Positions 1 to 63,433 of a DNA stretch of 63,433 nucleotides are shown piece by piece. Where the stretch lies: positions 1 through 63,433 of IMG/VR virus record IMGVR_UViG_3300044609_000580. One strand, 5' to 3'. The notes below the pieces were generated by a model that did no database searches, had not been told where the DNA came from, and saw only the letters and a list, made by a program, of their open reading frames with translations. Position numbers and translations under genes: made by a program. Each line of letters starts with the position of its first letter. The stretch's first letter is position 1. This stretch comes from a virus. Taxonomy: Duplodnaviria > Caudoviricetes.

Positions 1-108
1 ACCACCTGCTTTAATTTCATCTGTGCCACCGTCGTCTGTCGGAGCCACGAACGATTTTTCCGTTGGTGGCTCCGAAGATCGTGTAATCTTATAACCAAAA
101 ATTTCCAT
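1..108 (-). CDS. g20: Portal protein, N-terminal fragment (continues beyond the window)
   Basis: Hand translation from ATG at 108: MEIFGYKITRSSEPPTEKSFVAPTDDGGTDEIKAGG; resembles T4-like portal N-termini; follows g19 as in T4 synteny. Confidence 0.8.
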   Translation of the reverse strand, partial: MEIFGYKITRSSEPPTEKSFVAPTDDGGTDEIKAGG

Positions 109-123
109 AATATTAGATTACTC

Positions 124-642
124 TTAAAGTGTGTTAGTTAGGTAGTGTGAGTAATTGAATGTTACTGTGAACTCTTCGATTACATCATTCTGACCATATT
201 GCAAACCAATTTCCGACATGTTAATCGGGAATGAGTTATACAGTGTGTATTCCATCAGAACTTCATCATTACGATCGAGATGCTGAACGATAATATCTGC
301 TTGATATTCAGTTGGTGTAAGAACACCTGTGTTCAATTCCAGATCATTCATTCCTGTCATCCACTCTTCGAATGGTTTACGGAGCGACATTTCAGTGTCA
401 TTGATGATTGTTACTGTCCACGGATCGAAGATACGCTCACCAGCGAGTTTCACTTCGCGTCCGCGATACTGAACGAGAGTTGGGTTTACTGTTGATGCAG
501 GAAGGGCAGCACCAGTTACCAACAGCGCATATTCTCTATCAGGAACGGATGTTACATATCCAGGCCAGTTGAGTAATACACGGAATTGGTTTGGTCTTGC
601 ACCACCAGCACCTAGTAACCCTTTAAACTTTGAAATATCCAT
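124..642 (-). CDS. g19: Tail tube protein
   Basis: GGARPNQF, YRGREVKLAGERIFDPWTVTIIND and IEEFTVTFNY motifs; follows the sheath gene. Confidence 0.95.
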   Translation of the reverse strand: MDISKFKGLLGAGGARPNQFRVLLNWPGYVTSVPDREYALLVTGAALPASTVNPTLVQYRGREVKLAGERIFDPWTVTIINDTEMSLRKPFEEWMTGMNDLELNTGVLTPTEYQADIIVQHLDRNDEVLMEYTLYNSFPINMSEIGLQYGQNDVIEEFTVTFNYSHYLTNTL

Positions 643-663
643 ATTAGATTTCTCCTATAATTC

Positions 664-671
664 TATTTATT
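664..671 (-). promoter_or_regulatory. Late promoter variant AATAAATA upstream of g19
   Basis: One mismatch to the T4 late consensus TATAAATA; intergenic, upstream of a GGAG Shine-Dalgarno. Confidence 0.6.
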
Positions 672-678
672 CGGGTTA

Positions 679-2352
679 TTAGGCACCAACTTCTTCGAAC
701 GATACCGAGGTACGTGTTGCGATGAAGTTTAGGTAGATGAAGTTGATTGACTTAGCAGGTTTGATGTAGATATCTGCAACAAACTCATTACGGTCAATTA
801 CTTCGCCAGTGTTATTTGATTCGTCGCAAACGACACGGAAGTCATATATACCACGACGACCACGAACATCGCGGAGGAATGGTTCAACTAGTGACTTGAA
901 CTGCGAACGAGTGAAGACATCGTTGAATTCGAACAACTGGAACTTAGCAGCAGTCGCGATTGCCTTCTCAAGAACGATGAACAGACGACGAACATTGATA
1001 CGATCGAATGCCGATGGTTTCGCAAGAAGTGTCTTGTCACCATAAAGAACAACACCCTGTCCTGGGAATGATACAACTGGGTTGACACCATTCTTGTAAA
1101 GAGTATCGCGGTCTGTTTGGTTTGGCGAATACAGAAGTTTCACGCAGTTCTTGATTGCGCCACGATTGAAACCAGCAGGCGACCACCATGGATCGTTGGT
1201 ATTGTCAGTACGTGCGCATAGACCTGCAGTATCAGCATTCAAAGGAATATTGATATATGTGTCATTATACTTGTCGTATTGAACCTTCCAACCTGAATCC
1301 ATAACAGCGTATGAAGTCGAACGATCGAGAGTTGTATTTCTGTATGTTACGATGTCATCTGCTTCATCACCAGCATTGTTTTGAACTGCTGCAAGTGGTG
1401 GTGAAAGGAAAACAACACAGTCAAGACGATCAAGGACAACGTTGTCGATCACGTGCTGAGCGACAGCAACAGCATGTCCACCAGTCAGAAGAAGCGAAAC
1501 GTCAACAAGTTCCTTGTTAGCAAACAGATCGTAACCTGTTTGAAGGTCACCAGAAGATGGAGCAGCATCAACACCACTTGTGAGAGAAACGTTTTCTGGT
1601 GCATTCAGTCCGACAAATGCGCCTGCAACTGCTGCTGTTGATCCCCAATCAGTCATCGATGATGGGTGATCCATCCACCAAATATATTTTGATTGTGCGT
1701 TAATTACGTTCTTATAGTAGTTCGAAGAACCATCAGAATTCTTAGCATCAGATGCCTTAGAAACGAATGGGAACTTTTCTAGAACAGTACCAGCAACACC
1801 AGTAAATGCGCCATCTTCATCGACAACAATTACGTGGACTTCATCACCAGATGAATTGTAATTTGCTGCATATTCAGAGGTTCCTGGAGCACCATCAAAC
1901 TGTGCAACGTATGACCATTCACCGAATGTTGCAGCATCAGCAATACCAACCTTCAGAGAATTACCAATAGCTCCTGGATACTTGGCCGCCCAAGTTCCTA
2001 CTGCTGCTTCGCCTGCAGCATAAGATGCATCATATACATCTTGATTGTTAATCGCAATTGCCGTACCTGTTGAAACAGCATTTCTTGCTGCTGTGCCAAC
2101 TGTGCGAACTAGTTGCAGGTTGTTGCCGTAACCAAGAAAGTTAGCAGCAGTGTGGAAGTGAACTGTTGTTGTGCTTGTTGGTTTACCAAACTCGCGAACG
2201 AGTTGGTTTTCTGACGAAATTGTTTGAATTTCGTTTACAGGTCCCCAGAGGAAGTAACCAGCGTACCCACCAGCAGAACTTGAGACTGCTGGTACGACGC
2301 TAGTTAGATCCTTTTCAGTAACTAGGACTCCTGGCGATAATTGAAATGCCAT
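679..2352 (-). CDS. g18: Tail sheath protein
   Basis: MAFQLSPGVLVTEKDL start after AAGGAG; PWWSPAGFNRG, FDRINVRRLF and YIKPAKSINFI motifs. Confidence 0.97.
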   Translation of the reverse strand: MAFQLSPGVLVTEKDLTSVVPAVSSSAGGYAGYFLWGPVNEIQTISSENQLVREFGKPTSTTTVHFHTAANFLGYGNNLQLVRTVGTAARNAVSTGTAIAINNQDVYDASYAAGEAAVGTWAAKYPGAIGNSLKVGIADAATFGEWSYVAQFDGAPGTSEYAANYNSSGDEVHVIVVDEDGAFTGVAGTVLEKFPFVSKASDAKNSDGSSNYYKNVINAQSKYIWWMDHPSSMTDWGSTAAVAGAFVGLNAPENVSLTSGVDAAPSSGDLQTGYDLFANKELVDVSLLLTGGHAVAVAQHVIDNVVLDRLDCVVFLSPPLAAVQNNAGDEADDIVTYRNTTLDRSTSYAVMDSGWKVQYDKYNDTYINIPLNADTAGLCARTDNTNDPWWSPAGFNRGAIKNCVKLLYSPNQTDRDTLYKNGVNPVVSFPGQGVVLYGDKTLLAKPSAFDRINVRRLFIVLEKAIATAAKFQLFEFNDVFTRSQFKSLVEPFLRDVRGRRGIYDFRVVCDESNNTGEVIDRNEFVADIYIKPAKSINFIYLNFIATRTSVSFEEVGA

Positions 2353-2409
2353 TTTCTTCTCCTTGTATATAAAAACTGACAAAAACCACTGTCTTTTTGC
2401 TTATAAGGT

Positions 2410-2417
2410 TATTTATA
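2410..2417 (-). promoter_or_regulatory. T4-type late promoter TATAAATA upstream of g18
   Basis: Exact consensus, intergenic. Confidence 0.8.
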
Positions 2418-2428
2418 AAATGCTTACT

Positions 2429-4063
2429 TTACATCCAACCACGTTTAACGGTCTTAGTATCGACTGACCATAGGTCTCCACTATCAACAAAAAACTCTTC
2501 TTCAGTGCCATTTACTATCAAACCAAATGGTGTCAGTTCTTCTTCTATCTGTTTCATCTGACCATCATATAACTTCTTTCTAATATCAATATCTGTCAGA
2601 TCTGTGAAATATGTGTTGCTGGTTACCCAAGCAAACAGTACTAAACTCATCACCAAGTCATCAAAATATCCTTCGTCTGCCATCCAAGTTCCCATCTTTT
2701 CAATAAAGGTAGAGAATTCTGAGATGGTATCCGCATCAAAAATCAGTAACTTCTTTTCTTCCATCAGGGATTTTAGTGTAAAACAACCTTGCCTTTTTAC
2801 TTGCTTAGTCATTCGAACACCCATTTGGGTTGCTCTACCGAAACCTGGAGAAAGATATTGTTTATTCGTATCCTTCGACGTTGTTAAAATATTATCATAT
2901 TCTAATTCTGAATGCAAAATATCAGCGACTTGCTGACCCATGTCATTAATTTCAATCATCACATATGCATTATTAAAATCTCTCGCCACCTTATTTACAA
3001 TGTTAGGATAAAGCATTGGTGGTATTTTATTATTGCGGTATTTAGCGACGAGTTTATAGGGAACAGAGGTTGCGTCAAGCACAGTGAACGCAGAATAGTC
3101 GCCACCAATACCTCTTGCCGTATCAACACCCATAACATAAGTATGCTCTGGGATGGGATCTTCGAAGATATCTAGACCATCTTTCATGTATATAGGGTCA
3201 ATAGAACTCATCGCTCCAAGAGTATGTGCGTTGATCAGAGTGTTACTCGAACCAAGGAAATTACACAGAACTTCTTGGTTGAACTTGAGTTCCCCGAGCA
3301 TCTTGAGTTGCTCTTCTGCCCATGCTTCGTCGCGTCCTGGGATTTCAGTGTATGGAATGAACATTGGTTCAAATCCGTTGACACCCTTTTCCGCTTCGTT
3401 CCAGAATTTCCAGAAGTGGTTATACCCCAGAGGTGTAGAAGTCAATAGAATCTTTGTAGTTTGACCAGCAGAAATTGTAGGATAAACTGAAGCGAAGAAC
3501 TGCTCGGCGACCGTGTTTGGAATAATCGCTGCTTCGTCGATATACAACCAGTTAACCGACTTACCACGAATACCAGAGGCAGTCGTAGCAGCAGTAAATA
3601 CCTTGGATCCGTTTTCTAATTCAACGTCACCCTTGTTCCAAGTCTTAACGCCTTGCTGCATCCAGAGAGGCAAGTTCTCAAACATACCTTGATAACGATT
3701 CATGACTTCGCGAGCAGCAGAAGTCTTGTTCGCAAGAATAGCAACAGTTTTTGCATCTTGGAACAGTGTATACCACAAGATACAAGCAGCAGATGTAATA
3801 GTCTTACCCTGCTGGCGACCCTCCATGAGAATCGCTTTACGATTGTCTAGGATGTGGTGGACTTTGCGCTTCTGACATTCATAGAGTTTGAATGGAATAA
3901 GACCTTCGTCCAGCGAAACAATCATACAATAATTTTCAATGAAGTAAATTGGATCTTCCTCGCATAATGCGAGTTCTGTCAATTGCTCCGGAGTAAAATT
4001 ATGTTTGTATCCGATCGGTTTTAAATTAATATTACCGTGATACGAGGATTCCTCAACTATCAT
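2429..4063 (-). CDS. g17: Terminase large subunit
   Basis: Walker A GRQQGKT, Walker B LYIDEAA, STPLG coupling motif, nuclease GVDTARG and DDLVMS. Confidence 0.97.
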   Translation of the reverse strand: MIVEESSYHGNINLKPIGYKHNFTPEQLTELALCEEDPIYFIENYCMIVSLDEGLIPFKLYECQKRKVHHILDNRKAILMEGRQQGKTITSAACILWYTLFQDAKTVAILANKTSAAREVMNRYQGMFENLPLWMQQGVKTWNKGDVELENGSKVFTAATTASGIRGKSVNWLYIDEAAIIPNTVAEQFFASVYPTISAGQTTKILLTSTPLGYNHFWKFWNEAEKGVNGFEPMFIPYTEIPGRDEAWAEEQLKMLGELKFNQEVLCNFLGSSNTLINAHTLGAMSSIDPIYMKDGLDIFEDPIPEHTYVMGVDTARGIGGDYSAFTVLDATSVPYKLVAKYRNNKIPPMLYPNIVNKVARDFNNAYVMIEINDMGQQVADILHSELEYDNILTTSKDTNKQYLSPGFGRATQMGVRMTKQVKRQGCFTLKSLMEEKKLLIFDADTISEFSTFIEKMGTWMADEGYFDDLVMSLVLFAWVTSNTYFTDLTDIDIRKKLYDGQMKQIEEELTPFGLIVNGTEEEFFVDSGDLWSVDTKTVKRGWM

Positions 4064-4535
4064 GTTCTATTACTTTTGCTTTCTCTGCTTTCAACGCCTT
4101 GAGTAAATCCTGGGTGCTACCAGAAAAGATAATATTATTCTGCGTGTCGATTTGCTGAGTTTTCTTGTTATCATCCTGCAGAATTTTTTTCTTTTTTGCT
4201 TGTAGATCCAATAGATCCTTCGCAGTATCACCAGTTGTTTTGATCAACTGCCCGACTACTTCATAAGCACGAGGACTGTCACTTGCGAGAGCGACATTTA
4301 ACATGCCCTCTAATGCTTTTTGACTAGTCCCAATCAACTCATTGAGTTTATTTCTTGCATTGTTATAGTCATCTTCGATATCATTACCCGTGGATTCTAT
4401 AATTGCTGGAACTGAGGATGTAGTTGTGGTCGCTGGGAGAACTTCTACCTCAATTACTTCAATTGTTTCTTCGGGGATCTTTGTTGTTTCGGTTCCGAAA
4501 AGATCATCGAGATCTTGATAATTACCCTTGTTCAT
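4053..4535 (-). CDS. g16: Terminase small subunit
   Basis: SDSPRAYEV and NNIIFSGSTQDLLK motifs; position between g15 and g17; start chosen at MNKGNY. Confidence 0.9.
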   Translation of the reverse strand: MNKGNYQDLDDLFGTETTKIPEETIEVIEVEVLPATTTTSSVPAIIESTGNDIEDDYNNARNKLNELIGTSQKALEGMLNVALASDSPRAYEVVGQLIKTTGDTAKDLLDLQAKKKKILQDDNKKTQQIDTQNNIIFSGSTQDLLKALKAEKAKVIEHDS

Positions 4536-5295
4536 AGAATTCATCGAATTGCTCCACATAATCCCAATCGTCAGTCACCGCAGCAGTATCTGGATTTGTT
4601 GTTACTTGATATTTTTGTTCATAATTTGGTTGCTCAATATCTGTATATGTATTCGCAATCGCAGTTCGGATAATTCCTTGCTGCTCGACTGGACCATAAA
4701 GATTCAACCCAAGCGTAAAGTTTAGCGTCCAAACAATTGAACGTCTTTGCATGTAGTCGCCAGCATAATCATCCTCATAATTAATAGAATCGAGAATTAT
4801 CTGAAGGTCTCTCTTAATACCCATTGAAGGAATATCGGATACGGTAACACAGAAGTCAGGATTGAAGAACGGAATTATTTGTTCGATAATTTGTAAACCA
4901 TCGTCTTGATTCTTTGCCATTGCATACAATGAAATATTCATATCATATGGTGTGCTGGTGAATTGAGTTCGCAGTACGTTAGGGTCGTCACCCTGACCAA
5001 CTGCCACGTTCTTTGTCAACAAGTTAATTTTTCTCGCAGGATTATATTGTAATCCCGTAATCTCGAAACCCATTCGCGGCAGAATAATTGCTGCTGCTTG
5101 GGTTGTAGTTGATGGAACTTCTGCGATACGAGCAAGAAACTTATTTTTTGGTGAATATGCTAAAGGAACACGAACAGATTGCACGACTTCTTGATCAGAA
5201 TTGTATCTCTTAACTGAGATCTGATTGAAGATTGTGCCGAAAGCAATAATTGCTTTTCTAATGTGTTGGTGATAGAAGTGTTGACGTAAAAACAT
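4522..5295 (-). CDS. g15: Tail sheath stabiliser / tail terminator
   Basis: FYHQHIRKAIIAFGTIFN, LPRMGFEI and QIIEQIIPFFNP motifs. Confidence 0.93.
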   Translation of the reverse strand: MFLRQHFYHQHIRKAIIAFGTIFNQISVKRYNSDQEVVQSVRVPLAYSPKNKFLARIAEVPSTTTQAAAIILPRMGFEITGLQYNPARKINLLTKNVAVGQGDDPNVLRTQFTSTPYDMNISLYAMAKNQDDGLQIIEQIIPFFNPDFCVTVSDIPSMGIKRDLQIILDSINYEDDYAGDYMQRRSIVWTLNFTLGLNLYGPVEQQGIIRTAIANTYTDIEQPNYEQKYQVTTNPDTAAVTDDWDYVEQFDEFYEQG

Positions 5296-6041
5296 TATGC
5301 TCTTTTCTGTACCTCACCGAATGGATTGAATGCCGTGAAGTCTAGAATGCCTTCTGCTTCTACCTCGAATTCATCATTGTCTGCTTGCTTATCAGTATCT
5401 GCTGTAGCATATACCTCTAGGATAATTGAATCGTCACTATTGTTTAGAACCAAATCACCTGACTGCATTAACAGTTGGAATCTGTAAACGTCTTGACTTG
5501 ATGTGTCCGTAATTGAATCAATTTCTGCAATTCCAGTATCGATTCTTTCCGAACTGAATTCGAATACATCACACTGCAGTTTAAACGTGTATATCTTACC
5601 AAGTTGGTAAAACGGATTCAAGAAGTCGACATACTTGATTACGAAAAATGTTTTGGTTTTCGAGAAGTAAAGTAGGTCGCCTTCTGCTGGACGATCGGGT
5701 AGTTGAACAGTTGCATTCTGAGCAACACCTTCTTCCCAACGCCTCTTAGCAACTACGAATGTTGCTGAAGATCTAAACTCAAACCCGAACTTAGTAAATA
5801 GTTCGCCTTCACCTTCGAATCCTTGGACGTTCTCGAGATACATTTCAAGTGGATATGCTTGATCAAAATACTGAAGCGCATCCTCGCCGAGTATTCCATC
5901 TAGATTGCCTGTTTGTCTTGGTAAATAGTAAACGTCATGTCCGTAGATCTTCAAACTTTCAATGACAAGATCTTCCACCAAACGTTGTTCGTTTGTGGTT
6001 CCAGATGTATTACCAGATTGAAAGTAGAAGTTCGTTGGCAT
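5295..6041 (-). CDS. g14: Neck protein
   Basis: EQRLVEDLVIESLKIYGHDVYYLPR, RPAEGDLLYF, PFYQLGK and NPFGE motifs. Confidence 0.93.
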   Translation of the reverse strand: MPTNFYFQSGNTSGTTNEQRLVEDLVIESLKIYGHDVYYLPRQTGNLDGILGEDALQYFDQAYPLEMYLENVQGFEGEGELFTKFGFEFRSSATFVVAKRRWEEGVAQNATVQLPDRPAEGDLLYFSKTKTFFVIKYVDFLNPFYQLGKIYTFKLQCDVFEFSSERIDTGIAEIDSITDTSSQDVYRFQLLMQSGDLVLNNSDDSIILEVYATADTDKQADNDEFEVEAEGILDFTAFNPFGEVQKRA

Positions 6042-6044
6042 GTC

Positions 6045-7013
6045 TTATCCAACCATGAAGTCTATTGGCAACTCTGACTTTAATTGCATTTCGTTTTCGA
6101 TTGTTGCGATTTCTTCGACTGCTTCTTCGTAGATCTCTTTACCGTTTAGAATGACACCTCCTGGAAGTTGGATCCCACCAAACTTCTTCATGTTCTCTCC
6201 CCATTGACGTTTGATCAATGCAGTTGAATAACGTTTTAGGAACATGTCATCATAGACTTGTGTATATGTTGATGGGTCTAGGATACGATAGCATTCAACG
6301 ACAATAAAATCATCAGGATTTAATACTTCTTCCCAATTCATATCAATATACATCTTGTCCATTTTACGATTGTATTTGAATGACCGATCGCCAACCAGAA
6401 GCATATCAAGCATAGATAGATGCTGTTGAACTTGGGTGTAGTAAACCATGTCAGCAGAGAGCAAGTTATACATGTCATTTAAGCGGAACTGATAGATAAG
6501 ATCGAACATGTTGTTGCGATTGTTCATACCAGAACTTGGACCATTGACAGGTAGAACACGGATAACACCAATTACCGAATCTGGAAGTGGAAGATAACCG
6601 TTTTGAATGTCTCCTGCAGTATAGAAATTAGTTGCTGCGAGTGCTCTACTGAATCCCGAGGTAGATCCAGTTACAGTTTCACCTGCTGTAAATGCGCCCT
6701 TTACGTTGGTTATTCTTGCGGTAGTTCCGGATAATGTATATAAGATACATGTTGCACCTGAGGTGTTACCGACTAACATCTCGTTGTTTTCAAACGATGG
6801 CGATGATAATCCTGAGAATTTTAGTTCTGCGGTTGTAACTTTGTGTGTTAGGTAGAGTCTCTCGACACCGTCGAAGTGATACTCTTGAAAATATTGTAAT
6901 GCGTCATCGATACGATCTTCTACTTGATCATCGTCTACATTAATTTCGATTACTGGAAATCCGAGTCTGCGGAGACAGTAATCTATTAAACCTTGCCTTG
7001 AAGAAATTGCCAT
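6045..7013 (-). CDS. g13: Neck protein
   Basis: LIDYCLRRLGFPVIEINV and KRQWGENMKKFGGIQLPGGVILNG motifs. Confidence 0.95.
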   Translation of the reverse strand: MAISSRQGLIDYCLRRLGFPVIEINVDDDQVEDRIDDALQYFQEYHFDGVERLYLTHKVTTAELKFSGLSSPSFENNEMLVGNTSGATCILYTLSGTTARITNVKGAFTAGETVTGSTSGFSRALAATNFYTAGDIQNGYLPLPDSVIGVIRVLPVNGPSSGMNNRNNMFDLIYQFRLNDMYNLLSADMVYYTQVQQHLSMLDMLLVGDRSFKYNRKMDKMYIDMNWEEVLNPDDFIVVECYRILDPSTYTQVYDDMFLKRYSTALIKRQWGENMKKFGGIQLPGGVILNGKEIYEEAVEEIATIENEMQLKSELPIDFMVG

Positions 7014-7032
7014 ATCTTGTCCTCTTTGGGAC

Positions 7033-7040
7033 TATTTATA
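7033..7040 (-). promoter_or_regulatory. T4-type late promoter TATAAATA upstream of g13
   Basis: Exact consensus overlapping the stop codon of the upstream ORF. Confidence 0.75.
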
Positions 7041-7278
7041 ATGTACCCATGTCATACACTGCAGGATTCACTCCTGCGATGTCACCGAGATCGATTGTTT
7101 CTGGAATTGTAAAGAATTCTGGATTGTATCCACCGACTTCAATGATACTTCCATCAGTTTTTTTAGAATACAGCGCCCCATCTGCTAAGTTTACTGCAAG
7201 TTCTCCAACTGCAATATCAACTGCTGTGGGAATTGCTCCTGTGGTTTCGCTTCTCTTGAGTTGAATGACTGTTGACAT
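7036..7278 (-). CDS. Small fibre-associated virion protein (IQLKRS...GELAVN N-domain)
   Basis: N-terminus shared with 8753..9112 and 9418..11112; lies in the structural operon. Confidence 0.7.
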   Translation of the reverse strand: MSTVIQLKRSETTGAIPTAVDIAVGELAVNLADGALYSKKTDGSIIEVGGYNPEFFTIPETIDLGDIAGVNPAVYDMGTL

Positions 7279-7279
7279 A

Positions 7280-8524
7280 TTAATTCAATAGAGTCCCTGC
7301 TGCATTGTAAACATTAATGCGGAAATATGCGCTTGAGTTGCCATCCAGTAGATCGGCGTCTAGTCCTGAACCTGCACCATCGACTGTCTTAATTGCATCA
7401 AGCATATTAGTTGCGGTGAATGCACCACCTAGAGAAACTGCAGTGCCTGCTAAAGTGATGCTGCTGTTGGTTAGTTTGCTGTTTGCAATCGAACCAGCAA
7501 GCATAGCGTTGGTAACTGTGCCAGTATCGGTGGTATAAACACCGTTAGTTACTGTTGACGCATTACCAGTTAGAGCACCAACGAACGAAGTTGAGGTGAC
7601 TGAAGAAAGTCCAGCGAAGGTTGTCACAGTTCCGCCGAGACTTACATCGGTCGAACCAATTGTAACTTTGCTGTTTGTCAGAGATGAATTAGCAATGTTC
7701 GATAATGTGTTAGATGAACCGCTGATTGTTTTATTGGTTAATGTTTGAGTCGCTGTGGTACCAACAACTGGAATATAGTTAGTTCCGTCTACTGTATATT
7801 CCCAAACATCAGTAGTTTCATTCCATTGAAATACGACATTTGTAGAAGATCCACGCTCAATTTCGATACCAGCATTTTGACTTGGTGTGCTAGTTTCATT
7901 ACTGTTCAGTAAGATAATATTATCGGCAAGATTAATAGTTTCGGTATTTACTGTGGTTGTAGTTCCAGAAACCGTTAGATTACCGCTAACAGTTAAATCG
8001 TTGAATGTAACATTAGACCCAGTTCCAACTGCCTGACCAATAGCAACTTGACCATTGGTAATAGTAACACCAGTTCCAGCGCTGAAGTGAGCACGAACAT
8101 CTGTTGCACTCGGACCAGTATAAGTGATTACACCAGTGCTAGAGTTGTATGCAAGCGATCCATCGCCGCCGCTGTCTGTTACAGATACAGCACCACGTGC
8201 AAGAGCATCTGTATACTGTGTGATTGTTGTTGCGATAGCGCCTGAGGAGATCGTAATACCAGTACCTGCACTAAATGCATCTCTTGCTCTTGTATTCGTA
8301 AAGTAGAGGTTCGTCGAACCTTCTGTAATCTCGTCGCTGTTATCTTTGGTTTGAATTTGCGAAGTAACATATGCTTCTGTTGCCAGAGGTTTACCACCTG
8401 CAGTGGTACCATCATGAACAACTACTGTATCTTTTGTTGTATCGACAGTGACTTCGCCAACAGCACCCGTGAAGGACGAGTGTTGGACGGTAGTTCCTCT
8501 TCTAAGTTGTAAAATCGTTGCCAT
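7280..8524 (-). CDS. Fibre / whisker-like protein with Mtd-N-like N-terminus
   Basis: LQLRRGT...FTGAVGEVTVDT...VHDG N-terminus; Thr/Gly/Ser-rich fibre repeats; DGAGSGLDADLLDG motif. Confidence 0.75.
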   Translation of the reverse strand: MATILQLRRGTTVQHSSFTGAVGEVTVDTTKDTVVVHDGTTAGGKPLATEAYVTSQIQTKDNSDEITEGSTNLYFTNTRARDAFSAGTGITISSGAIATTITQYTDALARGAVSVTDSGGDGSLAYNSSTGVITYTGPSATDVRAHFSAGTGVTITNGQVAIGQAVGTGSNVTFNDLTVSGNLTVSGTTTTVNTETINLADNIILLNSNETSTPSQNAGIEIERGSSTNVVFQWNETTDVWEYTVDGTNYIPVVGTTATQTLTNKTISGSSNTLSNIANSSLTNSKVTIGSTDVSLGGTVTTFAGLSSVTSTSFVGALTGNASTVTNGVYTTDTGTVTNAMLAGSIANSKLTNSSITLAGTAVSLGGAFTATNMLDAIKTVDGAGSGLDADLLDGNSSAYFRINVYNAAGTLLN

Positions 8525-8547
8525 TTTTATCTCCTAATCCACCCTAT

Positions 8548-8751
8548 TTAGGTATATGTTCCACCATCGAGAATGGCGCCATTTTCAATATTTTCTAAAG
8601 ACGCTTTTAGAAGTTCGTGCCCCCCAGCAGTAGATCCATCATGCACCCTCACTGACCAGTTAGTTGTATCTACAGTAATTTCCGCTTCTGCACCAGTAAA
8701 ATTTTGATGCTGCACCGAAGTACCTCTTCTCAATTTGACTCTTGCTGCCAC
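8548..8751 (-). CDS. Small Mtd-N-like virion protein
   Basis: Probable GTG start at 8751 after GGAG; paralogous to the N-terminus of 7280..8524; ends LDGGTYT. Confidence 0.65.
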   Translation of the reverse strand: MAARVKLRRGTSVQHQNFTGAEAEITVDTTNWSVRVHDGSTAGGHELLKASLENIENGAILDGGTYT

Positions 8752-8752
8752 G

Positions 8753-9112
8753 TTAAATGCTCCCGTAATCGATTGAGTTGTACTCGAAAACATTGTCGGT
8801 AATTAAACCGTAATCTAAATCTGCATTTTGATTAAGACGAACGACTGCAACCCCAGGAGTTGTTGTAGTGTCAACAACAAAATCTCCAAAAATGGTGTCA
8901 GCAAATGAGATGGTCGTCACTCCTGCGTTCGCCCCACCATCATTTACTGATACTCCACCAAGACCAACAACTGTTCCATCAGTCTTCTTAGAGTAAATTT
9001 TCTTATCTGTTAGATTAACAGCAAGTTCGCCAACCGCTAGATCTGCACCAGTTGGTACTGCACTAGCAGTCTCGCTACGTTTTACTTGGACTATCGTTGT
9101 CGCTGCTGTCAT
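8753..9112 (-). CDS. Small fibre-associated virion protein
   Basis: VQVKRSET...LAVGELAVNL, paralog of 7036..7278; ends DYGSI. Confidence 0.7.
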   Translation of the reverse strand: MTAATTIVQVKRSETASAVPTGADLAVGELAVNLTDKKIYSKKTDGTVVGLGGVSVNDGGANAGVTTISFADTIFGDFVVDTTTTPGVAVVRLNQNADLDYGLITDNVFEYNSIDYGSI

Positions 9113-9365
9113 TTACATCCTCGTCTGCAATAGTATAACCCTCTGTAGTACCAAATGATAGACTTCCGTCCAGATCAACATAACCCCCATTGGGTTTTGG
9201 TTGACTCTTTTCTTGTTCTAGAATTTGATTTTTCTGCGCGAGTTCTGCTATCGTTTCATTTGCCATTGTAAGTTGTGTGTTCAGCATGATATTATCAAGT
9301 GTCAATGCCTTCAGTCGTTCAGCAAGGTTTGCAATATACGAATTGATAAATTTAGTTTGATCCAT
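9075..9365 (-). CDS. Hypothetical coiled-coil protein
   Basis: GGAG SD; helical heptad-like N-terminal half. Confidence 0.6.
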   Translation of the reverse strand: MDQTKFINSYIANLAERLKALTLDNIMLNTQLTMANETIAELAQKNQILEQEKSQPKPNGGYVDLDGSLSFGTTEGYTIADEDVNDSSDNDSPSKT

Positions 9366-9376
9366 TATGTATCTCC

Positions 9377-9407
9377 AAAAAAGTGGGAGGGGAGAAATTC
9401 CCCTCCC
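9377..9407 (-). terminator. Intrinsic terminator after the 564-aa fibre gene
   Basis: GGGAGGGGA-ATTTC-TCCCCTCCC stem followed by ACTTTTTT on the minus strand. Confidence 0.8.
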
Positions 9408-9417
9408 GTATTATATA

Positions 9418-11112
9418 TTAGTAAGTTCCACCGTCGATATTGCCGAACGAAGGAGCAACGCCAGAACCACCAGATTTTAGAACCTGTCCAGCAGTACCAA
9501 CTGAAGTTGCTTGGATAGCAGAAGTTCCACTACCGAAGAGAACACCGTTAGCAGTTAAGGTTCCTACACCAGTACCACCGTTTGGAACACTGATTGCTGA
9601 AGCAAGGTTCGAAATTGTTCCGCCTTCAAGATTAGCAACGAGAGTAGCAATGGTATAACCAGTTGCGCCTGTGTTAACAGTGGTAGTTGGAGCAGATTGC
9701 GAATCCTTGAAGAGTTTCCACTTACCATCCGACGCATCGCGGAAGATACCCGAGTAAAGGTCTTGTGAACCGCTGGTGTCATACATACCGAACAGACCGA
9801 TGTCAACTGCGTCGGTTGCGTTATTGTCGTTACCAACGAATACGAGAGGATCGGTTACTGTTAGAGTTGTTGAGTTAACAGTGGTTGTTGTTCCAGAAAC
9901 CGTAAGGTTTCCAGCAACTGTTACGTTAGCACCCGAAAGTGTGAGAGCAGTAGTTCCACCTGACGACTTGATGTCATTACCAGTAACTGTTAGGTCACCA
10001 GCAACAGCAACGTTTGCACCGTCCATTGTTAGAGCAGTAGTTCCACCTGATGCCTTGATGTCATTACCAGTTACGGTAAGATCGCCAGCAACAGTAACAT
10101 CTGCACCACTTAGTGAGAGTGCAGTTGCAGAAGATGACTTAATGTCGTTTCCTGTAACTGTTAGGTCGCCAGCAACCGCAACGTCCGCACCCGAAAGAGT
10201 GATTGCAGTTGTGCCACCATTTGCTTTAATATCGTTACCGCCAACTGTTAGGTCGCCGACAAGAGCAACATCGTCTGTAAGAGCAACAGTAACTGCGCCA
10301 CCTTCAGAACCTGAACCTGAAACCGAAACTTGGTTTGCAGTTCCAGCGACAGTCGCAATATAGTTACCAGTTGTGTCAGTTCCAAGAGCAACCGAGTTAG
10401 CAGCAATCGAAGCAACACCTGATTCGCTGATTGTAATGTCGCCTGAAACCGCAGCGTAGATGTAATCGCCAATATCTTCAGCAGTAATCTTCTTGTTTGC
10501 AGTCGCCGAAGCATCATAAACAAGGAATTCGTCTGCATCAGCAAGTGATGTCAGAGCAGTAGCACCAGTAATATCAGCAACGATAGCAACTTGGTTGTCT
10601 GAAACTGTTGTTTTGACACCAGCTGAACCAGCAAAAGTTAGAGTTCCGCCAGTTGAGAAGGAATCAGTATTTGGAGTTCCTTGGTTGTCGCTGATTGTGA
10701 ACGACGACGAAGCAGGTGACGAGAATGCGAGTTGACCCGAACCGTTTGTGGTAAGGATCTGACCATCTGTACCGTCTGCAGTTGGGAGAACCAGAGTAAG
10801 ATCAGCAGCAAGTGTATCTGGTGCTTTCAGAGTTACTTTGTTGGAACCATTGTTTGTTCCTTCAGCAAAGGTTGCTTTGCCACCAACTGTTGTTGTTGCG
10901 TCGATAAGACGAGCATCAACCTTGTCTGTGAAATACTTACCACCAACTACATGAATGGCTTCGCTGCTACCTTCAACCGATTCGATGTAAAGTTTTGCAC
11001 CTGCGCCATTATTGCTGGCGTCTTGTGCGTATGCCATTTCCCCCTCAAGGAGAGCGGATGTTGATGGAGCAGTTGCACCTGAACTTCTTTTGATTTGAAT
11101 AATTGTTGACAT
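9418..11112 (-). CDS. Fibre-like virion protein with internal repeats
   Basis: IQIKRS N-terminus; four repeats of about 28-29 aa GDLTV(T/G)GNDIK...TALTLSGA(D/N)V; ends IDGGTY. Confidence 0.75.
   Translation of the reverse strand: MSTIIQIKRSSGATAPSTSALLEGEMAYAQDASNNGAGAKLYIESVEGSSEAIHVVGGKYFTDKVDARLIDATTTVGGKATFAEGTNNGSNKVTLKAPDTLAADLTLVLPTADGTDGQILTTNGSGQLAFSSPASSSFTISDNQGTPNTDSFSTGGTLTFAGSAGVKTTVSDNQVAIVADITGATALTSLADADEFLVYDASATANKKITAEDIGDYIYAAVSGDITISESGVASIAANSVALGTDTTGNYIATVAGTANQVSVSGSGSEGGAVTVALTDDVALVGDLTVGGNDIKANGGTTAITLSGADVAVAGDLTVTGNDIKSSSATALSLSGADVTVAGDLTVTGNDIKASGGTTALTMDGANVAVAGDLTVTGNDIKSSGGTTALTLSGANVTVAGNLTVSGTTTTVNSTTLTVTDPLVFVGNDNNATDAVDIGLFGMYDTSGSQDLYSGIFRDASDGKWKLFKDSQSAPTTTVNTGATGYTIATLVANLEGGTISNLASAISVPNGGTGVGTLTANGVLFGSGTSAIQATSVGTAGQVLKSGGSGVAPSFGNIDGGTY
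9880..10265 (-). repeat. Four degenerate coding tandem repeats of about 84-87 bp
   Basis: Repeated GDLTVTGNDIK units, visible in both protein and DNA. Confidence 0.75.
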
Positions 11113-11142
11113 TTAGACTTATCCCTTTGGTTTGTGCCTATT

Positions 11143-11358
11143 TTAATACGTTCCACCGTCTATATTATCTAATATCACTTCAGATGCAGGGTTTGCTGCT
11201 TCCCATTTTTTTGTTACGTTATTGTAAATTAATGTGTATCCATCTTGAACACCTTCTAGATCTACATCTGCCAGTGTCTCGACTTTGTTTGCCGTTTTTT
11301 TACTTACTATATTTGTATTTATAGTATTTGAAGTTCCTACAGTAACTTTAAGTGCCAT
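11143..11358 (-). CDS. Small virion protein ending IDGGTY
   Basis: LADVD...GYTLIYN...KWEA fibre-type motif; same C-terminal motif as neighbours. Confidence 0.65.
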   Translation of the reverse strand: MALKVTVGTSNTINTNIVSKKTANKVETLADVDLEGVQDGYTLIYNNVTKKWEAANPASEVILDNIDGGTY

Positions 11359-11687
11359 TATTTGGTTACCTCCGGATTAATTACGACGATTCCTTCAAGG
11401 ACTCGCAGCGTTTCACCATCGCCTGTAATTTCGATATCGTATACATATCTACCTGCTTTTATTGCTGATGTTTGAATAGCGGTCAATGAAATTGTAACCT
11501 CGCCATCTTCTGGTAGAGAAACCGCTGCAGTAAAATTTATAGAAGTATTAGTGTAATATGATTTGCGCATTTGTGCTGCTACAGTATAATCGGAAAGATC
11601 TTTCGGATCTCCATTCTGATCATTTACTACAAGAGATAAAGAAAAAGTTGTTCCCTGATCAATGTATATATTTTGAATTTGTGCCAT
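11358..11687 (-). CDS. BppU-N-like Ig-fold virion protein
   Basis: IDQGTTF...GRYVYDIEI...RVLEGIVVINPEVT pattern common in T4-like fibre clusters. Confidence 0.75.
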   Translation of the reverse strand: MAQIQNIYIDQGTTFSLSLVVNDQNGDPKDLSDYTVAAQMRKSYYTNTSINFTAAVSLPEDGEVTISLTAIQTSAIKAGRYVYDIEITGDGETLRVLEGIVVINPEVTK

Positions 11688-11714
11688 CTGGAACCCTTAT
11701 AAATTATACGGTAA

Positions 11715-11722
11715 TATTTATA
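11715..11722 (-). promoter_or_regulatory. T4-type late promoter TATAAATA for the fibre/neck operon
   Basis: Exact consensus in the divergent intergenic gap. Confidence 0.75.
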
Positions 11723-11737
11723 ATAACTGAGAATACT

Positions 11738-12415
11738 ATGCAAACGATCTTGATGTTAAAATATGGCAAAAAATATTCTGCGTCGGAAGTAAACAGAATA
11801 GTAAATGATACTGAGAGAAAATACAACTATGCTTGTATCACCGACGATCCAACAGACCTAGATCCAATCATAAAAATAATTCCAATGCCAGAGGGTATAG
11901 ACGGTCATTGGATTAAAATATGGATGTATACTCTAGAAGGGTTGGGAGACACTTTATATCTGGATCTTGATGTTAGAATACAAAAAAATATTGATCATTT
12001 GTGGAATTACCTTGACATTTATCCAACAATAGCGTATACTTATTGGAAGAATAAAGAGTTTCCGAATATTGTTGGGGAAACACATAGTATGCGCTTCTTG
12101 AGTAATTATAACTCAAGCGTCATGATGTGGAAAGAAGGTACTGTTAACCATATTTGGGAGCACTTTCAAACAGACCCAGATTACTTCATGGTTAAATACT
12201 TTGGTGATGATAGATTTTTATGGCATGAAGATTTTAGATTCAATTACTTTCCAAAGGGCGAGATTTATTCTTTTGTTTATGGAGCAGATTATTATGGAAT
12301 TGACGACCACAACGAATCATTTTACTATCGACCGAGTTACACGATAGCATTACTAAACGGATTGGATCAATTCCCTGGAGCAGATAAAGAATATGATGAA
12401 CTTCGTATGCATTAA
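11738..12415 (+). CDS. Glycosyltransferase-like protein (GT-A, DxD), paralog 1
   Basis: LKYGKKY, CITDD, LYLDLD, NSSVMMW and GDDRF motifs; start at MQTIL. Confidence 0.75.
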   Translation: MQTILMLKYGKKYSASEVNRIVNDTERKYNYACITDDPTDLDPIIKIIPMPEGIDGHWIKIWMYTLEGLGDTLYLDLDVRIQKNIDHLWNYLDIYPTIAYTYWKNKEFPNIVGETHSMRFLSNYNSSVMMWKEGTVNHIWEHFQTDPDYFMVKYFGDDRFLWHEDFRFNYFPKGEIYSFVYGADYYGIDDHNESFYYRPSYTIALLNGLDQFPGADKEYDELRMH

Positions 12416-13154
12416 GTGGGGTGATAAGTATCCCGCCAAATATGTAAATAATCTTTACAATATGGTAAAGAAAAATTATGCTCGCAATCCTGCGTCATAT
12501 ACTTTCACATGTTATACCGATGACGCAGAAGGGATTGAGTGTGACACTGCACCAATACCAGACGATGGTATTTTACACCCGAAGCATTGGTTTGAAAAAG
12601 AAACTTTCTGCTTTGACCGTGCAAAGTTCTTAGTATTCAATTCACATAATTGGTTGGGGTATAAGGGCAACTGGTGCTACTTTGATCTTGACGTAGTAAT
12701 CCAAGAAGATATAACTGATCTTGCAGAACTTGCGCAGAAACCTCGTATAATTTATTGTCGGTGGCAACCAGAATCGCAGAAACACGACAGATTGTTTATT
12801 GATATTCGAGGAACATTCTACAACTCAAGCATGATGACTTGGCCTGGTAAATCCTGTGAGCATATTTACAAAGATGCTATCGAGAATTCGGAATCGATAT
12901 TTAAAACTTTCTTCAAGGGAAGTGACAACTATCATTACTGGAGGCAAAGAGATTTCTGGAAGGATATTCCTGGTGGATGGGTCTATTCTTGGAACCGTGG
13001 TAAACATCATCCAGACGACGTAGAACGATTTAAGTTTCGATCAGATGCTAAGATTTGCTTGTTCAATACAGACAACGTACCACATCCATCAGCAAAAGAA
13101 CAACAAGAACTGTCTGACTGTCATGACGAAAATATTATTGGATTATGGAAATGA
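12393..13154 (+). CDS. Glycosyltransferase-like protein, paralog 2
   Basis: CIKWGDKY, CYTDD, YFDLDVVI, NSSMMTW and GSDNY motifs. Confidence 0.75.
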   Translation: MMNFVCIKWGDKYPAKYVNNLYNMVKKNYARNPASYTFTCYTDDAEGIECDTAPIPDDGILHPKHWFEKETFCFDRAKFLVFNSHNWLGYKGNWCYFDLDVVIQEDITDLAELAQKPRIIYCRWQPESQKHDRLFIDIRGTFYNSSMMTWPGKSCEHIYKDAIENSESIFKTFFKGSDNYHYWRQRDFWKDIPGGWVYSWNRGKHHPDDVERFKFRSDAKICLFNTDNVPHPSAKEQQELSDCHDENIIGLWK

Positions 13155-13972
13155 GAGTAAATTACGTTTGCTGTAAATGGGGTACCAAATATGATGCCGA
13201 TTTTGTCAATCGACTTTATCGAATGGCAAGGAAGCACACCCCAGATAACTTTGAGTTTCACTTCTATTGCTATACAGACAACAGTGAAGGTTTTGATAAT
13301 GAGATTAAAGTCATCGACTTCCCAGACATTCCCGACATCCACCCCAAATACTGGTTTGGATCAGATGATTTCAAATACGGCATGGCACGTTGTTGGGACA
13401 GACCAAAGACGTTCATCTTCAATACACATAACTTCGCAGACGATAAACCCACTGGAAGATTTGTCTTTTTCGACCTTGATGTTATCATTCAAAATGATTT
13501 GTCGCCGATCATCACTTATGACCTAGAGAATCCTACCAAGTTGCGTTCGTGGTGGCAAGACCCTCGACCTATGAAGTCTCGTAACTTTAAATTGGCGCAT
13601 GGCGCATATACCAATGGCAGTTGTATGGTGTGGTCAGATGATCAGACAGAATGTATCTGGCACGATGTTCTGGAACATCAAGAACGTATTTGGTTTACAT
13701 TCACCGACGGAACAGACAACTATCACAGTTGGCGTTGGGGAGACTTTAGCAACACTCCACTCTGGGCACACTTCCCAAGCACATTTGCCTATTCATACAA
13801 TCGTGGTCGTAACTGGCACGAAGACGATTTAGAAGTCGCTAAATATAGAAAAGACTGTATCCTCTGCGTATTTAATGTAGACCTGCTTCCGTTCAAGGAT
13901 AATAGCAGAGGTAAAGTGAAGCAGGAGTCCTTAGTTGACCCTGATCTGTTAGAACATTGGAACGTAGAATGA
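13151..13972 (+). CDS. Glycosyltransferase-like protein, paralog 3
   Basis: CCKWGTKY, CYTDN, FFDLDVII, NGSCMVW and GTDNY motifs; ATGA overlap with the previous stop. Confidence 0.75.
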   Translation: MRVNYVCCKWGTKYDADFVNRLYRMARKHTPDNFEFHFYCYTDNSEGFDNEIKVIDFPDIPDIHPKYWFGSDDFKYGMARCWDRPKTFIFNTHNFADDKPTGRFVFFDLDVIIQNDLSPIITYDLENPTKLRSWWQDPRPMKSRNFKLAHGAYTNGSCMVWSDDQTECIWHDVLEHQERIWFTFTDGTDNYHSWRWGDFSNTPLWAHFPSTFAYSYNRGRNWHEDDLEVAKYRKDCILCVFNVDLLPFKDNSRGKVKQESLVDPDLLEHWNVE

Positions 13973-14652
13973 TTAATATATACACAGTGAAGTGGGGATT
14001 TAAATATGATTCAGAACATGTTAATCTTATCCTCGAGCAATGTAAAGAACATATAACAACTGATTTCAATTTTTACTGTTTAACTGAACATTCTGTTGGT
14101 TTGCACCCAGAAGTCAATGTAATTCCTCTTCCTGCTGATAACTACTATGAAAAATGGTGGAATAAACTATACTTGTTTAATCGACGAGTCGTTCGACAAC
14201 AGGGCGAAAAACTATTTCTCGATTTAGATATTGGTATTCAAAATAATATTGATTGTATTGTAGACCACGATCCAGAAGATGGTTTAACTTTTGTTCGTAC
14301 TCACTGGCACAATATGAATAAAATGAAAGAGGATACGAAAGAGATTCCATACAAATATACGGATCTAAATTCTAGTGTGTTGAGATGGAACGACAGATTA
14401 GATATCGATAAGATTACCAAATTCGCTAGAGATTATCCTGATCAGATGTTTTATTATTATCGAGGTCTTGATAATCTTTTTGGTCATCAGAGAGATCGTC
14501 TACTAAAAATCAATCATTTCCCTGATGGTTGGGTATACAGTTACAACTACGGATATATTTGGCCGACAGATGTGAGAGAACAAGTTATCCGCGAAGAGCC
14601 TCTTATTTGTTTATATGATTCAATGGAAAGACCACAAGATGTTAAACTATAA
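13969..14652 (+). CDS. Glycosyltransferase-like protein, paralog 4
   Basis: VKWGFKY, WWNKLYLF, FLDLDI, NSSVLRW and GLDNL motifs; ATGA overlap. Confidence 0.75.
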   Translation: MINIYTVKWGFKYDSEHVNLILEQCKEHITTDFNFYCLTEHSVGLHPEVNVIPLPADNYYEKWWNKLYLFNRRVVRQQGEKLFLDLDIGIQNNIDCIVDHDPEDGLTFVRTHWHNMNKMKEDTKEIPYKYTDLNSSVLRWNDRLDIDKITKFARDYPDQMFYYYRGLDNLFGHQRDRLLKINHFPDGWVYSYNYGYIWPTDVREQVIREEPLICLYDSMERPQDVKL

Positions 14653-15298
14653 TTTTTTGAATAACTATCGTAATTGGGGTGATGGTCTGGATAAGATCAA
14701 TCATGAAATGCCTTGGAAACACGAAGACTTTCGCAAGTCTATGAACCCAAACACGATGGATGCTGCTATCTGGTTGGTGGAAAACCTACAGAGATTGACT
14801 CTAGATTCAAATCCTCTGGATATTACAATCCTAAATTCTTGGTTAGGATTTCCTCTGGTTCCACTTCTCTGTGAAAATCTGAATGTCAAGAAAATCAATC
14901 TGATTGATATTGATAAAGACGCACTAGAATTATCAAAGGTGTTTAATCGTCACTATAATGATGACAGGGACATCGAACTAAATCACATCAACTGGGATAT
15001 TCCCTTTGCTTATCATGACATCAATGCATTAGAAACAGATTTAGTTGTTTCTCTTTGCTGCGAGACCATGTATCCGTTAAAGAAAATGACAACCGCAAAT
15101 CCAGATTGTATTTTTGCTTGCCAGTCATCCAATGTATTCAAAGAGATGTATGGTATTAATTGTGTTCCGACTATAGAGGAACACATCGAAAATATCGGTG
15201 TTAGTGATGTTTTATATCAGGGACAAATAGAACAATCATATTGGTCTTGGGATGGCAAAGTAAACTTCGATCGCTTCATGGTAATAGGAACAAAGTAA
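14639..15298 (+). CDS. Class I SAM-methyltransferase-like protein with degenerate motif I
   Basis: ITILNSWLG, LIDIDKDA, SLCCETM, CQSSN and C-terminal RFMVIG match a phage methyltransferase-like family. Confidence 0.6.
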   Translation: MLNYNFLNNYRNWGDGLDKINHEMPWKHEDFRKSMNPNTMDAAIWLVENLQRLTLDSNPLDITILNSWLGFPLVPLLCENLNVKKINLIDIDKDALELSKVFNRHYNDDRDIELNHINWDIPFAYHDINALETDLVVSLCCETMYPLKKMTTANPDCIFACQSSNVFKEMYGINCVPTIEEHIENIGVSDVLYQGQIEQSYWSWDGKVNFDRFMVIGTK

Positions 15299-15299
15299 T

Positions 15300-16004
15300 A
15301 TGGCAAGAGCAAGGGTCGTTGCGCCACCACCACAAGATTATATTCCAGAACCACTAGTATCGACTCCTCCACTGGAAATTGTTGAAGAACAAGAGTGGAT
15401 AGACGGGAATATGCAAGAAGCGGTAGAGGTAGAAACAATTGAGCCTTCTCAAGAAGAACTTGATAGAGAAAGAATCGCACAAGAAAAACATGAAGAATTG
15501 CAGCGGCAGAAACTTGCAGTAGAAGAAGAATCGAAAATAGTAGCAGAAACAATTGCTAAAGCAAAAGAGATTGTAGAAAATCCTCCTGTCGTAATTGAAA
15601 CTGTTGTAGAAACTGTGCATGTGACAGATCCGCAATTGATGGAAGAATTGCGGATTCTTAGAGAAGTAAATGAAAAACTTGCCGCAGAAAAAAAGGCAGC
15701 AGAAAAGGCACGAGAAGATCAAATCGTAAAGATGCGCCAACAGGCAACTGACCAGAAAGGTAGTCAGTTGAACATGGTGCAGGCACGGAAACCTACTTTA
15801 TTGAGCAGAATAAAAGATTTCTTTAAACGCAGAAGAATTGAACTTGCTACCATTCCTCGCGCAAACTACGAACAAGCAATTATAAACCAAGCATCAGTTG
15901 CCGTTCCAAAGATGCTGGATGATATTGAAAAGATGCACGAAAGTTTGACTATCTTAGAAGAACTATTGGCAAAGCATAAAGAACGTCAAAAGATTAAAGA
16001 TTAA
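15300..16004 (+). CDS. Hypothetical Glu/Lys-rich coiled-coil protein
   Basis: Long ORF abutting its neighbour; helical composition. Confidence 0.65.
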   Translation: MARARVVAPPPQDYIPEPLVSTPPLEIVEEQEWIDGNMQEAVEVETIEPSQEELDRERIAQEKHEELQRQKLAVEEESKIVAETIAKAKEIVENPPVVIETVVETVHVTDPQLMEELRILREVNEKLAAEKKAAEKAREDQIVKMRQQATDQKGSQLNMVQARKPTLLSRIKDFFKRRRIELATIPRANYEQAIINQASVAVPKMLDDIEKMHESLTILEELLAKHKERQKIKD

Positions 16005-16678
16005 CCGAAGTGAGAAGCATCCTCGCCCGAGATGTCTTCGATCATGGAACGCCAGATATCGAGATGCGGAACAACGTAACCTAATGTCAATCTCTTTGCA
16101 GAATTGCCACAACAATGATAGATGATTTTATTTGGATCGCTGCGGTCGCCAAAATATCCAACCTTACATGACCATCCTTTTGGATCGACCATAGTAACAA
16201 CTTCTTTTGTTACTGGATCTAGGTAACGAAAGTAACCACCGTTTTCTTCTGAATTATATGTAATTAGAATATTATATCCTGCTGCATTCCAGTTGGTATG
16301 CCAACCCATAAAACCATTTTCAGGGTAGTATGTGAAGACCGCATTATTTTTTGCACCAAGGTAATACATCAATTCTTTATTAGTTTCTTGTTGCCTTCTT
16401 CCATATTCAGAAGGGAACCATGGTTGCCCATGCGCTGTGCCCATGTCGGTACACACTGCGACTTCTGGAAACCCAACATGTTTCTCGCCCTTGTTAACAA
16501 TATGATTTAAGTACTGCTGATCAGTAGCAGTATCCACATTCAATCCACCAGCACGCTTTTCTTGCATGTCTTGTGGTCCGAGAACAAGATGTTGATCATT
16601 TTGCTCAAAGAACCATTGGGTAAATGGTTCTAGAATATCACTTAGTTCTTTAGAAACTGAATTTGTAAATTGTAGCAT
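16001..16678 (-). CDS. 2OG-Fe(II) oxygenase / cupin-like protein
   Basis: YYPENGFMGWHTN, GGYFRY, YHCC and RLTLGY double-stranded beta-helix pattern; start at MLQFTN. Confidence 0.6.
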   Translation of the reverse strand: MLQFTNSVSKELSDILEPFTQWFFEQNDQHLVLGPQDMQEKRAGGLNVDTATDQQYLNHIVNKGEKHVGFPEVAVCTDMGTAHGQPWFPSEYGRRQQETNKELMYYLGAKNNAVFTYYPENGFMGWHTNWNAAGYNILITYNSEENGGYFRYLDPVTKEVVTMVDPKGWSCKVGYFGDRSDPNKIIYHCCGNSAKRLTLGYVVPHLDIWRSMIEDISGEDASHFG

Positions 16679-16689
16679 GTGTGTCCTGT

Positions 16690-17388
16690 TTAACTCAATA
16701 AGGAATGTGGAATTGTGTAATGATAAATTACTATTGGTTGACCCTGTAATTCTTCTTCTTTGTAACCTGAAACAAAGTTCCATCTGGCATCTGGGTCGGG
16801 GAATCTCGCAGTCTTGACACCAAAATCAAAGTGATTTAGTAGTCTCCACATTGTGAATGTGTCCCACTGCAGAGCAGATTCAGGATAATGCTTACGATCC
16901 CATCCTGGTTTATTCTGTTCCCAATACTCATCATACCAAGCACGCATTAGTTTTAGTGTATGATCATTATTTCGATAGACGAACAGACCACAATGCTCAG
17001 TCATTTCTTCAGTGTCTGAGAGTTTAGTTATTGCTGCATTGTATGGACGATTAGCAGTAAACAACACATCTACATCTTCGGGAATCTGATCAAAGATCTT
17101 AGTTATGTCTTCATGTTCAACTTCCGTATCACAATCCATGTAGACGGTCAAGTCATATGGTGTCTGATCAAGCGCCCACAGTTTTGCTCGCTTGTCTCTC
17201 GGAACATTTTCAGTAATGATTGTATCGAAGATTTCATAATCATCTGGTTGAACCCATTCTTCATGTGTAAAGAATGTGATATGTGCATCAGGATAAAAGT
17301 CGCGCAGAGATATAGCAGAATTCCTTGCTGCTCTGTAATACCCCTTTCTTACTGTTGCGACGTAGAGGAAACCATTATTCGGCATCAA
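16690..17388 (-). CDS. Nucleotide-diphospho-sugar transferase-like protein (GT-A)
   Basis: GFLYVATV, SAISLRDFYPDAHITFFT, TPYDLTVYMDCDT (DxD) and IYHYT motifs. Confidence 0.75.
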   Translation of the reverse strand: MMPNNGFLYVATVRKGYYRAARNSAISLRDFYPDAHITFFTHEEWVQPDDYEIFDTIITENVPRDKRAKLWALDQTPYDLTVYMDCDTEVEHEDITKIFDQIPEDVDVLFTANRPYNAAITKLSDTEEMTEHCGLFVYRNNDHTLKLMRAWYDEYWEQNKPGWDRKHYPESALQWDTFTMWRLLNHFDFGVKTARFPDPDARWNFVSGYKEEELQGQPIVIYHYTIPHSLLS

Positions 17389-17830
17389 CTGCTTCTCTGA
17401 TAATAGCAGTGTTTGCTTCTTCTTGCTGTAGAAGAATGACAGTATAGGCAGTTACTTCCATGATGTTCTTTGCTTTACGAATCTTAGACTTCAACTCGCG
17501 ATTCTTCGAGGACTTGATCAAGTCGATTTCAAATGCATCTAGTTTCGCAGCGAACAGTTGCTCTTGCTGCATACGTGTCTTATCAACTTTCTGCCGTTCA
17601 ATATTATGTTTGATATGTTGGTTGCGGTCATCAAACCGTTTCTTGGTATTCGCATCAATTTGCTCGACGCTAAACTTCTTCATCAATTCGTCAAAGTCAC
17701 GATTAGTTCCATCGTTCATAATCGATGCAGTTGCTCGTTTACCCGTATCAGGATAAACGAACTCTGCGATGACATGTTGTTTTTCTTTATTCGCCCAGTA
17801 AGGGTTTTCAATAGTTCGCGTAGTACTCAT
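17375..17830 (-). CDS. Hypothetical protein
   Basis: GGAG SD, clean ORF; LFAAKLDAFEIDLIKSSKNRELKSKIRKAK. Confidence 0.7.
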   Translation of the reverse strand: MSTTRTIENPYWANKEKQHVIAEFVYPDTGKRATASIMNDGTNRDFDELMKKFSVEQIDANTKKRFDDRNQHIKHNIERQKVDKTRMQQEQLFAAKLDAFEIDLIKSSKNRELKSKIRKAKNIMEVTAYTVILLQQEEANTAIIREAVDAE

Positions 17831-17862
17831 TCAAATCTCCATTAAAAAATATTTTTCTCACT

Positions 17863-17895
17863 ATTATATATACGCTATTTTATCCCAAAAGTCAA
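17863..17895 (-). promoter_or_regulatory. Sigma70-type promoter
   Basis: TTGACT-N17-TATATA (with adjacent TATAAT); CTTGACTT also occurs at 53411 and 55434. Confidence 0.6.
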
Positions 17896-17901
17896 GGGTT
17901 T

Positions 17902-19569
17902 TTATGCTGTGCGAACCCAAAGTTTTATCGTCGATACAGTTTCTTTTGTTTCAATCACTGTTGCGCCAGAGAAGTTATTGGAGTATGTTCCACTGAAGTT
18001 TCCAATGTAGTTACCTGTATAGTTTCTAGAACCAGCATAGAACCCAGTGTAGTTTCCTGTGAAGAAACCTGTGTAATTTCCAGTGTATGTTGCAGTTCCT
18101 GCAAAGAATCCAGTGTAAAACCCTGTAAAGTATCCAGTATAGTTACCAGTGTATGTTGCAGTTCCAGCATAATTACCAGAGAAGAACCCTGTGTAGGTCC
18201 CAGAATATGTTCCGGAGTAGGTTGCTGGTCCAACATAGTTACCAGTAAAGTATCCTAAGTATGTACCGAGATATGTTCCAGCATAGTTGCCCGCATAGTT
18301 TCTAGAACCTGAATAGTTTCCAAGGTAATTTCCGCTGAACGATCCTAGGTAGTTGCCAACGAAATTACCACCGACGAAACCACCGAAGAATAGAGTATAT
18401 GTTCCAGAGAAGTTTCTCGAATATGTCCCTAGATAGTTGCCCGCATAGGTTCCTGCATAGTTTCTAGAACCAGCATATGTTCCTGTGTAGTTACCACTAA
18501 AGTTTTGCGTGTAATTTCCAGAATAACCAGCAGTACCGACATAGTTGCCGACATAGTTACCAGTGAAACCTCGTGAGTAAGTTCCTGAATAGTTTGCTGG
18601 TCCAACATATCCACCGCTAAAGTTATTTGCGAATGAACCAGAATATGCTCCTGAATAGTTTGCTGGTCCAACATATCCACCGCTAAAGTTATTTGCGAAT
18701 GCACCAGAATATGTTCCAGCATAGTTCGCAGAATAATTTCTAGATCCGGAGAATGTTCCAGCATAGTTACCGCTGAAGTTACCCAGATAGTTCTGTGGCG
18801 TTACTTGTTCGCGTGTATCTGCAAATTGATCACCAAGTTCGACCCACGTTCCACCAGAAACAGGAGCAGATGATTGCACCTTATACAATCCTACGCCACT
18901 ATCAACAATTCTGTTTCTGAAATTCGGAAGCATCTGTAGAATTTCCGAAGATGACATTTCTTTGACATCTTTGGTGTCAATAAGTTTCAGTGGTTTTAAA
19001 TTGGAGTCTGAAAGAGTAGTCGCAGCAGTTTTCTGCCACAGATATGTTACTGTGTTTCCACCATTGGCAACATCTGTTAGAGTATAACGCGAAACCCATG
19101 TGCCGCCTGTTGGTGCAGTTGGTTGTAGTCTATACTGTCCTGCAGTATAAGTTGTTTCGGAGACCATCGCATTAATAGCATAATCCAGAATCTCAGTATC
19201 AATCTGAGCATCTGTCAGTTCTTTGATACCGTCGTCATATTTTAGAGGACGATTAGTAATATTTTCCGTAGCAACTGCAGTAACCTGTTTAGCAGTATAT
19301 GTAACAGTGTCAACAGCACCAGTTGCAGGATGAGTACCAGTTGCTTCTTGGCGATCCGTATCTGAGAATGTTCCGATTGTAGTACCAGAACCACTGTTGT
19401 TTGTGGTAATGTTTATTTCTGCCGTGCCTGTACCATCTGAGTTTGCACCAAAGGAAACTGTCAGAGTTTGTGCGATATAGTTCTTCACCTCTTCAACAGA
19501 CATCTGCTGGAGACCCTGCCAGTTTGCAGCAGAAACGGGTGTTGCTGAAGATTTATTTCTCAATACCAT
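17902..19569 (-). CDS. Putative virion protein with a long N/T-Y/F-x-G tetrapeptide-repeat insert
   Basis: 555 aa; N-domain and C-terminal strand paralogous to 19572..21959; lies in the structural operon. Confidence 0.75.
   Translation of the reverse strand: MVLRNKSSATPVSAANWQGLQQMSVEEVKNYIAQTLTVSFGANSDGTGTAEINITTNNSGSGTTIGTFSDTDRQEATGTHPATGAVDTVTYTAKQVTAVATENITNRPLKYDDGIKELTDAQIDTEILDYAINAMVSETTYTAGQYRLQPTAPTGGTWVSRYTLTDVANGGNTVTYLWQKTAATTLSDSNLKPLKLIDTKDVKEMSSSEILQMLPNFRNRIVDSGVGLYKVQSSAPVSGGTWVELGDQFADTREQVTPQNYLGNFSGNYAGTFSGSRNYSANYAGTYSGAFANNFSGGYVGPANYSGAYSGSFANNFSGGYVGPANYSGTYSRGFTGNYVGNYVGTAGYSGNYTQNFSGNYTGTYAGSRNYAGTYAGNYLGTYSRNFSGTYTLFFGGFVGGNFVGNYLGSFSGNYLGNYSGSRNYAGNYAGTYLGTYLGYFTGNYVGPATYSGTYSGTYTGFFSGNYAGTATYTGNYTGYFTGFYTGFFAGTATYTGNYTGFFTGNYTGFYAGSRNYTGNYIGNFSGTYSNNFSGATVIETKETVSTIKLWVRTA
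18583..18714. repeat. Near-perfect 66-bp tandem duplication (22 aa)
   Basis: tcctgaatagtttgctggtccaacatatccaccgctaaagttatttgcgaatg at 18583 and 18649. Confidence 0.9.
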
Positions 19570-19571
19570 TT

Positions 19572-21959
19572 TTATGCAGTCCTAATCCACAATTTAATTG
19601 TCGAAACTGTATCTTTGGTCGCTTGAATTGTTGCGCCAGAGTAATTTCCTGTAAAACTATTTATATAACTGCCTGAATAAGTTCCAGAGTAGTTTGTTAG
19701 ACCAGAGTAAAACCCAGTATATGCTGTTCCTACACCAGAGAAAAATCCTGTATAAAATCCAGTATAGTTTGGTCCAGGAGTCGGTGATCCTGGAATCGTT
19801 CCAGCGTAATTCCCAGTATAGTTTGTAGGAGTCGGCGATCCTGGAATCGTTCCAGTGAAGTAACGTGTAAACGCTGATGAATATTGCGCAGAATATGCGG
19901 TTGGTCCTGCAAGATAATAACCAGTATAGTTTACGCCTCCAGTAAAGAATCCTGTATAATTACTGCCTGGAATTGATGGGCCTGCATAAAATCCAGTAAA
20001 GTATCCTGTATAATTTGTCGGTACAGGCGCTCCAGTATAATATCCAGTAAAGTTTGTTGGAGTCGGAGATCCAGTAATCACACCAGAATAGTAACCAGTA
20101 TAGTTTGGACCAGGAGTTGGAGCTCCCTGATAATACCCAGTAAAGTTTGTCGGACTTGGTGGAGAAATGATTACTCCTGCATAAAACCCAGTATAGTTTG
20201 GTCCTGGACCATTATATGAACCAGCGAATGGGATTGGACCAGATGTGTAGTAACCAATATAGTTTGGACCTGCTGGTGCTGGACCAAGATAATAACCAGT
20301 AAAGGCTGTTGGTGTCGGGGTGGTGATATTAGCAAAAAAACCAGTGTAGAATTGTGGTACTGGTGTTGGACTTAGATACTCACCAGTAAACGAATCTCCT
20401 GGTTCTCCAGGTGCTAAGTCTGGACCTTGATAGTATCCAGTATAATACACCTGCGCTGGAGTTCCTTGGAAATATCCAATGTAGTTTACTGGTCCACCTG
20501 GAAGAATTCCCTGATAGTATCCTGTGAAGTATTGGAATGTTCCTGGTTCAACGCCACTAGCATATTCACCAGTAAACGTTCTCGTCCCAGTATAAAAACC
20601 AACGTAGGGAACTCCTGCACCCTGATAATATCCAGTAAAGGTTGTTGGTGTTGGAGATCCAGGAATGACGCCAGAATAGAAACCAGTATAGTTTGGTCCA
20701 GGAGTTGGAGCTCCCTGATAATATCCAGTAAAGGTTGTTGGTGTTGGAGATCCAGGAATTACGCCAGCATAGAAACCAGTGTAGTTTGGTCCTGGTGCAA
20801 CTCCAGCAAAAAACCCAGTATAGGTACCAGTATAGTTTGGTCCAGGAGATGGTGGTGTACCATACGTTGGTCCAGAATATGGTGCTGTACCCGAATAATA
20901 TCCTGTATAAGAACCACCTGGACCTGTGTAATAACCAGTGTAATATAGTATGTTTACGCTGGTATATGTTGGTCCAGGAGTTGGTGATCCAGGAATGACC
21001 CCAGTATAGAAACCAGTATAGTTTGGTCCAGGAGTTGGTGATCCAGGAATTATGCCAGCATAATTTCCAGTAAAGTTACTACTAAAGTTTCCTGCTGCAG
21101 AGTAAGGCGCAGAATATGGGATTGGACCAAGATAATTACCAGTATAATTACCAGTAAAATTACCGCTGTAATTGCCGACATAGGTTTCCGGAGAAACTTG
21201 TTCGCGAGTGTCTGCGAATTGTGCGCCCATTTCAACCCAAGTGCCACCTGAAGGGGCTGTCGATTGGATCTTATATGTAGCAATACTTGTGTCAATAATT
21301 CTATTGCGGAAGTTAGGAAGCATTTGCTCGATTTCAGATTCAATCATCTGCTTACAATTGCTACCATTGAACAATTTTAAAGGAGTATAATCTGAATTCG
21401 GCAGCGAAGACGCTACGGTTTTCTGCCACAAATATGTTACTGTGTTTCCACCCTGTGCAGTATCAGTAATTGTATATCTAGAAACCCAAGTACCACCAGA
21501 TGGTGCAGTTGGGGATAAGCGATACTGACCTGCAGTATATGAAGATTCAGCAGCCATTGCTTCAACACAGAGATCCATGATACTATCAATATCACCGTCC
21601 GTCATTTCTTCTAGACGAGAATCCCATGCTAATGGTCTGTTGGTGATGTTTTCAGTCGCAGCAGCAGTAACCTGCTTAACCGTATATGTTGTTGTAGAAA
21701 TTGCACCAGTTGCTGGATGCGTTCCAATAGATTCAGTTCTTGTCGTATCAACGAACGTACCGATCGAAGTCCCAGAACCTGAGTTATTTGTCGTGACGTT
21801 TATTTCAGCAGTACCAGTACCATCTGTTACTGCAGCAAACTTTTCTGTGATAACATTGGCAATATAATTTTTTACCTCTGCGTCGGTCATGGTCTGCAAA
21901 CCGCTGATGTTTGCAGAAGTGATTGGGGACCCTGTTGCCTTGACCTTTAGAGGATTCAT
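19572..21959 (-). CDS. Putative virion protein with a Pro-rich PTPGPNYTGFY / YTGYY repeat insert
   Basis: 795 aa; paralog of 17902..19569; ends KDTVSTIKLWIRTA. Confidence 0.75.
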   Translation of the reverse strand: MNPLKVKATGSPITSANISGLQTMTDAEVKNYIANVITEKFAAVTDGTGTAEINVTTNNSGSGTSIGTFVDTTRTESIGTHPATGAISTTTYTVKQVTAAATENITNRPLAWDSRLEEMTDGDIDSIMDLCVEAMAAESSYTAGQYRLSPTAPSGGTWVSRYTITDTAQGGNTVTYLWQKTVASSLPNSDYTPLKLFNGSNCKQMIESEIEQMLPNFRNRIIDTSIATYKIQSTAPSGGTWVEMGAQFADTREQVSPETYVGNYSGNFTGNYTGNYLGPIPYSAPYSAAGNFSSNFTGNYAGIIPGSPTPGPNYTGFYTGVIPGSPTPGPTYTSVNILYYTGYYTGPGGSYTGYYSGTAPYSGPTYGTPPSPGPNYTGTYTGFFAGVAPGPNYTGFYAGVIPGSPTPTTFTGYYQGAPTPGPNYTGFYSGVIPGSPTPTTFTGYYQGAGVPYVGFYTGTRTFTGEYASGVEPGTFQYFTGYYQGILPGGPVNYIGYFQGTPAQVYYTGYYQGPDLAPGEPGDSFTGEYLSPTPVPQFYTGFFANITTPTPTAFTGYYLGPAPAGPNYIGYYTSGPIPFAGSYNGPGPNYTGFYAGVIISPPSPTNFTGYYQGAPTPGPNYTGYYSGVITGSPTPTNFTGYYTGAPVPTNYTGYFTGFYAGPSIPGSNYTGFFTGGVNYTGYYLAGPTAYSAQYSSAFTRYFTGTIPGSPTPTNYTGNYAGTIPGSPTPGPNYTGFYTGFFSGVGTAYTGFYSGLTNYSGTYSGSYINSFTGNYSGATIQATKDTVSTIKLWIRTA
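20620..21050. repeat. Internal DNA duplications with 93-bp and 54-bp periods
   Basis: ccctgataatatccagtaaaggttgttggtgttggagatccaggaat at 20620 and 20713; ttggtccaggagttggtgatccaggaat twice near 20969 and 21023. Confidence 0.8.
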
Positions 21960-21960
21960 T

Positions 21961-22443
21961 TTAGTTTAACCTGTTACCACTCGAGTCATAAACAATTAAA
22001 CTTGTTACGCGATACCAATCTACAGCATCTTGTGCAACAAATTCAACAGACGAATATGGTGATAAATTAACACCAACATTGACAGTTCCACCGTCAATAA
22101 CATCTGAAGTATTTGGATACACCTTAATGGTAACTGCTGTAGTATTAATAACCTTGACGGTCAAACCTGCAGCAGCAGTAGGAAGTTTTACACCCTGATT
22201 TGCTGTTGCTGATGTGATCATGTTGACAGTTTTTGTCAGCGCAGTCGCATCGCCTTGGGTAGTTCCCGCTGCTGTGACTGTTCCTGCAACCGATTTGGTT
22301 AGACTTCCAGTAAGTGTCAAATCTGCAAAGGATGGACTTGACCCTGATTCATACTTATCTGAATTCAAATTGCTGAAGTTAGTATCAACTTCAGTATTCG
22401 TCAGCGGAGTCCCCTTTACAGATCTAAGGGTAATTGTGCTCAT
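21961..22443 (-). CDS. Putative virion fibre-associated protein
   Basis: LRSVKGTPLTNTEVDTNFSNLN N-terminus typical of phage fibres; C-terminus VYDSSGNRLN resembles that of 7280..8524. Confidence 0.7.
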   Translation of the reverse strand: MSTITLRSVKGTPLTNTEVDTNFSNLNSDKYESGSSPSFADLTLTGSLTKSVAGTVTAAGTTQGDATALTKTVNMITSATANQGVKLPTAAAGLTVKVINTTAVTIKVYPNTSDVIDGGTVNVGVNLSPYSSVEFVAQDAVDWYRVTSLIVYDSSGNRLN

Positions 22444-22454
22444 GCTTTTTATCC

Positions 22455-22664
22455 TTATTTCTGTAGTATTTGTGTTAGTAAGTTTTTAATCTCAATCATT
22501 TCATTCTTAAGATTATTTATATCGTCTCCATATGATTCGATTTGTTTCATATGTTGTTTGCGAGACTTGTATGCCCGTAGAGCAGGCAGGTCATTCGAAA
22601 GTATTGCCTTCGAATGACCATCACGTTCATACTTTGTAGTATCAGTTAATTTAATTCTTGTCAT
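22455..22664 (-). CDS. Small coiled-coil hypothetical protein
   Basis: RDGHSKAILSND...DINNLKNEMIEIKNLL; abuts the giant structural gene. Confidence 0.65.
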   Translation of the reverse strand: MTRIKLTDTTKYERDGHSKAILSNDLPALRAYKSRKQHMKQIESYGDDINNLKNEMIEIKNLLTQILQK

Positions 22665-22665
22665 A

Positions 22666-25600
22666 TTACACCTGCAACGCGATTGCTCTTAGTTCTCTGA
22701 CTTTAGGAACTACAGAACTGTTTGTTGACAGAGGAACAACCTTAACTGCGAATGTCTTATAACCAGTAAAGGTCGCAGATCCAACAGTATACTCTAAGAC
22801 CCCTGCGTTTTTATTTGCATCTGGAATTGTATACGCATACTCTACAAACCCAGAACGAGCAGTGCTGTCTAATGGCACTGTGTTTGTTTCGAGTTCGATC
22901 CACTCACGATTATCAAAGTTTGATGCATCGGTTGCATTCTGGAATTTACCATATACCTTTACATCACATCCTGTAGGAATCAGATTACTTAGATAGACCT
23001 TTAGATCTTCAGCATCTTGACCGTCATCCAAGACAACACGACGAGAGATATACTTCGACGCCGCAGCACCATTGTTTGTATCTTCATCAGTATCATCGTT
23101 GTTAATATCGTTGGCGATTGCGATGATAGAACATTTTCTGGTATCAATTACAGGAGAAACAGTTGATGTTTGTGTTGACATACCTGCTCTGATTGTAAGC
23201 GATTTACCACCAGAAAGATCTGCTTGCTCGTTAGAATATGAATATATTTGTGCTTCATATGACAATTCATGCTCCTGCCCGAAGTTATACCCTTCGAACG
23301 TTGATCCTGCACTAGTCGCACCTGTCGCAGTTGGTGCGACAGACCAAGTTATCGACGCAGGCGTATGATCAACAGTACCGATATTTGTTTCTAGGACATT
23401 CAATTGCTTGTTTTCGATTTCAGAAATAAATCCATTCGAAGATTCGTTGCTGATAATATCACCCGCAGCAAAAGATCCCTTGGTAATTAATACCTTAGCA
23501 ACATGATACAGCGAGTCATATTGTTTAACAAATCCTCTGTTCAACACAACTGACACAGCGGCCGCAGTCCCAGAACCACTGACAATCGTCAACGTTGGAT
23601 TGCTGGTATATCCGCCACCAAGATTTGTCAACTCAATATCAGTAACAACACCACCAGAAATAGTAACATTGACTGTAGCACCAGTTCCGCCACCGCCTGT
23701 TAAACTGTGCGCAACAGTTCCATTGGTATAACCAGAACCAGCATTGGTAATATTGAATGAGAATCCATGCACTTCATCACCAGCAAGGTAATATCCATTG
23801 GAGAATGAAGAAAACTTCAGATAATCCATATTCATGTTCTTCATTACTACTGTGCCAACAGTATTAATTTCGAAATCTGCGCGACGTAAAGTAAACTTAA
23901 TATCTTCTTTTTGATATGCAGTCCACGATCTGTTATTGGCAGATGTGAAAAGAACACCGATATTTGGTTGCTCAGAAATTCTATTTTGAGTACCCAGTTC
24001 GTTTTCGCCCAACTCAGAAACCCAAATATTATAATTTGGATCGTTACCTGCTGGAAGCAGAACAAAGCAGTATTCTGTATTGTTCTGTAGATGCACTGGC
24101 GATGGGAAGGTGAACGTTGTTGCTGTCGTTGCATTCTCACTAACGAGAACGTCTGCAGGATTTAACGTTACTTCACCAAACGGAATTACTTTATTCCCAG
24201 GATAACCATTAATCACTTCTCTGATTTGAAGAGTGATTGGTGCCGTTGAAGACTTGGTTCTAAAGAATACATCAAGTTGAGTTGTGTAGCAACCAAATGG
24301 CATTCCATCAACATAGAAAGTTTGCGCAATAGGATCCGTAGCAACTATAGGTGTCGTACAAGGATCCATCTGGAAACATCCAGCAGGAATGACAGTTGTT
24401 TGACCGCCAGCACCAAAGGTAACATCAAACCCACCTAAAGTGAGATCTACTTCTGTCTCAGGCCAGCAAATCTCTTGTAGAGCACATGGATCAGGAGTAG
24501 GTGGATCCAGAATAACTACTTCTGTTGGTGGAATAGGCGGCGGTGGTGGCGTCGGCGGTGGCGGCGGTGGAGGTGGCGGTTGAATCGGCGGCAGTACAGG
24601 AGGTTCCGGATCAACTGGAGGAAACACAGGAGGCACTGGATGGACAATCGGAGGAAATGGTTCGTCAATAATAACAGGAGGATCTCGAGTTATAGTTGTA
24701 ATATTAGTATTATTAATATTTGTTACGTTAGTGACCGTATTATCAATGTTTGTGATGTTATTCACAGTAGTAAACGTATTGTTTACCGTTCTTTCTATAA
24801 CACCAACTGTTCTGTCTGCGATTCTATTAACAGTCGAAGAAGTTTCGCGGAAAGATCTTGAATCCGATACACTGTTTAATTCTACATTTGCAACTCTCGT
24901 TGAAATAATAGAATCTTGCACAGACTGAGACAGTCCATTTGCCGACCAAGTCTTGTTTGATGCTGTCGTGATAAACTGATCACGATTGTATTCGTCATCA
25001 CAAAGACGGAAGTTTTTATCGCCTGTTCTAAAGGTTCCTGCTGGAATTCTAAATTGTCCGACACAAACACCTTGTGCATTTGTGATCAGTGGTGCACCAT
25101 ATGCACCATCAGCATATGATGAATATGTTGCTGGATCAAATGGTTTCAGATCAGTTGACGGATCGAAGTCAAGTGGTCTACAATGTGCAGCAACAGCAAC
25201 ACCGTCAAAGAATGGGAACACACGAGTATTCGGTTTCATTCTTTGTGCAATAAATGTCACAATAACAGAACGCATAAAAGGAACAATTGACGTATTCGTT
25301 ACACGAGCACCAATTCTCTGCGATTGTGTTTCTGGTGTAACTGATAGCGAAACTCCTTGACGAGTTTGGCGCTGCTCAGTTGTTGTTGTTACAACTTGGG
25401 TTTGTTCCTGAAGTAAGGTATCACCACTGATGCGAGTATTACCTGCTACAGTTTGCGATGATTGTCCAACAGTTGTTCTTCCCGTAACAGTATCTTGCCA
25501 GTCACCCCATTGAGTTCCCCATGCATCTGCCATGGTTTCCCATGCATCATAATTGCCATCGAAGTTTACGCTAACATCTGGTTGTTGTGTGGTATCCGTC

Positions 25601-28600
25601 CAGTTATCGACTGGTGGATCTAGTTCCATATTTCCGATGTAATTGAATAGTAATTCACCGACGCAATTTCTAGGTTTCGACGCTGAGGTGCTTTTGATCA
25701 TCTCAACATGTCTGTATGGCAGAGTTATTAAATCACCAGTTTTAAATATATTAGTTGATGCAGCAGAATCTACTCCGATATCGATATTTTCGAGGTAGAA
25801 AAATGGACGCATTTCTTTTTTCGCAGGATCGATTGAGATGTGATATGCAGAATCAAAAACGTTACCAACGTTATGACCTGTAAATGCATCCACTAGAATA
25901 CCATTCTTAAAGCGATCCAACCCAGAACCATCTGGAATTGATAGATCGCTTGCTGATTTTTCTAGAAGTGAAAGCGAAGTGTAATATTCTAGACGGTTTA
26001 TGCGCTGTTCCAGAACACCAATATCGCGCATAGTATAGCGTCGATTGTCAACAGTACGGAATTTAACACCGTAATCTGGACGATTCGCAGTTTTTGCAAC
26101 ATTTGGCGCAAGAGATGGATATGGTGGAATTTCAATTGTTGCCAACGACATCGCATTTTCAGGTTCTGCAGGAATCGTCGGAGTCAGAGATGGTGTTCCA
26201 TAAATAGAACTAAATACGCCCTCTGAGTCAATGATCAATCGATCAGTTCTACCAAGATAATATTCTAGATCAGTAATAAACTGCTCAGTTGGAACTGGGT
26301 TTGTAATACCAATTGATGGTACAGCAATAATATCGTTATTTTCTACTGGGTTAGTTGTGGCAGATCCAACAACAGTAGCATTTGCCGATGCATCAGCCAA
26401 ACGAACACGGAAATCTAACGTATCTCGCAGATCATATGATTGTCCAGTTGCTGGTGAAAGATAGACTGGAATGTCTTGTGTCTTGAGAGTTCCTGCAGAT
26501 ACACCAGTATCGTCGATCGGATACGAATCAACTGTGAAGAAAGTTCCATCAGCAGAAGCACCGTCGTGGGTGAAGTAGTCTAACTTGATAACAAGTTTCT
26601 TATTAACAAGCGACGGAGCAGAAGGTTTCTTAACGATTCTAGCATTGCGATATTCAGTGTCGCGTTGACCGTTATCTAGAGTAAACGAAGACGCAACATC
26701 TACGCCAGCAGCAACAACTGCAGAATCAGCATCGGTATTAGCACCAATAAAGATATTCTTAATTCTATAAACATCTGAGAGACCAAGCGAATACGTGCCA
26801 CCACTTGTTGACGGGTGAGTATTAGTATTGACGATTACATAACGATTTTCACGAAGAACTTTAAGAACAGGATTGGCGTTTGCTGTTTGAACATTTACAT
26901 ACACTTTAACCTGTTTTGGCGCAGAAGTAACATTTCCTGTCAGATCTATAGTTATAGAGGTCGCTGAGTTTTTAGTAAATGCTGCGCCTGAAAGATTGAT
27001 TACTTCACCAATAGCACGAACAGTACCGTTAATCGTTGCCGCTTCCTTCATCACCATCGTGAAGTTATTATTGATTATTGTAGAAGTAAACGAATCATAT
27101 GGGAAAGTCTCATCACCACTTAGTGTGAGAGTAACCTGCCCTGTTGCACTGAGTTCCCCATCGAATTCTTTAGTATAGATAAACGAGTTATCATACACAT
27201 CATTCGGAGCAATAGTTTTCGTTGCTCTTGCTGGAACTCTAAAGAGAGAGTTGTTGAAACTGCTCTCTTGGAGAATCGCATTACCGTCAGTCAGAACTAC
27301 ATCTGCGTGAAAATCAGCAGTATCATTATAGTATATCCCGCGAACATCTTTAAAATCTGCGCTTGCCATTTGAATATCATACAGATATATTCTATACTGT
27401 GCAGCAGCAGTTCCAGGAGTTCCTGACTCATACACAATTTGTTTTACTCGAGCAGTACCAACTTCAGTTCCAGGAACAGTAGCAGCAGAATATGTGCCTA
27501 AAGTAATTGCACCCTTCGCAGTGTCGCGAAGACTTACGGCAGCGCCACCATTAAGATCCAACAAACCACAGAATTCGTCAACTAGAACATAGTTACCATA
27601 TGCTGTGCTGATTGGAACTTCTTGTTGATTTACTGTGGTTAGACCCTTGGGTACAATAACATATTCTGTTTGGAAAGTCTCGTGTTCGAACCCACGAACA
27701 TATGCCTTACCTGCTTCCAGACCGATCGCAAGAAGATCTGCGCTTCCACCACGTTCTGGGTCAACAGTGTTCAGTTCTCTTAAACCATTATTACCATCTA
27801 CGTTTAGATGTTCTTTGATCAGAACAGGGAATTGTCTTACAGCATAGTTACCAGACTCATCATATGTGCGTCTCGCCATATTTTTACCGAGTTCGCCGTA
27901 AATATTTGTAGTATAAACTCTTTGAACGCTACCTGAGACAATATCAACTAGTTGATTGAACGTAGATGGTATGGTGTCAGTTGGTTCATACGCAACGAGT
28001 GTAGTTGAGACTTGGTATCTATCTGCTCCAGGAGCAGCATAGTTGAAGGATCCTTGTGCTGGATCGAGAAGAGTTTGATCATCTTCTGGAGAAATTGTGC
28101 TTTCTACAATTTCAAACCCAACTTTTAATGTCGGATATTTTGAGTATTTAGAAAGTATGATTGTTTGTGTTGTATGGTTTACGAATTTACCATCAAGATA
28201 GACAATACCATCTTCAACGGTTAAGGCAGAAGAAAGACCCCAGTAACTGTTGATTGGTTCTGCTTCATCATATGTGCTATCAACAACAAATGTATCGCCG
28301 TTTCTGCCTGTATTCGTAGAAGTTACAGTAAGAGTTTCACCTCCAGAAAAGTGGACTGCGGTAGATTCACCATCACCACCAGTATAGCGAAGATACAATG
28401 TTTTTAGATTTGGAGATTCTGCTTCAGTACCAGTCGCAGTGTCTATGATTACCGCAGTAATTCCTGTTGTTGCACCAGTTACAGTGTCTCCAACATAATT
28501 TACTAATAGATTATTTTCTACACCTGCATCTGCGATTTTAACAAATGCTCTCTCAGAATCTAGTTTAAATTCACAACCTTTGACAACCGAACCATTCTTG

Positions 28601-28764
28601 AAAATATGGTCACCAAACTTACCGATTTGCGATTGCAACAGAGTTTGAAGTTGTGTTAGTTCGCGTGCCTGTACTGCATATCCAGGTCTAAACAGAACTC
28701 GATTGAAATTTTTAGTATCATCAAAGTCATCATAGTATGGAGATACATTTAAATTCAGTGCCAT
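22666..28764 (-). CDS. Large virion structural protein, VrlC-like / DUF4815 type
   Basis: LNVSPYYDDFD...RVLFRPGYAVQARELTQLQ, APGADR, RRYTMRDIGVLEQRI, RFKNGILVDAF and DPIAQTF motifs. Confidence 0.85.
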   Translation of the reverse strand: MALNLNVSPYYDDFDDTKNFNRVLFRPGYAVQARELTQLQTLLQSQIGKFGDHIFKNGSVVKGCEFKLDSERAFVKIADAGVENNLLVNYVGDTVTGATTGITAVIIDTATGTEAESPNLKTLYLRYTGGDGESTAVHFSGGETLTVTSTNTGRNGDTFVVDSTYDEAEPINSYWGLSSALTVEDGIVYLDGKFVNHTTQTIILSKYSKYPTLKVGFEIVESTISPEDDQTLLDPAQGSFNYAAPGADRYQVSTTLVAYEPTDTIPSTFNQLVDIVSGSVQRVYTTNIYGELGKNMARRTYDESGNYAVRQFPVLIKEHLNVDGNNGLRELNTVDPERGGSADLLAIGLEAGKAYVRGFEHETFQTEYVIVPKGLTTVNQQEVPISTAYGNYVLVDEFCGLLDLNGGAAVSLRDTAKGAITLGTYSAATVPGTEVGTARVKQIVYESGTPGTAAAQYRIYLYDIQMASADFKDVRGIYYNDTADFHADVVLTDGNAILQESSFNNSLFRVPARATKTIAPNDVYDNSFIYTKEFDGELSATGQVTLTLSGDETFPYDSFTSTIINNNFTMVMKEAATINGTVRAIGEVINLSGAAFTKNSATSITIDLTGNVTSAPKQVKVYVNVQTANANPVLKVLRENRYVIVNTNTHPSTSGGTYSLGLSDVYRIKNIFIGANTDADSAVVAAGVDVASSFTLDNGQRDTEYRNARIVKKPSAPSLVNKKLVIKLDYFTHDGASADGTFFTVDSYPIDDTGVSAGTLKTQDIPVYLSPATGQSYDLRDTLDFRVRLADASANATVVGSATTNPVENNDIIAVPSIGITNPVPTEQFITDLEYYLGRTDRLIIDSEGVFSSIYGTPSLTPTIPAEPENAMSLATIEIPPYPSLAPNVAKTANRPDYGVKFRTVDNRRYTMRDIGVLEQRINRLEYYTSLSLLEKSASDLSIPDGSGLDRFKNGILVDAFTGHNVGNVFDSAYHISIDPAKKEMRPFFYLENIDIGVDSAASTNIFKTGDLITLPYRHVEMIKSTSASKPRNCVGELLFNYIGNMELDPPVDNWTDTTQQPDVSVNFDGNYDAWETMADAWGTQWGDWQDTVTGRTTVGQSSQTVAGNTRISGDTLLQEQTQVVTTTTEQRQTRQGVSLSVTPETQSQRIGARVTNTSIVPFMRSVIVTFIAQRMKPNTRVFPFFDGVAVAAHCRPLDFDPSTDLKPFDPATYSSYADGAYGAPLITNAQGVCVGQFRIPAGTFRTGDKNFRLCDDEYNRDQFITTASNKTWSANGLSQSVQDSIISTRVANVELNSVSDSRSFRETSSTVNRIADRTVGVIERTVNNTFTTVNNITNIDNTVTNVTNINNTNITTITRDPPVIIDEPFPPIVHPVPPVFPPVDPEPPVLPPIQPPPPPPPPPTPPPPPIPPTEVVILDPPTPDPCALQEICWPETEVDLTLGGFDVTFGAGGQTTVIPAGCFQMDPCTTPIVATDPIAQTFYVDGMPFGCYTTQLDVFFRTKSSTAPITLQIREVINGYPGNKVIPFGEVTLNPADVLVSENATTATTFTFPSPVHLQNNTEYCFVLLPAGNDPNYNIWVSELGENELGTQNRISEQPNIGVLFTSANNRSWTAYQKEDIKFTLRRADFEINTVGTVVMKNMNMDYLKFSSFSNGYYLAGDEVHGFSFNITNAGSGYTNGTVAHSLTGGGGTGATVNVTISGGVVTDIELTNLGGGYTSNPTLTIVSGSGTAAAVSVVLNRGFVKQYDSLYHVAKVLITKGSFAAGDIISNESSNGFISEIENKQLNVLETNIGTVDHTPASITWSVAPTATGATSAGSTFEGYNFGQEHELSYEAQIYSYSNEQADLSGGKSLTIRAGMSTQTSTVSPVIDTRKCSIIAIANDINNDDTDEDTNNGAAASKYISRRVVLDDGQDAEDLKVYLSNLIPTGCDVKVYGKFQNATDASNFDNREWIELETNTVPLDSTARSGFVEYAYTIPDANKNAGVLEYTVGSATFTGYKTFAVKVVPLSTNSSVVPKVRELRAIALQV

Positions 28765-28778
28765 ATTTTATGTCTCTC

Positions 28779-30416
28779 TTAAAATTTTAGAATTGCTCTA
28801 ATTTTTTCTACTTGGTCTTGTTGGCGCACGATAAATTCTCTATTGTCCAGATAGATAATTTCACCAGTCGTATTATCTATTTCTGGAGTTGCTAGTGCCA
28901 CAGTTTCACCACTTACATCTGTATTTATTACCAAATTTGGGATCGATTGTGTAGTATTGGTTAATACACTTGATGTAGTAATGATAGGAATTATCGGTAA
29001 GAGATAAATGCTATCATCTGTACCATCTCCATCAGCATCAACTTTTTGTATTACAATAAACCTACCACCACTATCAGTAGTAATAACGTCATCCAGAGCA
29101 TAGTTCTGTGGATCTAAAACTTGAATAACGTAGCAACAGGTTCCAGTGGTATCATCAAAATTATTATTACTATTAAAAATTAATGGATTTTTTATTACGC
29201 CGATTTGTCTGAAATCGTTATTCAAGAACAAGTCGGCATTATCATTAGTAAGGTTTACTGAAAATCCGACATTCGTTGCAAACAATTCTTTCTGTGCATT
29301 TGCACCGTGACCTGCTCTTGGTGAGATTACTGCAATAAGTTCTGCGCCAGCACCTTCAGCACCAGTAATAGTAACATCTGCAAAAGTATAACCCGATCCT
29401 CGGTTGGTTATTGTAACTGACAGAATAGATCCATCATCTGGATCAATATCTAGAATTGCTTCTGCGCCAGAACCATCACCAACAATTGCTACTGCTGCAT
29501 CTCCATCAACATAATCGATACCACCAGAAATAATTTCTAGTCTGTCAATTGTTCCTGGAATTGCTGCGTTTTCTACATCTTCTTGGACAGTTCCGGATTC
29601 CGTGGCGCCCAAAGAAACAGATGCTGCAGCACCAGAACCACCGCCACCAGAGAATGTAATATACGCAAAACTATATCCTTCTCCAGGAGCAGTTAGCGAA
29701 ATAGAAGTAAGAACTCCCCCAGAAACAGATGCAGTTGCAACTGCACCAGTACCATCACCATTTATGATAACTGTTGGTGCAGTTTCATATGACGAACCAG
29801 TATTAGTGATAGTAATAGTATCGATTCTACCATTGACATCAAACTCAGGATCACCAGATCCTGCAATTTTTCTTACTGGAATATATTCAGGTGTCAAGAA
29901 TTTAATTTTATCCGACGCCTCAACCTTAAACATAAATTTCCAGATATATCCATCCGCAGTTTCAATGGCAGAGGTAGAAGTCCCTGTTGGTTTTACGGTG
30001 CTGTCGGCGTTGTCATTGTTGAAGATACATTTATAAACATGATCATCATCAGTCAACACATAAAATAATGAATCCTTTAGAGATGCCGCACCACTGTTTG
30101 CAGTAATTACAGTATCAGTTGAATCCAGTTCGCCATATTTGTCGTCATACTGATCATACACAGTCCCAGATACCCAATTAATTCTTGGGATCATAAGAAC
30201 TGCATCACTTGACTGAATACGTTTTACGAACAGCATATTCCTACTTGAGGTGTTTGCATAACGTGGTGAATCAACTGGAAGTTCGGGTGATTCTTCATCA
30301 TCCCACTCAGTTGTTCTGCCTACAAAGAAATAGAAGAAGTCGTTCTCGTTGTAAATATCACGATACAGACTTCTTGCTATTTCTGTGCGACCTGCTGATC
30401 GTAGAAGAAGTGCCAT
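28779..30416 (-). CDS. g8: Baseplate wedge subunit
   Basis: RINWVSGTVYDQY, FYVLTDDDHVYKCIFN, TADGYIWKFMF and GEIIYLDNR motifs. Confidence 0.88.
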   Translation of the reverse strand: MALLLRSAGRTEIARSLYRDIYNENDFFYFFVGRTTEWDDEESPELPVDSPRYANTSSRNMLFVKRIQSSDAVLMIPRINWVSGTVYDQYDDKYGELDSTDTVITANSGAASLKDSLFYVLTDDDHVYKCIFNNDNADSTVKPTGTSTSAIETADGYIWKFMFKVEASDKIKFLTPEYIPVRKIAGSGDPEFDVNGRIDTITITNTGSSYETAPTVIINGDGTGAVATASVSGGVLTSISLTAPGEGYSFAYITFSGGGGSGAAASVSLGATESGTVQEDVENAAIPGTIDRLEIISGGIDYVDGDAAVAIVGDGSGAEAILDIDPDDGSILSVTITNRGSGYTFADVTITGAEGAGAELIAVISPRAGHGANAQKELFATNVGFSVNLTNDNADLFLNNDFRQIGVIKNPLIFNSNNNFDDTTGTCCYVIQVLDPQNYALDDVITTDSGGRFIVIQKVDADGDGTDDSIYLLPIIPIITTSSVLTNTTQSIPNLVINTDVSGETVALATPEIDNTTGEIIYLDNREFIVRQQDQVEKIRAILKF

Positions 30417-30422
30417 TTTATA

Positions 30423-30872
30423 TTACGAGATCGTTACCGTCCAAGTGATTGTCATGCTGTCTGACGCACCCTTGTTGATGACAGCAAATTCAGTGCGGCA
30501 AAGCATTGTTCCGCTGGTCAGAGCATTGAAGATACCTGCTTCAGTAACTGCACCAGTACCTACGCCAGCACCAAAAGTTGCGACATATTCAATTGCGTTT
30601 GCTGTTACAGTTGTTGAGGTTAGAGCAACACGTGCACCGAGTGGCGTTTCAAGAGCAGTATCACCTGCTGCTGGGTTTGTTGTGCCTTCGCCAACACCCA
30701 TGTGTGACATGGCAGAAAGAGTAGTATCCTTCATGCGCGAAGCAATATAAGCAAGACCAGTGTTAACAACAAGGTTAGGAACAGTTACTTCTTGTGTAAC
30801 ATTCCCTGCTGCGTCGCGAAGAACGATATTTAGTTCGCCCTTAGTACCCTTTACGTTTTCGATTAGTTTCAT
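30423..30872 (-). CDS. Phage structural protein (tail-collar/fibre N-domain-like)
   Basis: NLVVNTGLAYIA, MGVGEGT, GAVTEAGIFNA and INKGASDSMTITWTVT pattern. Confidence 0.65.
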   Translation of the reverse strand: MKLIENVKGTKGELNIVLRDAAGNVTQEVTVPNLVVNTGLAYIASRMKDTTLSAMSHMGVGEGTTNPAAGDTALETPLGARVALTSTTVTANAIEYVATFGAGVGTGAVTEAGIFNALTSGTMLCRTEFAVINKGASDSMTITWTVTIS

Positions 30873-30889
30873 TTGAGTTTACCTTCTTC

Positions 30890-33886
30890 TTAGTTAAAAT
30901 AAGTTACTTGACCAACATAATCCGAACCGAAGTCGCCATCAACATAGTCTTGCGTATTTACAATACCGTCTTCGGTGACTGTTACTGTTTCGAATAGTCC
31001 TTTAAGTGTATTTATAAGCGATTGTTCAGCAATAGTGATAGAATCTATCGTTGCAGAGTCATTCGCCACAATTAATAATTCAGTGGCACCTGCATTGTCA
31101 GTTTTAACCAGATATGGAATTACACCAACTGTATCGGTTGACGTAACAGAATCAACCAAATATTTATACAGATGATTGAATGATGTTTCAGTTGCATTTG
31201 CCTCATCTACATCAAACTCGTCAGCACCCGATGGACGTTCTATACCAGCAGCGGTATATTCATGTGTGATCACAGATTCTGTAAACGTTCTATAATACTC
31301 GACAGTTCTGGCGAATGTATCTGAGTTAGTTGCCGTATCTGTAAGAGGTTTGCTCATCACAAACGCTTGCGATTCTGAGGTATTTGCTGCGTCAGCAATA
31401 ACCTTTGCAAAATCAAATTCAGTACTATCTGCTGCAACATAATTTTCGTCGAAGAAATCTTCAGCATATGGATCTTGAAGGAAAATTGTTTCTTGTAGAA
31501 TCTTATCGAAATCAGTGATTGCATTTTCAGCAGTAATTGTTGTTTCGTTTACTTCTCTGACATATTGAACAACACGATCGAATACATCTGTTGTTTCTGT
31601 TGTATCGCCTTCGTCTTCATAGATACCAACAGTAAAGTCAAGAGATGTTATGTCTGCTACTGTAGCAGCATCAGACAATACCTTGAAGACATGACTGCTA
31701 TTTACATCTGCTACTGTTGCAGAGTCAGTAAGAATCTTAATAAACTCAACTTCGAAATAGAATTCATTATTGCGATTAATACCACCTGAGGCAGAAAGTT
31801 CTTCGAGAACAAACTCATAGATATGCAGAGGTTGTATTGGCGTTGTAATGAATTGACTGAAGTCAACTGTCTGCTCGATGGTAAGTTCACCGAAGATAGC
31901 AGTACCTGCTGGGTGTGTAGTATTCTTTACAATATCCAACCATTTATTGGATGGAACATTTGAGCGAATCACATATGAATAGTTCTGGTAGTAGAAGTTG
32001 TCTTGTAGTCTGTTGACATTCGACAGCATACCACGGGAGTCTCTAAATCTGCCCGTCTTGGTATTAACTGCACCAGTAGTAAATTGCAACGTGGCAGTAC
32101 ACCCTAGTGCCGATTCAATTATCGCAGTGAATGTTTCGCGCTCAAAGTCAAAACCTGTATCGAAAATACTAACTGCAGTTGGGCAACCATCACCATCAAC
32201 TGCATCTATTCTAATAGACGCCTTGTTGTCTCTACCTACGAGAGTATACGGATTTAACCCAGTGTCAGTTTCATTATATTTGTTAAGAAAATATTCTAGA
32301 GTTTCATTTTCAAATTCTATAGTATATGAACCTACTGAACCAGATTCATCAATAGAGAAAATGTCGCCGACTGTAAACCCACATGGTGGTGTTCCGTCAC
32401 AGTCAATGACATCAACCGTTGCTAATTGGCGAACAATATAACCATATTGTGTGACAGTCGTCCCAGAAACAATCTCAACTTTAGTTCTTATTGCTTCTGT
32501 GGAAAACGTAACAGCAGGTGCTGTGGCATACCCAGAACCGCCATTAGTAACTATGATATTTGATATTTCCCCAGTATCAGTTAATACTGCTCTTGCAGCT
32601 GCACCAGCACCCGTTTGTGAAGTAAATTCGATAGTTGGTGTTGCAAAGTATCCATTACCACCGTCAGTAACAGGAGCATAAAGTCTGTTATTTCCTGGAT
32701 CAGCAGGTGCAATATTAATCGCCGTGCCGAGCGCTGCGTTGTTTGCAGTTAATGCTAATTTTATTTGGTTAGGACTTACAACAATTACATAATATGTGGT
32801 ATACTCTGTCAACCCACCGAGAACATGACCTGTGCCTCTAGTATATATTACAATATCACCAGTAGAATAACCGTGACTGTTTATTGTAATTATATTCGTG
32901 GAGTCATTTACGCCTGTTGATGAATTGAATTGCGTATACGCCTCACCAACAATTGCCCGAACCTGTCCACCTGCGACAAGTGCAGAGGCAACCGCACCAG
33001 CGCCTGGAACTCGAATCGTTGCAGTTTTAGGTAGACTTGTTACCAACTCATACACAGCAGGAAAAACATAAGCAAATTTAGTTACGTTGCTGATGTTTGT
33101 CTGCACGGTTCTTTCATATGTTACTGATGAGACATTCTCATAGTATGTAATTCTAACTGTTTTACTACTTAGATCGAACGGATTTGCTGTGATCGATGAA
33201 TCGACTGCCAATTTTAATGTTACATCTTCAATCCAAATACCATCAGACGCACGAAGAATCTGTTCAGATGGATAGAAAATTTCTGTGCGTTCGTTGTATA
33301 AGACTCTAAAGAGAAGTTCTATTGCTTTCTCTGAACCCTTTGATTCATAGAACTGCTTGATGAATTTAATTAATCGTCTATCATCTATTTGCGCAGTAAT
33401 CGGAAAGTTCTGTGCATATTGATTCTTAAACTTTGGAATGAATGTATCAAGTGTTCTGTTGATATCAAAATTATTATCATGGTTAAGAAGGATATTGTTT
33501 ACTTGATTATCTTCGTCCAAAAACTCATAGTATTTTTGAAGAAAGGATACAAATACTGGATATTCGTTACGAACGAAATCTGGTAATTGATTTGAAATTA
33601 AGTGACTTAATGATTCTTTAAATCCATTATATTCATTATCAATGTATACCATGTTCGCAGTCGCTGCGGCACCAGATCCACTACCACCTGAAAATGTTAT
33701 TGCTGGGGGACTGGTATAATCATAACCTGAATTAGTTACAGTTACAGCAGTAACTTTACCATTAGAAATAGTCGCTGTTGCAGTGGCATTACCGCCAATA
33801 ACTACTGTAGGCGCAGATGTATATCCTGAACCACCCTCAGTTACCGATATACTCGCGACTTTCTTATAGTATGAAGGTATAGTCAT
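30890..33886 (-). CDS. g7: Baseplate wedge initiator-like protein
   Basis: QLPDFVRNEYPVFVSFLQKYYEF, FYESKGSE, LQDNFYYQNYSYVI and HPAGTAIFG motifs; lies between g6 and g8. Confidence 0.8.
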   Translation of the reverse strand: MTIPSYYKKVASISVTEGGSGYTSAPTVVIGGNATATATISNGKVTAVTVTNSGYDYTSPPAITFSGGSGSGAAATANMVYIDNEYNGFKESLSHLISNQLPDFVRNEYPVFVSFLQKYYEFLDEDNQVNNILLNHDNNFDINRTLDTFIPKFKNQYAQNFPITAQIDDRRLIKFIKQFYESKGSEKAIELLFRVLYNERTEIFYPSEQILRASDGIWIEDVTLKLAVDSSITANPFDLSSKTVRITYYENVSSVTYERTVQTNISNVTKFAYVFPAVYELVTSLPKTATIRVPGAGAVASALVAGGQVRAIVGEAYTQFNSSTGVNDSTNIITINSHGYSTGDIVIYTRGTGHVLGGLTEYTTYYVIVVSPNQIKLALTANNAALGTAINIAPADPGNNRLYAPVTDGGNGYFATPTIEFTSQTGAGAAARAVLTDTGEISNIIVTNGGSGYATAPAVTFSTEAIRTKVEIVSGTTVTQYGYIVRQLATVDVIDCDGTPPCGFTVGDIFSIDESGSVGSYTIEFENETLEYFLNKYNETDTGLNPYTLVGRDNKASIRIDAVDGDGCPTAVSIFDTGFDFERETFTAIIESALGCTATLQFTTGAVNTKTGRFRDSRGMLSNVNRLQDNFYYQNYSYVIRSNVPSNKWLDIVKNTTHPAGTAIFGELTIEQTVDFSQFITTPIQPLHIYEFVLEELSASGGINRNNEFYFEVEFIKILTDSATVADVNSSHVFKVLSDAATVADITSLDFTVGIYEDEGDTTETTDVFDRVVQYVREVNETTITAENAITDFDKILQETIFLQDPYAEDFFDENYVAADSTEFDFAKVIADAANTSESQAFVMSKPLTDTATNSDTFARTVEYYRTFTESVITHEYTAAGIERPSGADEFDVDEANATETSFNHLYKYLVDSVTSTDTVGVIPYLVKTDNAGATELLIVANDSATIDSITIAEQSLINTLKGLFETVTVTEDGIVNTQDYVDGDFGSDYVGQVTYFN

Positions 33887-33889
33887 CTA

Positions 33890-35785
33890 TCAGTCTTGCA
33901 CATTAGCAATTGCAGTTATTGTTAATCCTTGTGGAATATTAGCAGCAGCATTGGCGGCACTTGTATCATCCAGCGCCAACACAGTGTTTCTTGCAGCAAA
34001 TGGAAAGACTGGTCCCGTCGACAGTGCAGTTGTAGAAATAAATCCTGAAGTCAAAATATCGGGAGAGTATCCATAAGGTTCGACATAAAACCTTAATTCG
34101 TTTTCAGTGCCACTTAGTGTATCAATTGCTAACTGTGGAATTGTTACCACGCCGTTGATATAGTCAATAGATCCAACATCTGACAGTATTATGGCATCAT
34201 CAGAAACCCGTCTCATTACTAGTGATCCAAGTTCTTCCCTCGTACCCACATTTCCGTCAGTTATATAAACTTCGTACGGCGCTCCAGTAATTGTTGTTGT
34301 AAAGTTTGTTGTTCTGAACGCTCCATTTTCAAGTTCGAAATTGAAATATACTTCATATTGCTCAGCGACACCAATGATCACAGGAAGTCTTCTGTGCACA
34401 CTAAGTTGTATGTTATTGGAATAGATTGACTTTGTTGTGCTCGTCACCGCAGAACTCAACTTAGAATAATAAAAATTCTTTTGGAGTTTATTCAAGTTAC
34501 TAGAAAAGAAATTATTTACGACCGTTCTAATTTCCGATTCGATTCTCGATGAGGTCAACGTAGTTATATTCTTATCGTAATTTGCAGTGATGTTCAATCC
34601 AATATACGTTGTTATTGGATCAACATATTCTGGTTGGATTGAAACCACGCTTCTCGGACGAATAATATCTCTACTAATAATATCTTTATCTGCTTGTGAT
34701 ACAATAGATCCTGGTTGAGGTTGAATTGAAATAAACACTTTACCATAAATTGGCGGAATATTTTCTTCACCACCCCAAACTGTTAGTGAATTGATATTAC
34801 TAAATCTGGATTTAATAAGTGCTTCGTAATCATTAGAGGTGACAGCACGATTTTTAGTTGCATTAAACTTTGGCGCATTAAAACGAACGCTGTCAATTGA
34901 TTGCTTTTCCTGTCCGCCAGTTGATGAATTGATGGGATAGATGTTCTTTATTTCCCCCGATCCAGTAAAATTACCAGATGCAGTGAATGAAGAAATATTG
35001 TTTGCCGATAAACCATTAGTTACGATGTAGTCAATGTTAACAATATTACCAACCGCAAGTGATGCGCCAATAATATCGTCTCCGAATCTTACTTCATATA
35101 GACCAGCTGGACCTTCTTCAACAAAGAACCCTCTAGTTGTTGAAGTGACATCAAGAATCTCATCATAAAAATTCCAAGAACTTGTAGTGATGTTTGTTGA
35201 AGATTCTTGCACTCTGACGCGAATAGTTGTTGTGTCAATATTCTGATTAGGAAGAACGAATGGTCCAGATTTATTAGAAAGATCAACTACGAATCTATTG
35301 GAAACTCTCTTTCCTTCAATCAGATCCATAGTATAACTAAACCCTGTTTGCCCCGTTTCCAGAGTTACCAATCCTGAATAATAATCTTCTCTTGGATAAA
35401 ACGTATATGTTTTATTTCCAATTTTTGCGGTAAATGGTGAGTCCCTTGAAATAGTCAACCCTGTATTGGTGTAAGAATCTGGTGGATCTATTTCAAATGT
35501 TACGTTTGCAACTGCTGCTCTTCTAGAGGTTGGAGTATAACCAAGAGTCTTTGCAATAGATACAACTGAATTTCGTTTGACTGCACTATCAAGAAACATT
35601 TCGTTTGCAAGAAAGTGTGCAAGAGTTCCGTTATAGTGAGTGTTATATGCGAGAATGTCTACAAGAACAGAAAGACCTGATGCCTCGAAGTTGTAGTCTG
35701 CAAATTCTTCTTGCGAAGAAAGAAAGGTTTTTAGATTTTGTTTAATCGTTTCAAAATCTAATTCTGTTACTTCTAATTGCGCCAT
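33890..35785 (-). CDS. g6: Baseplate wedge subunit
   Basis: ELDFETIKQNLK, LAYNTHY, NEMFLDSA, RAVTSNDY and WGGEENIPPIYGKVFISI motifs. Confidence 0.95.
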   Translation of the reverse strand: MAQLEVTELDFETIKQNLKTFLSSQEEFADYNFEASGLSVLVDILAYNTHYNGTLAHFLANEMFLDSAVKRNSVVSIAKTLGYTPTSRRAAVANVTFEIDPPDSYTNTGLTISRDSPFTAKIGNKTYTFYPREDYYSGLVTLETGQTGFSYTMDLIEGKRVSNRFVVDLSNKSGPFVLPNQNIDTTTIRVRVQESSTNITTSSWNFYDEILDVTSTTRGFFVEEGPAGLYEVRFGDDIIGASLAVGNIVNIDYIVTNGLSANNISSFTASGNFTGSGEIKNIYPINSSTGGQEKQSIDSVRFNAPKFNATKNRAVTSNDYEALIKSRFSNINSLTVWGGEENIPPIYGKVFISIQPQPGSIVSQADKDIISRDIIRPRSVVSIQPEYVDPITTYIGLNITANYDKNITTLTSSRIESEIRTVVNNFFSSNLNKLQKNFYYSKLSSAVTSTTKSIYSNNIQLSVHRRLPVIIGVAEQYEVYFNFELENGAFRTTNFTTTITGAPYEVYITDGNVGTREELGSLVMRRVSDDAIILSDVGSIDYINGVVTIPQLAIDTLSGTENELRFYVEPYGYSPDILTSGFISTTALSTGPVFPFAARNTVLALDDTSAANAAANIPQGLTITAIANVQD

Positions 35786-36183
35786 TATCGAGTTCTCTTT
35801 AATATTGTTGAAAATGTCACTGGGTCTCTAACACCCACCACATAGAAATATATTGATACTCTGAATGAGTTTTCATCATATAAAGGAACCACAGTAACTT
35901 CTTGTGCTCTCACTCGAGGTTCATACTGACTGATCAGCAATTCTAGTCTGAGTTTTAAAGAATTGGCAGATGGTACATCTATATTCTCAAACAACATACC
36001 ATAAACAGGAGAACCCAATTTTGGTTGAAACGGTCGTTCATAAAAATTTGTCAGGATCAAAGTTTTTAATGCCTGTTTGACAGCATCAACATCATACTTC
36101 TTGGAAACGTCACCCGTATTTGGATGCGCCAAAAAGTTTAGGTCAATATCCGAATAGATTCTGTTTATTGCTTTCGTGGTCAT
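35785..36183 (-). CDS. g25: Baseplate wedge subunit
   Basis: YSDIDLNF, AVKQALKTLILTNFYERPFQPKLGS and YEPRV motifs. Confidence 0.93.
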   Translation of the reverse strand: MTTKAINRIYSDIDLNFLAHPNTGDVSKKYDVDAVKQALKTLILTNFYERPFQPKLGSPVYGMLFENIDVPSANSLKLRLELLISQYEPRVRAQEVTVVPLYDENSFRVSIYFYVVGVRDPVTFSTILKRTR

Positions 36184-36188
36184 AATTC

Positions 36189-36196
36189 TATTTATA
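36189..36196 (-). promoter_or_regulatory. Late promoter TATAAATA, 5 nt upstream of the g25 ATG (leaderless)
   Basis: TATAAATA-GAATT-ATG, no Shine-Dalgarno. Confidence 0.75.
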
Positions 36197-36207
36197 ATGT
36201 TTTTTGA

Positions 36208-39200
36208 TCATGTCATAACAAACCCAGTCATAGAGGCACTTAACCCTTTATTTACTCTTTTGGGTTTGCTGCTGTTACTTCCCACCATGCTAAACTTTTG
36301 CCCTCTTACTGCACCTTGTTGATTGACAACTCCAACGTGAACCCAATAATTAGGCTGCCCACCGTTTTCAAATATGATTTGGTCCATTCCTGGGCAGTTT
36401 CGCGCAATCCATTCTGCTAATTGCATATGCGCTCGACCATCAGCCTTTTTACCTGGAATTCTAAGATCTACTGCTGCTCCAATCGGATGCGCAGAAGTAT
36501 TGCCGCTGTATTGTCTATATCCTGAATTTATGATGAGACCAGGAAATTGTTTTCTAGCAGGTTCAACAACGTTGACCAAAATGCATCTCATATTTGCCAG
36601 AATGTCAACAGTTCCCCACCTACCAAATGGAACAATGCTGCTAGATTTGGATTCCACTGTTTGCATAAACTCTTTTAATGTATAGTTTGGCGACAACTTA
36701 AACGACATGTCAGGACGTTTCGGATTCATTGCTGGAATTGCAGGCAACCCACTATTCGCGCCTCCACATGCAGCAGGAGGTTTAGATTGGAATGGACCTG
36801 CGGCCTCGGAACCACCAGATGAATTTGACGGATCTACTCCATTTTCGGTCGAACCATCCGTTGATTGATTACCTTCTCCTTGAGCACAATCAGCAGAACT
36901 GTGGTCACTGTTTGTACCTTCTGAATCAAGTTCACCACCGTCTGTTGCGACGTTCGAGTCACCCCCTCCGCCTCCACCGCGATTACTTGTATTACTAGCA
37001 CCTACTCCTGCAGAACTTGCTGGTGCAGATCCCTTTGATACAGAAACTGGAAGTTCGAGAGGAACTGGTTTCGAGAGTGGAGCAACCGATGCACAATCTG
37101 CCTCAACAGCAGAAGTGGCGGAAGCAGGAGCAGTTACAGAAGCAGATGTCGGACCAGATATAGGAAGATCGTGAGTGCTTCCGCCATTGGTACCAGTATC
37201 AGTTCCAGTTGCTCGAAGATTTGTGCTACCAGCATTCAGCGTGGAGACATTTGCAGTTGTAACATCAAGAGTTGGTGTATCAATAGGTGAAGACGCAACA
37301 AGAGGTGCCTTAAGATTGATATTTCCTGCACCTTCAACATTAACAGCAGCGCCAGATTTGTTATTGAATGCTCCCACAGATTCTTGGTTCATAACAGCAG
37401 CAGTCAACATATTCATGTCGCCTGCAGATTTTGCCTTGAAGACACCGTCTGTGCAGAAATTCATATCACCAGTGGATGTCGTATAACTTATACCTGAAAT
37501 TTTGACATTAGAATTTGCCTTTGAGGTCATGTTATATCCACCAGTTGTTGTAATATTATAAGTACCAACAACTTCTTGCGTTAGTTTACCTTTGCTCCTC
37601 ATCTCAATATCACCGACATTGTCGAGAGAGAAAATACCTTGGTTGCGAACAAATATGCCCTTACCTGCTGAAACAGCGATATGTCCACCAACGTTCAAAT
37701 CTAAGTCATTATGGACATCAATTGATGCTTTACCGTGCATAGTAAGATTTGTGTCGCCTGCAATATAGACATTGCATGCTCCAGCAAGATGCACGTTTGC
37801 AGAACCTTCGATAAGAATATAACCATCATTGTCGTAGATAGTATATCCATCTCCTACAATCTTTGTAACTTTCGTCCCGTCTGGTCCAATCTCATCGAAT
37901 GTTCCAGATCTATGCGCAAAGTTTAAACGCTCGGCGCCAGGAGTATCGTCGATTTCTAATGCGTGCCCAGATTCTCCACCAAATACTTTATTGTATGGGT
38001 ATTGCGCTGCGTACGGTGATTCAGGTTGTGACCAAGTTGTTCCGTTTCTTCCCGCAGTTTTTACTTCACGTTTTCTAGATGCATTTCTTGCAGCAGGAGA
38101 AGCACCTGGAGAGGTTGATTTTCTATCACCTGCAGGGGATCTTGGATCAGCATTTATACTCGGAGAGTTAATCCCAACTGCTAATGTATTTGTGTCAGGT
38201 TTATTTACGCTTTCTTTTTTTGGATACTGATTGTTTGGATCTTGGAATCCTTTAGATGGATCTGATGGTATCACATCCGAATTAGATGGTTGATTTGTAG
38301 CATTAAAAGTCGCTTCACTGTTTCTACCAGCAGCAATTGCAGGAGATCCTTTATCTGGATCGCGAACTTGATCAAGATCTTCGCCTGCTTTTGGTGGCGA
38401 TACATTGGCAGCAGGTGCAACAGGAACAACCGTCTTTTCAGTTGTCAGCGTTCCATCCGCTGTTGTGGTTGTTGTAACAACTGTTTTGCTTCCATCTTCA
38501 TACACTGTGGTAACAGTGGTTGAAGATGTACCATCAGCATTCGAAGTTTCTTGTGCTTCTGTTGATGGTATATTTTTTTGATTTTCTAGTGGTTCGGTAA
38601 CTACTAAGAAATTATTATTAATATCATTTTTCAGTGCTTCTAATGCTTCTGCTTCAGTTGCGCCTTGCTGTTGTGTAGAATACGCTTCTTTGACGGATTC
38701 AATATCCTTTTTATATCCACTGGCACCAGTAAAGTAATTAATAATTTGAGTGTATGTTAATGCAACCTTGGGATCGGTTATACTAACTTTTAATGCTGCA
38801 AGGTCATCTACTAAGTTGCTGATTGTTGTGCTCGAAAGATAACCATCTGTGTTTGTAACAGTAATAGACTTTATATTTAATCCATTAATTTTGACTGTAA
38901 CAGATCCAGTGTTTCCACTCCAATATAAATTGATGGATCCAACCGATTTTATGACTTCTAATGGATTCTCTAATTTAGTTTTAGAAGATGCTTTAGAAAG
39001 TTGTCTGTCGAGTTGATCAATCAGAGAAGTTTTTAAAGAATTTCTATCTGATTCTGCCCCAGAACAAACAAGTTTGTTGGTCCCAACTAATACACCTCTG
39101 GCACTAAAGGTCGTCCCTTCAAGGAGATAGTCAATTTTATATCCAGTACCGCTCGAGGAAGCAGAAGATGCCTTGGGTTTTTCTGGTGGTGCAGCAGTTG

Positions 39201-40224
39201 CCACTTGCTCTGGTGAAGCAGCAGGTGGTGGTGTGTCGCTCTTCTGTGGAACTGCGTTTGGAGTTCCGTTATCTGTTGTTGTGCTCGCAGGAGCAGAGGC
39301 AGTTTCTGGGGTTGGAGTTTCTGATGTTGCTTCACTTGAAACGTTTGTTACTGCTGTAACATCTGGACTCTTTACTGGTTCAGGTTCTGGGAACGGTTTC
39401 TTCTCGTTTGCCGTTGCAGCAATCGCATTATAACCAATAGAATACCAATACTTTGATGAAATTCCATCAGTATTAATCTTTTCTCTGCCTGCTGCTAGAC
39501 TGGTCGCAGCATCATAACTTTCACACAATGCAACTGTTAAGAGACCTGCTAATGACCGAACAGATTCTCTTCTCTTTTCTTCATCTTCCTCGTAGATCAA
39601 ATCGTCTTCATCAAGAATTCTTGCTGTGAGGAAAAGTTTGTATGCGAATTCTAGATAATTATACGCCCAAGTATTCTGATCAACAATTGAATTTCGAACG
39701 AAATTGCTAATCGGATTACTGACGTTATGGTGTCTGATATAACTCGGAGGTTCATTGTTCAGAAGATAATACTGAACATTATTTCTTTCCTCAGTTCTTG
39801 GAGCAGCAAAATCTAATTCTGTATCATTTTTCTTTATTGATTCATCTGCATACGAAGATCTTCTCTCAGATTCATATGGACCATCACCGTGAAGTTTGAG
39901 TCCGCCCTGTGCCCAAGCAATGACTTCTTTGTCAATATATGCAGAATCTACAAGTTGCTGAATTGTTAAGCGATACGCACCGTATCTACCACGAGAATCC
40001 ACTTTATTTGGTAGTGGTTTGCTGCCTGGAACTGGATAGATTTTATCTAACGCGATCGCAGACTCTGTTAGAATTTGGGCAATCTCTTTCCTAGAAAGTG
40101 GACCGATTTGTTTTCTTACAATAAGATAATTGTATTCGGACTTCGGATTAGTCTCACTCGCAAGTTCTTTACCAATTTTGGTAATTGCTTGTTCAATATC
40201 TTGTTCAGTAACTAGATATGCCAT
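36208..40224 (-). CDS. gp5-like spike, C-terminal part: unknown N-domain, beta-helix, peptidase M15-like domain
   Basis: YPYNKV...ESGHALEIDDTPGAERL...HRSGTF gp5 motif; beta-helix repeats; C-terminal INSGYR, SAHPIGAAVD and WVHVG. Confidence 0.82.
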   Translation of the reverse strand: MAYLVTEQDIEQAITKIGKELASETNPKSEYNYLIVRKQIGPLSRKEIAQILTESAIALDKIYPVPGSKPLPNKVDSRGRYGAYRLTIQQLVDSAYIDKEVIAWAQGGLKLHGDGPYESERRSSYADESIKKNDTELDFAAPRTEERNNVQYYLLNNEPPSYIRHHNVSNPISNFVRNSIVDQNTWAYNYLEFAYKLFLTARILDEDDLIYEEDEEKRRESVRSLAGLLTVALCESYDAATSLAAGREKINTDGISSKYWYSIGYNAIAATANEKKPFPEPEPVKSPDVTAVTNVSSEATSETPTPETASAPASTTTDNGTPNAVPQKSDTPPPAASPEQVATAAPPEKPKASSASSSGTGYKIDYLLEGTTFSARGVLVGTNKLVCSGAESDRNSLKTSLIDQLDRQLSKASSKTKLENPLEVIKSVGSINLYWSGNTGSVTVKINGLNIKSITVTNTDGYLSSTTISNLVDDLAALKVSITDPKVALTYTQIINYFTGASGYKKDIESVKEAYSTQQQGATEAEALEALKNDINNNFLVVTEPLENQKNIPSTEAQETSNADGTSSTTVTTVYEDGSKTVVTTTTTADGTLTTEKTVVPVAPAANVSPPKAGEDLDQVRDPDKGSPAIAAGRNSEATFNATNQPSNSDVIPSDPSKGFQDPNNQYPKKESVNKPDTNTLAVGINSPSINADPRSPAGDRKSTSPGASPAARNASRKREVKTAGRNGTTWSQPESPYAAQYPYNKVFGGESGHALEIDDTPGAERLNFAHRSGTFDEIGPDGTKVTKIVGDGYTIYDNDGYILIEGSANVHLAGACNVYIAGDTNLTMHGKASIDVHNDLDLNVGGHIAVSAGKGIFVRNQGIFSLDNVGDIEMRSKGKLTQEVVGTYNITTTGGYNMTSKANSNVKISGISYTTSTGDMNFCTDGVFKAKSAGDMNMLTAAVMNQESVGAFNNKSGAAVNVEGAGNINLKAPLVASSPIDTPTLDVTTANVSTLNAGSTNLRATGTDTGTNGGSTHDLPISGPTSASVTAPASATSAVEADCASVAPLSKPVPLELPVSVSKGSAPASSAGVGASNTSNRGGGGGGDSNVATDGGELDSEGTNSDHSSADCAQGEGNQSTDGSTENGVDPSNSSGGSEAAGPFQSKPPAACGGANSGLPAIPAMNPKRPDMSFKLSPNYTLKEFMQTVESKSSSIVPFGRWGTVDILANMRCILVNVVEPARKQFPGLIINSGYRQYSGNTSAHPIGAAVDLRIPGKKADGRAHMQLAEWIARNCPGMDQIIFENGGQPNYWVHVGVVNQQGAVRGQKFSMVGSNSSKPKRVNKGLSASMTGFVMT

Positions 40225-40226
40225 TT

Positions 40227-41186
40227 TTATGCCCCGTATTTCTTTTTATATTTTTCAAATGCTTCTTTTCGTTTGGACAGTCCATTGTCTCCGCCGTTAA
40301 CAGACAATGTAACTTTGGCACAATCATGCCATTTATTACCCTTATCAATTCTATGCGCGATACCTCCAGCATATGCACCTTTAGGTAACTTACCATAAGC
40401 AGTAAACCAATAGAGAACGACTTTCCCTCCCAATTCTTTTGGTGCAACTAAATCTGGATTATCTACATACTTGTTACCAACGCCCATGAATGCACCAAAT
40501 CCCGCATAGTTAGCTCTTCCAGTCAACTGTATATAACCCCTACCCTTATACTTTTGACCATCTCCAGGTTGCGTGTTACCAAGATCCTTGCGACCCTCGT
40601 ATTGCTGTCCTGCATTTTTCCCAATTTCGGTAAACCATTTAAACCCACCAGTTTCGACATAACATTGTGCCATGATTGCTGCCTTTGCAGTCATGCTCCA
40701 ATTTTTGAAGTTACCTTTATTCGCTTCCAGTAAGTTCTCCAGATATTCTTCAGCGTCTTTGGCATTACCAGCAGGTTCTTGAATATCTCCTGGACTTGAT
40801 GTTGCACTATCACCAGATTGTCCAGATCCATCACCTGTTCCACCATCATCACATCCAGTTCCGCGAAGACCTCCAGGAATTGCACCGACGGTTCCAAAGA
40901 ACATGGGATGCTGCCCATCTTCACCATCAGCGAAGAAACCTACGCACCAAGATCCTTCAACTGCACCAGTTGGAGACCAACCAACACCAGAAGTTCCTGC
41001 TGAATTGGCAGGCATAACTGGAATCGCCCAAGGTAAATCCTCGGAAGGTAGTTCTTCTTTGTCATCTGTATGATATCCAAGAATTCTTATTTTACACCGA
41101 CCGAGTCGAAGCGGATCGTCACGATCTTCGACTACGCCGAACCACCAATAAAAATTTGCATTGTTGTTAGAAGTAAAATTGTCCAT
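40227..41186 (-). CDS. gp5 N-terminal OB-fold fused to a GH19-family lytic domain
   Basis: WWFGVVEDRDDPLRLGRCKIRILGYH and LPWA motifs; AQCYVETGGF, YKGRGYIQLTGRANY and VNGGDNGL GH19 motifs. Confidence 0.88.
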   Translation of the reverse strand: MDNFTSNNNANFYWWFGVVEDRDDPLRLGRCKIRILGYHTDDKEELPSEDLPWAIPVMPANSAGTSGVGWSPTGAVEGSWCVGFFADGEDGQHPMFFGTVGAIPGGLRGTGCDDGGTGDGSGQSGDSATSSPGDIQEPAGNAKDAEEYLENLLEANKGNFKNWSMTAKAAIMAQCYVETGGFKWFTEIGKNAGQQYEGRKDLGNTQPGDGQKYKGRGYIQLTGRANYAGFGAFMGVGNKYVDNPDLVAPKELGGKVVLYWFTAYGKLPKGAYAGGIAHRIDKGNKWHDCAKVTLSVNGGDNGLSKRKEAFEKYKKKYGA

Positions 41187-41188
41187 AA

Positions 41189-43204
41189 TTAACTCGCCAC
41201 TATTTGATTAACACGTTTCAAGACTGCAGGATAACTCTTAGGATGAAGTCCATCGCCGCTCGGGAATTCTTTTAAATCGACTGTCTTATCACCATATTTA
41301 GATGCAACACTTTGAATCTTTTGTGCCAAGGTTCTATCATATGGAAGAATCCAAACAACTTTCTTAGATTGTGCCTTGATTGACTCTCTCAACGCTGTTG
41401 CATTATCTGTGGTTTTAGCATTCGGGTAACCCTTATCATTTGATCCCATTGAGATAACAGTATAATCAGAACCACCCTTTGAAGAATAATTCTGTTTAAT
41501 CTTATCCGTATTCCACCCAACAGTTGCGTTTGTTGTTGCATCTTTTGCAGATCCACCAAGTCCAACTGCAATACTGTCACCAATAAACGATCCCTTACCA
41601 ACTGGTTTGTTGGTAGGAGGTGTAGCATTGGGATCTTGGGTGTTTGTTGGGGATGAAGTTTGAGGTTTCGATCCTGCGTCTTCTCCTGTTGTTTCCGTTT
41701 CGGTAATATCGAGAAGCGCATTCGCATAAGAATCTTTTGAAAGTTCCAAAATCATATTATGGTGGAAAGGAGTAATATGATGGTGAATTGCTGTTATCAT
41801 AAAGAATCCGCTGACAAGAGGATCCCACAATACTCTGGATGTTTCTGCCGTGTCTTCAGACTTAGGAGTTACGGATGGATAAAAAAATCTCACAATTTTT
41901 CCTGCCTCACAATCTGTTCTACCAGGAACGTCAATTGAAATTTTCATAGTTGACATGTCCATTAACGCACTATTTCTCTGCCCAATAAAATCTTCAGGAG
42001 CAAGATCGACTGAAGTTTGAGTGCTATCCAACACTCCAGGATTAACAGTTGCTAGAAAATTCTTGGTGTTATATGACCGCATCACATTGATCGGGAACAG
42101 CGAATGATACTTCTTAGTCTCGTCTTCAATATATTTATTTTCTTTACCTGGAGCATATTTGTATGTTTCTAAGTGCTTATACTCATCGAATTGAAACCCA
42201 TGATCATAAACCCAATGTTTGTGTTCTTTTTTGATTAAATCAAAAGTATATACGCTGTTCACAAAATGTCCCAAATCTTGGGATTTAAGAACATCTAATT
42301 GTGACAAGAATTTCATATCCTTGACTGTAGCGTATCCTTGACTCAGTGAATTTGATTGCCTTGTATCATTCAATTGTGTGTTATAGATAAAATCGGAATA
42401 AATCAAATTATTTGTCATTTGCACGTCAATCAATGCTTCGATCGATGCGAAATAAAATGCCTTAGTTGTTTCGTAGAACAAGAAAGTCGGCGAGTCGTGC
42501 TTCGAACCAAGCGATCGTTTAGCCAACCAATTTAGAATTTTCATTGGACTCCACATTGGCGAAACAAATGCAATGCGAGAAGTGTGGGGAGTGTCTGAAA
42601 TAAATAGTGGGGTATACTTTTTATTTGTATCTTCGCTAGTTGTATTAGGGTTTTCAGATTTATCGCCTTCTGGCGAATCCATAGAAGTCTTCGAACTAAA
42701 AATTCTGGGAATCTGAAAAAATTCTTCATAAACTTGCAGGGCGATTTCATCTGTCGACCCTTCGAATTTTCTAGATACTTTGGCAACATTGTCTAATGAT
42801 GCTTCCATCGAACAAAAATGTATCGTATAGAATTGTTCTCTGTCTGCATTTAGTTGGCGATTTTTAATCGCGTAAACAGAAAACGATTTTTGAATCTTGT
42901 TTATTGCATCTTTAGCATCTGGTTCTGCGAATCCAGGAGTTACGATATCTAGAGTTACGACTTCATCACCGACTAATGGTAATTGCCCAATAAGATTCAA
43001 GGAATCTCTTATGACAATATTTCCAGTAAGAGAAGGCGAAAACATATCTTCAAAAACGTTAATCTCCACAACGAACGGTTTTAAGTCAAGTGTTTCGTTC
43101 GACAAAGTTGTCATTTCAACTTTGTGTATTAAGACATCTCCTGGACGAACGAGGTCTTTTAGATCTCTTGGTTTATTATCTTTAGGTGTAGTTGTTTCAG
43201 TCAT
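41189..43204 (-). CDS. Baseplate hub-like protein with C-terminal SGNH hydrolase domain
   Basis: Position between g53 and g5; INVFEDMFSPSLTGNIVIRD and SGFFMITAIHH; tail with FIGDSIAVG, SMGSND and DGLHP. Confidence 0.7.
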   Translation of the reverse strand: MTETTTPKDNKPRDLKDLVRPGDVLIHKVEMTTLSNETLDLKPFVVEINVFEDMFSPSLTGNIVIRDSLNLIGQLPLVGDEVVTLDIVTPGFAEPDAKDAINKIQKSFSVYAIKNRQLNADREQFYTIHFCSMEASLDNVAKVSRKFEGSTDEIALQVYEEFFQIPRIFSSKTSMDSPEGDKSENPNTTSEDTNKKYTPLFISDTPHTSRIAFVSPMWSPMKILNWLAKRSLGSKHDSPTFLFYETTKAFYFASIEALIDVQMTNNLIYSDFIYNTQLNDTRQSNSLSQGYATVKDMKFLSQLDVLKSQDLGHFVNSVYTFDLIKKEHKHWVYDHGFQFDEYKHLETYKYAPGKENKYIEDETKKYHSLFPINVMRSYNTKNFLATVNPGVLDSTQTSVDLAPEDFIGQRNSALMDMSTMKISIDVPGRTDCEAGKIVRFFYPSVTPKSEDTAETSRVLWDPLVSGFFMITAIHHHITPFHHNMILELSKDSYANALLDITETETTGEDAGSKPQTSSPTNTQDPNATPPTNKPVGKGSFIGDSIAVGLGGSAKDATTNATVGWNTDKIKQNYSSKGGSDYTVISMGSNDKGYPNAKTTDNATALRESIKAQSKKVVWILPYDRTLAQKIQSVASKYGDKTVDLKEFPSGDGLHPKSYPAVLKRVNQIVAS

Positions 43205-43206
43205 TT

Positions 43207-43713
43207 TTATCTAACAAGATTTGTGTATGATGATATAAATTCTGCCAAAAATTCAGGTCTAAGAATTTTAATTTCTCTCTTTGCATAATTCAGTTCTTCT
43301 TCATGTTGGAGATTTGTTATTGCCTCAATGACACCATTTGCCAAATCTGCTGCGTCATAATCTACAATTAATTTATCGCCATCTGTAGTTCTGTAATGGT
43401 GTACCTCGTAGATTCCCGTTGGTCCATATTTCTTTTTTGCATATTCAATGAGGTCGGCATCAAACATAGGCCATTCTTTTCTCACATCAACAATCTCATT
43501 CATAACTAGAATGATCCAATGATAGTCTGCTCGTCCATAAAATTTATCTGCAACGTGCTCAGGAGTAAACCCATCAGGAATGGTAACTTCCTGCAGAATA
43601 GCATAGTTGTTGGAGAACATATCAACAGAAACTCTTCTGAAGATGTCAGTTATTGTTTTCGTTTCGCCATTTGGCAAAGTTACTAGCAACGATGGATATA
43701 ATGTAAATAACAT
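43207..43713 (-). CDS. g53: Baseplate wedge subunit
   Basis: PEHVADKFYGRADYHWIILVMN, WPM, HHY and EEELNYAKREIKILRP motifs. Confidence 0.92.
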   Translation of the reverse strand: MLFTLYPSLLVTLPNGETKTITDIFRRVSVDMFSNNYAILQEVTIPDGFTPEHVADKFYGRADYHWIILVMNEIVDVRKEWPMFDADLIEYAKKKYGPTGIYEVHHYRTTDGDKLIVDYDAADLANGVIEAITNLQHEEELNYAKREIKILRPEFLAEFISSYTNLVR

Positions 43714-44924
43714 TAGAATCCTTTCTCAATTCTATCGGCAGTCAGAGTTTCGAGTTCTGTAAACTCTAAACGAATTGTCGCTTCGGTTGGCATACCATCG
43801 GAAAATGTAGTATATCCTTCTGCGCCATAATCAATTGCCATGTTAGTCAATGCGCAGTTTGATATTTTTCTCACAAATTTATTTTCTTCACCATTGTGAT
43901 AGTAAATAATCAAAAATTCTGATGGGTATGATAAAAATAATCCAGATTTACTTTTTGTTGGATGCATATGTCTAAGAAACGTTGGGATAATGCCTTCTTT
44001 TGGTGAATTTGGTTCGCCAAAAATCTGCACTGCCTCGTCTCTGTTTCTCGGAGAAAATCTATAATCAAATAGGAATTTTCTGAATCCCATGGAACGGAAC
44101 AATTGTTCTTTATATGGGTTTTCAACTTTCTTGGAAGTTGCCTCAACCACATTTTGCAACCCCTGGAATCCAGTCAATCCTGCAAGTTTGGATGCCTTTC
44201 TCATTGCATAATCTGAGAGTTCGCCTGCAGAGAAATTCATTTGACCTGCTGCCAATGCACCAACTATACCACCGAGATCTCCCTGATCCCAGTTGGCAGT
44301 ATATGCGGCAGAAACTTTCTCGGATACATGCAGTATAATTTCATTGTCACCAAATACAAGACGTTGTTCACCTGCCAATCCTGCTTGCGCCAATCCAAAA
44401 AGTGCACCAGCACCACCACCGAGAGCACCACCTTTAAATGCAGAACCCAATTGTGTTGCGACGCTTGTTACTGCAGACATCTGTTCTGCACCGTCTGCGC
44501 CAGATGATCCTCTACCACCCGCATTACTTAATGCTTTGCCGATGCCAATTGCTGCACCAGCCAAGGCACCAGCAGCAGCAGTTGCGGTAAGATTATTTTG
44601 CGGATCCGCTCTATTTTGATCAGATTGATCAAAGATAATCCCAGAGGATCCCATTCGTTTTCCATATGGTGAAGATTCTCTGACAAGTGGATAAAACACA
44701 ACATAGTGCGGAAATTCCGGATTGACACCAACGTCGAGAGGATATTTGTATGATCTACTGTTTGGAACAAGTCCCTCATTAAGAGGATTTCCAATTTCGG
44801 TAAGCAGAGTATCTCTGTTAAATCTGCTTTTTGGTGGTTCAGAACTTGCTGGTGCTTGTGGTTTCACTGCTCCGCTAGTTTGCTGAGTTTGTGTTGCTGG
44901 CGATGAAGCAGGAGTGTCAGCCAT
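43713..44924 (-). CDS. g48: Baseplate tail-tube cap
   Basis: YKYPLD, NPYKEQLFRSMGFRKFLFDYRFSPRN and LEFTELE motifs. Confidence 0.88.
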   Translation of the reverse strand: MADTPASSPATQTQQTSGAVKPQAPASSEPPKSRFNRDTLLTEIGNPLNEGLVPNSRSYKYPLDVGVNPEFPHYVVFYPLVRESSPYGKRMGSSGIIFDQSDQNRADPQNNLTATAAAGALAGAAIGIGKALSNAGGRGSSGADGAEQMSAVTSVATQLGSAFKGGALGGGAGALFGLAQAGLAGEQRLVFGDNEIILHVSEKVSAAYTANWDQGDLGGIVGALAAGQMNFSAGELSDYAMRKASKLAGLTGFQGLQNVVEATSKKVENPYKEQLFRSMGFRKFLFDYRFSPRNRDEAVQIFGEPNSPKEGIIPTFLRHMHPTKSKSGLFLSYPSEFLIIYYHNGEENKFVRKISNCALTNMAIDYGAEGYTTFSDGMPTEATIRLEFTELETLTADRIEKGF

Positions 44925-44929
44925 GTTCG

Positions 44930-44969
44930 AATAAATATCCTATTAAGTATAGAGTTTGGAATATTTATA
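44930..44969. promoter_or_regulatory. Face-to-face late promoters: + AATAAATA 44930-44937 (g4) and - TATAAATA 44962-44969 (g48)
   Basis: Both motifs lie in the 44-bp gap between divergent genes. Confidence 0.6.
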
Positions 44970-45427
44970 TGAGTTATGGCAAGGAAACTTTGAAAGGTCT
45001 GTATAAAATACAGAATCCAAAGAAATATATTGGCAATCCAAACAATATTGTTTATCGCTCCAGTTGGGAACTGAAATTCATGAAGTGGTGCGATAACAAC
45101 GACAACATATTGGAATGGGGATCTGAAGAGTTGCCCATACCGTATATCTCTCCTTTAGATAATCGAGTACATAGATATTTCGTGGATTTTTATATCAAGG
45201 TTCAAGAAAAAAGTGGTGTTACAAAGAAGTATCTGGTTGAGGTAAAACCGCAGAAGTTTACTAAAGAACCCAAAGTTCCTGCTAGGAAAACAAAGAAGTT
45301 TCTACAGGAAGTTATGCAATGGGGTGTAAACCAAGCAAAGTGGAAATTTGCTACTGAGTTTTGTGAAGATAGAGGATGGAAATTCATCATCCTAACTGAA
45401 AAAGAGTTGGGAATCCGTAATAAATAA
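44969..45427 (+). CDS. g4: Head completion nuclease (TnsA-like)
   Basis: NPKKYIGNPNNIVYRSSWELKFM, HRYFVDF, EVKP and NQAKW motifs; start at MSYGK. Confidence 0.92.
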   Translation: MSYGKETLKGLYKIQNPKKYIGNPNNIVYRSSWELKFMKWCDNNDNILEWGSEELPIPYISPLDNRVHRYFVDFYIKVQEKSGVTKKYLVEVKPQKFTKEPKVPARKTKKFLQEVMQWGVNQAKWKFATEFCEDRGWKFIILTEKELGIRNK

Positions 45428-45441
45428 GAAGGAGAATATCT

Positions 45442-45603
45442 ATGGCAAAAGCAAAATCTGGTGGCGGAAATACTAAAATTTCCTTTACTAATCAGAAAAA
45501 GGGCAAAACCACAATCGGTGGTAGTTCCTCTTCGATAAAGTTTTCAACCATGAATAAACGTAAACGTGCAAATTATAAAGCATACAGAGGACAAGGTAGG
45601 TAA
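45442..45603 (+). CDS. Small basic protein (53 aa) ending YRGQGR, not in the ORF track
   Basis: AAGGAG SD, upstream AATAAATA; MAKAKSGGGNTKISFTNQKKGKTTIGGSSSSIKFSTMNKRKRANYKAYRGQGR; fills the g4-g2 gap exactly. Confidence 0.8.
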   Translation: MAKAKSGGGNTKISFTNQKKGKTTIGGSSSSIKFSTMNKRKRANYKAYRGQGR

Positions 45604-46176
45604 TTGGCAAATCCGTTTCAGAGACTTCGTGCCAAGGCAGGTGATGGACAAAAGTCCATGGATTGGTATATGAACAATGTGAAAAACCTCGTTGGCGCGA
45701 GGTTGTCTCAGAGCAGCGTAATGAAATCAGATATCGGTGAATTGAAAACCAATATCGAGATTGGTTCAATGTATCTGTATTTCTATGATCCAAAGTTGAA
45801 GGAAGAACTTCCTTTCTATGATACCTTTCCGTTGGTGTTACCATTCGGTCCAGCAAAAGGTGGATTCTATGGAATCAATTTACATTACCTACCTTACCTG
45901 CTACGAGCACAAGTTCTTGGTGAATTGTTAGATTACAAGACAACCAAGACATATTCTGAAACAACCAAGTTACGTATGTCATACAATCTATTAAACAACT
46001 TGAAGAATGCGAATGAGGTCAAACCGTGTATCAAACATTACTTGACCAACCACGTTAATTCACAATTCATGAAAGTCAACCCTGAAGATTGGCAAGCAGC
46101 AATATTCTTGCCGATCGAGAACTTTGTGGGTGCCACAAAAGAACAGGTATTCAGAGATTCTAGGAGCAAATTTTAA
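45604..46176 (+). CDS. g2: DNA end protector protein
   Basis: GSMYLYFYDPKLKEELPFYDTFPLV, GINLHYLP and CIKHYL motifs. Confidence 0.92.
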   Translation: MANPFQRLRAKAGDGQKSMDWYMNNVKNLVGARLSQSSVMKSDIGELKTNIEIGSMYLYFYDPKLKEELPFYDTFPLVLPFGPAKGGFYGINLHYLPYLLRAQVLGELLDYKTTKTYSETTKLRMSYNLLNNLKNANEVKPCIKHYLTNHVNSQFMKVNPEDWQAAIFLPIENFVGATKEQVFRDSRSKF

Positions 46177-46823
46177 TGGTGCAGGCATTCCACAGTATAT
46201 CAGATTTCATCTCACAAGTCAAGAAAACTGACTTAGCAAGATCTAATAGATTTGAGGTAATGTTCAATTATCCACAAATTATGCAAAGTCATTATACTTC
46301 ACAGGGAGAATCTCCAAAAATAATCTCCATGATGGTGGAAGATATAATTTTTCCTGGATTGCTTATCGGAACGAGAGCATATAGATTGAACAATTTAAAT
46401 TATCCACGTGCAACGTCTATTGACTTCGGTGGAGATTCGATCTCAATGACATTTTTGGTTGATGCATCGTGGACTGTTAAAGACTTTTTTGGAGACTGGA
46501 TGCGGCAAATTGTTAACCCAGTAACAAGATATGTCGAATATCCAGACGATTATGTTGCTGATATCGACTTGGTGGCATTGAACAACAAAGATGAAGTTGT
46601 TGTTCAATGGAGAATTGAGGGTGCATTCCCGAGATCATTAGCACCAATTCAAGCATCTGGAACAAATGCACAAGTTTTACGCATGCCTGTAACTTTCACA
46701 TATAAAAATTGGAGAGCAATTGGCGGATATGACCCAGAAGGTAATCCAATGCAATTTTCAGCGGAAGGTCAACCAGATGGATTTCCGGAAGATATAACTG
46801 AAGAAGACGACGTCGTAATTTAA
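46176..46823 (+). CDS. g54: Baseplate tail-tube initiator (gp54/gp19 fold)
   Basis: LARSNRFEV, AFPRSLAPI and VTFTYKNW; tube-fold paralog next to g26. Confidence 0.75.
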   Translation: MVQAFHSISDFISQVKKTDLARSNRFEVMFNYPQIMQSHYTSQGESPKIISMMVEDIIFPGLLIGTRAYRLNNLNYPRATSIDFGGDSISMTFLVDASWTVKDFFGDWMRQIVNPVTRYVEYPDDYVADIDLVALNNKDEVVVQWRIEGAFPRSLAPIQASGTNAQVLRMPVTFTYKNWRAIGGYDPEGNPMQFSAEGQPDGFPEDITEEDDVVI

Positions 46824-46851
46824 ACAATATAATTATTTGGAGAATATAATA

Positions 46852-47535
46852 ATGATTCCCGTGTTAGAAACACCTACTTTTGAAATTGAAATTTATTCAA
46901 AAAATCTAAAGGTCGAATTTCGACCATTCCTCGTCAAAGAAGAAAAACTTCTAATAATGGCGCAAGAATCTGGTAATAAATCAGATATTCTTAAAGCAAT
47001 GCAAGATGTGATTACTGCTTGTAGCAAAGGAGCAGTTAATGGTAAAGAACTTCCATTCTTTGATTTACAAAACATATTTGTAAAATTGCGCTCGCAATCG
47101 ATTGGTGGTAGTTCTGAATTCAATTTAATTTGTGGCGAATGTAGTCACAGAACTCCATTCGAACTCGATCTATCAACCATAGAACTACAGATAACAGAAA
47201 ATCATAGCAACAAGATCCAATTAACCGATGATATTGGTGTGATCATGAAGTATCCTGCCGCTGAGACATTAATCCAGGATGACTTAAAAGTATTCGACAT
47301 CATGGTCGCGGCGATTGATGCGATTTATACTAAAGAAGAAATTTTCTCAACAAACGATGAACCAATCGAAGAAGTGATTAAATTTGTTGACGGTCTGACC
47401 TCTGAGCAGTTTGAAAAGATTTCAGAATTCTTCAAAACTGCACCAAGAGTCGAGAAGGTTATTGAATACAAATGCCCGAAATGCGAGACTGAAAATGTCG
47501 TGGTAATTGATGGACTAGAAAGTTTTTTCGGGTAA
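46852..47535 (+). CDS. g26: Baseplate hub assembly chaperone
   Basis: FRPFLVKEEKLLIMAQES, FVKLRSQSIG, CGEC/CPKC and GLESFF motifs; ATG after GGAG. Confidence 0.9.
   Translation: MIPVLETPTFEIEIYSKNLKVEFRPFLVKEEKLLIMAQESGNKSDILKAMQDVITACSKGAVNGKELPFFDLQNIFVKLRSQSIGGSSEFNLICGECSHRTPFELDLSTIELQITENHSNKIQLTDDIGVIMKYPAAETLIQDDLKVFDIMVAAIDAIYTKEEIFSTNDEPIEEVIKFVDGLTSEQFEKISEFFKTAPRVEKVIEYKCPKCETENVVVIDGLESFFG
47523..47529 (+). other. Candidate -1 ribosomal frameshift heptamer T TTT TTC
   Basis: X XXY YYZ in the g26 frame just before its stop; the -1 frame is open and continuous into g51. Confidence 0.65.
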
Positions 47536-47555
47536 CCCTTTCCCATGACAATTTG

Positions 47556-47708
47556 ATGAATTTCTATAAAACTAATTTCATATTGATGCACGAGCATAAA
47601 TATAGTTTAACCGAATTAGAGAATATGATACCTTGGGAAAGGGAAGTGTATATTGGTTTATTGCTGACCCACTTGAAGAAAAAACAAGAAGAACAGAATC
47701 AAGGATAA
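47556..47708 (+). CDS. g51: Baseplate hub assembly catalyst, not in the ORF track
   Basis: MNFYKTNFILMHEHKYSLTELENMIPWEREVYIGLL; the frame stays open upstream to the slippery site. Confidence 0.88.
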   Translation: MNFYKTNFILMHEHKYSLTELENMIPWEREVYIGLLLTHLKKKQEEQNQG

Positions 47709-47717
47709 TTAAACTCC

Positions 47718-50243
47718 ATGTTGCCAAATATTGAACAAGAAAATACTAAGAAGGGTGCGCAGAAACTGACACCCGAACAACGAGACGAAATTCTCGTTAA
47801 AGTTCTTGAATCTGTTAGCACGGAGTCAATGAAGTCTGTTTCTGATACATCAGTTGCAAGAATCGTAACTGATTTTGCAAAATCAATAGAACTTGCAAAC
47901 AAAGATCTAGTAGAAAATCTTGTTGATGAAGACAAAACATTATTGAAGGATGTAGTAAAAGAAATCAGCAAACTTCAAGGTAAAAATTCTGAAGATTTAA
48001 AAAGACTTGGAGAACTTGCCGAAAAGATACTGCTTTCTGCAGATAAATCTGGCAACGAGAAACTAAAGGGTGTCGGCGAACGATTAAAAGAATCTGTTCT
48101 GCAAGAAAAATTTAAGGACGCAAACGCCACACTTACGGGTGATCAGGATACATTCAAAAATCGCTTTATGCGTAATGTCACAGGAAAGACTCCTGCTGAA
48201 GCAAAGGTGCAAGGGACTAGCATATTTGGATCCGTCTTGAAAGACTTTTCATATGGATTCAGAAAAGGTCTTGGTGACAGTTTTGTCAAGGATGAAGAGA
48301 GAAGAGAAAGAATACGAGCAAAGGCAGATTACGAGAACAAAAAAGTTGCTCTCGCTGAGTCCAGCGCCAGTGATTTTGGAAAAATATTAGATTCCGTAAA
48401 CTCACCCGACCAAGATAAATTTGAAACAGGTGGTGGAGAGCAAACAACAAGTTTATCGAATCCAGACAGCAAACCTGATACATCTTCGAGAAGCGATGAT
48501 CAAGAATTAAGAGCAGGAATACGCGACACTGATCCTGCATTTAGCAGAAGTGCTACTGATGGTATTGATCCATGGGAAACTCGTTGGGCAGAACTCATGG
48601 ACACCTTAAACAAAATCAAAGACTGTGTTTGCACATGCCAATGCACAGGGAATAATGATGTTGGTCCAGATATAGATCTTCCTGACCCACGAAGAAGACC
48701 TGCGCAAAGACAAAGAGCAAGAGTAAGAGGCAGAGGAACTGGTATTCTTGCTGCTGGTGCTGCTGCGGCCGCTGGGTTGGCAGCAGGTGCAGTTGGTGCA
48801 TGGGATTGGGCAAAGGGTAAACTTGGGTTCGGCGAGTCAACCGTCGGTGCACCCGAATCTATGCCAGCATCAAGAACTACACCGAGCGCTCCTGCGAACG
48901 ACGTAACTCGAGTTCCAGGTCAAACACCAAAAGCTGTTCCAGGTCAAACACCCAAAATTGTTCCAGGTCAACAACCAAGCAGAACCTTACCAACTCCTGC
49001 GAATGACCCAGGAGTAAAAATTCCTCCGGCTGCCAATGATGATGACAGAATGGTCGAGGAGCAAAAAAAGAGAGTAAACGAACGTCCTTCATACGAAGGT
49101 CCATCGAACGACGAAAAAACTCCACCAAAAAAACCAGGAACTGCAGAACCTTCTACAAGAACAAGACCAAATGTTCCTACTGCTGCAAATGATGGTCCAG
49201 CAGCAAAACCCAAAGGTGGTTTCTGGTCCAGAGCATGGGATAAAGTAAAGGGTGCTACTGGAATAGGTAAATCTGGTGCAGGTAAACTCGGTGCAAAGGC
49301 AGCAGGTAAGTCGCTATTGAAAAAAATTCCAGGCGTAAGTATACTTGCTGGTCTTGGGTTTGGTGCACAAAGAGCATTGCAAGGGGATTTTGTTGGCGCA
49401 GGATTAGAAGTCGCGTCAGGAGCAGCAGGAACTGTTCCGTTTTGGGGAACAGCAGCTTCAATAGGAATTGATGCTGGATTGGCAGCGAGAGATCTCAATG
49501 CGCTTCCTGACAACACACCTACAACTGCAGCAAATTCTGCTCCTACTTCTTCCTTAGCATCTACTGCAGCAACAGGTGCTGCTGGTGCTGCTGGTGTTAA
49601 AGTGGCAACAGGTGCTGCTGGTGCTGCTGGTGTTAAAGTGGCAACAGGTGCTGCTGGTGCCACGAAAAAACCGAGCATGTTCAATAGAGCTGTGAATAGA
49701 GTTATGGGTTCTGCGAAAAACATGCCTGCTAAAGCATCTTCGTTCCTTGGTTCCGCTGGAAGAAAATTAGGAACTGCAGGAAGATTTGCTGGTAGAGTAT
49801 TGGGTAAAGTTGCTTTACCGCTCGCAGCAGGTATGGCAGCATACGACGCATACAAAGGTTTTAATGCAGATGAAAAGGCAACAACAGGGCAAAAATTCCT
49901 CAACGCAGGAAGAAATATTGCTAGTGGGTTGACCTTTGGGTTGGTCGATAGTACTGAAGAAAAAATGGCATCTGGTGAATATTCTGGTTCACAAATTAAA
50001 CCAGTTGGTAAGACTGCAGGATTGGAAACTGGAAGAAATCTAGATGGTGCAGTAATTGAACGTGGAACTGATATGACTGCTAAATCTGCTGCGCCAGTTA
50101 TAAACGTACCACCGCCAACAGTAATTCAAGCACCTGCCAATACACAGCAATCCCCTGTGTTCGGTTCTGGTAGAGATTATATCAACGCAAGACCAACTGA
50201 TAGCACGTGGTTAAGATTCCAAGAAAAAAGAGCAGTGGCATAA
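47718..50243 (+). CDS. Tape-measure-like protein (gp29 position)
   Basis: 841 aa, helical N-terminus, Ala/Gly-rich KSLLKKIPGVS...GDFVGAGLE segments; directly follows g26/g51. Confidence 0.65.
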   Translation: MLPNIEQENTKKGAQKLTPEQRDEILVKVLESVSTESMKSVSDTSVARIVTDFAKSIELANKDLVENLVDEDKTLLKDVVKEISKLQGKNSEDLKRLGELAEKILLSADKSGNEKLKGVGERLKESVLQEKFKDANATLTGDQDTFKNRFMRNVTGKTPAEAKVQGTSIFGSVLKDFSYGFRKGLGDSFVKDEERRERIRAKADYENKKVALAESSASDFGKILDSVNSPDQDKFETGGGEQTTSLSNPDSKPDTSSRSDDQELRAGIRDTDPAFSRSATDGIDPWETRWAELMDTLNKIKDCVCTCQCTGNNDVGPDIDLPDPRRRPAQRQRARVRGRGTGILAAGAAAAAGLAAGAVGAWDWAKGKLGFGESTVGAPESMPASRTTPSAPANDVTRVPGQTPKAVPGQTPKIVPGQQPSRTLPTPANDPGVKIPPAANDDDRMVEEQKKRVNERPSYEGPSNDEKTPPKKPGTAEPSTRTRPNVPTAANDGPAAKPKGGFWSRAWDKVKGATGIGKSGAGKLGAKAAGKSLLKKIPGVSILAGLGFGAQRALQGDFVGAGLEVASGAAGTVPFWGTAASIGIDAGLAARDLNALPDNTPTTAANSAPTSSLASTAATGAAGAAGVKVATGAAGAAGVKVATGAAGATKKPSMFNRAVNRVMGSAKNMPAKASSFLGSAGRKLGTAGRFAGRVLGKVALPLAAGMAAYDAYKGFNADEKATTGQKFLNAGRNIASGLTFGLVDSTEEKMASGEYSGSQIKPVGKTAGLETGRNLDGAVIERGTDMTAKSAAPVINVPPPTVIQAPANTQQSPVFGSGRDYINARPTDSTWLRFQEKRAVA
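48912..48976. repeat. Three 24-bp units (VPGQTPK)
   Basis: gttccaggtcaa repeated with period 24. Confidence 0.8.
49569..49660. repeat. 36-bp perfect tandem repeat, about 2.5 copies (ATGAAGAAGVKV)
   Basis: gcaacaggtgctgctggtgctgctggtgttaaagtg at 49569 and 49605, partial at 49641. Confidence 0.9.
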
Positions 50244-50245
50244 TG

Positions 50246-50278
50246 AAATGGGGGAGCGAAACGCTCCCCCAAGTTTTT
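50246..50278. terminator. Terminator between convergent genes (tape measure / g32)
   Basis: GGGGGAGCG-AAA-CGCTCCCCC stem with T-rich flanks on both strands. Confidence 0.8.
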
Positions 50279-51203
50279 AGTCATCAGCGAGACTCGAGAA
50301 GTAACTCATCGTGTCATCGTCACTGTCTTCCTTCCAAGGTGGACTGTCATCTGTTGTCTTAGCAGCAGGTGCATTTCGCATCTTGGTTTCAACGAACAGT
50401 TCGTCTTCAGCATCAAGCGGATTAACCTTCTCCGCAGTTGCCATACGCGAACCACCACCTGTTAGAACAGCATTCATCTTCGCCTTCAGTTCATCATATG
50501 ACTTGAAGTTCGAAGGATCGAGGAAGGTAGCAAGCGAATGCGCACCCTTCCAGACCTGCTCCAACTTATCCTCATCATCATCAAGAGGAGTTGGACCGTC
50601 GAATTCTGACTTATCGTAGTTGCGATAACCTTCGACCTGACGAATGCGCAACTTGAAGTTAGCACCTTCCCAAAGGTCGAATGGGTTAACTGGTTTCTCA
50701 TCTTCAAACGTTGGTTGCATTACATCCTTGATCTTGTCAAAGATTTTCTTACCATACTTGTAGAGGAATACCTTACCTTCATTCTCTGGATTTGCGGGAT
50801 CGCGAATTACCAGAACGTTGGAGATGTAAGAAAGACGACGCTTTTGCTTACGAGCGATTTCCTTATTCGCTTCGATACCTGAGTTCCAAAGTTCGGAATT
50901 CAGTTCGCCGACGGGATCTGGTTTGTTGATTGTGGTCAACGAGTTTTCGATATACCACTTACCAGTTGGACCCTGGAAACCATGATCAAAAACGCGAACC
51001 CAAGGAAGTTCCTCACCTGCTGGAGCAGGGAGAAAACGCAGGACTGCCTGACCATTACCTGCCTTATCGACAGTTGGTTTCCAGAAGCGATCGTCGTCGC
51101 CACGCTTTTCATTTGATGGATTTGCGATTGACTCAACTGCCTTCATGAGTGAGTCGAAGTTTCCGCGATTCTTACGAAGTTCGGATAGTGAATTAATAGA
51201 CAT
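50277..51203 (-). CDS. g32: Single-stranded DNA-binding protein
   Basis: DDRFWKPTVDKAGNGQAVLRFLP, YGKKIFDKI, NPFDLWEGANFKL and YRNYDKSEF; acidic C-terminal tail. Confidence 0.97.
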   Translation of the reverse strand: MSINSLSELRKNRGNFDSLMKAVESIANPSNEKRGDDDRFWKPTVDKAGNGQAVLRFLPAPAGEELPWVRVFDHGFQGPTGKWYIENSLTTINKPDPVGELNSELWNSGIEANKEIARKQKRRLSYISNVLVIRDPANPENEGKVFLYKYGKKIFDKIKDVMQPTFEDEKPVNPFDLWEGANFKLRIRQVEGYRNYDKSEFDGPTPLDDDEDKLEQVWKGAHSLATFLDPSNFKSYDELKAKMNAVLTGGGSRMATAEKVNPLDAEDELFVETKMRNAPAAKTTDDSPPWKEDSDDDTMSYFSSLADD

Positions 51204-51233
51204 ATTTGTATTTCCTTATATTGCGATGTATGT

Positions 51234-51410
51234 TTAATATTTGCGGTTTGTATTATAATCATCGTAGTCATCATACTCTTCAGCATCATTACTACCTGAG
51301 TATTTATACAGGTTCTTACGGTGTTTATTTGATTTATCAACACCTTTACGTACTTCTCTTACTTTTGGTTCATCATTGCCCCAATAGTCCCTGCTTCTTG
51401 AATTACCCAT
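51234..51410 (-). CDS. Small charged hypothetical protein (58 aa), not in the ORF track
   Basis: MGNSRSRDYWGNDEPKVREVRKGVDKSNKHRKNLYKYSGSNDAEEYDDYDDYNTNRKY; ATG directly follows the g59 stop. Confidence 0.6.
   Translation of the reverse strand: MGNSRSRDYWGNDEPKVREVRKGVDKSNKHRKNLYKYSGSNDAEEYDDYDDYNTNRKY
51301..51308 (-). promoter_or_regulatory. Late promoter TATAAATA upstream of g32
   Basis: Exact consensus about 100 nt before the g32 ATG. Confidence 0.6.
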
Positions 51411-52013
51411 TTAACAGACCACTTGGCCTTTCTCCTTGATCCATAGTTGAGAGAATTTCGACCGATCGATTCGAACGAACGGACGATACTTAATTATCAA
51501 AAGATTTAAATCATTCCAGATAAAATCATTCAACAATTCAGTATTTAGATTATACCTGAAATCTAGTAGTTTGTCAAGTATAATAACTGTTTCTAGTGAA
51601 ATTTTTTTACCCAACAGCATCTTAATTACTATTGGATGTTGATTGTCGTAAGATACAAAAGGATCTTGCTCTGACTTGTCTGCTTCTAAGAGTAAGCGAC
51701 TAATATCGTCAGCGAACATGTATGACAACCGATCGTGTCTACCTTTCCACTTTTCATAGATGTCATCAGAATCTGCACTAAAGATGCCGCCGTTCTTATC
51801 TCCTGCTGCAAAGTTTGCAACAAAGTAGTTGATAATTTCTTGACGAGCGACGAACTTCTTCGCCAGTTTCCTGAATAGGAAAACATCTCTTCTTTTTAAG
51901 AAGGCAGACTCTGACGACTTGACAGCACCTTTAGTAACGGTGATGTCATAAGACGCAGTAGTGAAATGTAGTTTAAGTGCCATATAGAGGCGATAAACTT
52001 CATATGCTTCCAT
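51411..52013 (-). CDS. g59: Helicase loader
   Basis: YRLYMALKLHFT...YD, FLKRRDVFLFRKLAKK, ISLETVIILD and KYRPF motifs; g33-g59-g32 synteny. Confidence 0.92.
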   Translation of the reverse strand: MEAYEVYRLYMALKLHFTTASYDITVTKGAVKSSESAFLKRRDVFLFRKLAKKFVARQEIINYFVANFAAGDKNGGIFSADSDDIYEKWKGRHDRLSYMFADDISRLLLEADKSEQDPFVSYDNQHPIVIKMLLGKKISLETVIILDKLLDFRYNLNTELLNDFIWNDLNLLIIKYRPFVRIDRSKFSQLWIKEKGQVVC

Positions 52014-52282
52014 TAAAGTGGTAATTTCCCGCCAGATTTACGCTTCAGCATATTTAGTTCTTCTGCTTCTGCTCTAATCTTTTCTTTAAGAGAAGTGGTG
52101 AGTAAAACAGCAACTGACTCCATCTCAATATCTTTTTTGACACAATAGTCAAGAAGAATATCCAAACAAGGAATACCATTCTCGAATGATTGTTTCTCTA
52201 TGAATTGAGAGAACTCAGTTGCTGAATTATACTCTTTTGTAATTAAAAATTCATTGGTTACTTCAGAACCATCCATTACCAT
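52013..52282 (-). CDS. g33: Late transcription coactivator
   Basis: FSQFIEK...LKEKIRAEAEELNML...KLPL; start at MVMDG. Confidence 0.88.
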   Translation of the reverse strand: MVMDGSEVTNEFLITKEYNSATEFSQFIEKQSFENGIPCLDILLDYCVKKDIEMESVAVLLTTSLKEKIRAEAEELNMLKRKSGGKLPL

Positions 52283-52293
52283 ATTCAAAGTTA

Positions 52294-52899
52294 TTATCCT
52301 GCATAAAAAATGTGATCGCCGATTTTTGTAACACGCTTTAAATTCCATCTTGGATTAACATAATCCGCATGGTAGAATAAAACGTTACGTCCAAGTATAC
52401 CCTGATTTGCCCCAGAAAGCAATACTTTTTCAGCAATTTTTTTAGATTCTGAATATTGCTGGGCACTACGCACAGTCTTCTTTCCTTCGCATACCCATGA
52501 GAACTGGCAGACACGCTTTGTTCTCTGATACACGACTGAGCATACAGACTTCGGGAACTTGGGACTTTTTACGCGATTGATAGTTACTGCAGCAACCGCC
52601 AACTTTCCTTGAGTCGACTGGTTTCCTGCTTCAAAGTAAATATTGTCTGCTAGACACTTCAATTCGCGATTATTTGCTAAATGTATGTTTTGGGTTTCAA
52701 TTTTTCTTAGTGCGGTTTTCTTCTTTTCTTCTGCCGCATCTTCTTTAATCTCTTGGATTACTTCTACAAAGCCGAGGGAATATTCCCTCGTATCTCTCTC
52801 GATAGCATCTTCAGCATATGAATTGATTCCATATAAACTATATACTAATACTGTAAAAATCGAAAGAAACTTGAAAAACTTCTTGTTAAAGGAAGTCAT
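52294..52899 (-). CDS. Cell wall hydrolase (SleB / Hydrolase_2) with N-terminal membrane anchor
   Basis: CLADNIYFEAGNQ, AVAAVTINRV, CQFSWVC, FYHADYVNPRW and IGDHIFY motifs. Confidence 0.92.
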   Translation of the reverse strand: MTSFNKKFFKFLSIFTVLVYSLYGINSYAEDAIERDTREYSLGFVEVIQEIKEDAAEEKKKTALRKIETQNIHLANNRELKCLADNIYFEAGNQSTQGKLAVAAVTINRVKSPKFPKSVCSVVYQRTKRVCQFSWVCEGKKTVRSAQQYSESKKIAEKVLLSGANQGILGRNVLFYHADYVNPRWNLKRVTKIGDHIFYAG

Positions 52900-52969
52900 C
52901 TTATTTCCTAATACTTGTTAAACTTGAGAGGGTATTATCCAGTGACTCCCCACACTGGTGTCCGAAGAC

Positions 52970-53015
52970 AAAAAAACCTACTATGCGTGCTTTTTCAAGT
53001 AGAGGCGTAGTAGGT
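52970..53015 (-). terminator. Intrinsic-terminator-like hairpin in the hydrolase leader
   Basis: ACCTACTA...TAGTAGGT stem followed by a T run. Confidence 0.6.
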
Positions 53016-53018
53016 CAT
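52995..53018 (-). CDS. Candidate leaderless mini-ORF MTYYAST
   Basis: ATG exactly 5 nt after TATAAATA; overlaps the 5' arm of the hairpin. Confidence 0.4.
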   Translation of the reverse strand: MTYYAST

Positions 53019-53023
53019 GCAAA

Positions 53024-53031
53024 TATTTATA
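53024..53031 (-). promoter_or_regulatory. Late promoter TATAAATA
   Basis: Exact consensus, intergenic. Confidence 0.75.
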
Positions 53032-53074
53032 AGTGCAGAACCGTAGTGGAACTCGGTCCACCTTCTTCTTAGAA

Positions 53075-53381
53075 CGGTTGATAGTTTTATTCTGTTTCGA
53101 GGAAAAACTATCAAAAACCCAATGAGATTATGCGGCTAGCGCATATCCTGCAAAGGCAACGTTATCGTTTGCATTTACTTTTAGTGGGCGCTTTACCCAG
53201 TCAATCAGTCTACTCTCGCCTTCAACTCGCAGTCGAATCCTAAGTACACCCCCATCAACTATACACTGGATCATTGAGTATTATCAGGCATCTTACGCCC
53301 TCTCCCCAATGTATAGATGGTGGAGGTGAGGGGAGTTGCACCCCTGTCCTACGCAGCATTCAGTTTGTATCAACAACTGAT
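53075..53381 (-). ncRNA. ssrA: Circularly permuted (two-piece) tmRNA
   Basis: Acceptor piece ends AGGGG-TGCAACT-CCCCT-CACCTCC-A-CCA (53318); 64-nt intervening segment; coding piece starts GGGGGTG (53253), pairs with a G3.U70 wobble, and encodes ANDNVAFAGYALAA-stop (53172-53128). Confidence 0.93.
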
Positions 53382-53385
53382 AATC

Positions 53386-53416
53386 TATTTATACTATACA
53401 TGACGTAGGAAGTCAA
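53386..53416 (-). promoter_or_regulatory. Overlapping sigma70 and late promoter for the tmRNA
   Basis: TTGACT-N17-TATAAA, where the -10 element is part of TATAAATA. Confidence 0.75.
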
Positions 53417-53631
53417 GTATTTTTTACCATGGTTCCCCATTTTATTTTCAACCAAATTCTTTCATGAACGTAGTAGTCTACACTCAGCATTAAATGTAAG
53501 ACAGTTGAAAAACCTGTCGCTTCACCGATATTTCCAGTAAACAGGTATGTCCAAAGAATCGTGAACAACCATGCAGATACTCTGTATGAAATACCTCGAA
53601 CTAACGTGCGTGTTTTTGTTTCAAACATCAA
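53413..53631 (-). CDS. DUF2061-like small membrane protein
   Basis: ETKTRTLVRGISYR...YYVHERIWLKIKWG pattern. Confidence 0.8.
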   Translation of the reverse strand: MMFETKTRTLVRGISYRVSAWLFTILWTYLFTGNIGEATGFSTVLHLMLSVDYYVHERIWLKIKWGTMVKNT

Positions 53632-54535
53632 TTTGATTCCTTTCCACGATATACGGAGGATCGCCTGTATTAGAGAGTTTAAATGTCAAACGATTTAACA
53701 ATCTGTTCTCGAAAATCTGATCAGTTTCTTGACGACGTTTATGCAGTGTTAACAACTGATCACTCAAAACAATGTCACCAACTTTCCAATCATGATGATA
53801 CATAAACTTTTCTTGGAAGAAGTAATCTTGTAAATCTTGGAATAACGATCCGTCGTCGCCATCGATCTCACAATCGTTATTCGTGTAGAGATAGATACCC
53901 TTGACACCACCTGCATTTTCTTGCTCTAACCACATTTTATATTCATGCTGATTCTTAAGCATGTATTCTCGTTGACGGTCATCCATTACGTCAGACCATT
54001 TTAAGAAGTTATACCGAAAGTTTGCATACTTACCTTTTACTCGCGCATACAACTCAGGTGGCATTTCTGCCAATGCGATAGCAGTATTCATCCAAGATGT
54101 TCTGGTTCCTTCAACACCCTTAATGCCTTGCAATGCAACACCATCGGCGCGATCTGGACCATTAAGATTACAATGCCAATCTAGTTTCCCAAGAGGGAAA
54201 ATACCATTGTATTTCCCATCCTTCGATTTCTTGCCAGTTACTGCCTGTATGGGGAAAAATTCTGATTTATCCCAATTATCTATGTCAGGATATTCCGTAA
54301 ACATCGGACGCATATTTCCATCAAAATCAGAACTCAATTGGTTCCAATTAGAAATACCACCAATCTCGTGGATCAGTCTTGCATAATTTATGGTGCCAGT
54401 ATCCTGCTCTCTGAATACGACGATGAGTTCCTTCAACAACAACTCTCGGATATAGTTACTATCTTCTTGCGTGAAGTTTGTAATATCAAATCCCAAAACT
54501 TCTACTGCGCCATAATCTAGTTTGTTAACTTGCAT
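53621..54535 (-). CDS. TauD/TfdA-family dioxygenase-like protein
   Basis: LIVVFREQ, LDWHCN, TSWMNT and YHHDWKVGDIVLSDQLLTLHKR; start at MQVNK. Confidence 0.82.
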   Translation of the reverse strand: MQVNKLDYGAVEVLGFDITNFTQEDSNYIRELLLKELIVVFREQDTGTINYARLIHEIGGISNWNQLSSDFDGNMRPMFTEYPDIDNWDKSEFFPIQAVTGKKSKDGKYNGIFPLGKLDWHCNLNGPDRADGVALQGIKGVEGTRTSWMNTAIALAEMPPELYARVKGKYANFRYNFLKWSDVMDDRQREYMLKNQHEYKMWLEQENAGGVKGIYLYTNNDCEIDGDDGSLFQDLQDYFFQEKFMYHHDWKVGDIVLSDQLLTLHKRRQETDQIFENRLLNRLTFKLSNTGDPPYIVERNQIDV

Positions 54536-54552
54536 ATTATCACCTTCAAATT

Positions 54553-54729
54553 TTATGCTTCCCAAGGAAGTTTTTTTCCAACCGAACCCCATTTACCCTT
54601 GGGACAGGATGCACGATTAAGTTTTGTTTTTACAGGCATCAAACATCCGCATTGACTGCATATGCGTTTATGCATTAAATGCTCGCATTCCAAACAAATT
54701 TTCATCCTTTGTTCGGACAGTTCACTCAC
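54553..54729 (-). CDS. Small Cys-rich protein
   Basis: RMKICLECEHL...CSQCGCLMPVKTKL...CPKGKW; probable GTG start. Confidence 0.7.
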   Translation of the reverse strand: MSELSEQRMKICLECEHLMHKRICSQCGCLMPVKTKLNRASCPKGKWGSVGKKLPWEA

Positions 54730-55405
54730 TGGTATAATACCCATTTTCATAATAGTCGCGAGTGCGAAGAAGTTTCTTCACCCAGTCATCACGCTTTTCA
54801 ATGAACACTTGTGGAGCATCGTCCTCGACTGCGATTAGAATTACCAACCATGGAACAGGAATACCAGTGCGTTCTTCATACATGATAGCATATGCTGCTG
54901 TCTGCATGAAGTAACTTTCAATGTAAGATTTAGATTTCGCTTTGTTGGAAGTCTTGAAATCAATAACAGCACGTTTACCATTATACTCAGCAATACAGTC
55001 GACACGACCTGCCATGCGCAGGTGATCACTATAGAGTGCAAGTTCCTGACAATGAATGTTGCTGATTGGATCTAAGATAGGTTTAAACTTGTTAAACATC
55101 TCAACATCAAGCATCGATGCTTTAACTTCATCAATCTTGTCACTAACGTTTTCGTTCTTGAGATACGTTTCGGTTAGTGTGTGAATCTTAGTTCCACGAG
55201 TCGATGCTTTGTTTGAGATCTTGTTTGCTTCTTCTTCGCCAACACGCTTTCGCCAAGCAGCGATAGAGTCGCGAGAGAGAACTCCTAGAACGGTGGTGGC
55301 AGAGGGATATGCAGTGCCACTGGCATTTACATAAACTCTACCACCATCTTCGCTCGTAGTTGATTGGGCAAAATCTTCATATTCATATATCGTTTCAAAC
55401 ATCAT
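54722..55405 (-). CDS. PD-(D/E)xK exonuclease
   Basis: YPSATTVL, RGTKIH, AGRVDCIAEY, IDFKTS and YFMQTAAYA motifs. Confidence 0.9.
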   Translation of the reverse strand: MMFETIYEYEDFAQSTTSEDGGRVYVNASGTAYPSATTVLGVLSRDSIAAWRKRVGEEEANKISNKASTRGTKIHTLTETYLKNENVSDKIDEVKASMLDVEMFNKFKPILDPISNIHCQELALYSDHLRMAGRVDCIAEYNGKRAVIDFKTSNKAKSKSYIESYFMQTAAYAIMYEERTGIPVPWLVILIAVEDDAPQVFIEKRDDWVKKLLRTRDYYENGYYTSE

Positions 55406-55411
55406 ATATCC

Positions 55412-55439
55412 ATTATACTACATTTTACAGAAAAGTCAA
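55412..55439 (-). promoter_or_regulatory. Sigma70-type promoter, probably giving a leaderless exonuclease mRNA
   Basis: TTGACT-N16-TATAAT, then 6 nt, then ATG. Confidence 0.65.
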
Positions 55440-55443
55440 GCCC

Positions 55444-56196
55444 TTAATTATGTTTTTCTTCATAATCTAACCGAGCAAGGATATATTCCTTGACAAGTTT
55501 CGATCTGACAATATCATTCACGGAAAACTCGACCGTCTTAAACGAGGGCATCATATTAGCGATTGCAATAAACTTTTGCAATCCTGACATATCGTTCTTT
55601 TTATTTAGGTCGGTTTGACGGAAGTCTCCACAGAAGATAATCTTGGAGTTCTTACCGATACGAGTCATAATAGAGTTGAGTTCCATGTCAGTCATGTTCT
55701 GACATTCGTCAACGATGATCACTGAATTATCAAGTGTGATACCACGCACGAACGAGGTGATTAGGAAATGAACGGTCTTTTGCTCCTGCAGACGCAGGAA
55801 TGGTTGGATGTGATTAAGTAAGTCATCACATATCTCAACATAAGGTAAAGTATAGACCTCTGTTTTTTCCTTCTCGTCACCTGGAAGGTGTCCGATATCT
55901 CTTGATGGTACTGCTGAACGAACAACAACAAGACGTTCATAATCTGTTGTTGGGTCCAGAACTTCTTCAAGTGCTTTATACATGGAAATAAAAGTTTTTC
56001 CTGTTCCTGCTACACCATGTAGTAGCATTGCAGTGGACTGTTGATTGTAAAGATCGAAGAAGAGTCGTTGATTCTGTGTTTTTGGTTGAATGTGTTTTAG
56101 ATCTTCGTATTTAACTTTGCACAGTTTACTCTTTTCAATAGTTACCTTTGGTTCAGAATTCGTTACAACTTGGAGATTGTTTTTTCTTCTTGTCAT
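55444..56196 (-). CDS. phoH: PhoH-family ATPase
   Basis: GVAGTGKT, RDIGHLPG, RGITLDN, DECQN, GDFRQTDL and DIVRS motifs. Confidence 0.95.
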   Translation of the reverse strand: MTRRKNNLQVVTNSEPKVTIEKSKLCKVKYEDLKHIQPKTQNQRLFFDLYNQQSTAMLLHGVAGTGKTFISMYKALEEVLDPTTDYERLVVVRSAVPSRDIGHLPGDEKEKTEVYTLPYVEICDDLLNHIQPFLRLQEQKTVHFLITSFVRGITLDNSVIIVDECQNMTDMELNSIMTRIGKNSKIIFCGDFRQTDLNKKNDMSGLQKFIAIANMMPSFKTVEFSVNDIVRSKLVKEYILARLDYEEKHN

Positions 56197-56228
56197 GAAC
56201 AGTCCTTATTCTTATCTAGAGTGAATAC

Positions 56229-56265
56229 AAAAAAGGCGACTCCACGAAAAGTGGGGTCGCCCTTT
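56229..56265 (-). terminator. Intrinsic terminator in the phoH leader
   Basis: GGCGAC-C-CCAC-TTTTC-GTGG-A-GTCGCC followed by TTTTTT. Confidence 0.78.
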
Positions 56266-56266
56266 G

Positions 56267-56323
56267 TTACCGAAGAAGTTCGGTATCTGAAATTGGAATG
56301 GGGATACTATTTTTTAATCTCAT
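56267..56323 (-). CDS. Candidate leaderless leader peptide MRLKNSIPIPISDTELLR
   Basis: ATG exactly 5 nt after AATAAATA (56329-56336); stop lies a few nt before the terminator stem. Confidence 0.5.
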   Translation of the reverse strand: MRLKNSIPIPISDTELLR

Positions 56324-56334
56324 ACAGGTATTTA

Positions 56335-56877
56335 TTAAACTGCGTCGCTCCACCACTCTGGAATAGGACGATTTTTCCATTTTGCCATATTATTTTTTGC
56401 ACCGAGATAATAGTTACGATAAGACTGCAAGGAATCGCCTGATACCTTGTATTCGTCTGGCATAGCAGGAGTAGGTTGCGTCAAATAATCAACAGGAATA
56501 TTAACAGGAGGTTTACGTAACCAATAGACTAGACGATTGCAAGAATGCATCTTGCCGTATCGATGAGTGTATTCCATAAGAAGGGACTGGAATAGACACA
56601 TAAGCCAAGTATAATTATTGTTAGACTGGCGAACCCAGACAGCACTCGGATGATTGATGTGTGTTGCCTTGTATAATTGTGCCTCAAGAGAAGTATCCTC
56701 TAATCGCCAACGTTTGATTTTTCGTCCACTGGAAGCATCAATATATTCTTTACCATCAAGAACACGATGTGCTGTTGAAAGTAATTGGGCATACTCTAGA
56801 ATCATCTTGACAACATGCTTGTCGTTATGGTACTCTGCGCATTTGGTGACATTACTGTCAAGGTAAAAAATATTCAT
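56335..56877 (-). CDS. Pyrimidine-dimer DNA glycosylase (DenV-related) family protein
   Basis: MNIFYLD...DKHVVKMILEYAQLLSTAH, HINHPSAVWVR, EYTHRYGKMH and AMPDEYK motifs. Confidence 0.8.
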   Translation of the reverse strand: MNIFYLDSNVTKCAEYHNDKHVVKMILEYAQLLSTAHRVLDGKEYIDASSGRKIKRWRLEDTSLEAQLYKATHINHPSAVWVRQSNNNYTWLMCLFQSLLMEYTHRYGKMHSCNRLVYWLRKPPVNIPVDYLTQPTPAMPDEYKVSGDSLQSYRNYYLGAKNNMAKWKNRPIPEWWSDAV

Positions 56878-56883
56878 AATATA

Positions 56884-57171
56884 TTAGTTCTCAATTGTAA
56901 AGGGAATTTCCTCGATTGACTTTCGAATGCATTCGATATGTGCTTTCGTAGTATTAGAAATATACTCTGATTCAAGCGAAAAGTCAATACATTTTATGAC
57001 ATCGACGGGATCCATTTTGATCAGATCGTCAATAATTACACGATTATCTGTTTCGCCGAATGCGTTTACGCAGAATAAAACAACATCAATGTCCATATCC
57101 GAATATAATGGTATTCGGTATAACCGCTTTCCGTTAACAAACTTATCAGGGAATTTTAGAATATCCGCCAT
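56884..57171 (-). CDS. Hypothetical protein, probably leaderless
   Basis: AATAAATA (57177-57184)-GTCAT-ATG; begins MADILKFP. Confidence 0.65.
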   Translation of the reverse strand: MADILKFPDKFVNGKRLYRIPLYSDMDIDVVLFCVNAFGETDNRVIIDDLIKMDPVDVIKCIDFSLESEYISNTTKAHIECIRKSIEEIPFTIEN

Positions 57172-57182
57172 ATGACTATTTA

Positions 57183-58607
57183 TTAAAAGACCTTCACTTT
57201 ATAAATGCCCTGAAACATAGCAGCATCTTTCTCGTCATTTACCATGGGAAATCCCTTGATGTTGAGACTAGTATTCAGTAACATCGGGCAACCTGTTTCT
57301 TCGTGCCACCGTGTCAACAACTCAAACAATCCTGGATGTTGCTGCTTGTTTACAGTTTGGACGCGAGATGTGCCATCAGTGTGAATGATAGCAGGGAACT
57401 TTGTAGGAAATTTGCATCTTGCAGTAAACTGCATGTAAGGGGATACTTCAACTGGCATGTCAAAATACTCTGCTGCATATTGCTCAAGGATGACTGGGGC
57501 AAAGGGTCTAAACTTTTGTCTGCGTTTGATGGCATTTACTTTATCCTTAATATCTTTTCTAGTAGGATCAGCGAGCAGACTTCGATTACCAAATGCTCTC
57601 GGACCAAACTCTGCTCTCCCACTAGCAACTCCAACTATACCCTCTTTACGCAAAGAAGTCAATAGATTTTCTACGGGATATTCGGTTTCAATATTCTCGC
57701 CGAGATATGGACCTTGCCAGTTTAGTTTTCTGCGGTTGTTTGCAGCAATAGCACCAAGAGAACTACCAGCGTCTCCTGGGTTAGGAATAATCCAGACATT
57801 ATCGAAATATTTTTTCGCAATATGATTTGCAGAGCAATTAAGTGCGCAACCCCCTGATAATACTAGATTATTTTGTGCTGGATCATTTTTCTTTGCGCGA
57901 TATAGAAGTTTATCAAATTCTTCTTCATATATCTTTTGCGCCGATGCGGCAAGATCGTAGTGATCAGGATCTTCTTTTTTCAACCACCACTTACAACCAC
58001 GATGTAGATTTACTCGCTCATAGAGTTCGCGCATATCCCAATAGTGCTTGTCAGGATTACCATACGCCGCCATACCCATGAGGATATATTCATCTTCGTT
58101 TGGTTTCAATCCAACTCTGTCTGTTATAGCAGAATAAAATAATCCAAGAGATTTCGGATAATCCATACTCCACCTCTTCTTCATCTTCTCCCCATCACAC
58201 AACCAAATAGATGCTGTGTCAAATTCACCGATAGCATCGATCACAAGAGCAGTTGCCGAATCGAAAGTAGAAGTATAGAAACCTGCAGCAGCATGCGACT
58301 CGTGGTGTGAAGCAAATTCGACTGGAACTTCGAGGCCGAATTCTTTGAGATATTGCCTCACACTAAAGCGAACAATTCCTTGTCCTGATAGTAGTCTGCG
58401 CATTCCTCGAAGTTTTGGTTTTTCATACCAATGAATCTTTTCTGGTTTGCCGAACTTCAATGCTGCATTGATCAGATCGTCATTTAGATGCTTGTCATTT
58501 TTGATTCCGCTATACCGTTCTGCGTGCGAAGCAAATAAAATTCGTTCACCATGCACTACAGTAAGAGCAGCATCATGTGCTGCGGCAGATATTCCCCATT
58601 CAATCAT
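57183..58607 (-). CDS. Carbamoyltransferase (NodU/CmcH family)
   Basis: HDAA, ERYSGIKND, HHESHAAAG, DAIGE, EYILMGMAAYG, GGCALN, EFGPRAFGNRS, RPFAP and LNTSLN motifs. Confidence 0.95.
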   Translation of the reverse strand: MIEWGISAAAHDAALTVVHGERILFASHAERYSGIKNDKHLNDDLINAALKFGKPEKIHWYEKPKLRGMRRLLSGQGIVRFSVRQYLKEFGLEVPVEFASHHESHAAAGFYTSTFDSATALVIDAIGEFDTASIWLCDGEKMKKRWSMDYPKSLGLFYSAITDRVGLKPNEDEYILMGMAAYGNPDKHYWDMRELYERVNLHRGCKWWLKKEDPDHYDLAASAQKIYEEEFDKLLYRAKKNDPAQNNLVLSGGCALNCSANHIAKKYFDNVWIIPNPGDAGSSLGAIAANNRRKLNWQGPYLGENIETEYPVENLLTSLRKEGIVGVASGRAEFGPRAFGNRSLLADPTRKDIKDKVNAIKRRQKFRPFAPVILEQYAAEYFDMPVEVSPYMQFTARCKFPTKFPAIIHTDGTSRVQTVNKQQHPGLFELLTRWHEETGCPMLLNTSLNIKGFPMVNDEKDAAMFQGIYKVKVF

Positions 58608-59409
58608 CTAACATTTCAATCCAATTAACAACCAACCAAGCAAATTGTTTTTGGAATTGTATCTTTGGATGTCCATATCCATGAGTACTTTTTTCTGGAT
58701 GTATGTGACTATAGAGTTGACCCATTCCATATTTTTCGTTCAGCAAAGCAGGAAATTTCATAGATTCTATGGTTTTCATAAACTCTTTTCTCAATTTATT
58801 ATTTCCTGCAACAAAATCTTTTTCGTGTGAAAATGGACTAATTGCATGTATCAGTTTAATATTTGGATGTCTATCAGCAAGCATTTGTAGGTAATTCAAA
58901 CAAAGATAATATTGCCAAATAATGTTATATTCATGAACATAATTCTCGACCAATGATTCATTAAATTTGAGAAATCTGCCCTTAGCTCCAAAGGCCTTTG
59001 TAAAAACCCAAGATAATTCATTCCCCTTCTCGTCAAATTGAAACCAACGGTACATACTAGACAATCCAATAATTACTAGGTCATCAGGGTCTATAAGATT
59101 ATTTGCCAAGTCTCGTTCGACGCGATATAGCATCTGTTGAATTGATCCACCAGGTCTGGCACGATTTGAGTATGGAACTCCATAATAATCTGCGAACCAT
59201 CGCGGCCAAGCAAGAGTTTTATTTATTTCTAGGACTTCATCTGTTCTTGAGCGCAAGTTTCCATATAAATCTTCCCTTGAAATTCCTGCCCGTTTAAGAG
59301 CATCAACTTCTTCCTCAGGAATACCTAGAACCTGCGAATCTGCCAATTCATCACCAGCAGTAAAACTACACCCGTAAGCAACAAGACGTTTATATTTTCC
59401 CCTAATCAT
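58600..59409 (-). CDS. SGNH-like hypothetical protein
   Basis: YGCSFTAGDEL, NRARPGGS and C-terminal GHP motifs. Confidence 0.65.
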   Translation of the reverse strand: MIRGKYKRLVAYGCSFTAGDELADSQVLGIPEEEVDALKRAGISREDLYGNLRSRTDEVLEINKTLAWPRWFADYYGVPYSNRARPGGSIQQMLYRVERDLANNLIDPDDLVIIGLSSMYRWFQFDEKGNELSWVFTKAFGAKGRFLKFNESLVENYVHEYNIIWQYYLCLNYLQMLADRHPNIKLIHAISPFSHEKDFVAGNNKLRKEFMKTIESMKFPALLNEKYGMGQLYSHIHPEKSTHGYGHPKIQFQKQFAWLVVNWIEMLDD

Positions 59410-59503
59410 AGATGAACGGGTCTCTCTTTGACAATTCTTTAAATCTTTTCTTCAATTTCCGACGATGCCACCAGTTATAGATTTTATCAATTAAATTTCG
59501 CAT
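59402..59503 (-). CDS. 33-aa basic peptide ending RDPFIYD, not in the ORF track
   Basis: MRNLIDKIYNWWHRRKLKKRFKELSKRDPFIYD; overlaps both neighbours and fills the gap. Confidence 0.75.
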   Translation of the reverse strand: MRNLIDKIYNWWHRRKLKKRFKELSKRDPFIYD

Positions 59504-60651
59504 AATAGTTCCCCGAACTCTTTAAACGTAGAAAAATAATTCTGTTTACGATACTTATCATGTAGTATTACCTTTTCTATAAATTTTGTTTGCATATCGT
59601 CAGTAGAACTACTCATATAATTTATTATTGCTTGCATATCTTGATTTAGCGAAAGATTGTTGTTTAGTTTTTCTATAACGTGTTCTTTTACTCTTTGACT
59701 TAAATGGCACACAGAATATACAGATGGATGATATAATATATTCAACCAAACATTAATTCCAATATTGTTGAAATATTCTAAGTACTCTGGAAGATAGTAA
59801 ACATTCAACGAACTAACTGTCATACAAATTTGCAAGTCACCTGAAAAACTCTCTCGAAATTTATGAATATTTGCAAGTACTGCTTCCCATTGCGCAGGAT
59901 ATCGTTGATATTCAAATTGCTCTTCGATTCCATCAATACTGATCATAATATCAACTTCTTTGAAATGCGGCCAAATATTATTTACCGCATCTTCCGGAAA
60001 AATAGTTCCATTTGTGTTGTAGTGGATTCTCTGGTTTTTACTATAACCCTTGTCAATACTTTTCTTCAATACTGAAAAGTGATTTGATATTAAAAATGGT
60101 TCGCCACCATAAATTTCAAATAATTCTACTTTTTCGAGATGAGAATCAAGATCATCCCAAAAGGCAGGATTGTTTTCAGGCCACTGCATCACACTTCGTT
60201 TATCTGAGTTGACCATACGAGCAATACTACTTACTACATCTGATCCATAGAGATCTTTATGTTCTTTCAACCAATTGCTCGAACTTCCTGGACTACAAAT
60301 CCTACACTTCAAATTACAAGTATTGCCCAGTTTTAAGTCAAGAAATTTCAAAGATGGTGTAGTATCTACGCCCCACCGACGATTCTCTCGGATTCTCTTG
60401 CTCTCTTTCCCAAGATCTTCCTCTTTCCAGCAAGATTCACACGCAGTAGGTTTTTTGCCACCAATCAAATTCTCGCGCAGCGTTTCAATAGATTTAGAAT
60501 TCCAAACTTCACTTAATGTGTCTTTACTTAGAGTATAATATGTGCCATCTTCTTTGCGATAGAATTCTTGACTCATACAACAAGGCGCAATGAAACTATC
60601 TGATCTTGCTTCAAGATGGATAAATGGCAAGATACAAAAGGTTTCACTCAT
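59491..60651 (-). CDS. Radical SAM protein with N-terminal twitch/SPASM-like domain
   Basis: FCILPF...PCC...CESCW; CNLKCRIC; YGGEPF; YNTNGT. Confidence 0.92.
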   Translation of the reverse strand: MSETFCILPFIHLEARSDSFIAPCCMSQEFYRKEDGTYYTLSKDTLSEVWNSKSIETLRENLIGGKKPTACESCWKEEDLGKESKRIRENRRWGVDTTPSLKFLDLKLGNTCNLKCRICSPGSSSNWLKEHKDLYGSDVVSSIARMVNSDKRSVMQWPENNPAFWDDLDSHLEKVELFEIYGGEPFLISNHFSVLKKSIDKGYSKNQRIHYNTNGTIFPEDAVNNIWPHFKEVDIMISIDGIEEQFEYQRYPAQWEAVLANIHKFRESFSGDLQICMTVSSLNVYYLPEYLEYFNNIGINVWLNILYHPSVYSVCHLSQRVKEHVIEKLNNNLSLNQDMQAIINYMSSSTDDMQTKFIEKVILHDKYRKQNYFSTFKEFGELLCEI

Positions 60652-61861
60652 CGAACAAAAACTTCAATTCTGGAAAGATTTCCACAAAAGATTCAGATCT
60701 AAGTCTATCCATAGTGCGAGTCAAATTTTTAAATGCCGAAAGATTTTTCGGTTCTTCCTCGTTTGTGATATAATTGATTGCAAGTTGCCATCTATCTCGC
60801 ATAATACTTCCGCACAATTTATTTGATATAAGATAATCTAATTTCTGTTTATATTTCTCAGCAATTTGTAATCTATACTCGATCGGAATGCAGGATGGTT
60901 TATACCAGACAGGGTTTGTTAAAATATTAATATTCAATCCATCAGGATGAATGAATTTATTATCAACCATATATTCATAGTACTCGACCAGTGTAGAAAA
61001 ATTGAATATGCTCAATGTTAATCCAATGTCGAGACGAACATGCGGGCAGCGTTGTTTAACCTCTCTAAAGTTCTGTTCAACAATATCCCATCGCAAATCT
61101 TTGCGCATATATTCTGCTCGAGACCCCCAAGAATCCAACGAAGCGCAAACAGTCACATTCCTAAACTGTTTCCAGTAATCTAATACATTTTTATCTTTAT
61201 ATTTCAGAGAAGTAAAATTGGTGTTGTATAATAAAACAACATCTGTTCTTCCGTTTTCTATTAGCATATCTAATAGTCTGTAGTGTTCTTCCATAATAAG
61301 AGGTTCGCCACCAGCGAAATAGATTCGTTCGATTGTAGGGAAAATTTCATCAATCTGGTCCCAGAAAATTGTTGGATTAATGTCTGGTTTAATAACCTTC
61401 GAATATTTTTCAACAGTGGACGGATTTAGTTTCGCATGATCAGATGCCCATTTACTACTAAGATCTGGACCACATGTTCTACAGCGCAAGTTGCAGAAAT
61501 TGCTAAAACGAAAGTCAACATATGGCATGTTTAGACGATCCAAACTTCCATCTGGATTCGTTTCTTCTAATATGTCCATGTGATGTTTGAAAGTAATGTT
61601 ATGATCAATTCGTAAACTGCGTCCACCATTTGCTTCGATCTCATAACAACGAACACATTCAGGAACATGCTTGTTTTCAAGCATTAATAGTCTGTTTCTT
61701 TTCATTTGTTCTGAATTCCACAGATCTTTGAGAGTTGTCTCGTCTGACAGAACTCCTATGGGTTTGTCTGGATCTGCGCCACAACACATATACGCATTGC
61801 CGTTCGGCCACGTATGCATGTGCGTCCAAGGTATTAAACAAAAATGTTTATTGTCCATCAT
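60644..61861 (-). CDS. Radical SAM protein with N-terminal twitch/SPASM-like domain
   Basis: FCLIPW...MCC...CVRCY; CNLRCRTC; AGGEPL; YNTN. Confidence 0.92.
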   Translation of the reverse strand: MMDNKHFCLIPWTHMHTWPNGNAYMCCGADPDKPIGVLSDETTLKDLWNSEQMKRNRLLMLENKHVPECVRCYEIEANGGRSLRIDHNITFKHHMDILEETNPDGSLDRLNMPYVDFRFSNFCNLRCRTCGPDLSSKWASDHAKLNPSTVEKYSKVIKPDINPTIFWDQIDEIFPTIERIYFAGGEPLIMEEHYRLLDMLIENGRTDVVLLYNTNFTSLKYKDKNVLDYWKQFRNVTVCASLDSWGSRAEYMRKDLRWDIVEQNFREVKQRCPHVRLDIGLTLSIFNFSTLVEYYEYMVDNKFIHPDGLNINILTNPVWYKPSCIPIEYRLQIAEKYKQKLDYLISNKLCGSIMRDRWQLAINYITNEEEPKNLSAFKNLTRTMDRLRSESFVEIFPELKFLFDE

Positions 61862-63044
61862 AGTTAATCGCCGCTGCTAGTTCTGGGAATATGTCCGAAA
61901 ATTTTGTTTTGCGCATAAGATCAAGTTTTCTGTTGTATGCAATAAATTGCTTAAATTGAGTTTCGTTTCTTGGTTTCATGAGAGTTTGTTCAATATTATT
62001 TCGTTCATAATCTGGCATAGACTTACAATTATCAATAATTGTTTTCTTCACATCATCTGGTAAATTCCAAGGACTTAAGAATGCGGGATCGTAACACCAG
62101 TTATGGTGAATACGATAATCTTTAAAGAAATTATAAAATTTATCAACATAGAAAATATTGTAAATACTCAATGTTTGACAAATACTCAGATCAATTGTTT
62201 CTGTGAGTTTAAGTTTTGATAAATTGAATACAATATCTGCCCATTGACTGCCTGAACGAATATAATCGTTTCTTTTAAACAGGTCATCGATACTGGCAGT
62301 AACAGTAATTGATTTAAATTTGCCCCATATATTAATCAACTCGTGCGGAAGATTAGTAACATTTATATTATACCACAGGTCAATATTGCTCGCACGACCA
62401 GAATCAATTAGATTATGAAGAAACGCAAAATGTTTTTCTACTAAAGTCGGTTCACCGCCATTGACATAAATTCGTTTCAGGTTTGGAGAATTATTTAATA
62501 ATTCTCCCCAGAATCTATCCAGTTCAAACCAAACTCCAGATTCTACGTTAGAATAGTCTGTAACGAAATCAAGTTCTTTGCTAAGTTCTGCATGTTCTAC
62601 GACCCATTTACTACTAGAAACTGGATTACAAGTTCTGCATTTTAAATTACAAACATTACCAAGGCGCAACTCGATAAACTGAAAATCCATATTATCAATG
62701 TGACCGTCTGGGTTCATGGAATTTATCACCTCCATGGAAGATGCTAGATATCTCTCGTTTTCTTCGAGTCTCTTACTTTTTATACCAGATCGCTCTTCGT
62801 CGTAGCAGCGTTTACATGCATCAGGTTCTTTGCCAGCAAGCATATCCAATCTGACTTGTGTATATGTTTCGCTATTGTGCATTTCGCGAATTGAAACATC
62901 ATTCAATGAGATAGATTTACCCCCTCGCTTGGCATGACTTGCACAATTTGTATGGTCGCTGATGCAACAAAAACTAGTGTGTCCGTTGGGATGAGTCGCT
63001 AGATGCGTAAATGGTAACGAACAAACCTTAGATAAATTTGTCAA
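61848..63044 (-). CDS. Radical SAM protein with N-terminal twitch/SPASM-like domain
   Basis: VCSLPF...FCC...CKRCY; CNLKCRTC; NGGEPT. Confidence 0.92.
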   Translation of the reverse strand: MTNLSKVCSLPFTHLATHPNGHTSFCCISDHTNCASHAKRGGKSISLNDVSIREMHNSETYTQVRLDMLAGKEPDACKRCYDEERSGIKSKRLEENERYLASSMEVINSMNPDGHIDNMDFQFIELRLGNVCNLKCRTCNPVSSSKWVVEHAELSKELDFVTDYSNVESGVWFELDRFWGELLNNSPNLKRIYVNGGEPTLVEKHFAFLHNLIDSGRASNIDLWYNINVTNLPHELINIWGKFKSITVTASIDDLFKRNDYIRSGSQWADIVFNLSKLKLTETIDLSICQTLSIYNIFYVDKFYNFFKDYRIHHNWCYDPAFLSPWNLPDDVKKTIIDNCKSMPDYERNNIEQTLMKPRNETQFKQFIAYNRKLDLMRKTKFSDIFPELAAAINYDGQ

Positions 63045-63433
63045 AACTTTTCTCCATCCATGGATATACTCTTCTCCAACTTTGTCCCCTTCGCTGGTCT
63101 AGTCTGTTTAAGTAGTTTTTTAGTCGCTGTAATTTTTCAGAATCAGGTTCTGTTGAAATGATCATATTACCAAAACCAGCAATATATGCTGCCGCATCTT
63201 TCCAAGGACTTTTGGCGAGAGAATCATTTAATTTATCTATAAACGGTTTTAATTCAGAACCGAAAATAGCAGGATCCATGAATGATGGTACCGCAACAAC
63301 ATTTGCACCATAATTAATATTTTTGATCTTGGACCATTCTACGAGTTTGTCAACAAAAACATATGCTGTTGGTAAAGTCACAGAGGACAGTGTTGCCTGT
63401 ATATTAATTCGAACATTCTTACTTTTCAATAGA
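63028..63433 (-). CDS. C-terminal part of a probable fourth radical SAM paralog (cut by the window edge)
   Basis: Ends LDQRRGQSWRRVYPWM, like the LDLMRKTKFSDIFPEL ends of the neighbours. Confidence 0.65.
   Translation of the reverse strand, partial: LLKSKNVRINIQATLSSVTLPTAYVFVDKLVEWSKIKNINYGANVVAVPSFMDPAIFGSELKPFIDKLNDSLAKSPWKDAAAYIAGFGNMIISTEPDSEKLQRLKNYLNRLDQRRGQSWRRVYPWMEKSFDKFI

Follow-up and report, generated by a model that had tools for sequence, protein, structure and literature searches.

A putative fold-back fibre protein with a Tyr/Gly tetrad repeat in an uncultured T4-like phage

To our knowledge, phage fibres are built as trimeric beta-helices, beta-spirals, coiled coils or collagen-like rods. 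Stalks that fold back on themselves are found in the arms of SMC and Rad50, in colicin Ia and in streptococcal antigen I/II, and these are alpha-helical or combine helix with polyproline. T4 gp37, as described in PMC6957217, is a trimer whose collar D10 consists of residues 811-881 and 1010-1026 with the needle D11 between them; the needle, held by seven iron ions on histidines, is the receptor-binding end. According to PMC6989145, the P2 domain of perforin-2 has an extended hairpin (45 A, tip LKIF) that is needed to bind bacterial-type lipids.

Here we describe P0001, a protein of an uncultured T4-like phage encoded in a window of 63,433 nt, by which we mean the whole stretch of DNA that was analysed. 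We think it probable (roughly 70%) that P0001 is a fold-back fibre protein, in which a base knob carries two antiparallel arms of ~140 residues held in register, and that it serves adhesion.

The gene, its repeat and its base domain

The P0001 gene belongs to the tail module. It falls in the slot that holds gp9-12/wac in T4, with gp8-like genes to one side and gp13/14-like genes to the other. The gene and its parts are listed in window coordinates, from the start of the coding sequence.

17902..19569, minus strand: whole gene of P0001, an ORF of 555 aa (base domain, Tyr/Gly repeat with predicted fold-back, C-terminal strand)
19270..19569, minus strand: base unit 1, aa 1-100, strand-strand-helix-strand-hairpin (AF2 pLDDT about 90, DSSP)
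19006..19269, minus strand: base unit 2, aa 101-188, ending in the short hairpin TWVSRYTLTD-VANGGN-TVTYLWQKT (AF2/DSSP)
18796..19005, minus strand: N-terminal part of base unit 3, aa 189-258, ending in the outgoing strand GGTWVELGDQFADTREQVTP (AF2 and alignment)
18385..18795, minus strand: outgoing (N-terminal) arm, aa 259-395, 32 tetrads
18739..18744, minus strand: outgoing-arm kink SR276-277
18661..18666, minus strand: outgoing-arm kink PA302-303
18595..18600, minus strand: outgoing-arm kink PA324-325
18583..18714, minus strand: 66-nt (22-aa) unit present twice in tandem within the outgoing arm, the copies 97% identical (Tandem Repeats Finder row 18555..18726)
18529..18534, minus strand: outgoing-arm kink TA346-347
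18463..18468, minus strand: outgoing-arm kink SR368-369
18367..18396, minus strand: tip TLFFGGFVGG, aa 392-401, a turn motif kept across the family
17965..18384, minus strand: returning (C-terminal) arm, aa 396-535
18301..18306, minus strand: returning-arm kink SR422-423
18223..18228, minus strand: returning-arm kink PA448-449
18157..18162, minus strand: returning-arm kink TA470-471
18032..18169, minus strand: second 66-nt array, in the returning arm, 79% matches (Tandem Repeats Finder)
18091..18096, minus strand: returning-arm kink TA492-493
18025..18030, minus strand: returning-arm kink SR514-515
17905..17964, minus strand: C-terminal strand ATVIETKETVSTIKLWVRTA, aa 536-555, predicted to re-enter base unit 3 (AF2)

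The repeat covers 277 aa (17965..18795, minus strand), is bounded by DTREQVTP and ATVIETKE, and parses into a leading Q, 63 tetrads of the form x-[Y/F]-x-G, a central FVGG and ten 2-residue kinks. A preliminary description of this DNA had claimed about 280 aa of 4-residue periodicity at 17965..18800; both the periodicity and the start are confirmed, and the end was placed 5 nt too far. The kink order that it gave, SR PA PA TA SR / SR PA TA TA SR, is exactly that of our parse, and the hydrophobic LFFGGFVGG that it reported at the centre is found there within TLFFGGFVGG. It had also described a recent 66-bp duplication in one arm. The duplication is real and a 66-nt array is present in the other arm too, but "recent" is doubtful because the duplicated blocks also occur in relatives whose overall identity is only 74-88%.

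The tetrad periodicity is far beyond chance. Aromatic pairs at a spacing of +4 occur 54 times in the repeat (18.3 +/- 3.2 after shuffling, maximum 30), and an aromatic residue is followed by G at +2 57 times (16.0 +/- 3.1, maximum 28; 2000 shuffles in each case). The composition is 22% G, 26% Y+F and 35% N+T+S, and the sole charged residues are six Arg. Five tetrads and a kink together make a super-period of 22 residues. Counted from the family boundaries, the left and right arms have 143 and 140 residues. Each arm has its SR kinks at distances of 26 and 118 residues from the centre, and the xA kinks lie at 48, 70 and 92 on the left and at 52, 74 and 96 on the right. When the aromatic pattern of this one sequence is correlated with itself, a direct repeat gives r=0.87 (lag 146) and a mirror about the exact midpoint gives r=0.74. 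Thus, in the P0001 sequence alone, the direct-repeat reading fits at least as well as the mirror.

The base has roughly 280 residues and, in the AF2 model, three similar units. The order strand-strand-helix-strand-hairpin is predicted three times over at a pLDDT of about 90 in both P0001 and a shorter relative, P0017 (70-residue arms), and judged from this order of secondary structure the modelled base is a three-unit pseudo-threefold domain. At the sequence level, units 1 and 2 share no significant similarity (z 0.0). Unit 3 with the repeat excised aligns to unit 2 with a local score of 77.5 (z 8.3), which sets the repeat at the turn equivalent to VANGGN of unit 2; the repeat replaces the turn of the third-unit hairpin. 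The C-terminal strand is homologous to TVTYLWQKTA of unit 2, and its residues L550, W551 and R553 are invariant or nearly so among relatives. AF2 pairs the two flanking strands, E249-269 and E525-553, with high confidence to ~aa 260 and from ~aa 535 (pLDDT >85 up to aa 260 on the outgoing side and 94-96 over aa 541-555 on the returning side).

Structural comparison of the base, made with the P0017 model, returned seven chains at Z >=2. The first five are MABP-type (Z 7.5, 7.5, 6.0, 5.7 and 4.0), and the next unrelated row has Z 2.4. The best two are 8b6v_A (rmsd 3.8, 122 aligned) and 2qp2_A (rmsd 3.3, 105 aligned), both at Z 7.5, a middling value where the comparison tool calls a Z of 8 clear; 3tow_A (Z 6.0) and 6sb1_A (Z 5.7) follow. 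The P0001 model gives similar Z values for MABP. We found no MABP match for P0001 at the sequence level in Pfam (E up to 0.01) or, by phmmer, in the PDB.

The genes around P0001 are conserved together with it.

19572..21959, minus strand: tandem paralog P0002, 795 aa, with the same base (65% identity) and C-tail
16001..17830, minus strand: three genes (151, 232 and 260 aa) downstream, conserved in company with the fibre genes
21961..22443, minus strand: conserved 160-aa gene between a DUF4815 giant and both fibre genes

P0002 carries a 518-aa Tyr/Gly repeat broken by Pro-rich linkers, and the midpoint is precisely where its best whole-length mirror axis falls (r 0.42, n 259). In 48/52 loci with any hit, the fibre gene is followed by homologs of the 151- and 232-aa genes, down to ~30% identity. 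Against Pfam, nothing reaches its cut-off for the three downstream genes; the 232-aa protein gives weak glycosyltransferase rows (E 0.03-0.11). The 160-aa gene lies upstream of the paralog in those close loci that reach that far, and its product has no Pfam or PHROG family.

Arm lengths, tip and kinks across the family

P0001 itself has no family in Pfam (E up to 0.01) or PHROG, and phmmer against PDB chains gave no match save a chance row (E 0.73). Megablast of 17000..22500 against GenBank phages found nothing, and tblastn against the same set found only Phage C48C1 (OQ984149.1), at 27.7% identity. The giant C48C1 protein combines multiple repeat blocks with domains outside the repeat, and no simple mirror axis was found in it. 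Foldseek searches of the PDB and BFVD returned nothing at E up to 0.001, the T4 protein 37 fragment in BFVD reaching just E 0.064 (TM 0.11), and the ESM Atlas returned unnamed viral clusters only. A full-text literature search turned up no account of a repeat or fibre of this kind in the papers covered, and the word "hairpin" does not occur in the accessible part of a tail-fibre atlas preprint (10.1101/2024.10.28.620165).

Unannotated relatives are abundant, with at least 1129 among the matches listed and 292 clusters of the base domain at 50% identity. Our sample comprised 267 proteins, of which 220 have both repeat boundaries and 91 have a single tip candidate. From 76 distinct 18-mers the tip consensus is [L/R/V/I][Y/F][Y/F][G/S/A]G[F/Y][V/A]GG, in which the search pattern itself accounts in part for the two aromatics and for the SG/GG after them.

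In the 91 single-candidate proteins, the difference between left and right arm (L-R, with boundaries as set here) is 0..6 in 65/91 and exactly 3 in 42/91, where about 3.3 would be expected for a tip placed anywhere in the repeat. The equal-arm proteins cover repeats of 23 to 288 aa, in 39 distinct lengths. On independent IMG/VR contigs, a difference of exactly 3 was found in 20/54 distinct repeats of 159-561 aa. We also scanned for mirror axes without using the tip motif. The best axis lay at one fixed offset in 63/201 distinct repeats, where chance gives ~4 per offset, and among these 63 are 15 Pro-rich repeats like that of the paralog. A tree of the base domain by itself requires 61 or more arm-length changes among the 85 proteins with L-R 0..6. 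P0004, which is 86% identical to P0001, differs from it by two 4-aa gaps, one on each side of the tip. The shortest repeats in the family, of 23-55 aa, are too short for anything except a hairpin.

The remaining 26/91 proteins fall outside L-R 0..6, and many of these are wrong picks of tip or boundary. Real differences in one arm occur in P0036 and P0089 (+22 aa), in P0041 and P0137 (+3 tetrads) and in P0023; the relatives derive from metagenome assemblies, in which repeats can be collapsed. Comparison within the family shows tetrads and 22-residue blocks gained or lost in both arms together, with the arm register apparently upheld by selection. Taken together, these data strongly support an out-and-back antiparallel topology, and it is the relatives rather than the P0001 sequence alone that point to it. 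The preliminary description had proposed an antiparallel hairpin with arms of about 140 residues each, which agrees with the arm lengths counted here and with the equal arms of the relatives. Paired indels in homologs, which it had named in advance as a test, are seen in the equal arms, the motif-free axis and the P0004 gaps. Indels in one arm only, which it had named as contrary evidence, are confined to a minority such as P0036, P0089, P0041 and P0137; most testable arms are equal.

The kinks add a second line of comparison. In the relatives, an SR/TR kink of one arm has its counterpart at an identical distance from the tip in the other arm, and a T-type kink is faced by a P/A-type kink that lies 4 residues further out. 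Within the 20 commonest partner types, T-type kinks (TA, TS) pair with P/A/S-type kinks in 49/49 cases and with another T in 0, and the only like-with-like pairs at the +4 spacing among the partner types listed are PV with PV (4 pairs). Such facing would put SR opposite SR at equal tip distance and the hexads NYxG-T-x and NYxG-P/A-x exactly opposite each other. Where the two orders predict different architectures, mirror order beats direct order in 7/8 classes. By position alone, a strict mirror rule fits 111/262 kinks and a direct model with a free offset fits 191/262; because kinks are periodic, their positions alone fail to separate the two. Kink spacing is 22 in P0001, 26/18 in P0030, 6/14 in P0090 and 22/18/14 in P0110, and kinks are absent from P0043, P0050, P0149 and P0178.

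Covariation of variable positions between the arms peaks at dR-dL = -1, +1 and +3, which were the top three in 198/200 bootstraps. Masking every residue up to 6 positions from a kink abolishes this peak, so the signal is not independent of kink pairing. A register with Tyr opposite Gly and a three-residue FGG loop fits the peak, and we do not claim it since the peak is lost on that masking.

Candidate structures of the stem

In the structure that we favour, the chain would leave the base and run out for ~140 residues as x-[Y/F]-x-G tetrads, reverse at the conserved aromatic/glycine tip TLFFGGFVGG, return for ~140 residues beside the outgoing arm, and re-enter the base as its last strand, with selection keeping both arms in antiparallel register. 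A beta strand rises 3.3-3.4 A per residue. With both arms as ordinary beta strands, the stem would be a two-stranded ribbon ~46-47 nm long, with Tyr/Phe alternating with Gly on one face and Asn/Thr/Ser/Ala on the other. A putative role for P0001 is that of an adhesion fibre or whisker on the virion, attached at the periphery of the baseplate or at the neck; the tail-module location, the gene order in 48/52 loci and the MABP beta-prism matches of the base all suggest this role. Paired indels would then tune fibre length, and the tip and the Tyr/Asn/Thr-rich sides would touch the envelope of the host first, through weak and multivalent contacts.

How the stem is held is less certain than its topology. 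One tentative proposal is a free-standing, single-chain, two-stranded beta-ribbon, a protein "stem-loop" zipped by the packing of Tyr over Gly and by a small pairing code at the kinks (SR with SR, T-x with P/A-x). Such a ribbon would measure ~47 nm in P0001 and several times that in relatives, its length would evolve one tetrad per arm at a time, and its tip would dip into the outer membrane or LPS of the host as the perforin-2 P2 hairpin does. It is also possible, although we hold this no more than loosely, that the topology is the same and the stem is not alone: hairpins of two or three chains would pack their Tyr/Gly faces, for example as a six-stranded gp37-like needle, or the ribbon would lie along a partner such as the paralog. 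Phage fibres are as a rule trimers. In T4 the needle D11 is inserted in a trimer collar, D10 (PMC6957217). A 46-nm two-stranded ribbon with an aromatic face would gain much from packing, and two paralogs with the same base are encoded side by side. However, the base is already pseudo-symmetric, with three units in one chain that bear a single long hairpin, and the P0001 repeat has no His, so that gp37-type metal sites are absent.

Other readings give up the extended hairpin. A compact repeat, which we judge unlikely, would be a beta-solenoid with ~22 residues per coil, or a paired ribbon wound as a two-start antiparallel solenoid, and the rod would measure ~6 nm rather than 46 nm. The 22-residue super-period of P0001 is consistent with this, as is the AF2 model, in which the part at pLDDT <50 (aa 263-532) has short strands with a 22-residue period and looks solenoid-like. 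Structural neighbours of that part are solenoids, bactofilin, LpxD, ice-binding proteins, LRRs, pentapeptide-repeat proteins and the S16 gp38 sandwich, all weak (Foldseek E at least 2, Z at most 6.6); the 6f45_D match (Z 6.6, 81 aligned) lies wholly inside it. All the model support for a compact form thus comes at pLDDT <50. In P0017, AF2 places strands in mirror fashion about the tip (274-282/370-378 and 313-318/332-337), also at low pLDDT. Since the arms of both models fall below 50, neither is usable for the stem and the solenoid look carries no weight either way; the AlphaFold check suggested in the preliminary description, which had named a predicted parallel beta-solenoid as contrary evidence, came out solenoid-like for one protein and mirror-like for the other. 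The antiparallel topology proposed there is supported; its thin single-chain beta-ribbon goes further than AF2, which is confident just for the base and the first stem turns. Against coils, the kink spacing varies across the family or kinks are absent, and members of 23-55 aa cannot coil. A plain parallel solenoid of constant one-way coils fits that spacing poorly, and it gives no reason for equal arms about a conserved central turn or for mirror-ordered, paired kinks. The two-start wound ribbon is compatible with all of these comparisons. A very improbable reading is that the region is disordered, sticky, low-complexity Tyr/Gly/Asn/Ser sequence, its halves kept equal by concerted evolution of two direct repeats. 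The near absence of charge (six Arg apart) and the low AF2 confidence would suit disorder, the two arms are alike as direct repeats, and P0026/P0031 and P0011 look like deletions between direct repeats. Gene conversion, however, would copy kinks in direct order, and the non-palindromic architectures are mirror-ordered with T/P complementarity. Disorder would also leave unexplained the strict tetrad phase, a tip at the exact midpoint over 39 lengths, and an insertion at a hairpin turn whose flanks are confidently paired.

The fold-back fibre that we favour appears to be a stalk of variable length in which a single chain pairs with itself. As in an RNA stem, the family shows time and again indels that compensate each other and irregularities that are complementary. 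If this is right, it would offer structural biology and protein design a new repeat architecture, give a readable rule for fibre-length evolution and a handle on host recognition by abundant uncultured aquatic T4-like phages, and provide an annotation for hundreds of "hypothetical proteins". Should the free-standing ribbon also be true, it would represent a novel fibre fold and a novel means by which phages adjust their reach.

Comparison with known systems

The preliminary description did not recognise the architecture among standard trimeric fibres. This is fair, and the fold-back topology as such has precedents in the gp37 needle and the perforin-2 P2 hairpin. Two repeat folds differ from P0001 at the level of the repeat. 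Polyglycine-II/polyproline-II bundles of the S16 gp38 type have Gly at every third position, and in P0001 Gly is at every fourth. Beta-solenoids with Tyr/Gly or Thr ladders (ice-nucleation, antifreeze, bactofilin) share short repeats, ladders and glycines with P0001, but they are one-directional, parallel coils of constant length and lack the central turn, equal halves and mirror-paired irregularities of the P0001 family.

The beta-prisms of perforin-2 P2 and MABP proteins (2qp2, 8b6v and 3tow, which are the Plu-MACPF C-domain, Mp2Ba1 and MVB12B, respectively) resemble P0001 in being pseudo-threefold, with one unit that sends out a hydrophobic-tipped beta-hairpin. Compared with that of perforin-2 P2, the P0001 hairpin is ~10x longer, consists of tetrapeptide repeats, and lacks both disulfides and a basic character. 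The P0001 base differs from MABP by an extra 18-residue helix in each unit, and it is found in a phage structural module, not a pore-forming toxin. In the T4 gp37 needle and collar, as in P0001, a long element lies within a small domain and the chain runs out and back; P0001 differs in having no His in the repeat, no sequence match in the PDB, and longer arms of highly variable length. SMC/Rad50, colicin Ia and antigen I/II share the design of P0001, with both ends in one head, equal arms and a special apex. P0001 would build this design from a four-residue Tyr/Gly repeat instead of a helix, and no relationship to the fold-back coiled-coil stalks is implied.

Gene, repeat and relatives of P0001

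The record spans 63,433 bases and is 39% complete according to CheckV. The protein under study, P0001, lies in tandem with a paralog, P0002:

17902..19569, minus: P0001, open reading frame of 555 aa
17965..18795, minus: repeat of P0001, 277 aa, from the sequence parse
19572..21959, minus: P0002, 795 aa, directly upstream of P0001; first 250 residues 65% identical

P0001 comprises a 258-aa N-terminal part, the 277-aa repeat and a 20-aa tail (ATVIETKETVSTIKLWVRTA). The repeat is built from 63 tetrads of the form x-[Y/F]-x-G, ten 2-residue insertions (kinks) and a central TLFFGGFVGG (the tip), which separates an outgoing from a returning arm. Our parse reproduced the kink order given in the preliminary description: SR, PA, PA, TA, SR before the tip and SR, PA, TA, TA, SR after it. 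Aromatic residues recur at +4 in 54 pairs (18.3 +/- 3.2 in 2000 shuffles), and glycine follows an aromatic residue at +2 in 57 pairs (16.0 +/- 3.1 in 2000 shuffles), a periodicity far beyond an effect of composition. Tandem Repeats Finder detected a 22-aa (66-nt) super-period, corresponding to five tetrads plus a kink, in both arms. The 66-bp duplication reported earlier is present as two copies in the N-terminal arm with 97% DNA identity, but its supposed recency is doubtful because relatives that differ by 12-26% elsewhere have the same duplicated blocks.

Pfam and PHROG held no family for P0001 or P0002, a sequence search of the PDB gave no matching chain, and searches of published full text and family libraries yielded no description of such a repeat or fibre. 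GenBank phages provided a single distant match, in Phage C48C1 (27.7% identity). Metagenome collections contained at least 1129 relatives at E up to 1e-3 (among 7999 candidates scored), all without a name or labelled 'hypothetical', with repeats of 23 aa to several hundred; the base domain alone forms 292 clusters at 50% identity. C48C1 (Kyanoviridae) is the sole relative found in a named, complete phage genome. Its 3347-aa 'hypothetical protein' (OQ984149.1, 141011..151054) has a P0001-type base domain, a similar C-tail and long x-Y-x-[G/R] repeats with several non-repeat domains between them. The close relatives P0004 and P0007 carry an extra ~80-aa domain between base units 1 and 2, after ...TYTVKQVTA. 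In P0002, Pro-rich linkers (5-10 aa; VIPGSPTPGP, APTPGP) come between pairs of tetrads such as NYTGFYTG. Linkers of this kind are present in each half, and over the whole length the best mirror axis falls exactly at the midpoint.

Arm lengths and kinks across the family

The sequence of P0001 alone does not decide the topology of the repeat. Its aromatic pattern has a mirror axis at the exact midpoint (r 0.74), its halves are also good direct repeats (r 0.87 at lag 146), and its kink order is nearly palindromic and so compatible with both readings. Because P0001 by itself fits either, we took the question to its relatives.

The repeat has a family-wide conserved turn motif, [L/R/V/I]-[Y/F]-[Y/F]-[G/S/A]-G-[F/Y]-[V/A]-G-G. 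Arms were measured from the point where the GTW...D[T/S] motif ends, with the last 20 residues as the other boundary; of 267 proteins, 220 had both boundaries and 91 had exactly one tip candidate. The left (outgoing) arm was longer than the right by 0-6 residues in 65 of the 91, against ~3.3 expected for a randomly placed tip, and by exactly 3 in 42; the arms of P0001 measure 143 and 140 residues. The repeats of these 65 matched-arm proteins come in 39 different lengths within the range 23-288 aa. On independent IMG/VR contigs the difference was exactly 3 in 20 of 54 distinct repeats (lengths 159-561 aa), and the remaining repeats are mostly of the Pro-rich paralog type, whose tip falls outside the search pattern used. 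When 49 offsets were compared, without reference to any motif, for the mirror axis that best fits the aromatic pattern, 63 of 201 distinct repeats, 15 Pro-rich ones included, shared one identical offset (~4 by chance). A tree of the base domain only requires at least 61 arm-length changes for 85 matched-arm proteins; therefore, the arm match is not one inherited accident.

The expectation, set beforehand, that insertions and deletions would be paired between arms held, with exceptions in a minority of relatives. Equal arms accord with it, and the repeat of P0004 (86% identical to P0001) differs by two 4-residue gaps, one either side of the tip. However, the outgoing arm is longer by one 22-aa block in P0036 and P0089, and one arm is longer by three tetrads in P0041 and P0137. 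Such differences could reflect bulges that are tolerated, transitional states or errors of assembly; most such clusters are known from a single contig (the source search for P0137 gave no contig counts). P0026/P0031 and P0011 have no tip motif, and their sequence jumps from an outgoing-arm SR block to the matching returning-arm block. They look like products of deletion by recombination between direct-repeat arms, or of collapsed assembly.

Kinks are also paired about the tip. SR/TR kinks lie equidistant from it in both arms, at 26/26 and 118/118 in P0001, at 26 and 48 in the relative P0017, and at 36, 54 and 80 in the relative P0030. Other kinks lie 4 residues further from the tip in the returning arm, with a T-type kink (TA, TS) opposite a P/A-type kink (PA, AK, PK). 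Laid out residue by residue, NYVG-TA and NYVG-PA hexads are exactly opposite and antiparallel, and the SR dipeptides face one another. A T-type kink takes part in 49 of the pairs that belong to the 20 commonest partner types, and its partner is P/A/S-type every time and never another T; at the +4 spacing, PV with PV (4 pairs) is the one type that joins like with like.

Mirror and direct predictions of kink order differ in 8 of the 18 class architectures with equal kink numbers. Mirror order with complementary partners was better in 7 of the 8 (for example, RRPR/RRTR, 4/4 versus 2/4; TPT/PTP, 3/3 versus 0/3), and direct order in one, P0114, which bears the PV kinks. Overall, the mirror reading scored 65 of 80 kinks and the direct reading 57 of 80. 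Inter-arm covariation at variable positions peaks at dR-dL of -1, +1 and +3, as expected if Tyr lies opposite Gly and the loop is FGG; we claim no register because the peak is carried by kink-adjacent residues.

Insertion point, topology and form

AlphaFold2 (AF2) modelled the first 260 and last 20 residues at pLDDT ~90 or higher. The base shows the same secondary structure three times over (strand, strand, 18-residue helix, strand, hairpin), and unit 3 without the repeat aligns to unit 2 (z 8.3):

Unit 2 hairpin: ...GGTWVSRYTLTD-VANGGN-TVTYLWQKTA
Unit 3 hairpin: ...GGTWVELGDQFADTREQVTP-[277 aa]-SGATVIETKETVSTIKLWVRTA

Thus, the repeat replaces a six-residue hairpin turn. The flanking strands, E249-269 and E525-553, are paired in the AF2 model.

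Three separate lines, namely insertion in a hairpin turn, equal arms and mirror-paired kinks, point to an out-and-back stem. They support the antiparallel hairpin first proposed, and comparison of relatives gives this topology, taken alone, a probability of about 0.9. The family data fit poorly with a plain parallel solenoid. In the low-confidence part of the P0001 model, short strands recur every 22 residues, and the weak structural neighbours of this part include solenoids, LRRs and the gp38 glycine sandwich; in P0017 the low-confidence strands are mirror-symmetric about the tip. The arms of both models have pLDDT <50, and neither carries weight as evidence on form. The paired ribbon could be wound up as a compact rod, and the lone thin ribbon of the preliminary description is likewise one among several forms that a hairpin could take. 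If extended, the out-and-back stem would measure ~46-47 nm.

Tail-module setting and known counterparts

The gene order around P0001, following the minus strand, is:

minus: tail-tube cap and hub, gp5-like lysozyme, gp25-, gp6-, gp7- and gp8-like baseplate genes (PHROG matches)
22666..28764, minus: 2032-aa DUF4815 protein (PF16075, E 3.3e-56; phrog_358)
minus: 160-aa gene
minus: P0002, then P0001
16001..17830, minus: genes of 151, 232 and 260 aa
11558..16004, plus: glycosyltransferase-like block, facing the 151/232/260-aa genes
two more fibre-like genes
gp13/14/15-like neck genes, terminase and sheath (PHROG matches)

The DUF4815 gene comes after the gp8-like gene and before the fibre genes, and its upstream position is kept in related loci. 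Of 52 IMG/VR loci with any match, 48 have homologs of the 151- and 232-aa genes after the fibre gene, among them loci only ~30% identical. From the conserved tail-module position and the linked genes we therefore infer that P0001 is a virion fibre or whisker; its location, partners and ligand belong to the same inference. The 151/232/260-aa genes and the glycosyltransferase-like block may form a fibre chaperone or modification set. Within the block, 11558..12415 and 13957..14652 match phrog_1962; the 232-aa protein has glycosyltransferase rows below threshold only. Such a fibre would first touch the host envelope with its Tyr/Asn/Thr/Ser surface and its aromatic/glycine tip, and paired indels would adjust its reach.

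Three other regions of the record bear mention:

7280..8524, minus: 414-aa protein with an N-terminal Major tropism determinant (Mtd) domain (PF18454, E 1.7e-14)
9418..11112, minus: 564-aa protein, right-handed beta-helix PF13229 just below cut-off (24.5 versus 25.9 bits)
57183..63044, minus: three tandem radical-SAM-like genes (phrog_14086) adjoining a Nol-like carbamoyltransferase (phrog_1601)

In a Bordetella phage, Mtd is the protein that a diversity-generating retroelement targets. The 564-aa protein, whose position beside the module is kept in many loci, may be a tail spike or depolymerase. The radical-SAM/carbamoyltransferase cluster is unusual for phages.

P0002 and P0001 take the place of gp9-gp12 and fibritin in the T4 gene order. 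Compared with 48,161 chains, the P0017 model had only 7 matches at Z >=2, and the first five are MABP beta-prisms, at Z values (up to 7.5) that count as middling on the search tool's scale. The P0001 model gave the same set.

First five structural matches of the P0017 model
8b6v_A, Mp2Ba1, Z 7.5
2qp2_A, Plu-MACPF, Z 7.5
3tow_A, MVB12B MABP, Z 6.0
6sb1_A, perforin-2 P2, Z 5.7
6u23_A, perforin-2 (MPEG-1) pre-pore, Z 4.0

According to PMC6989145, the perforin-2 P2 domain is pseudo-threefold and has a 45-A hairpin with a hydrophobic tip, which is needed to bind bacterial-type lipids. The P0001 base has no sequence match to P2 and, unlike it, has helices in its units; P2 is thus the nearest functional analogy and does not make P0001 a member of its family. 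Fold-back stalks and hairpin-bearing beta-prisms are already known as a category, and P0001 would be a variant of these.
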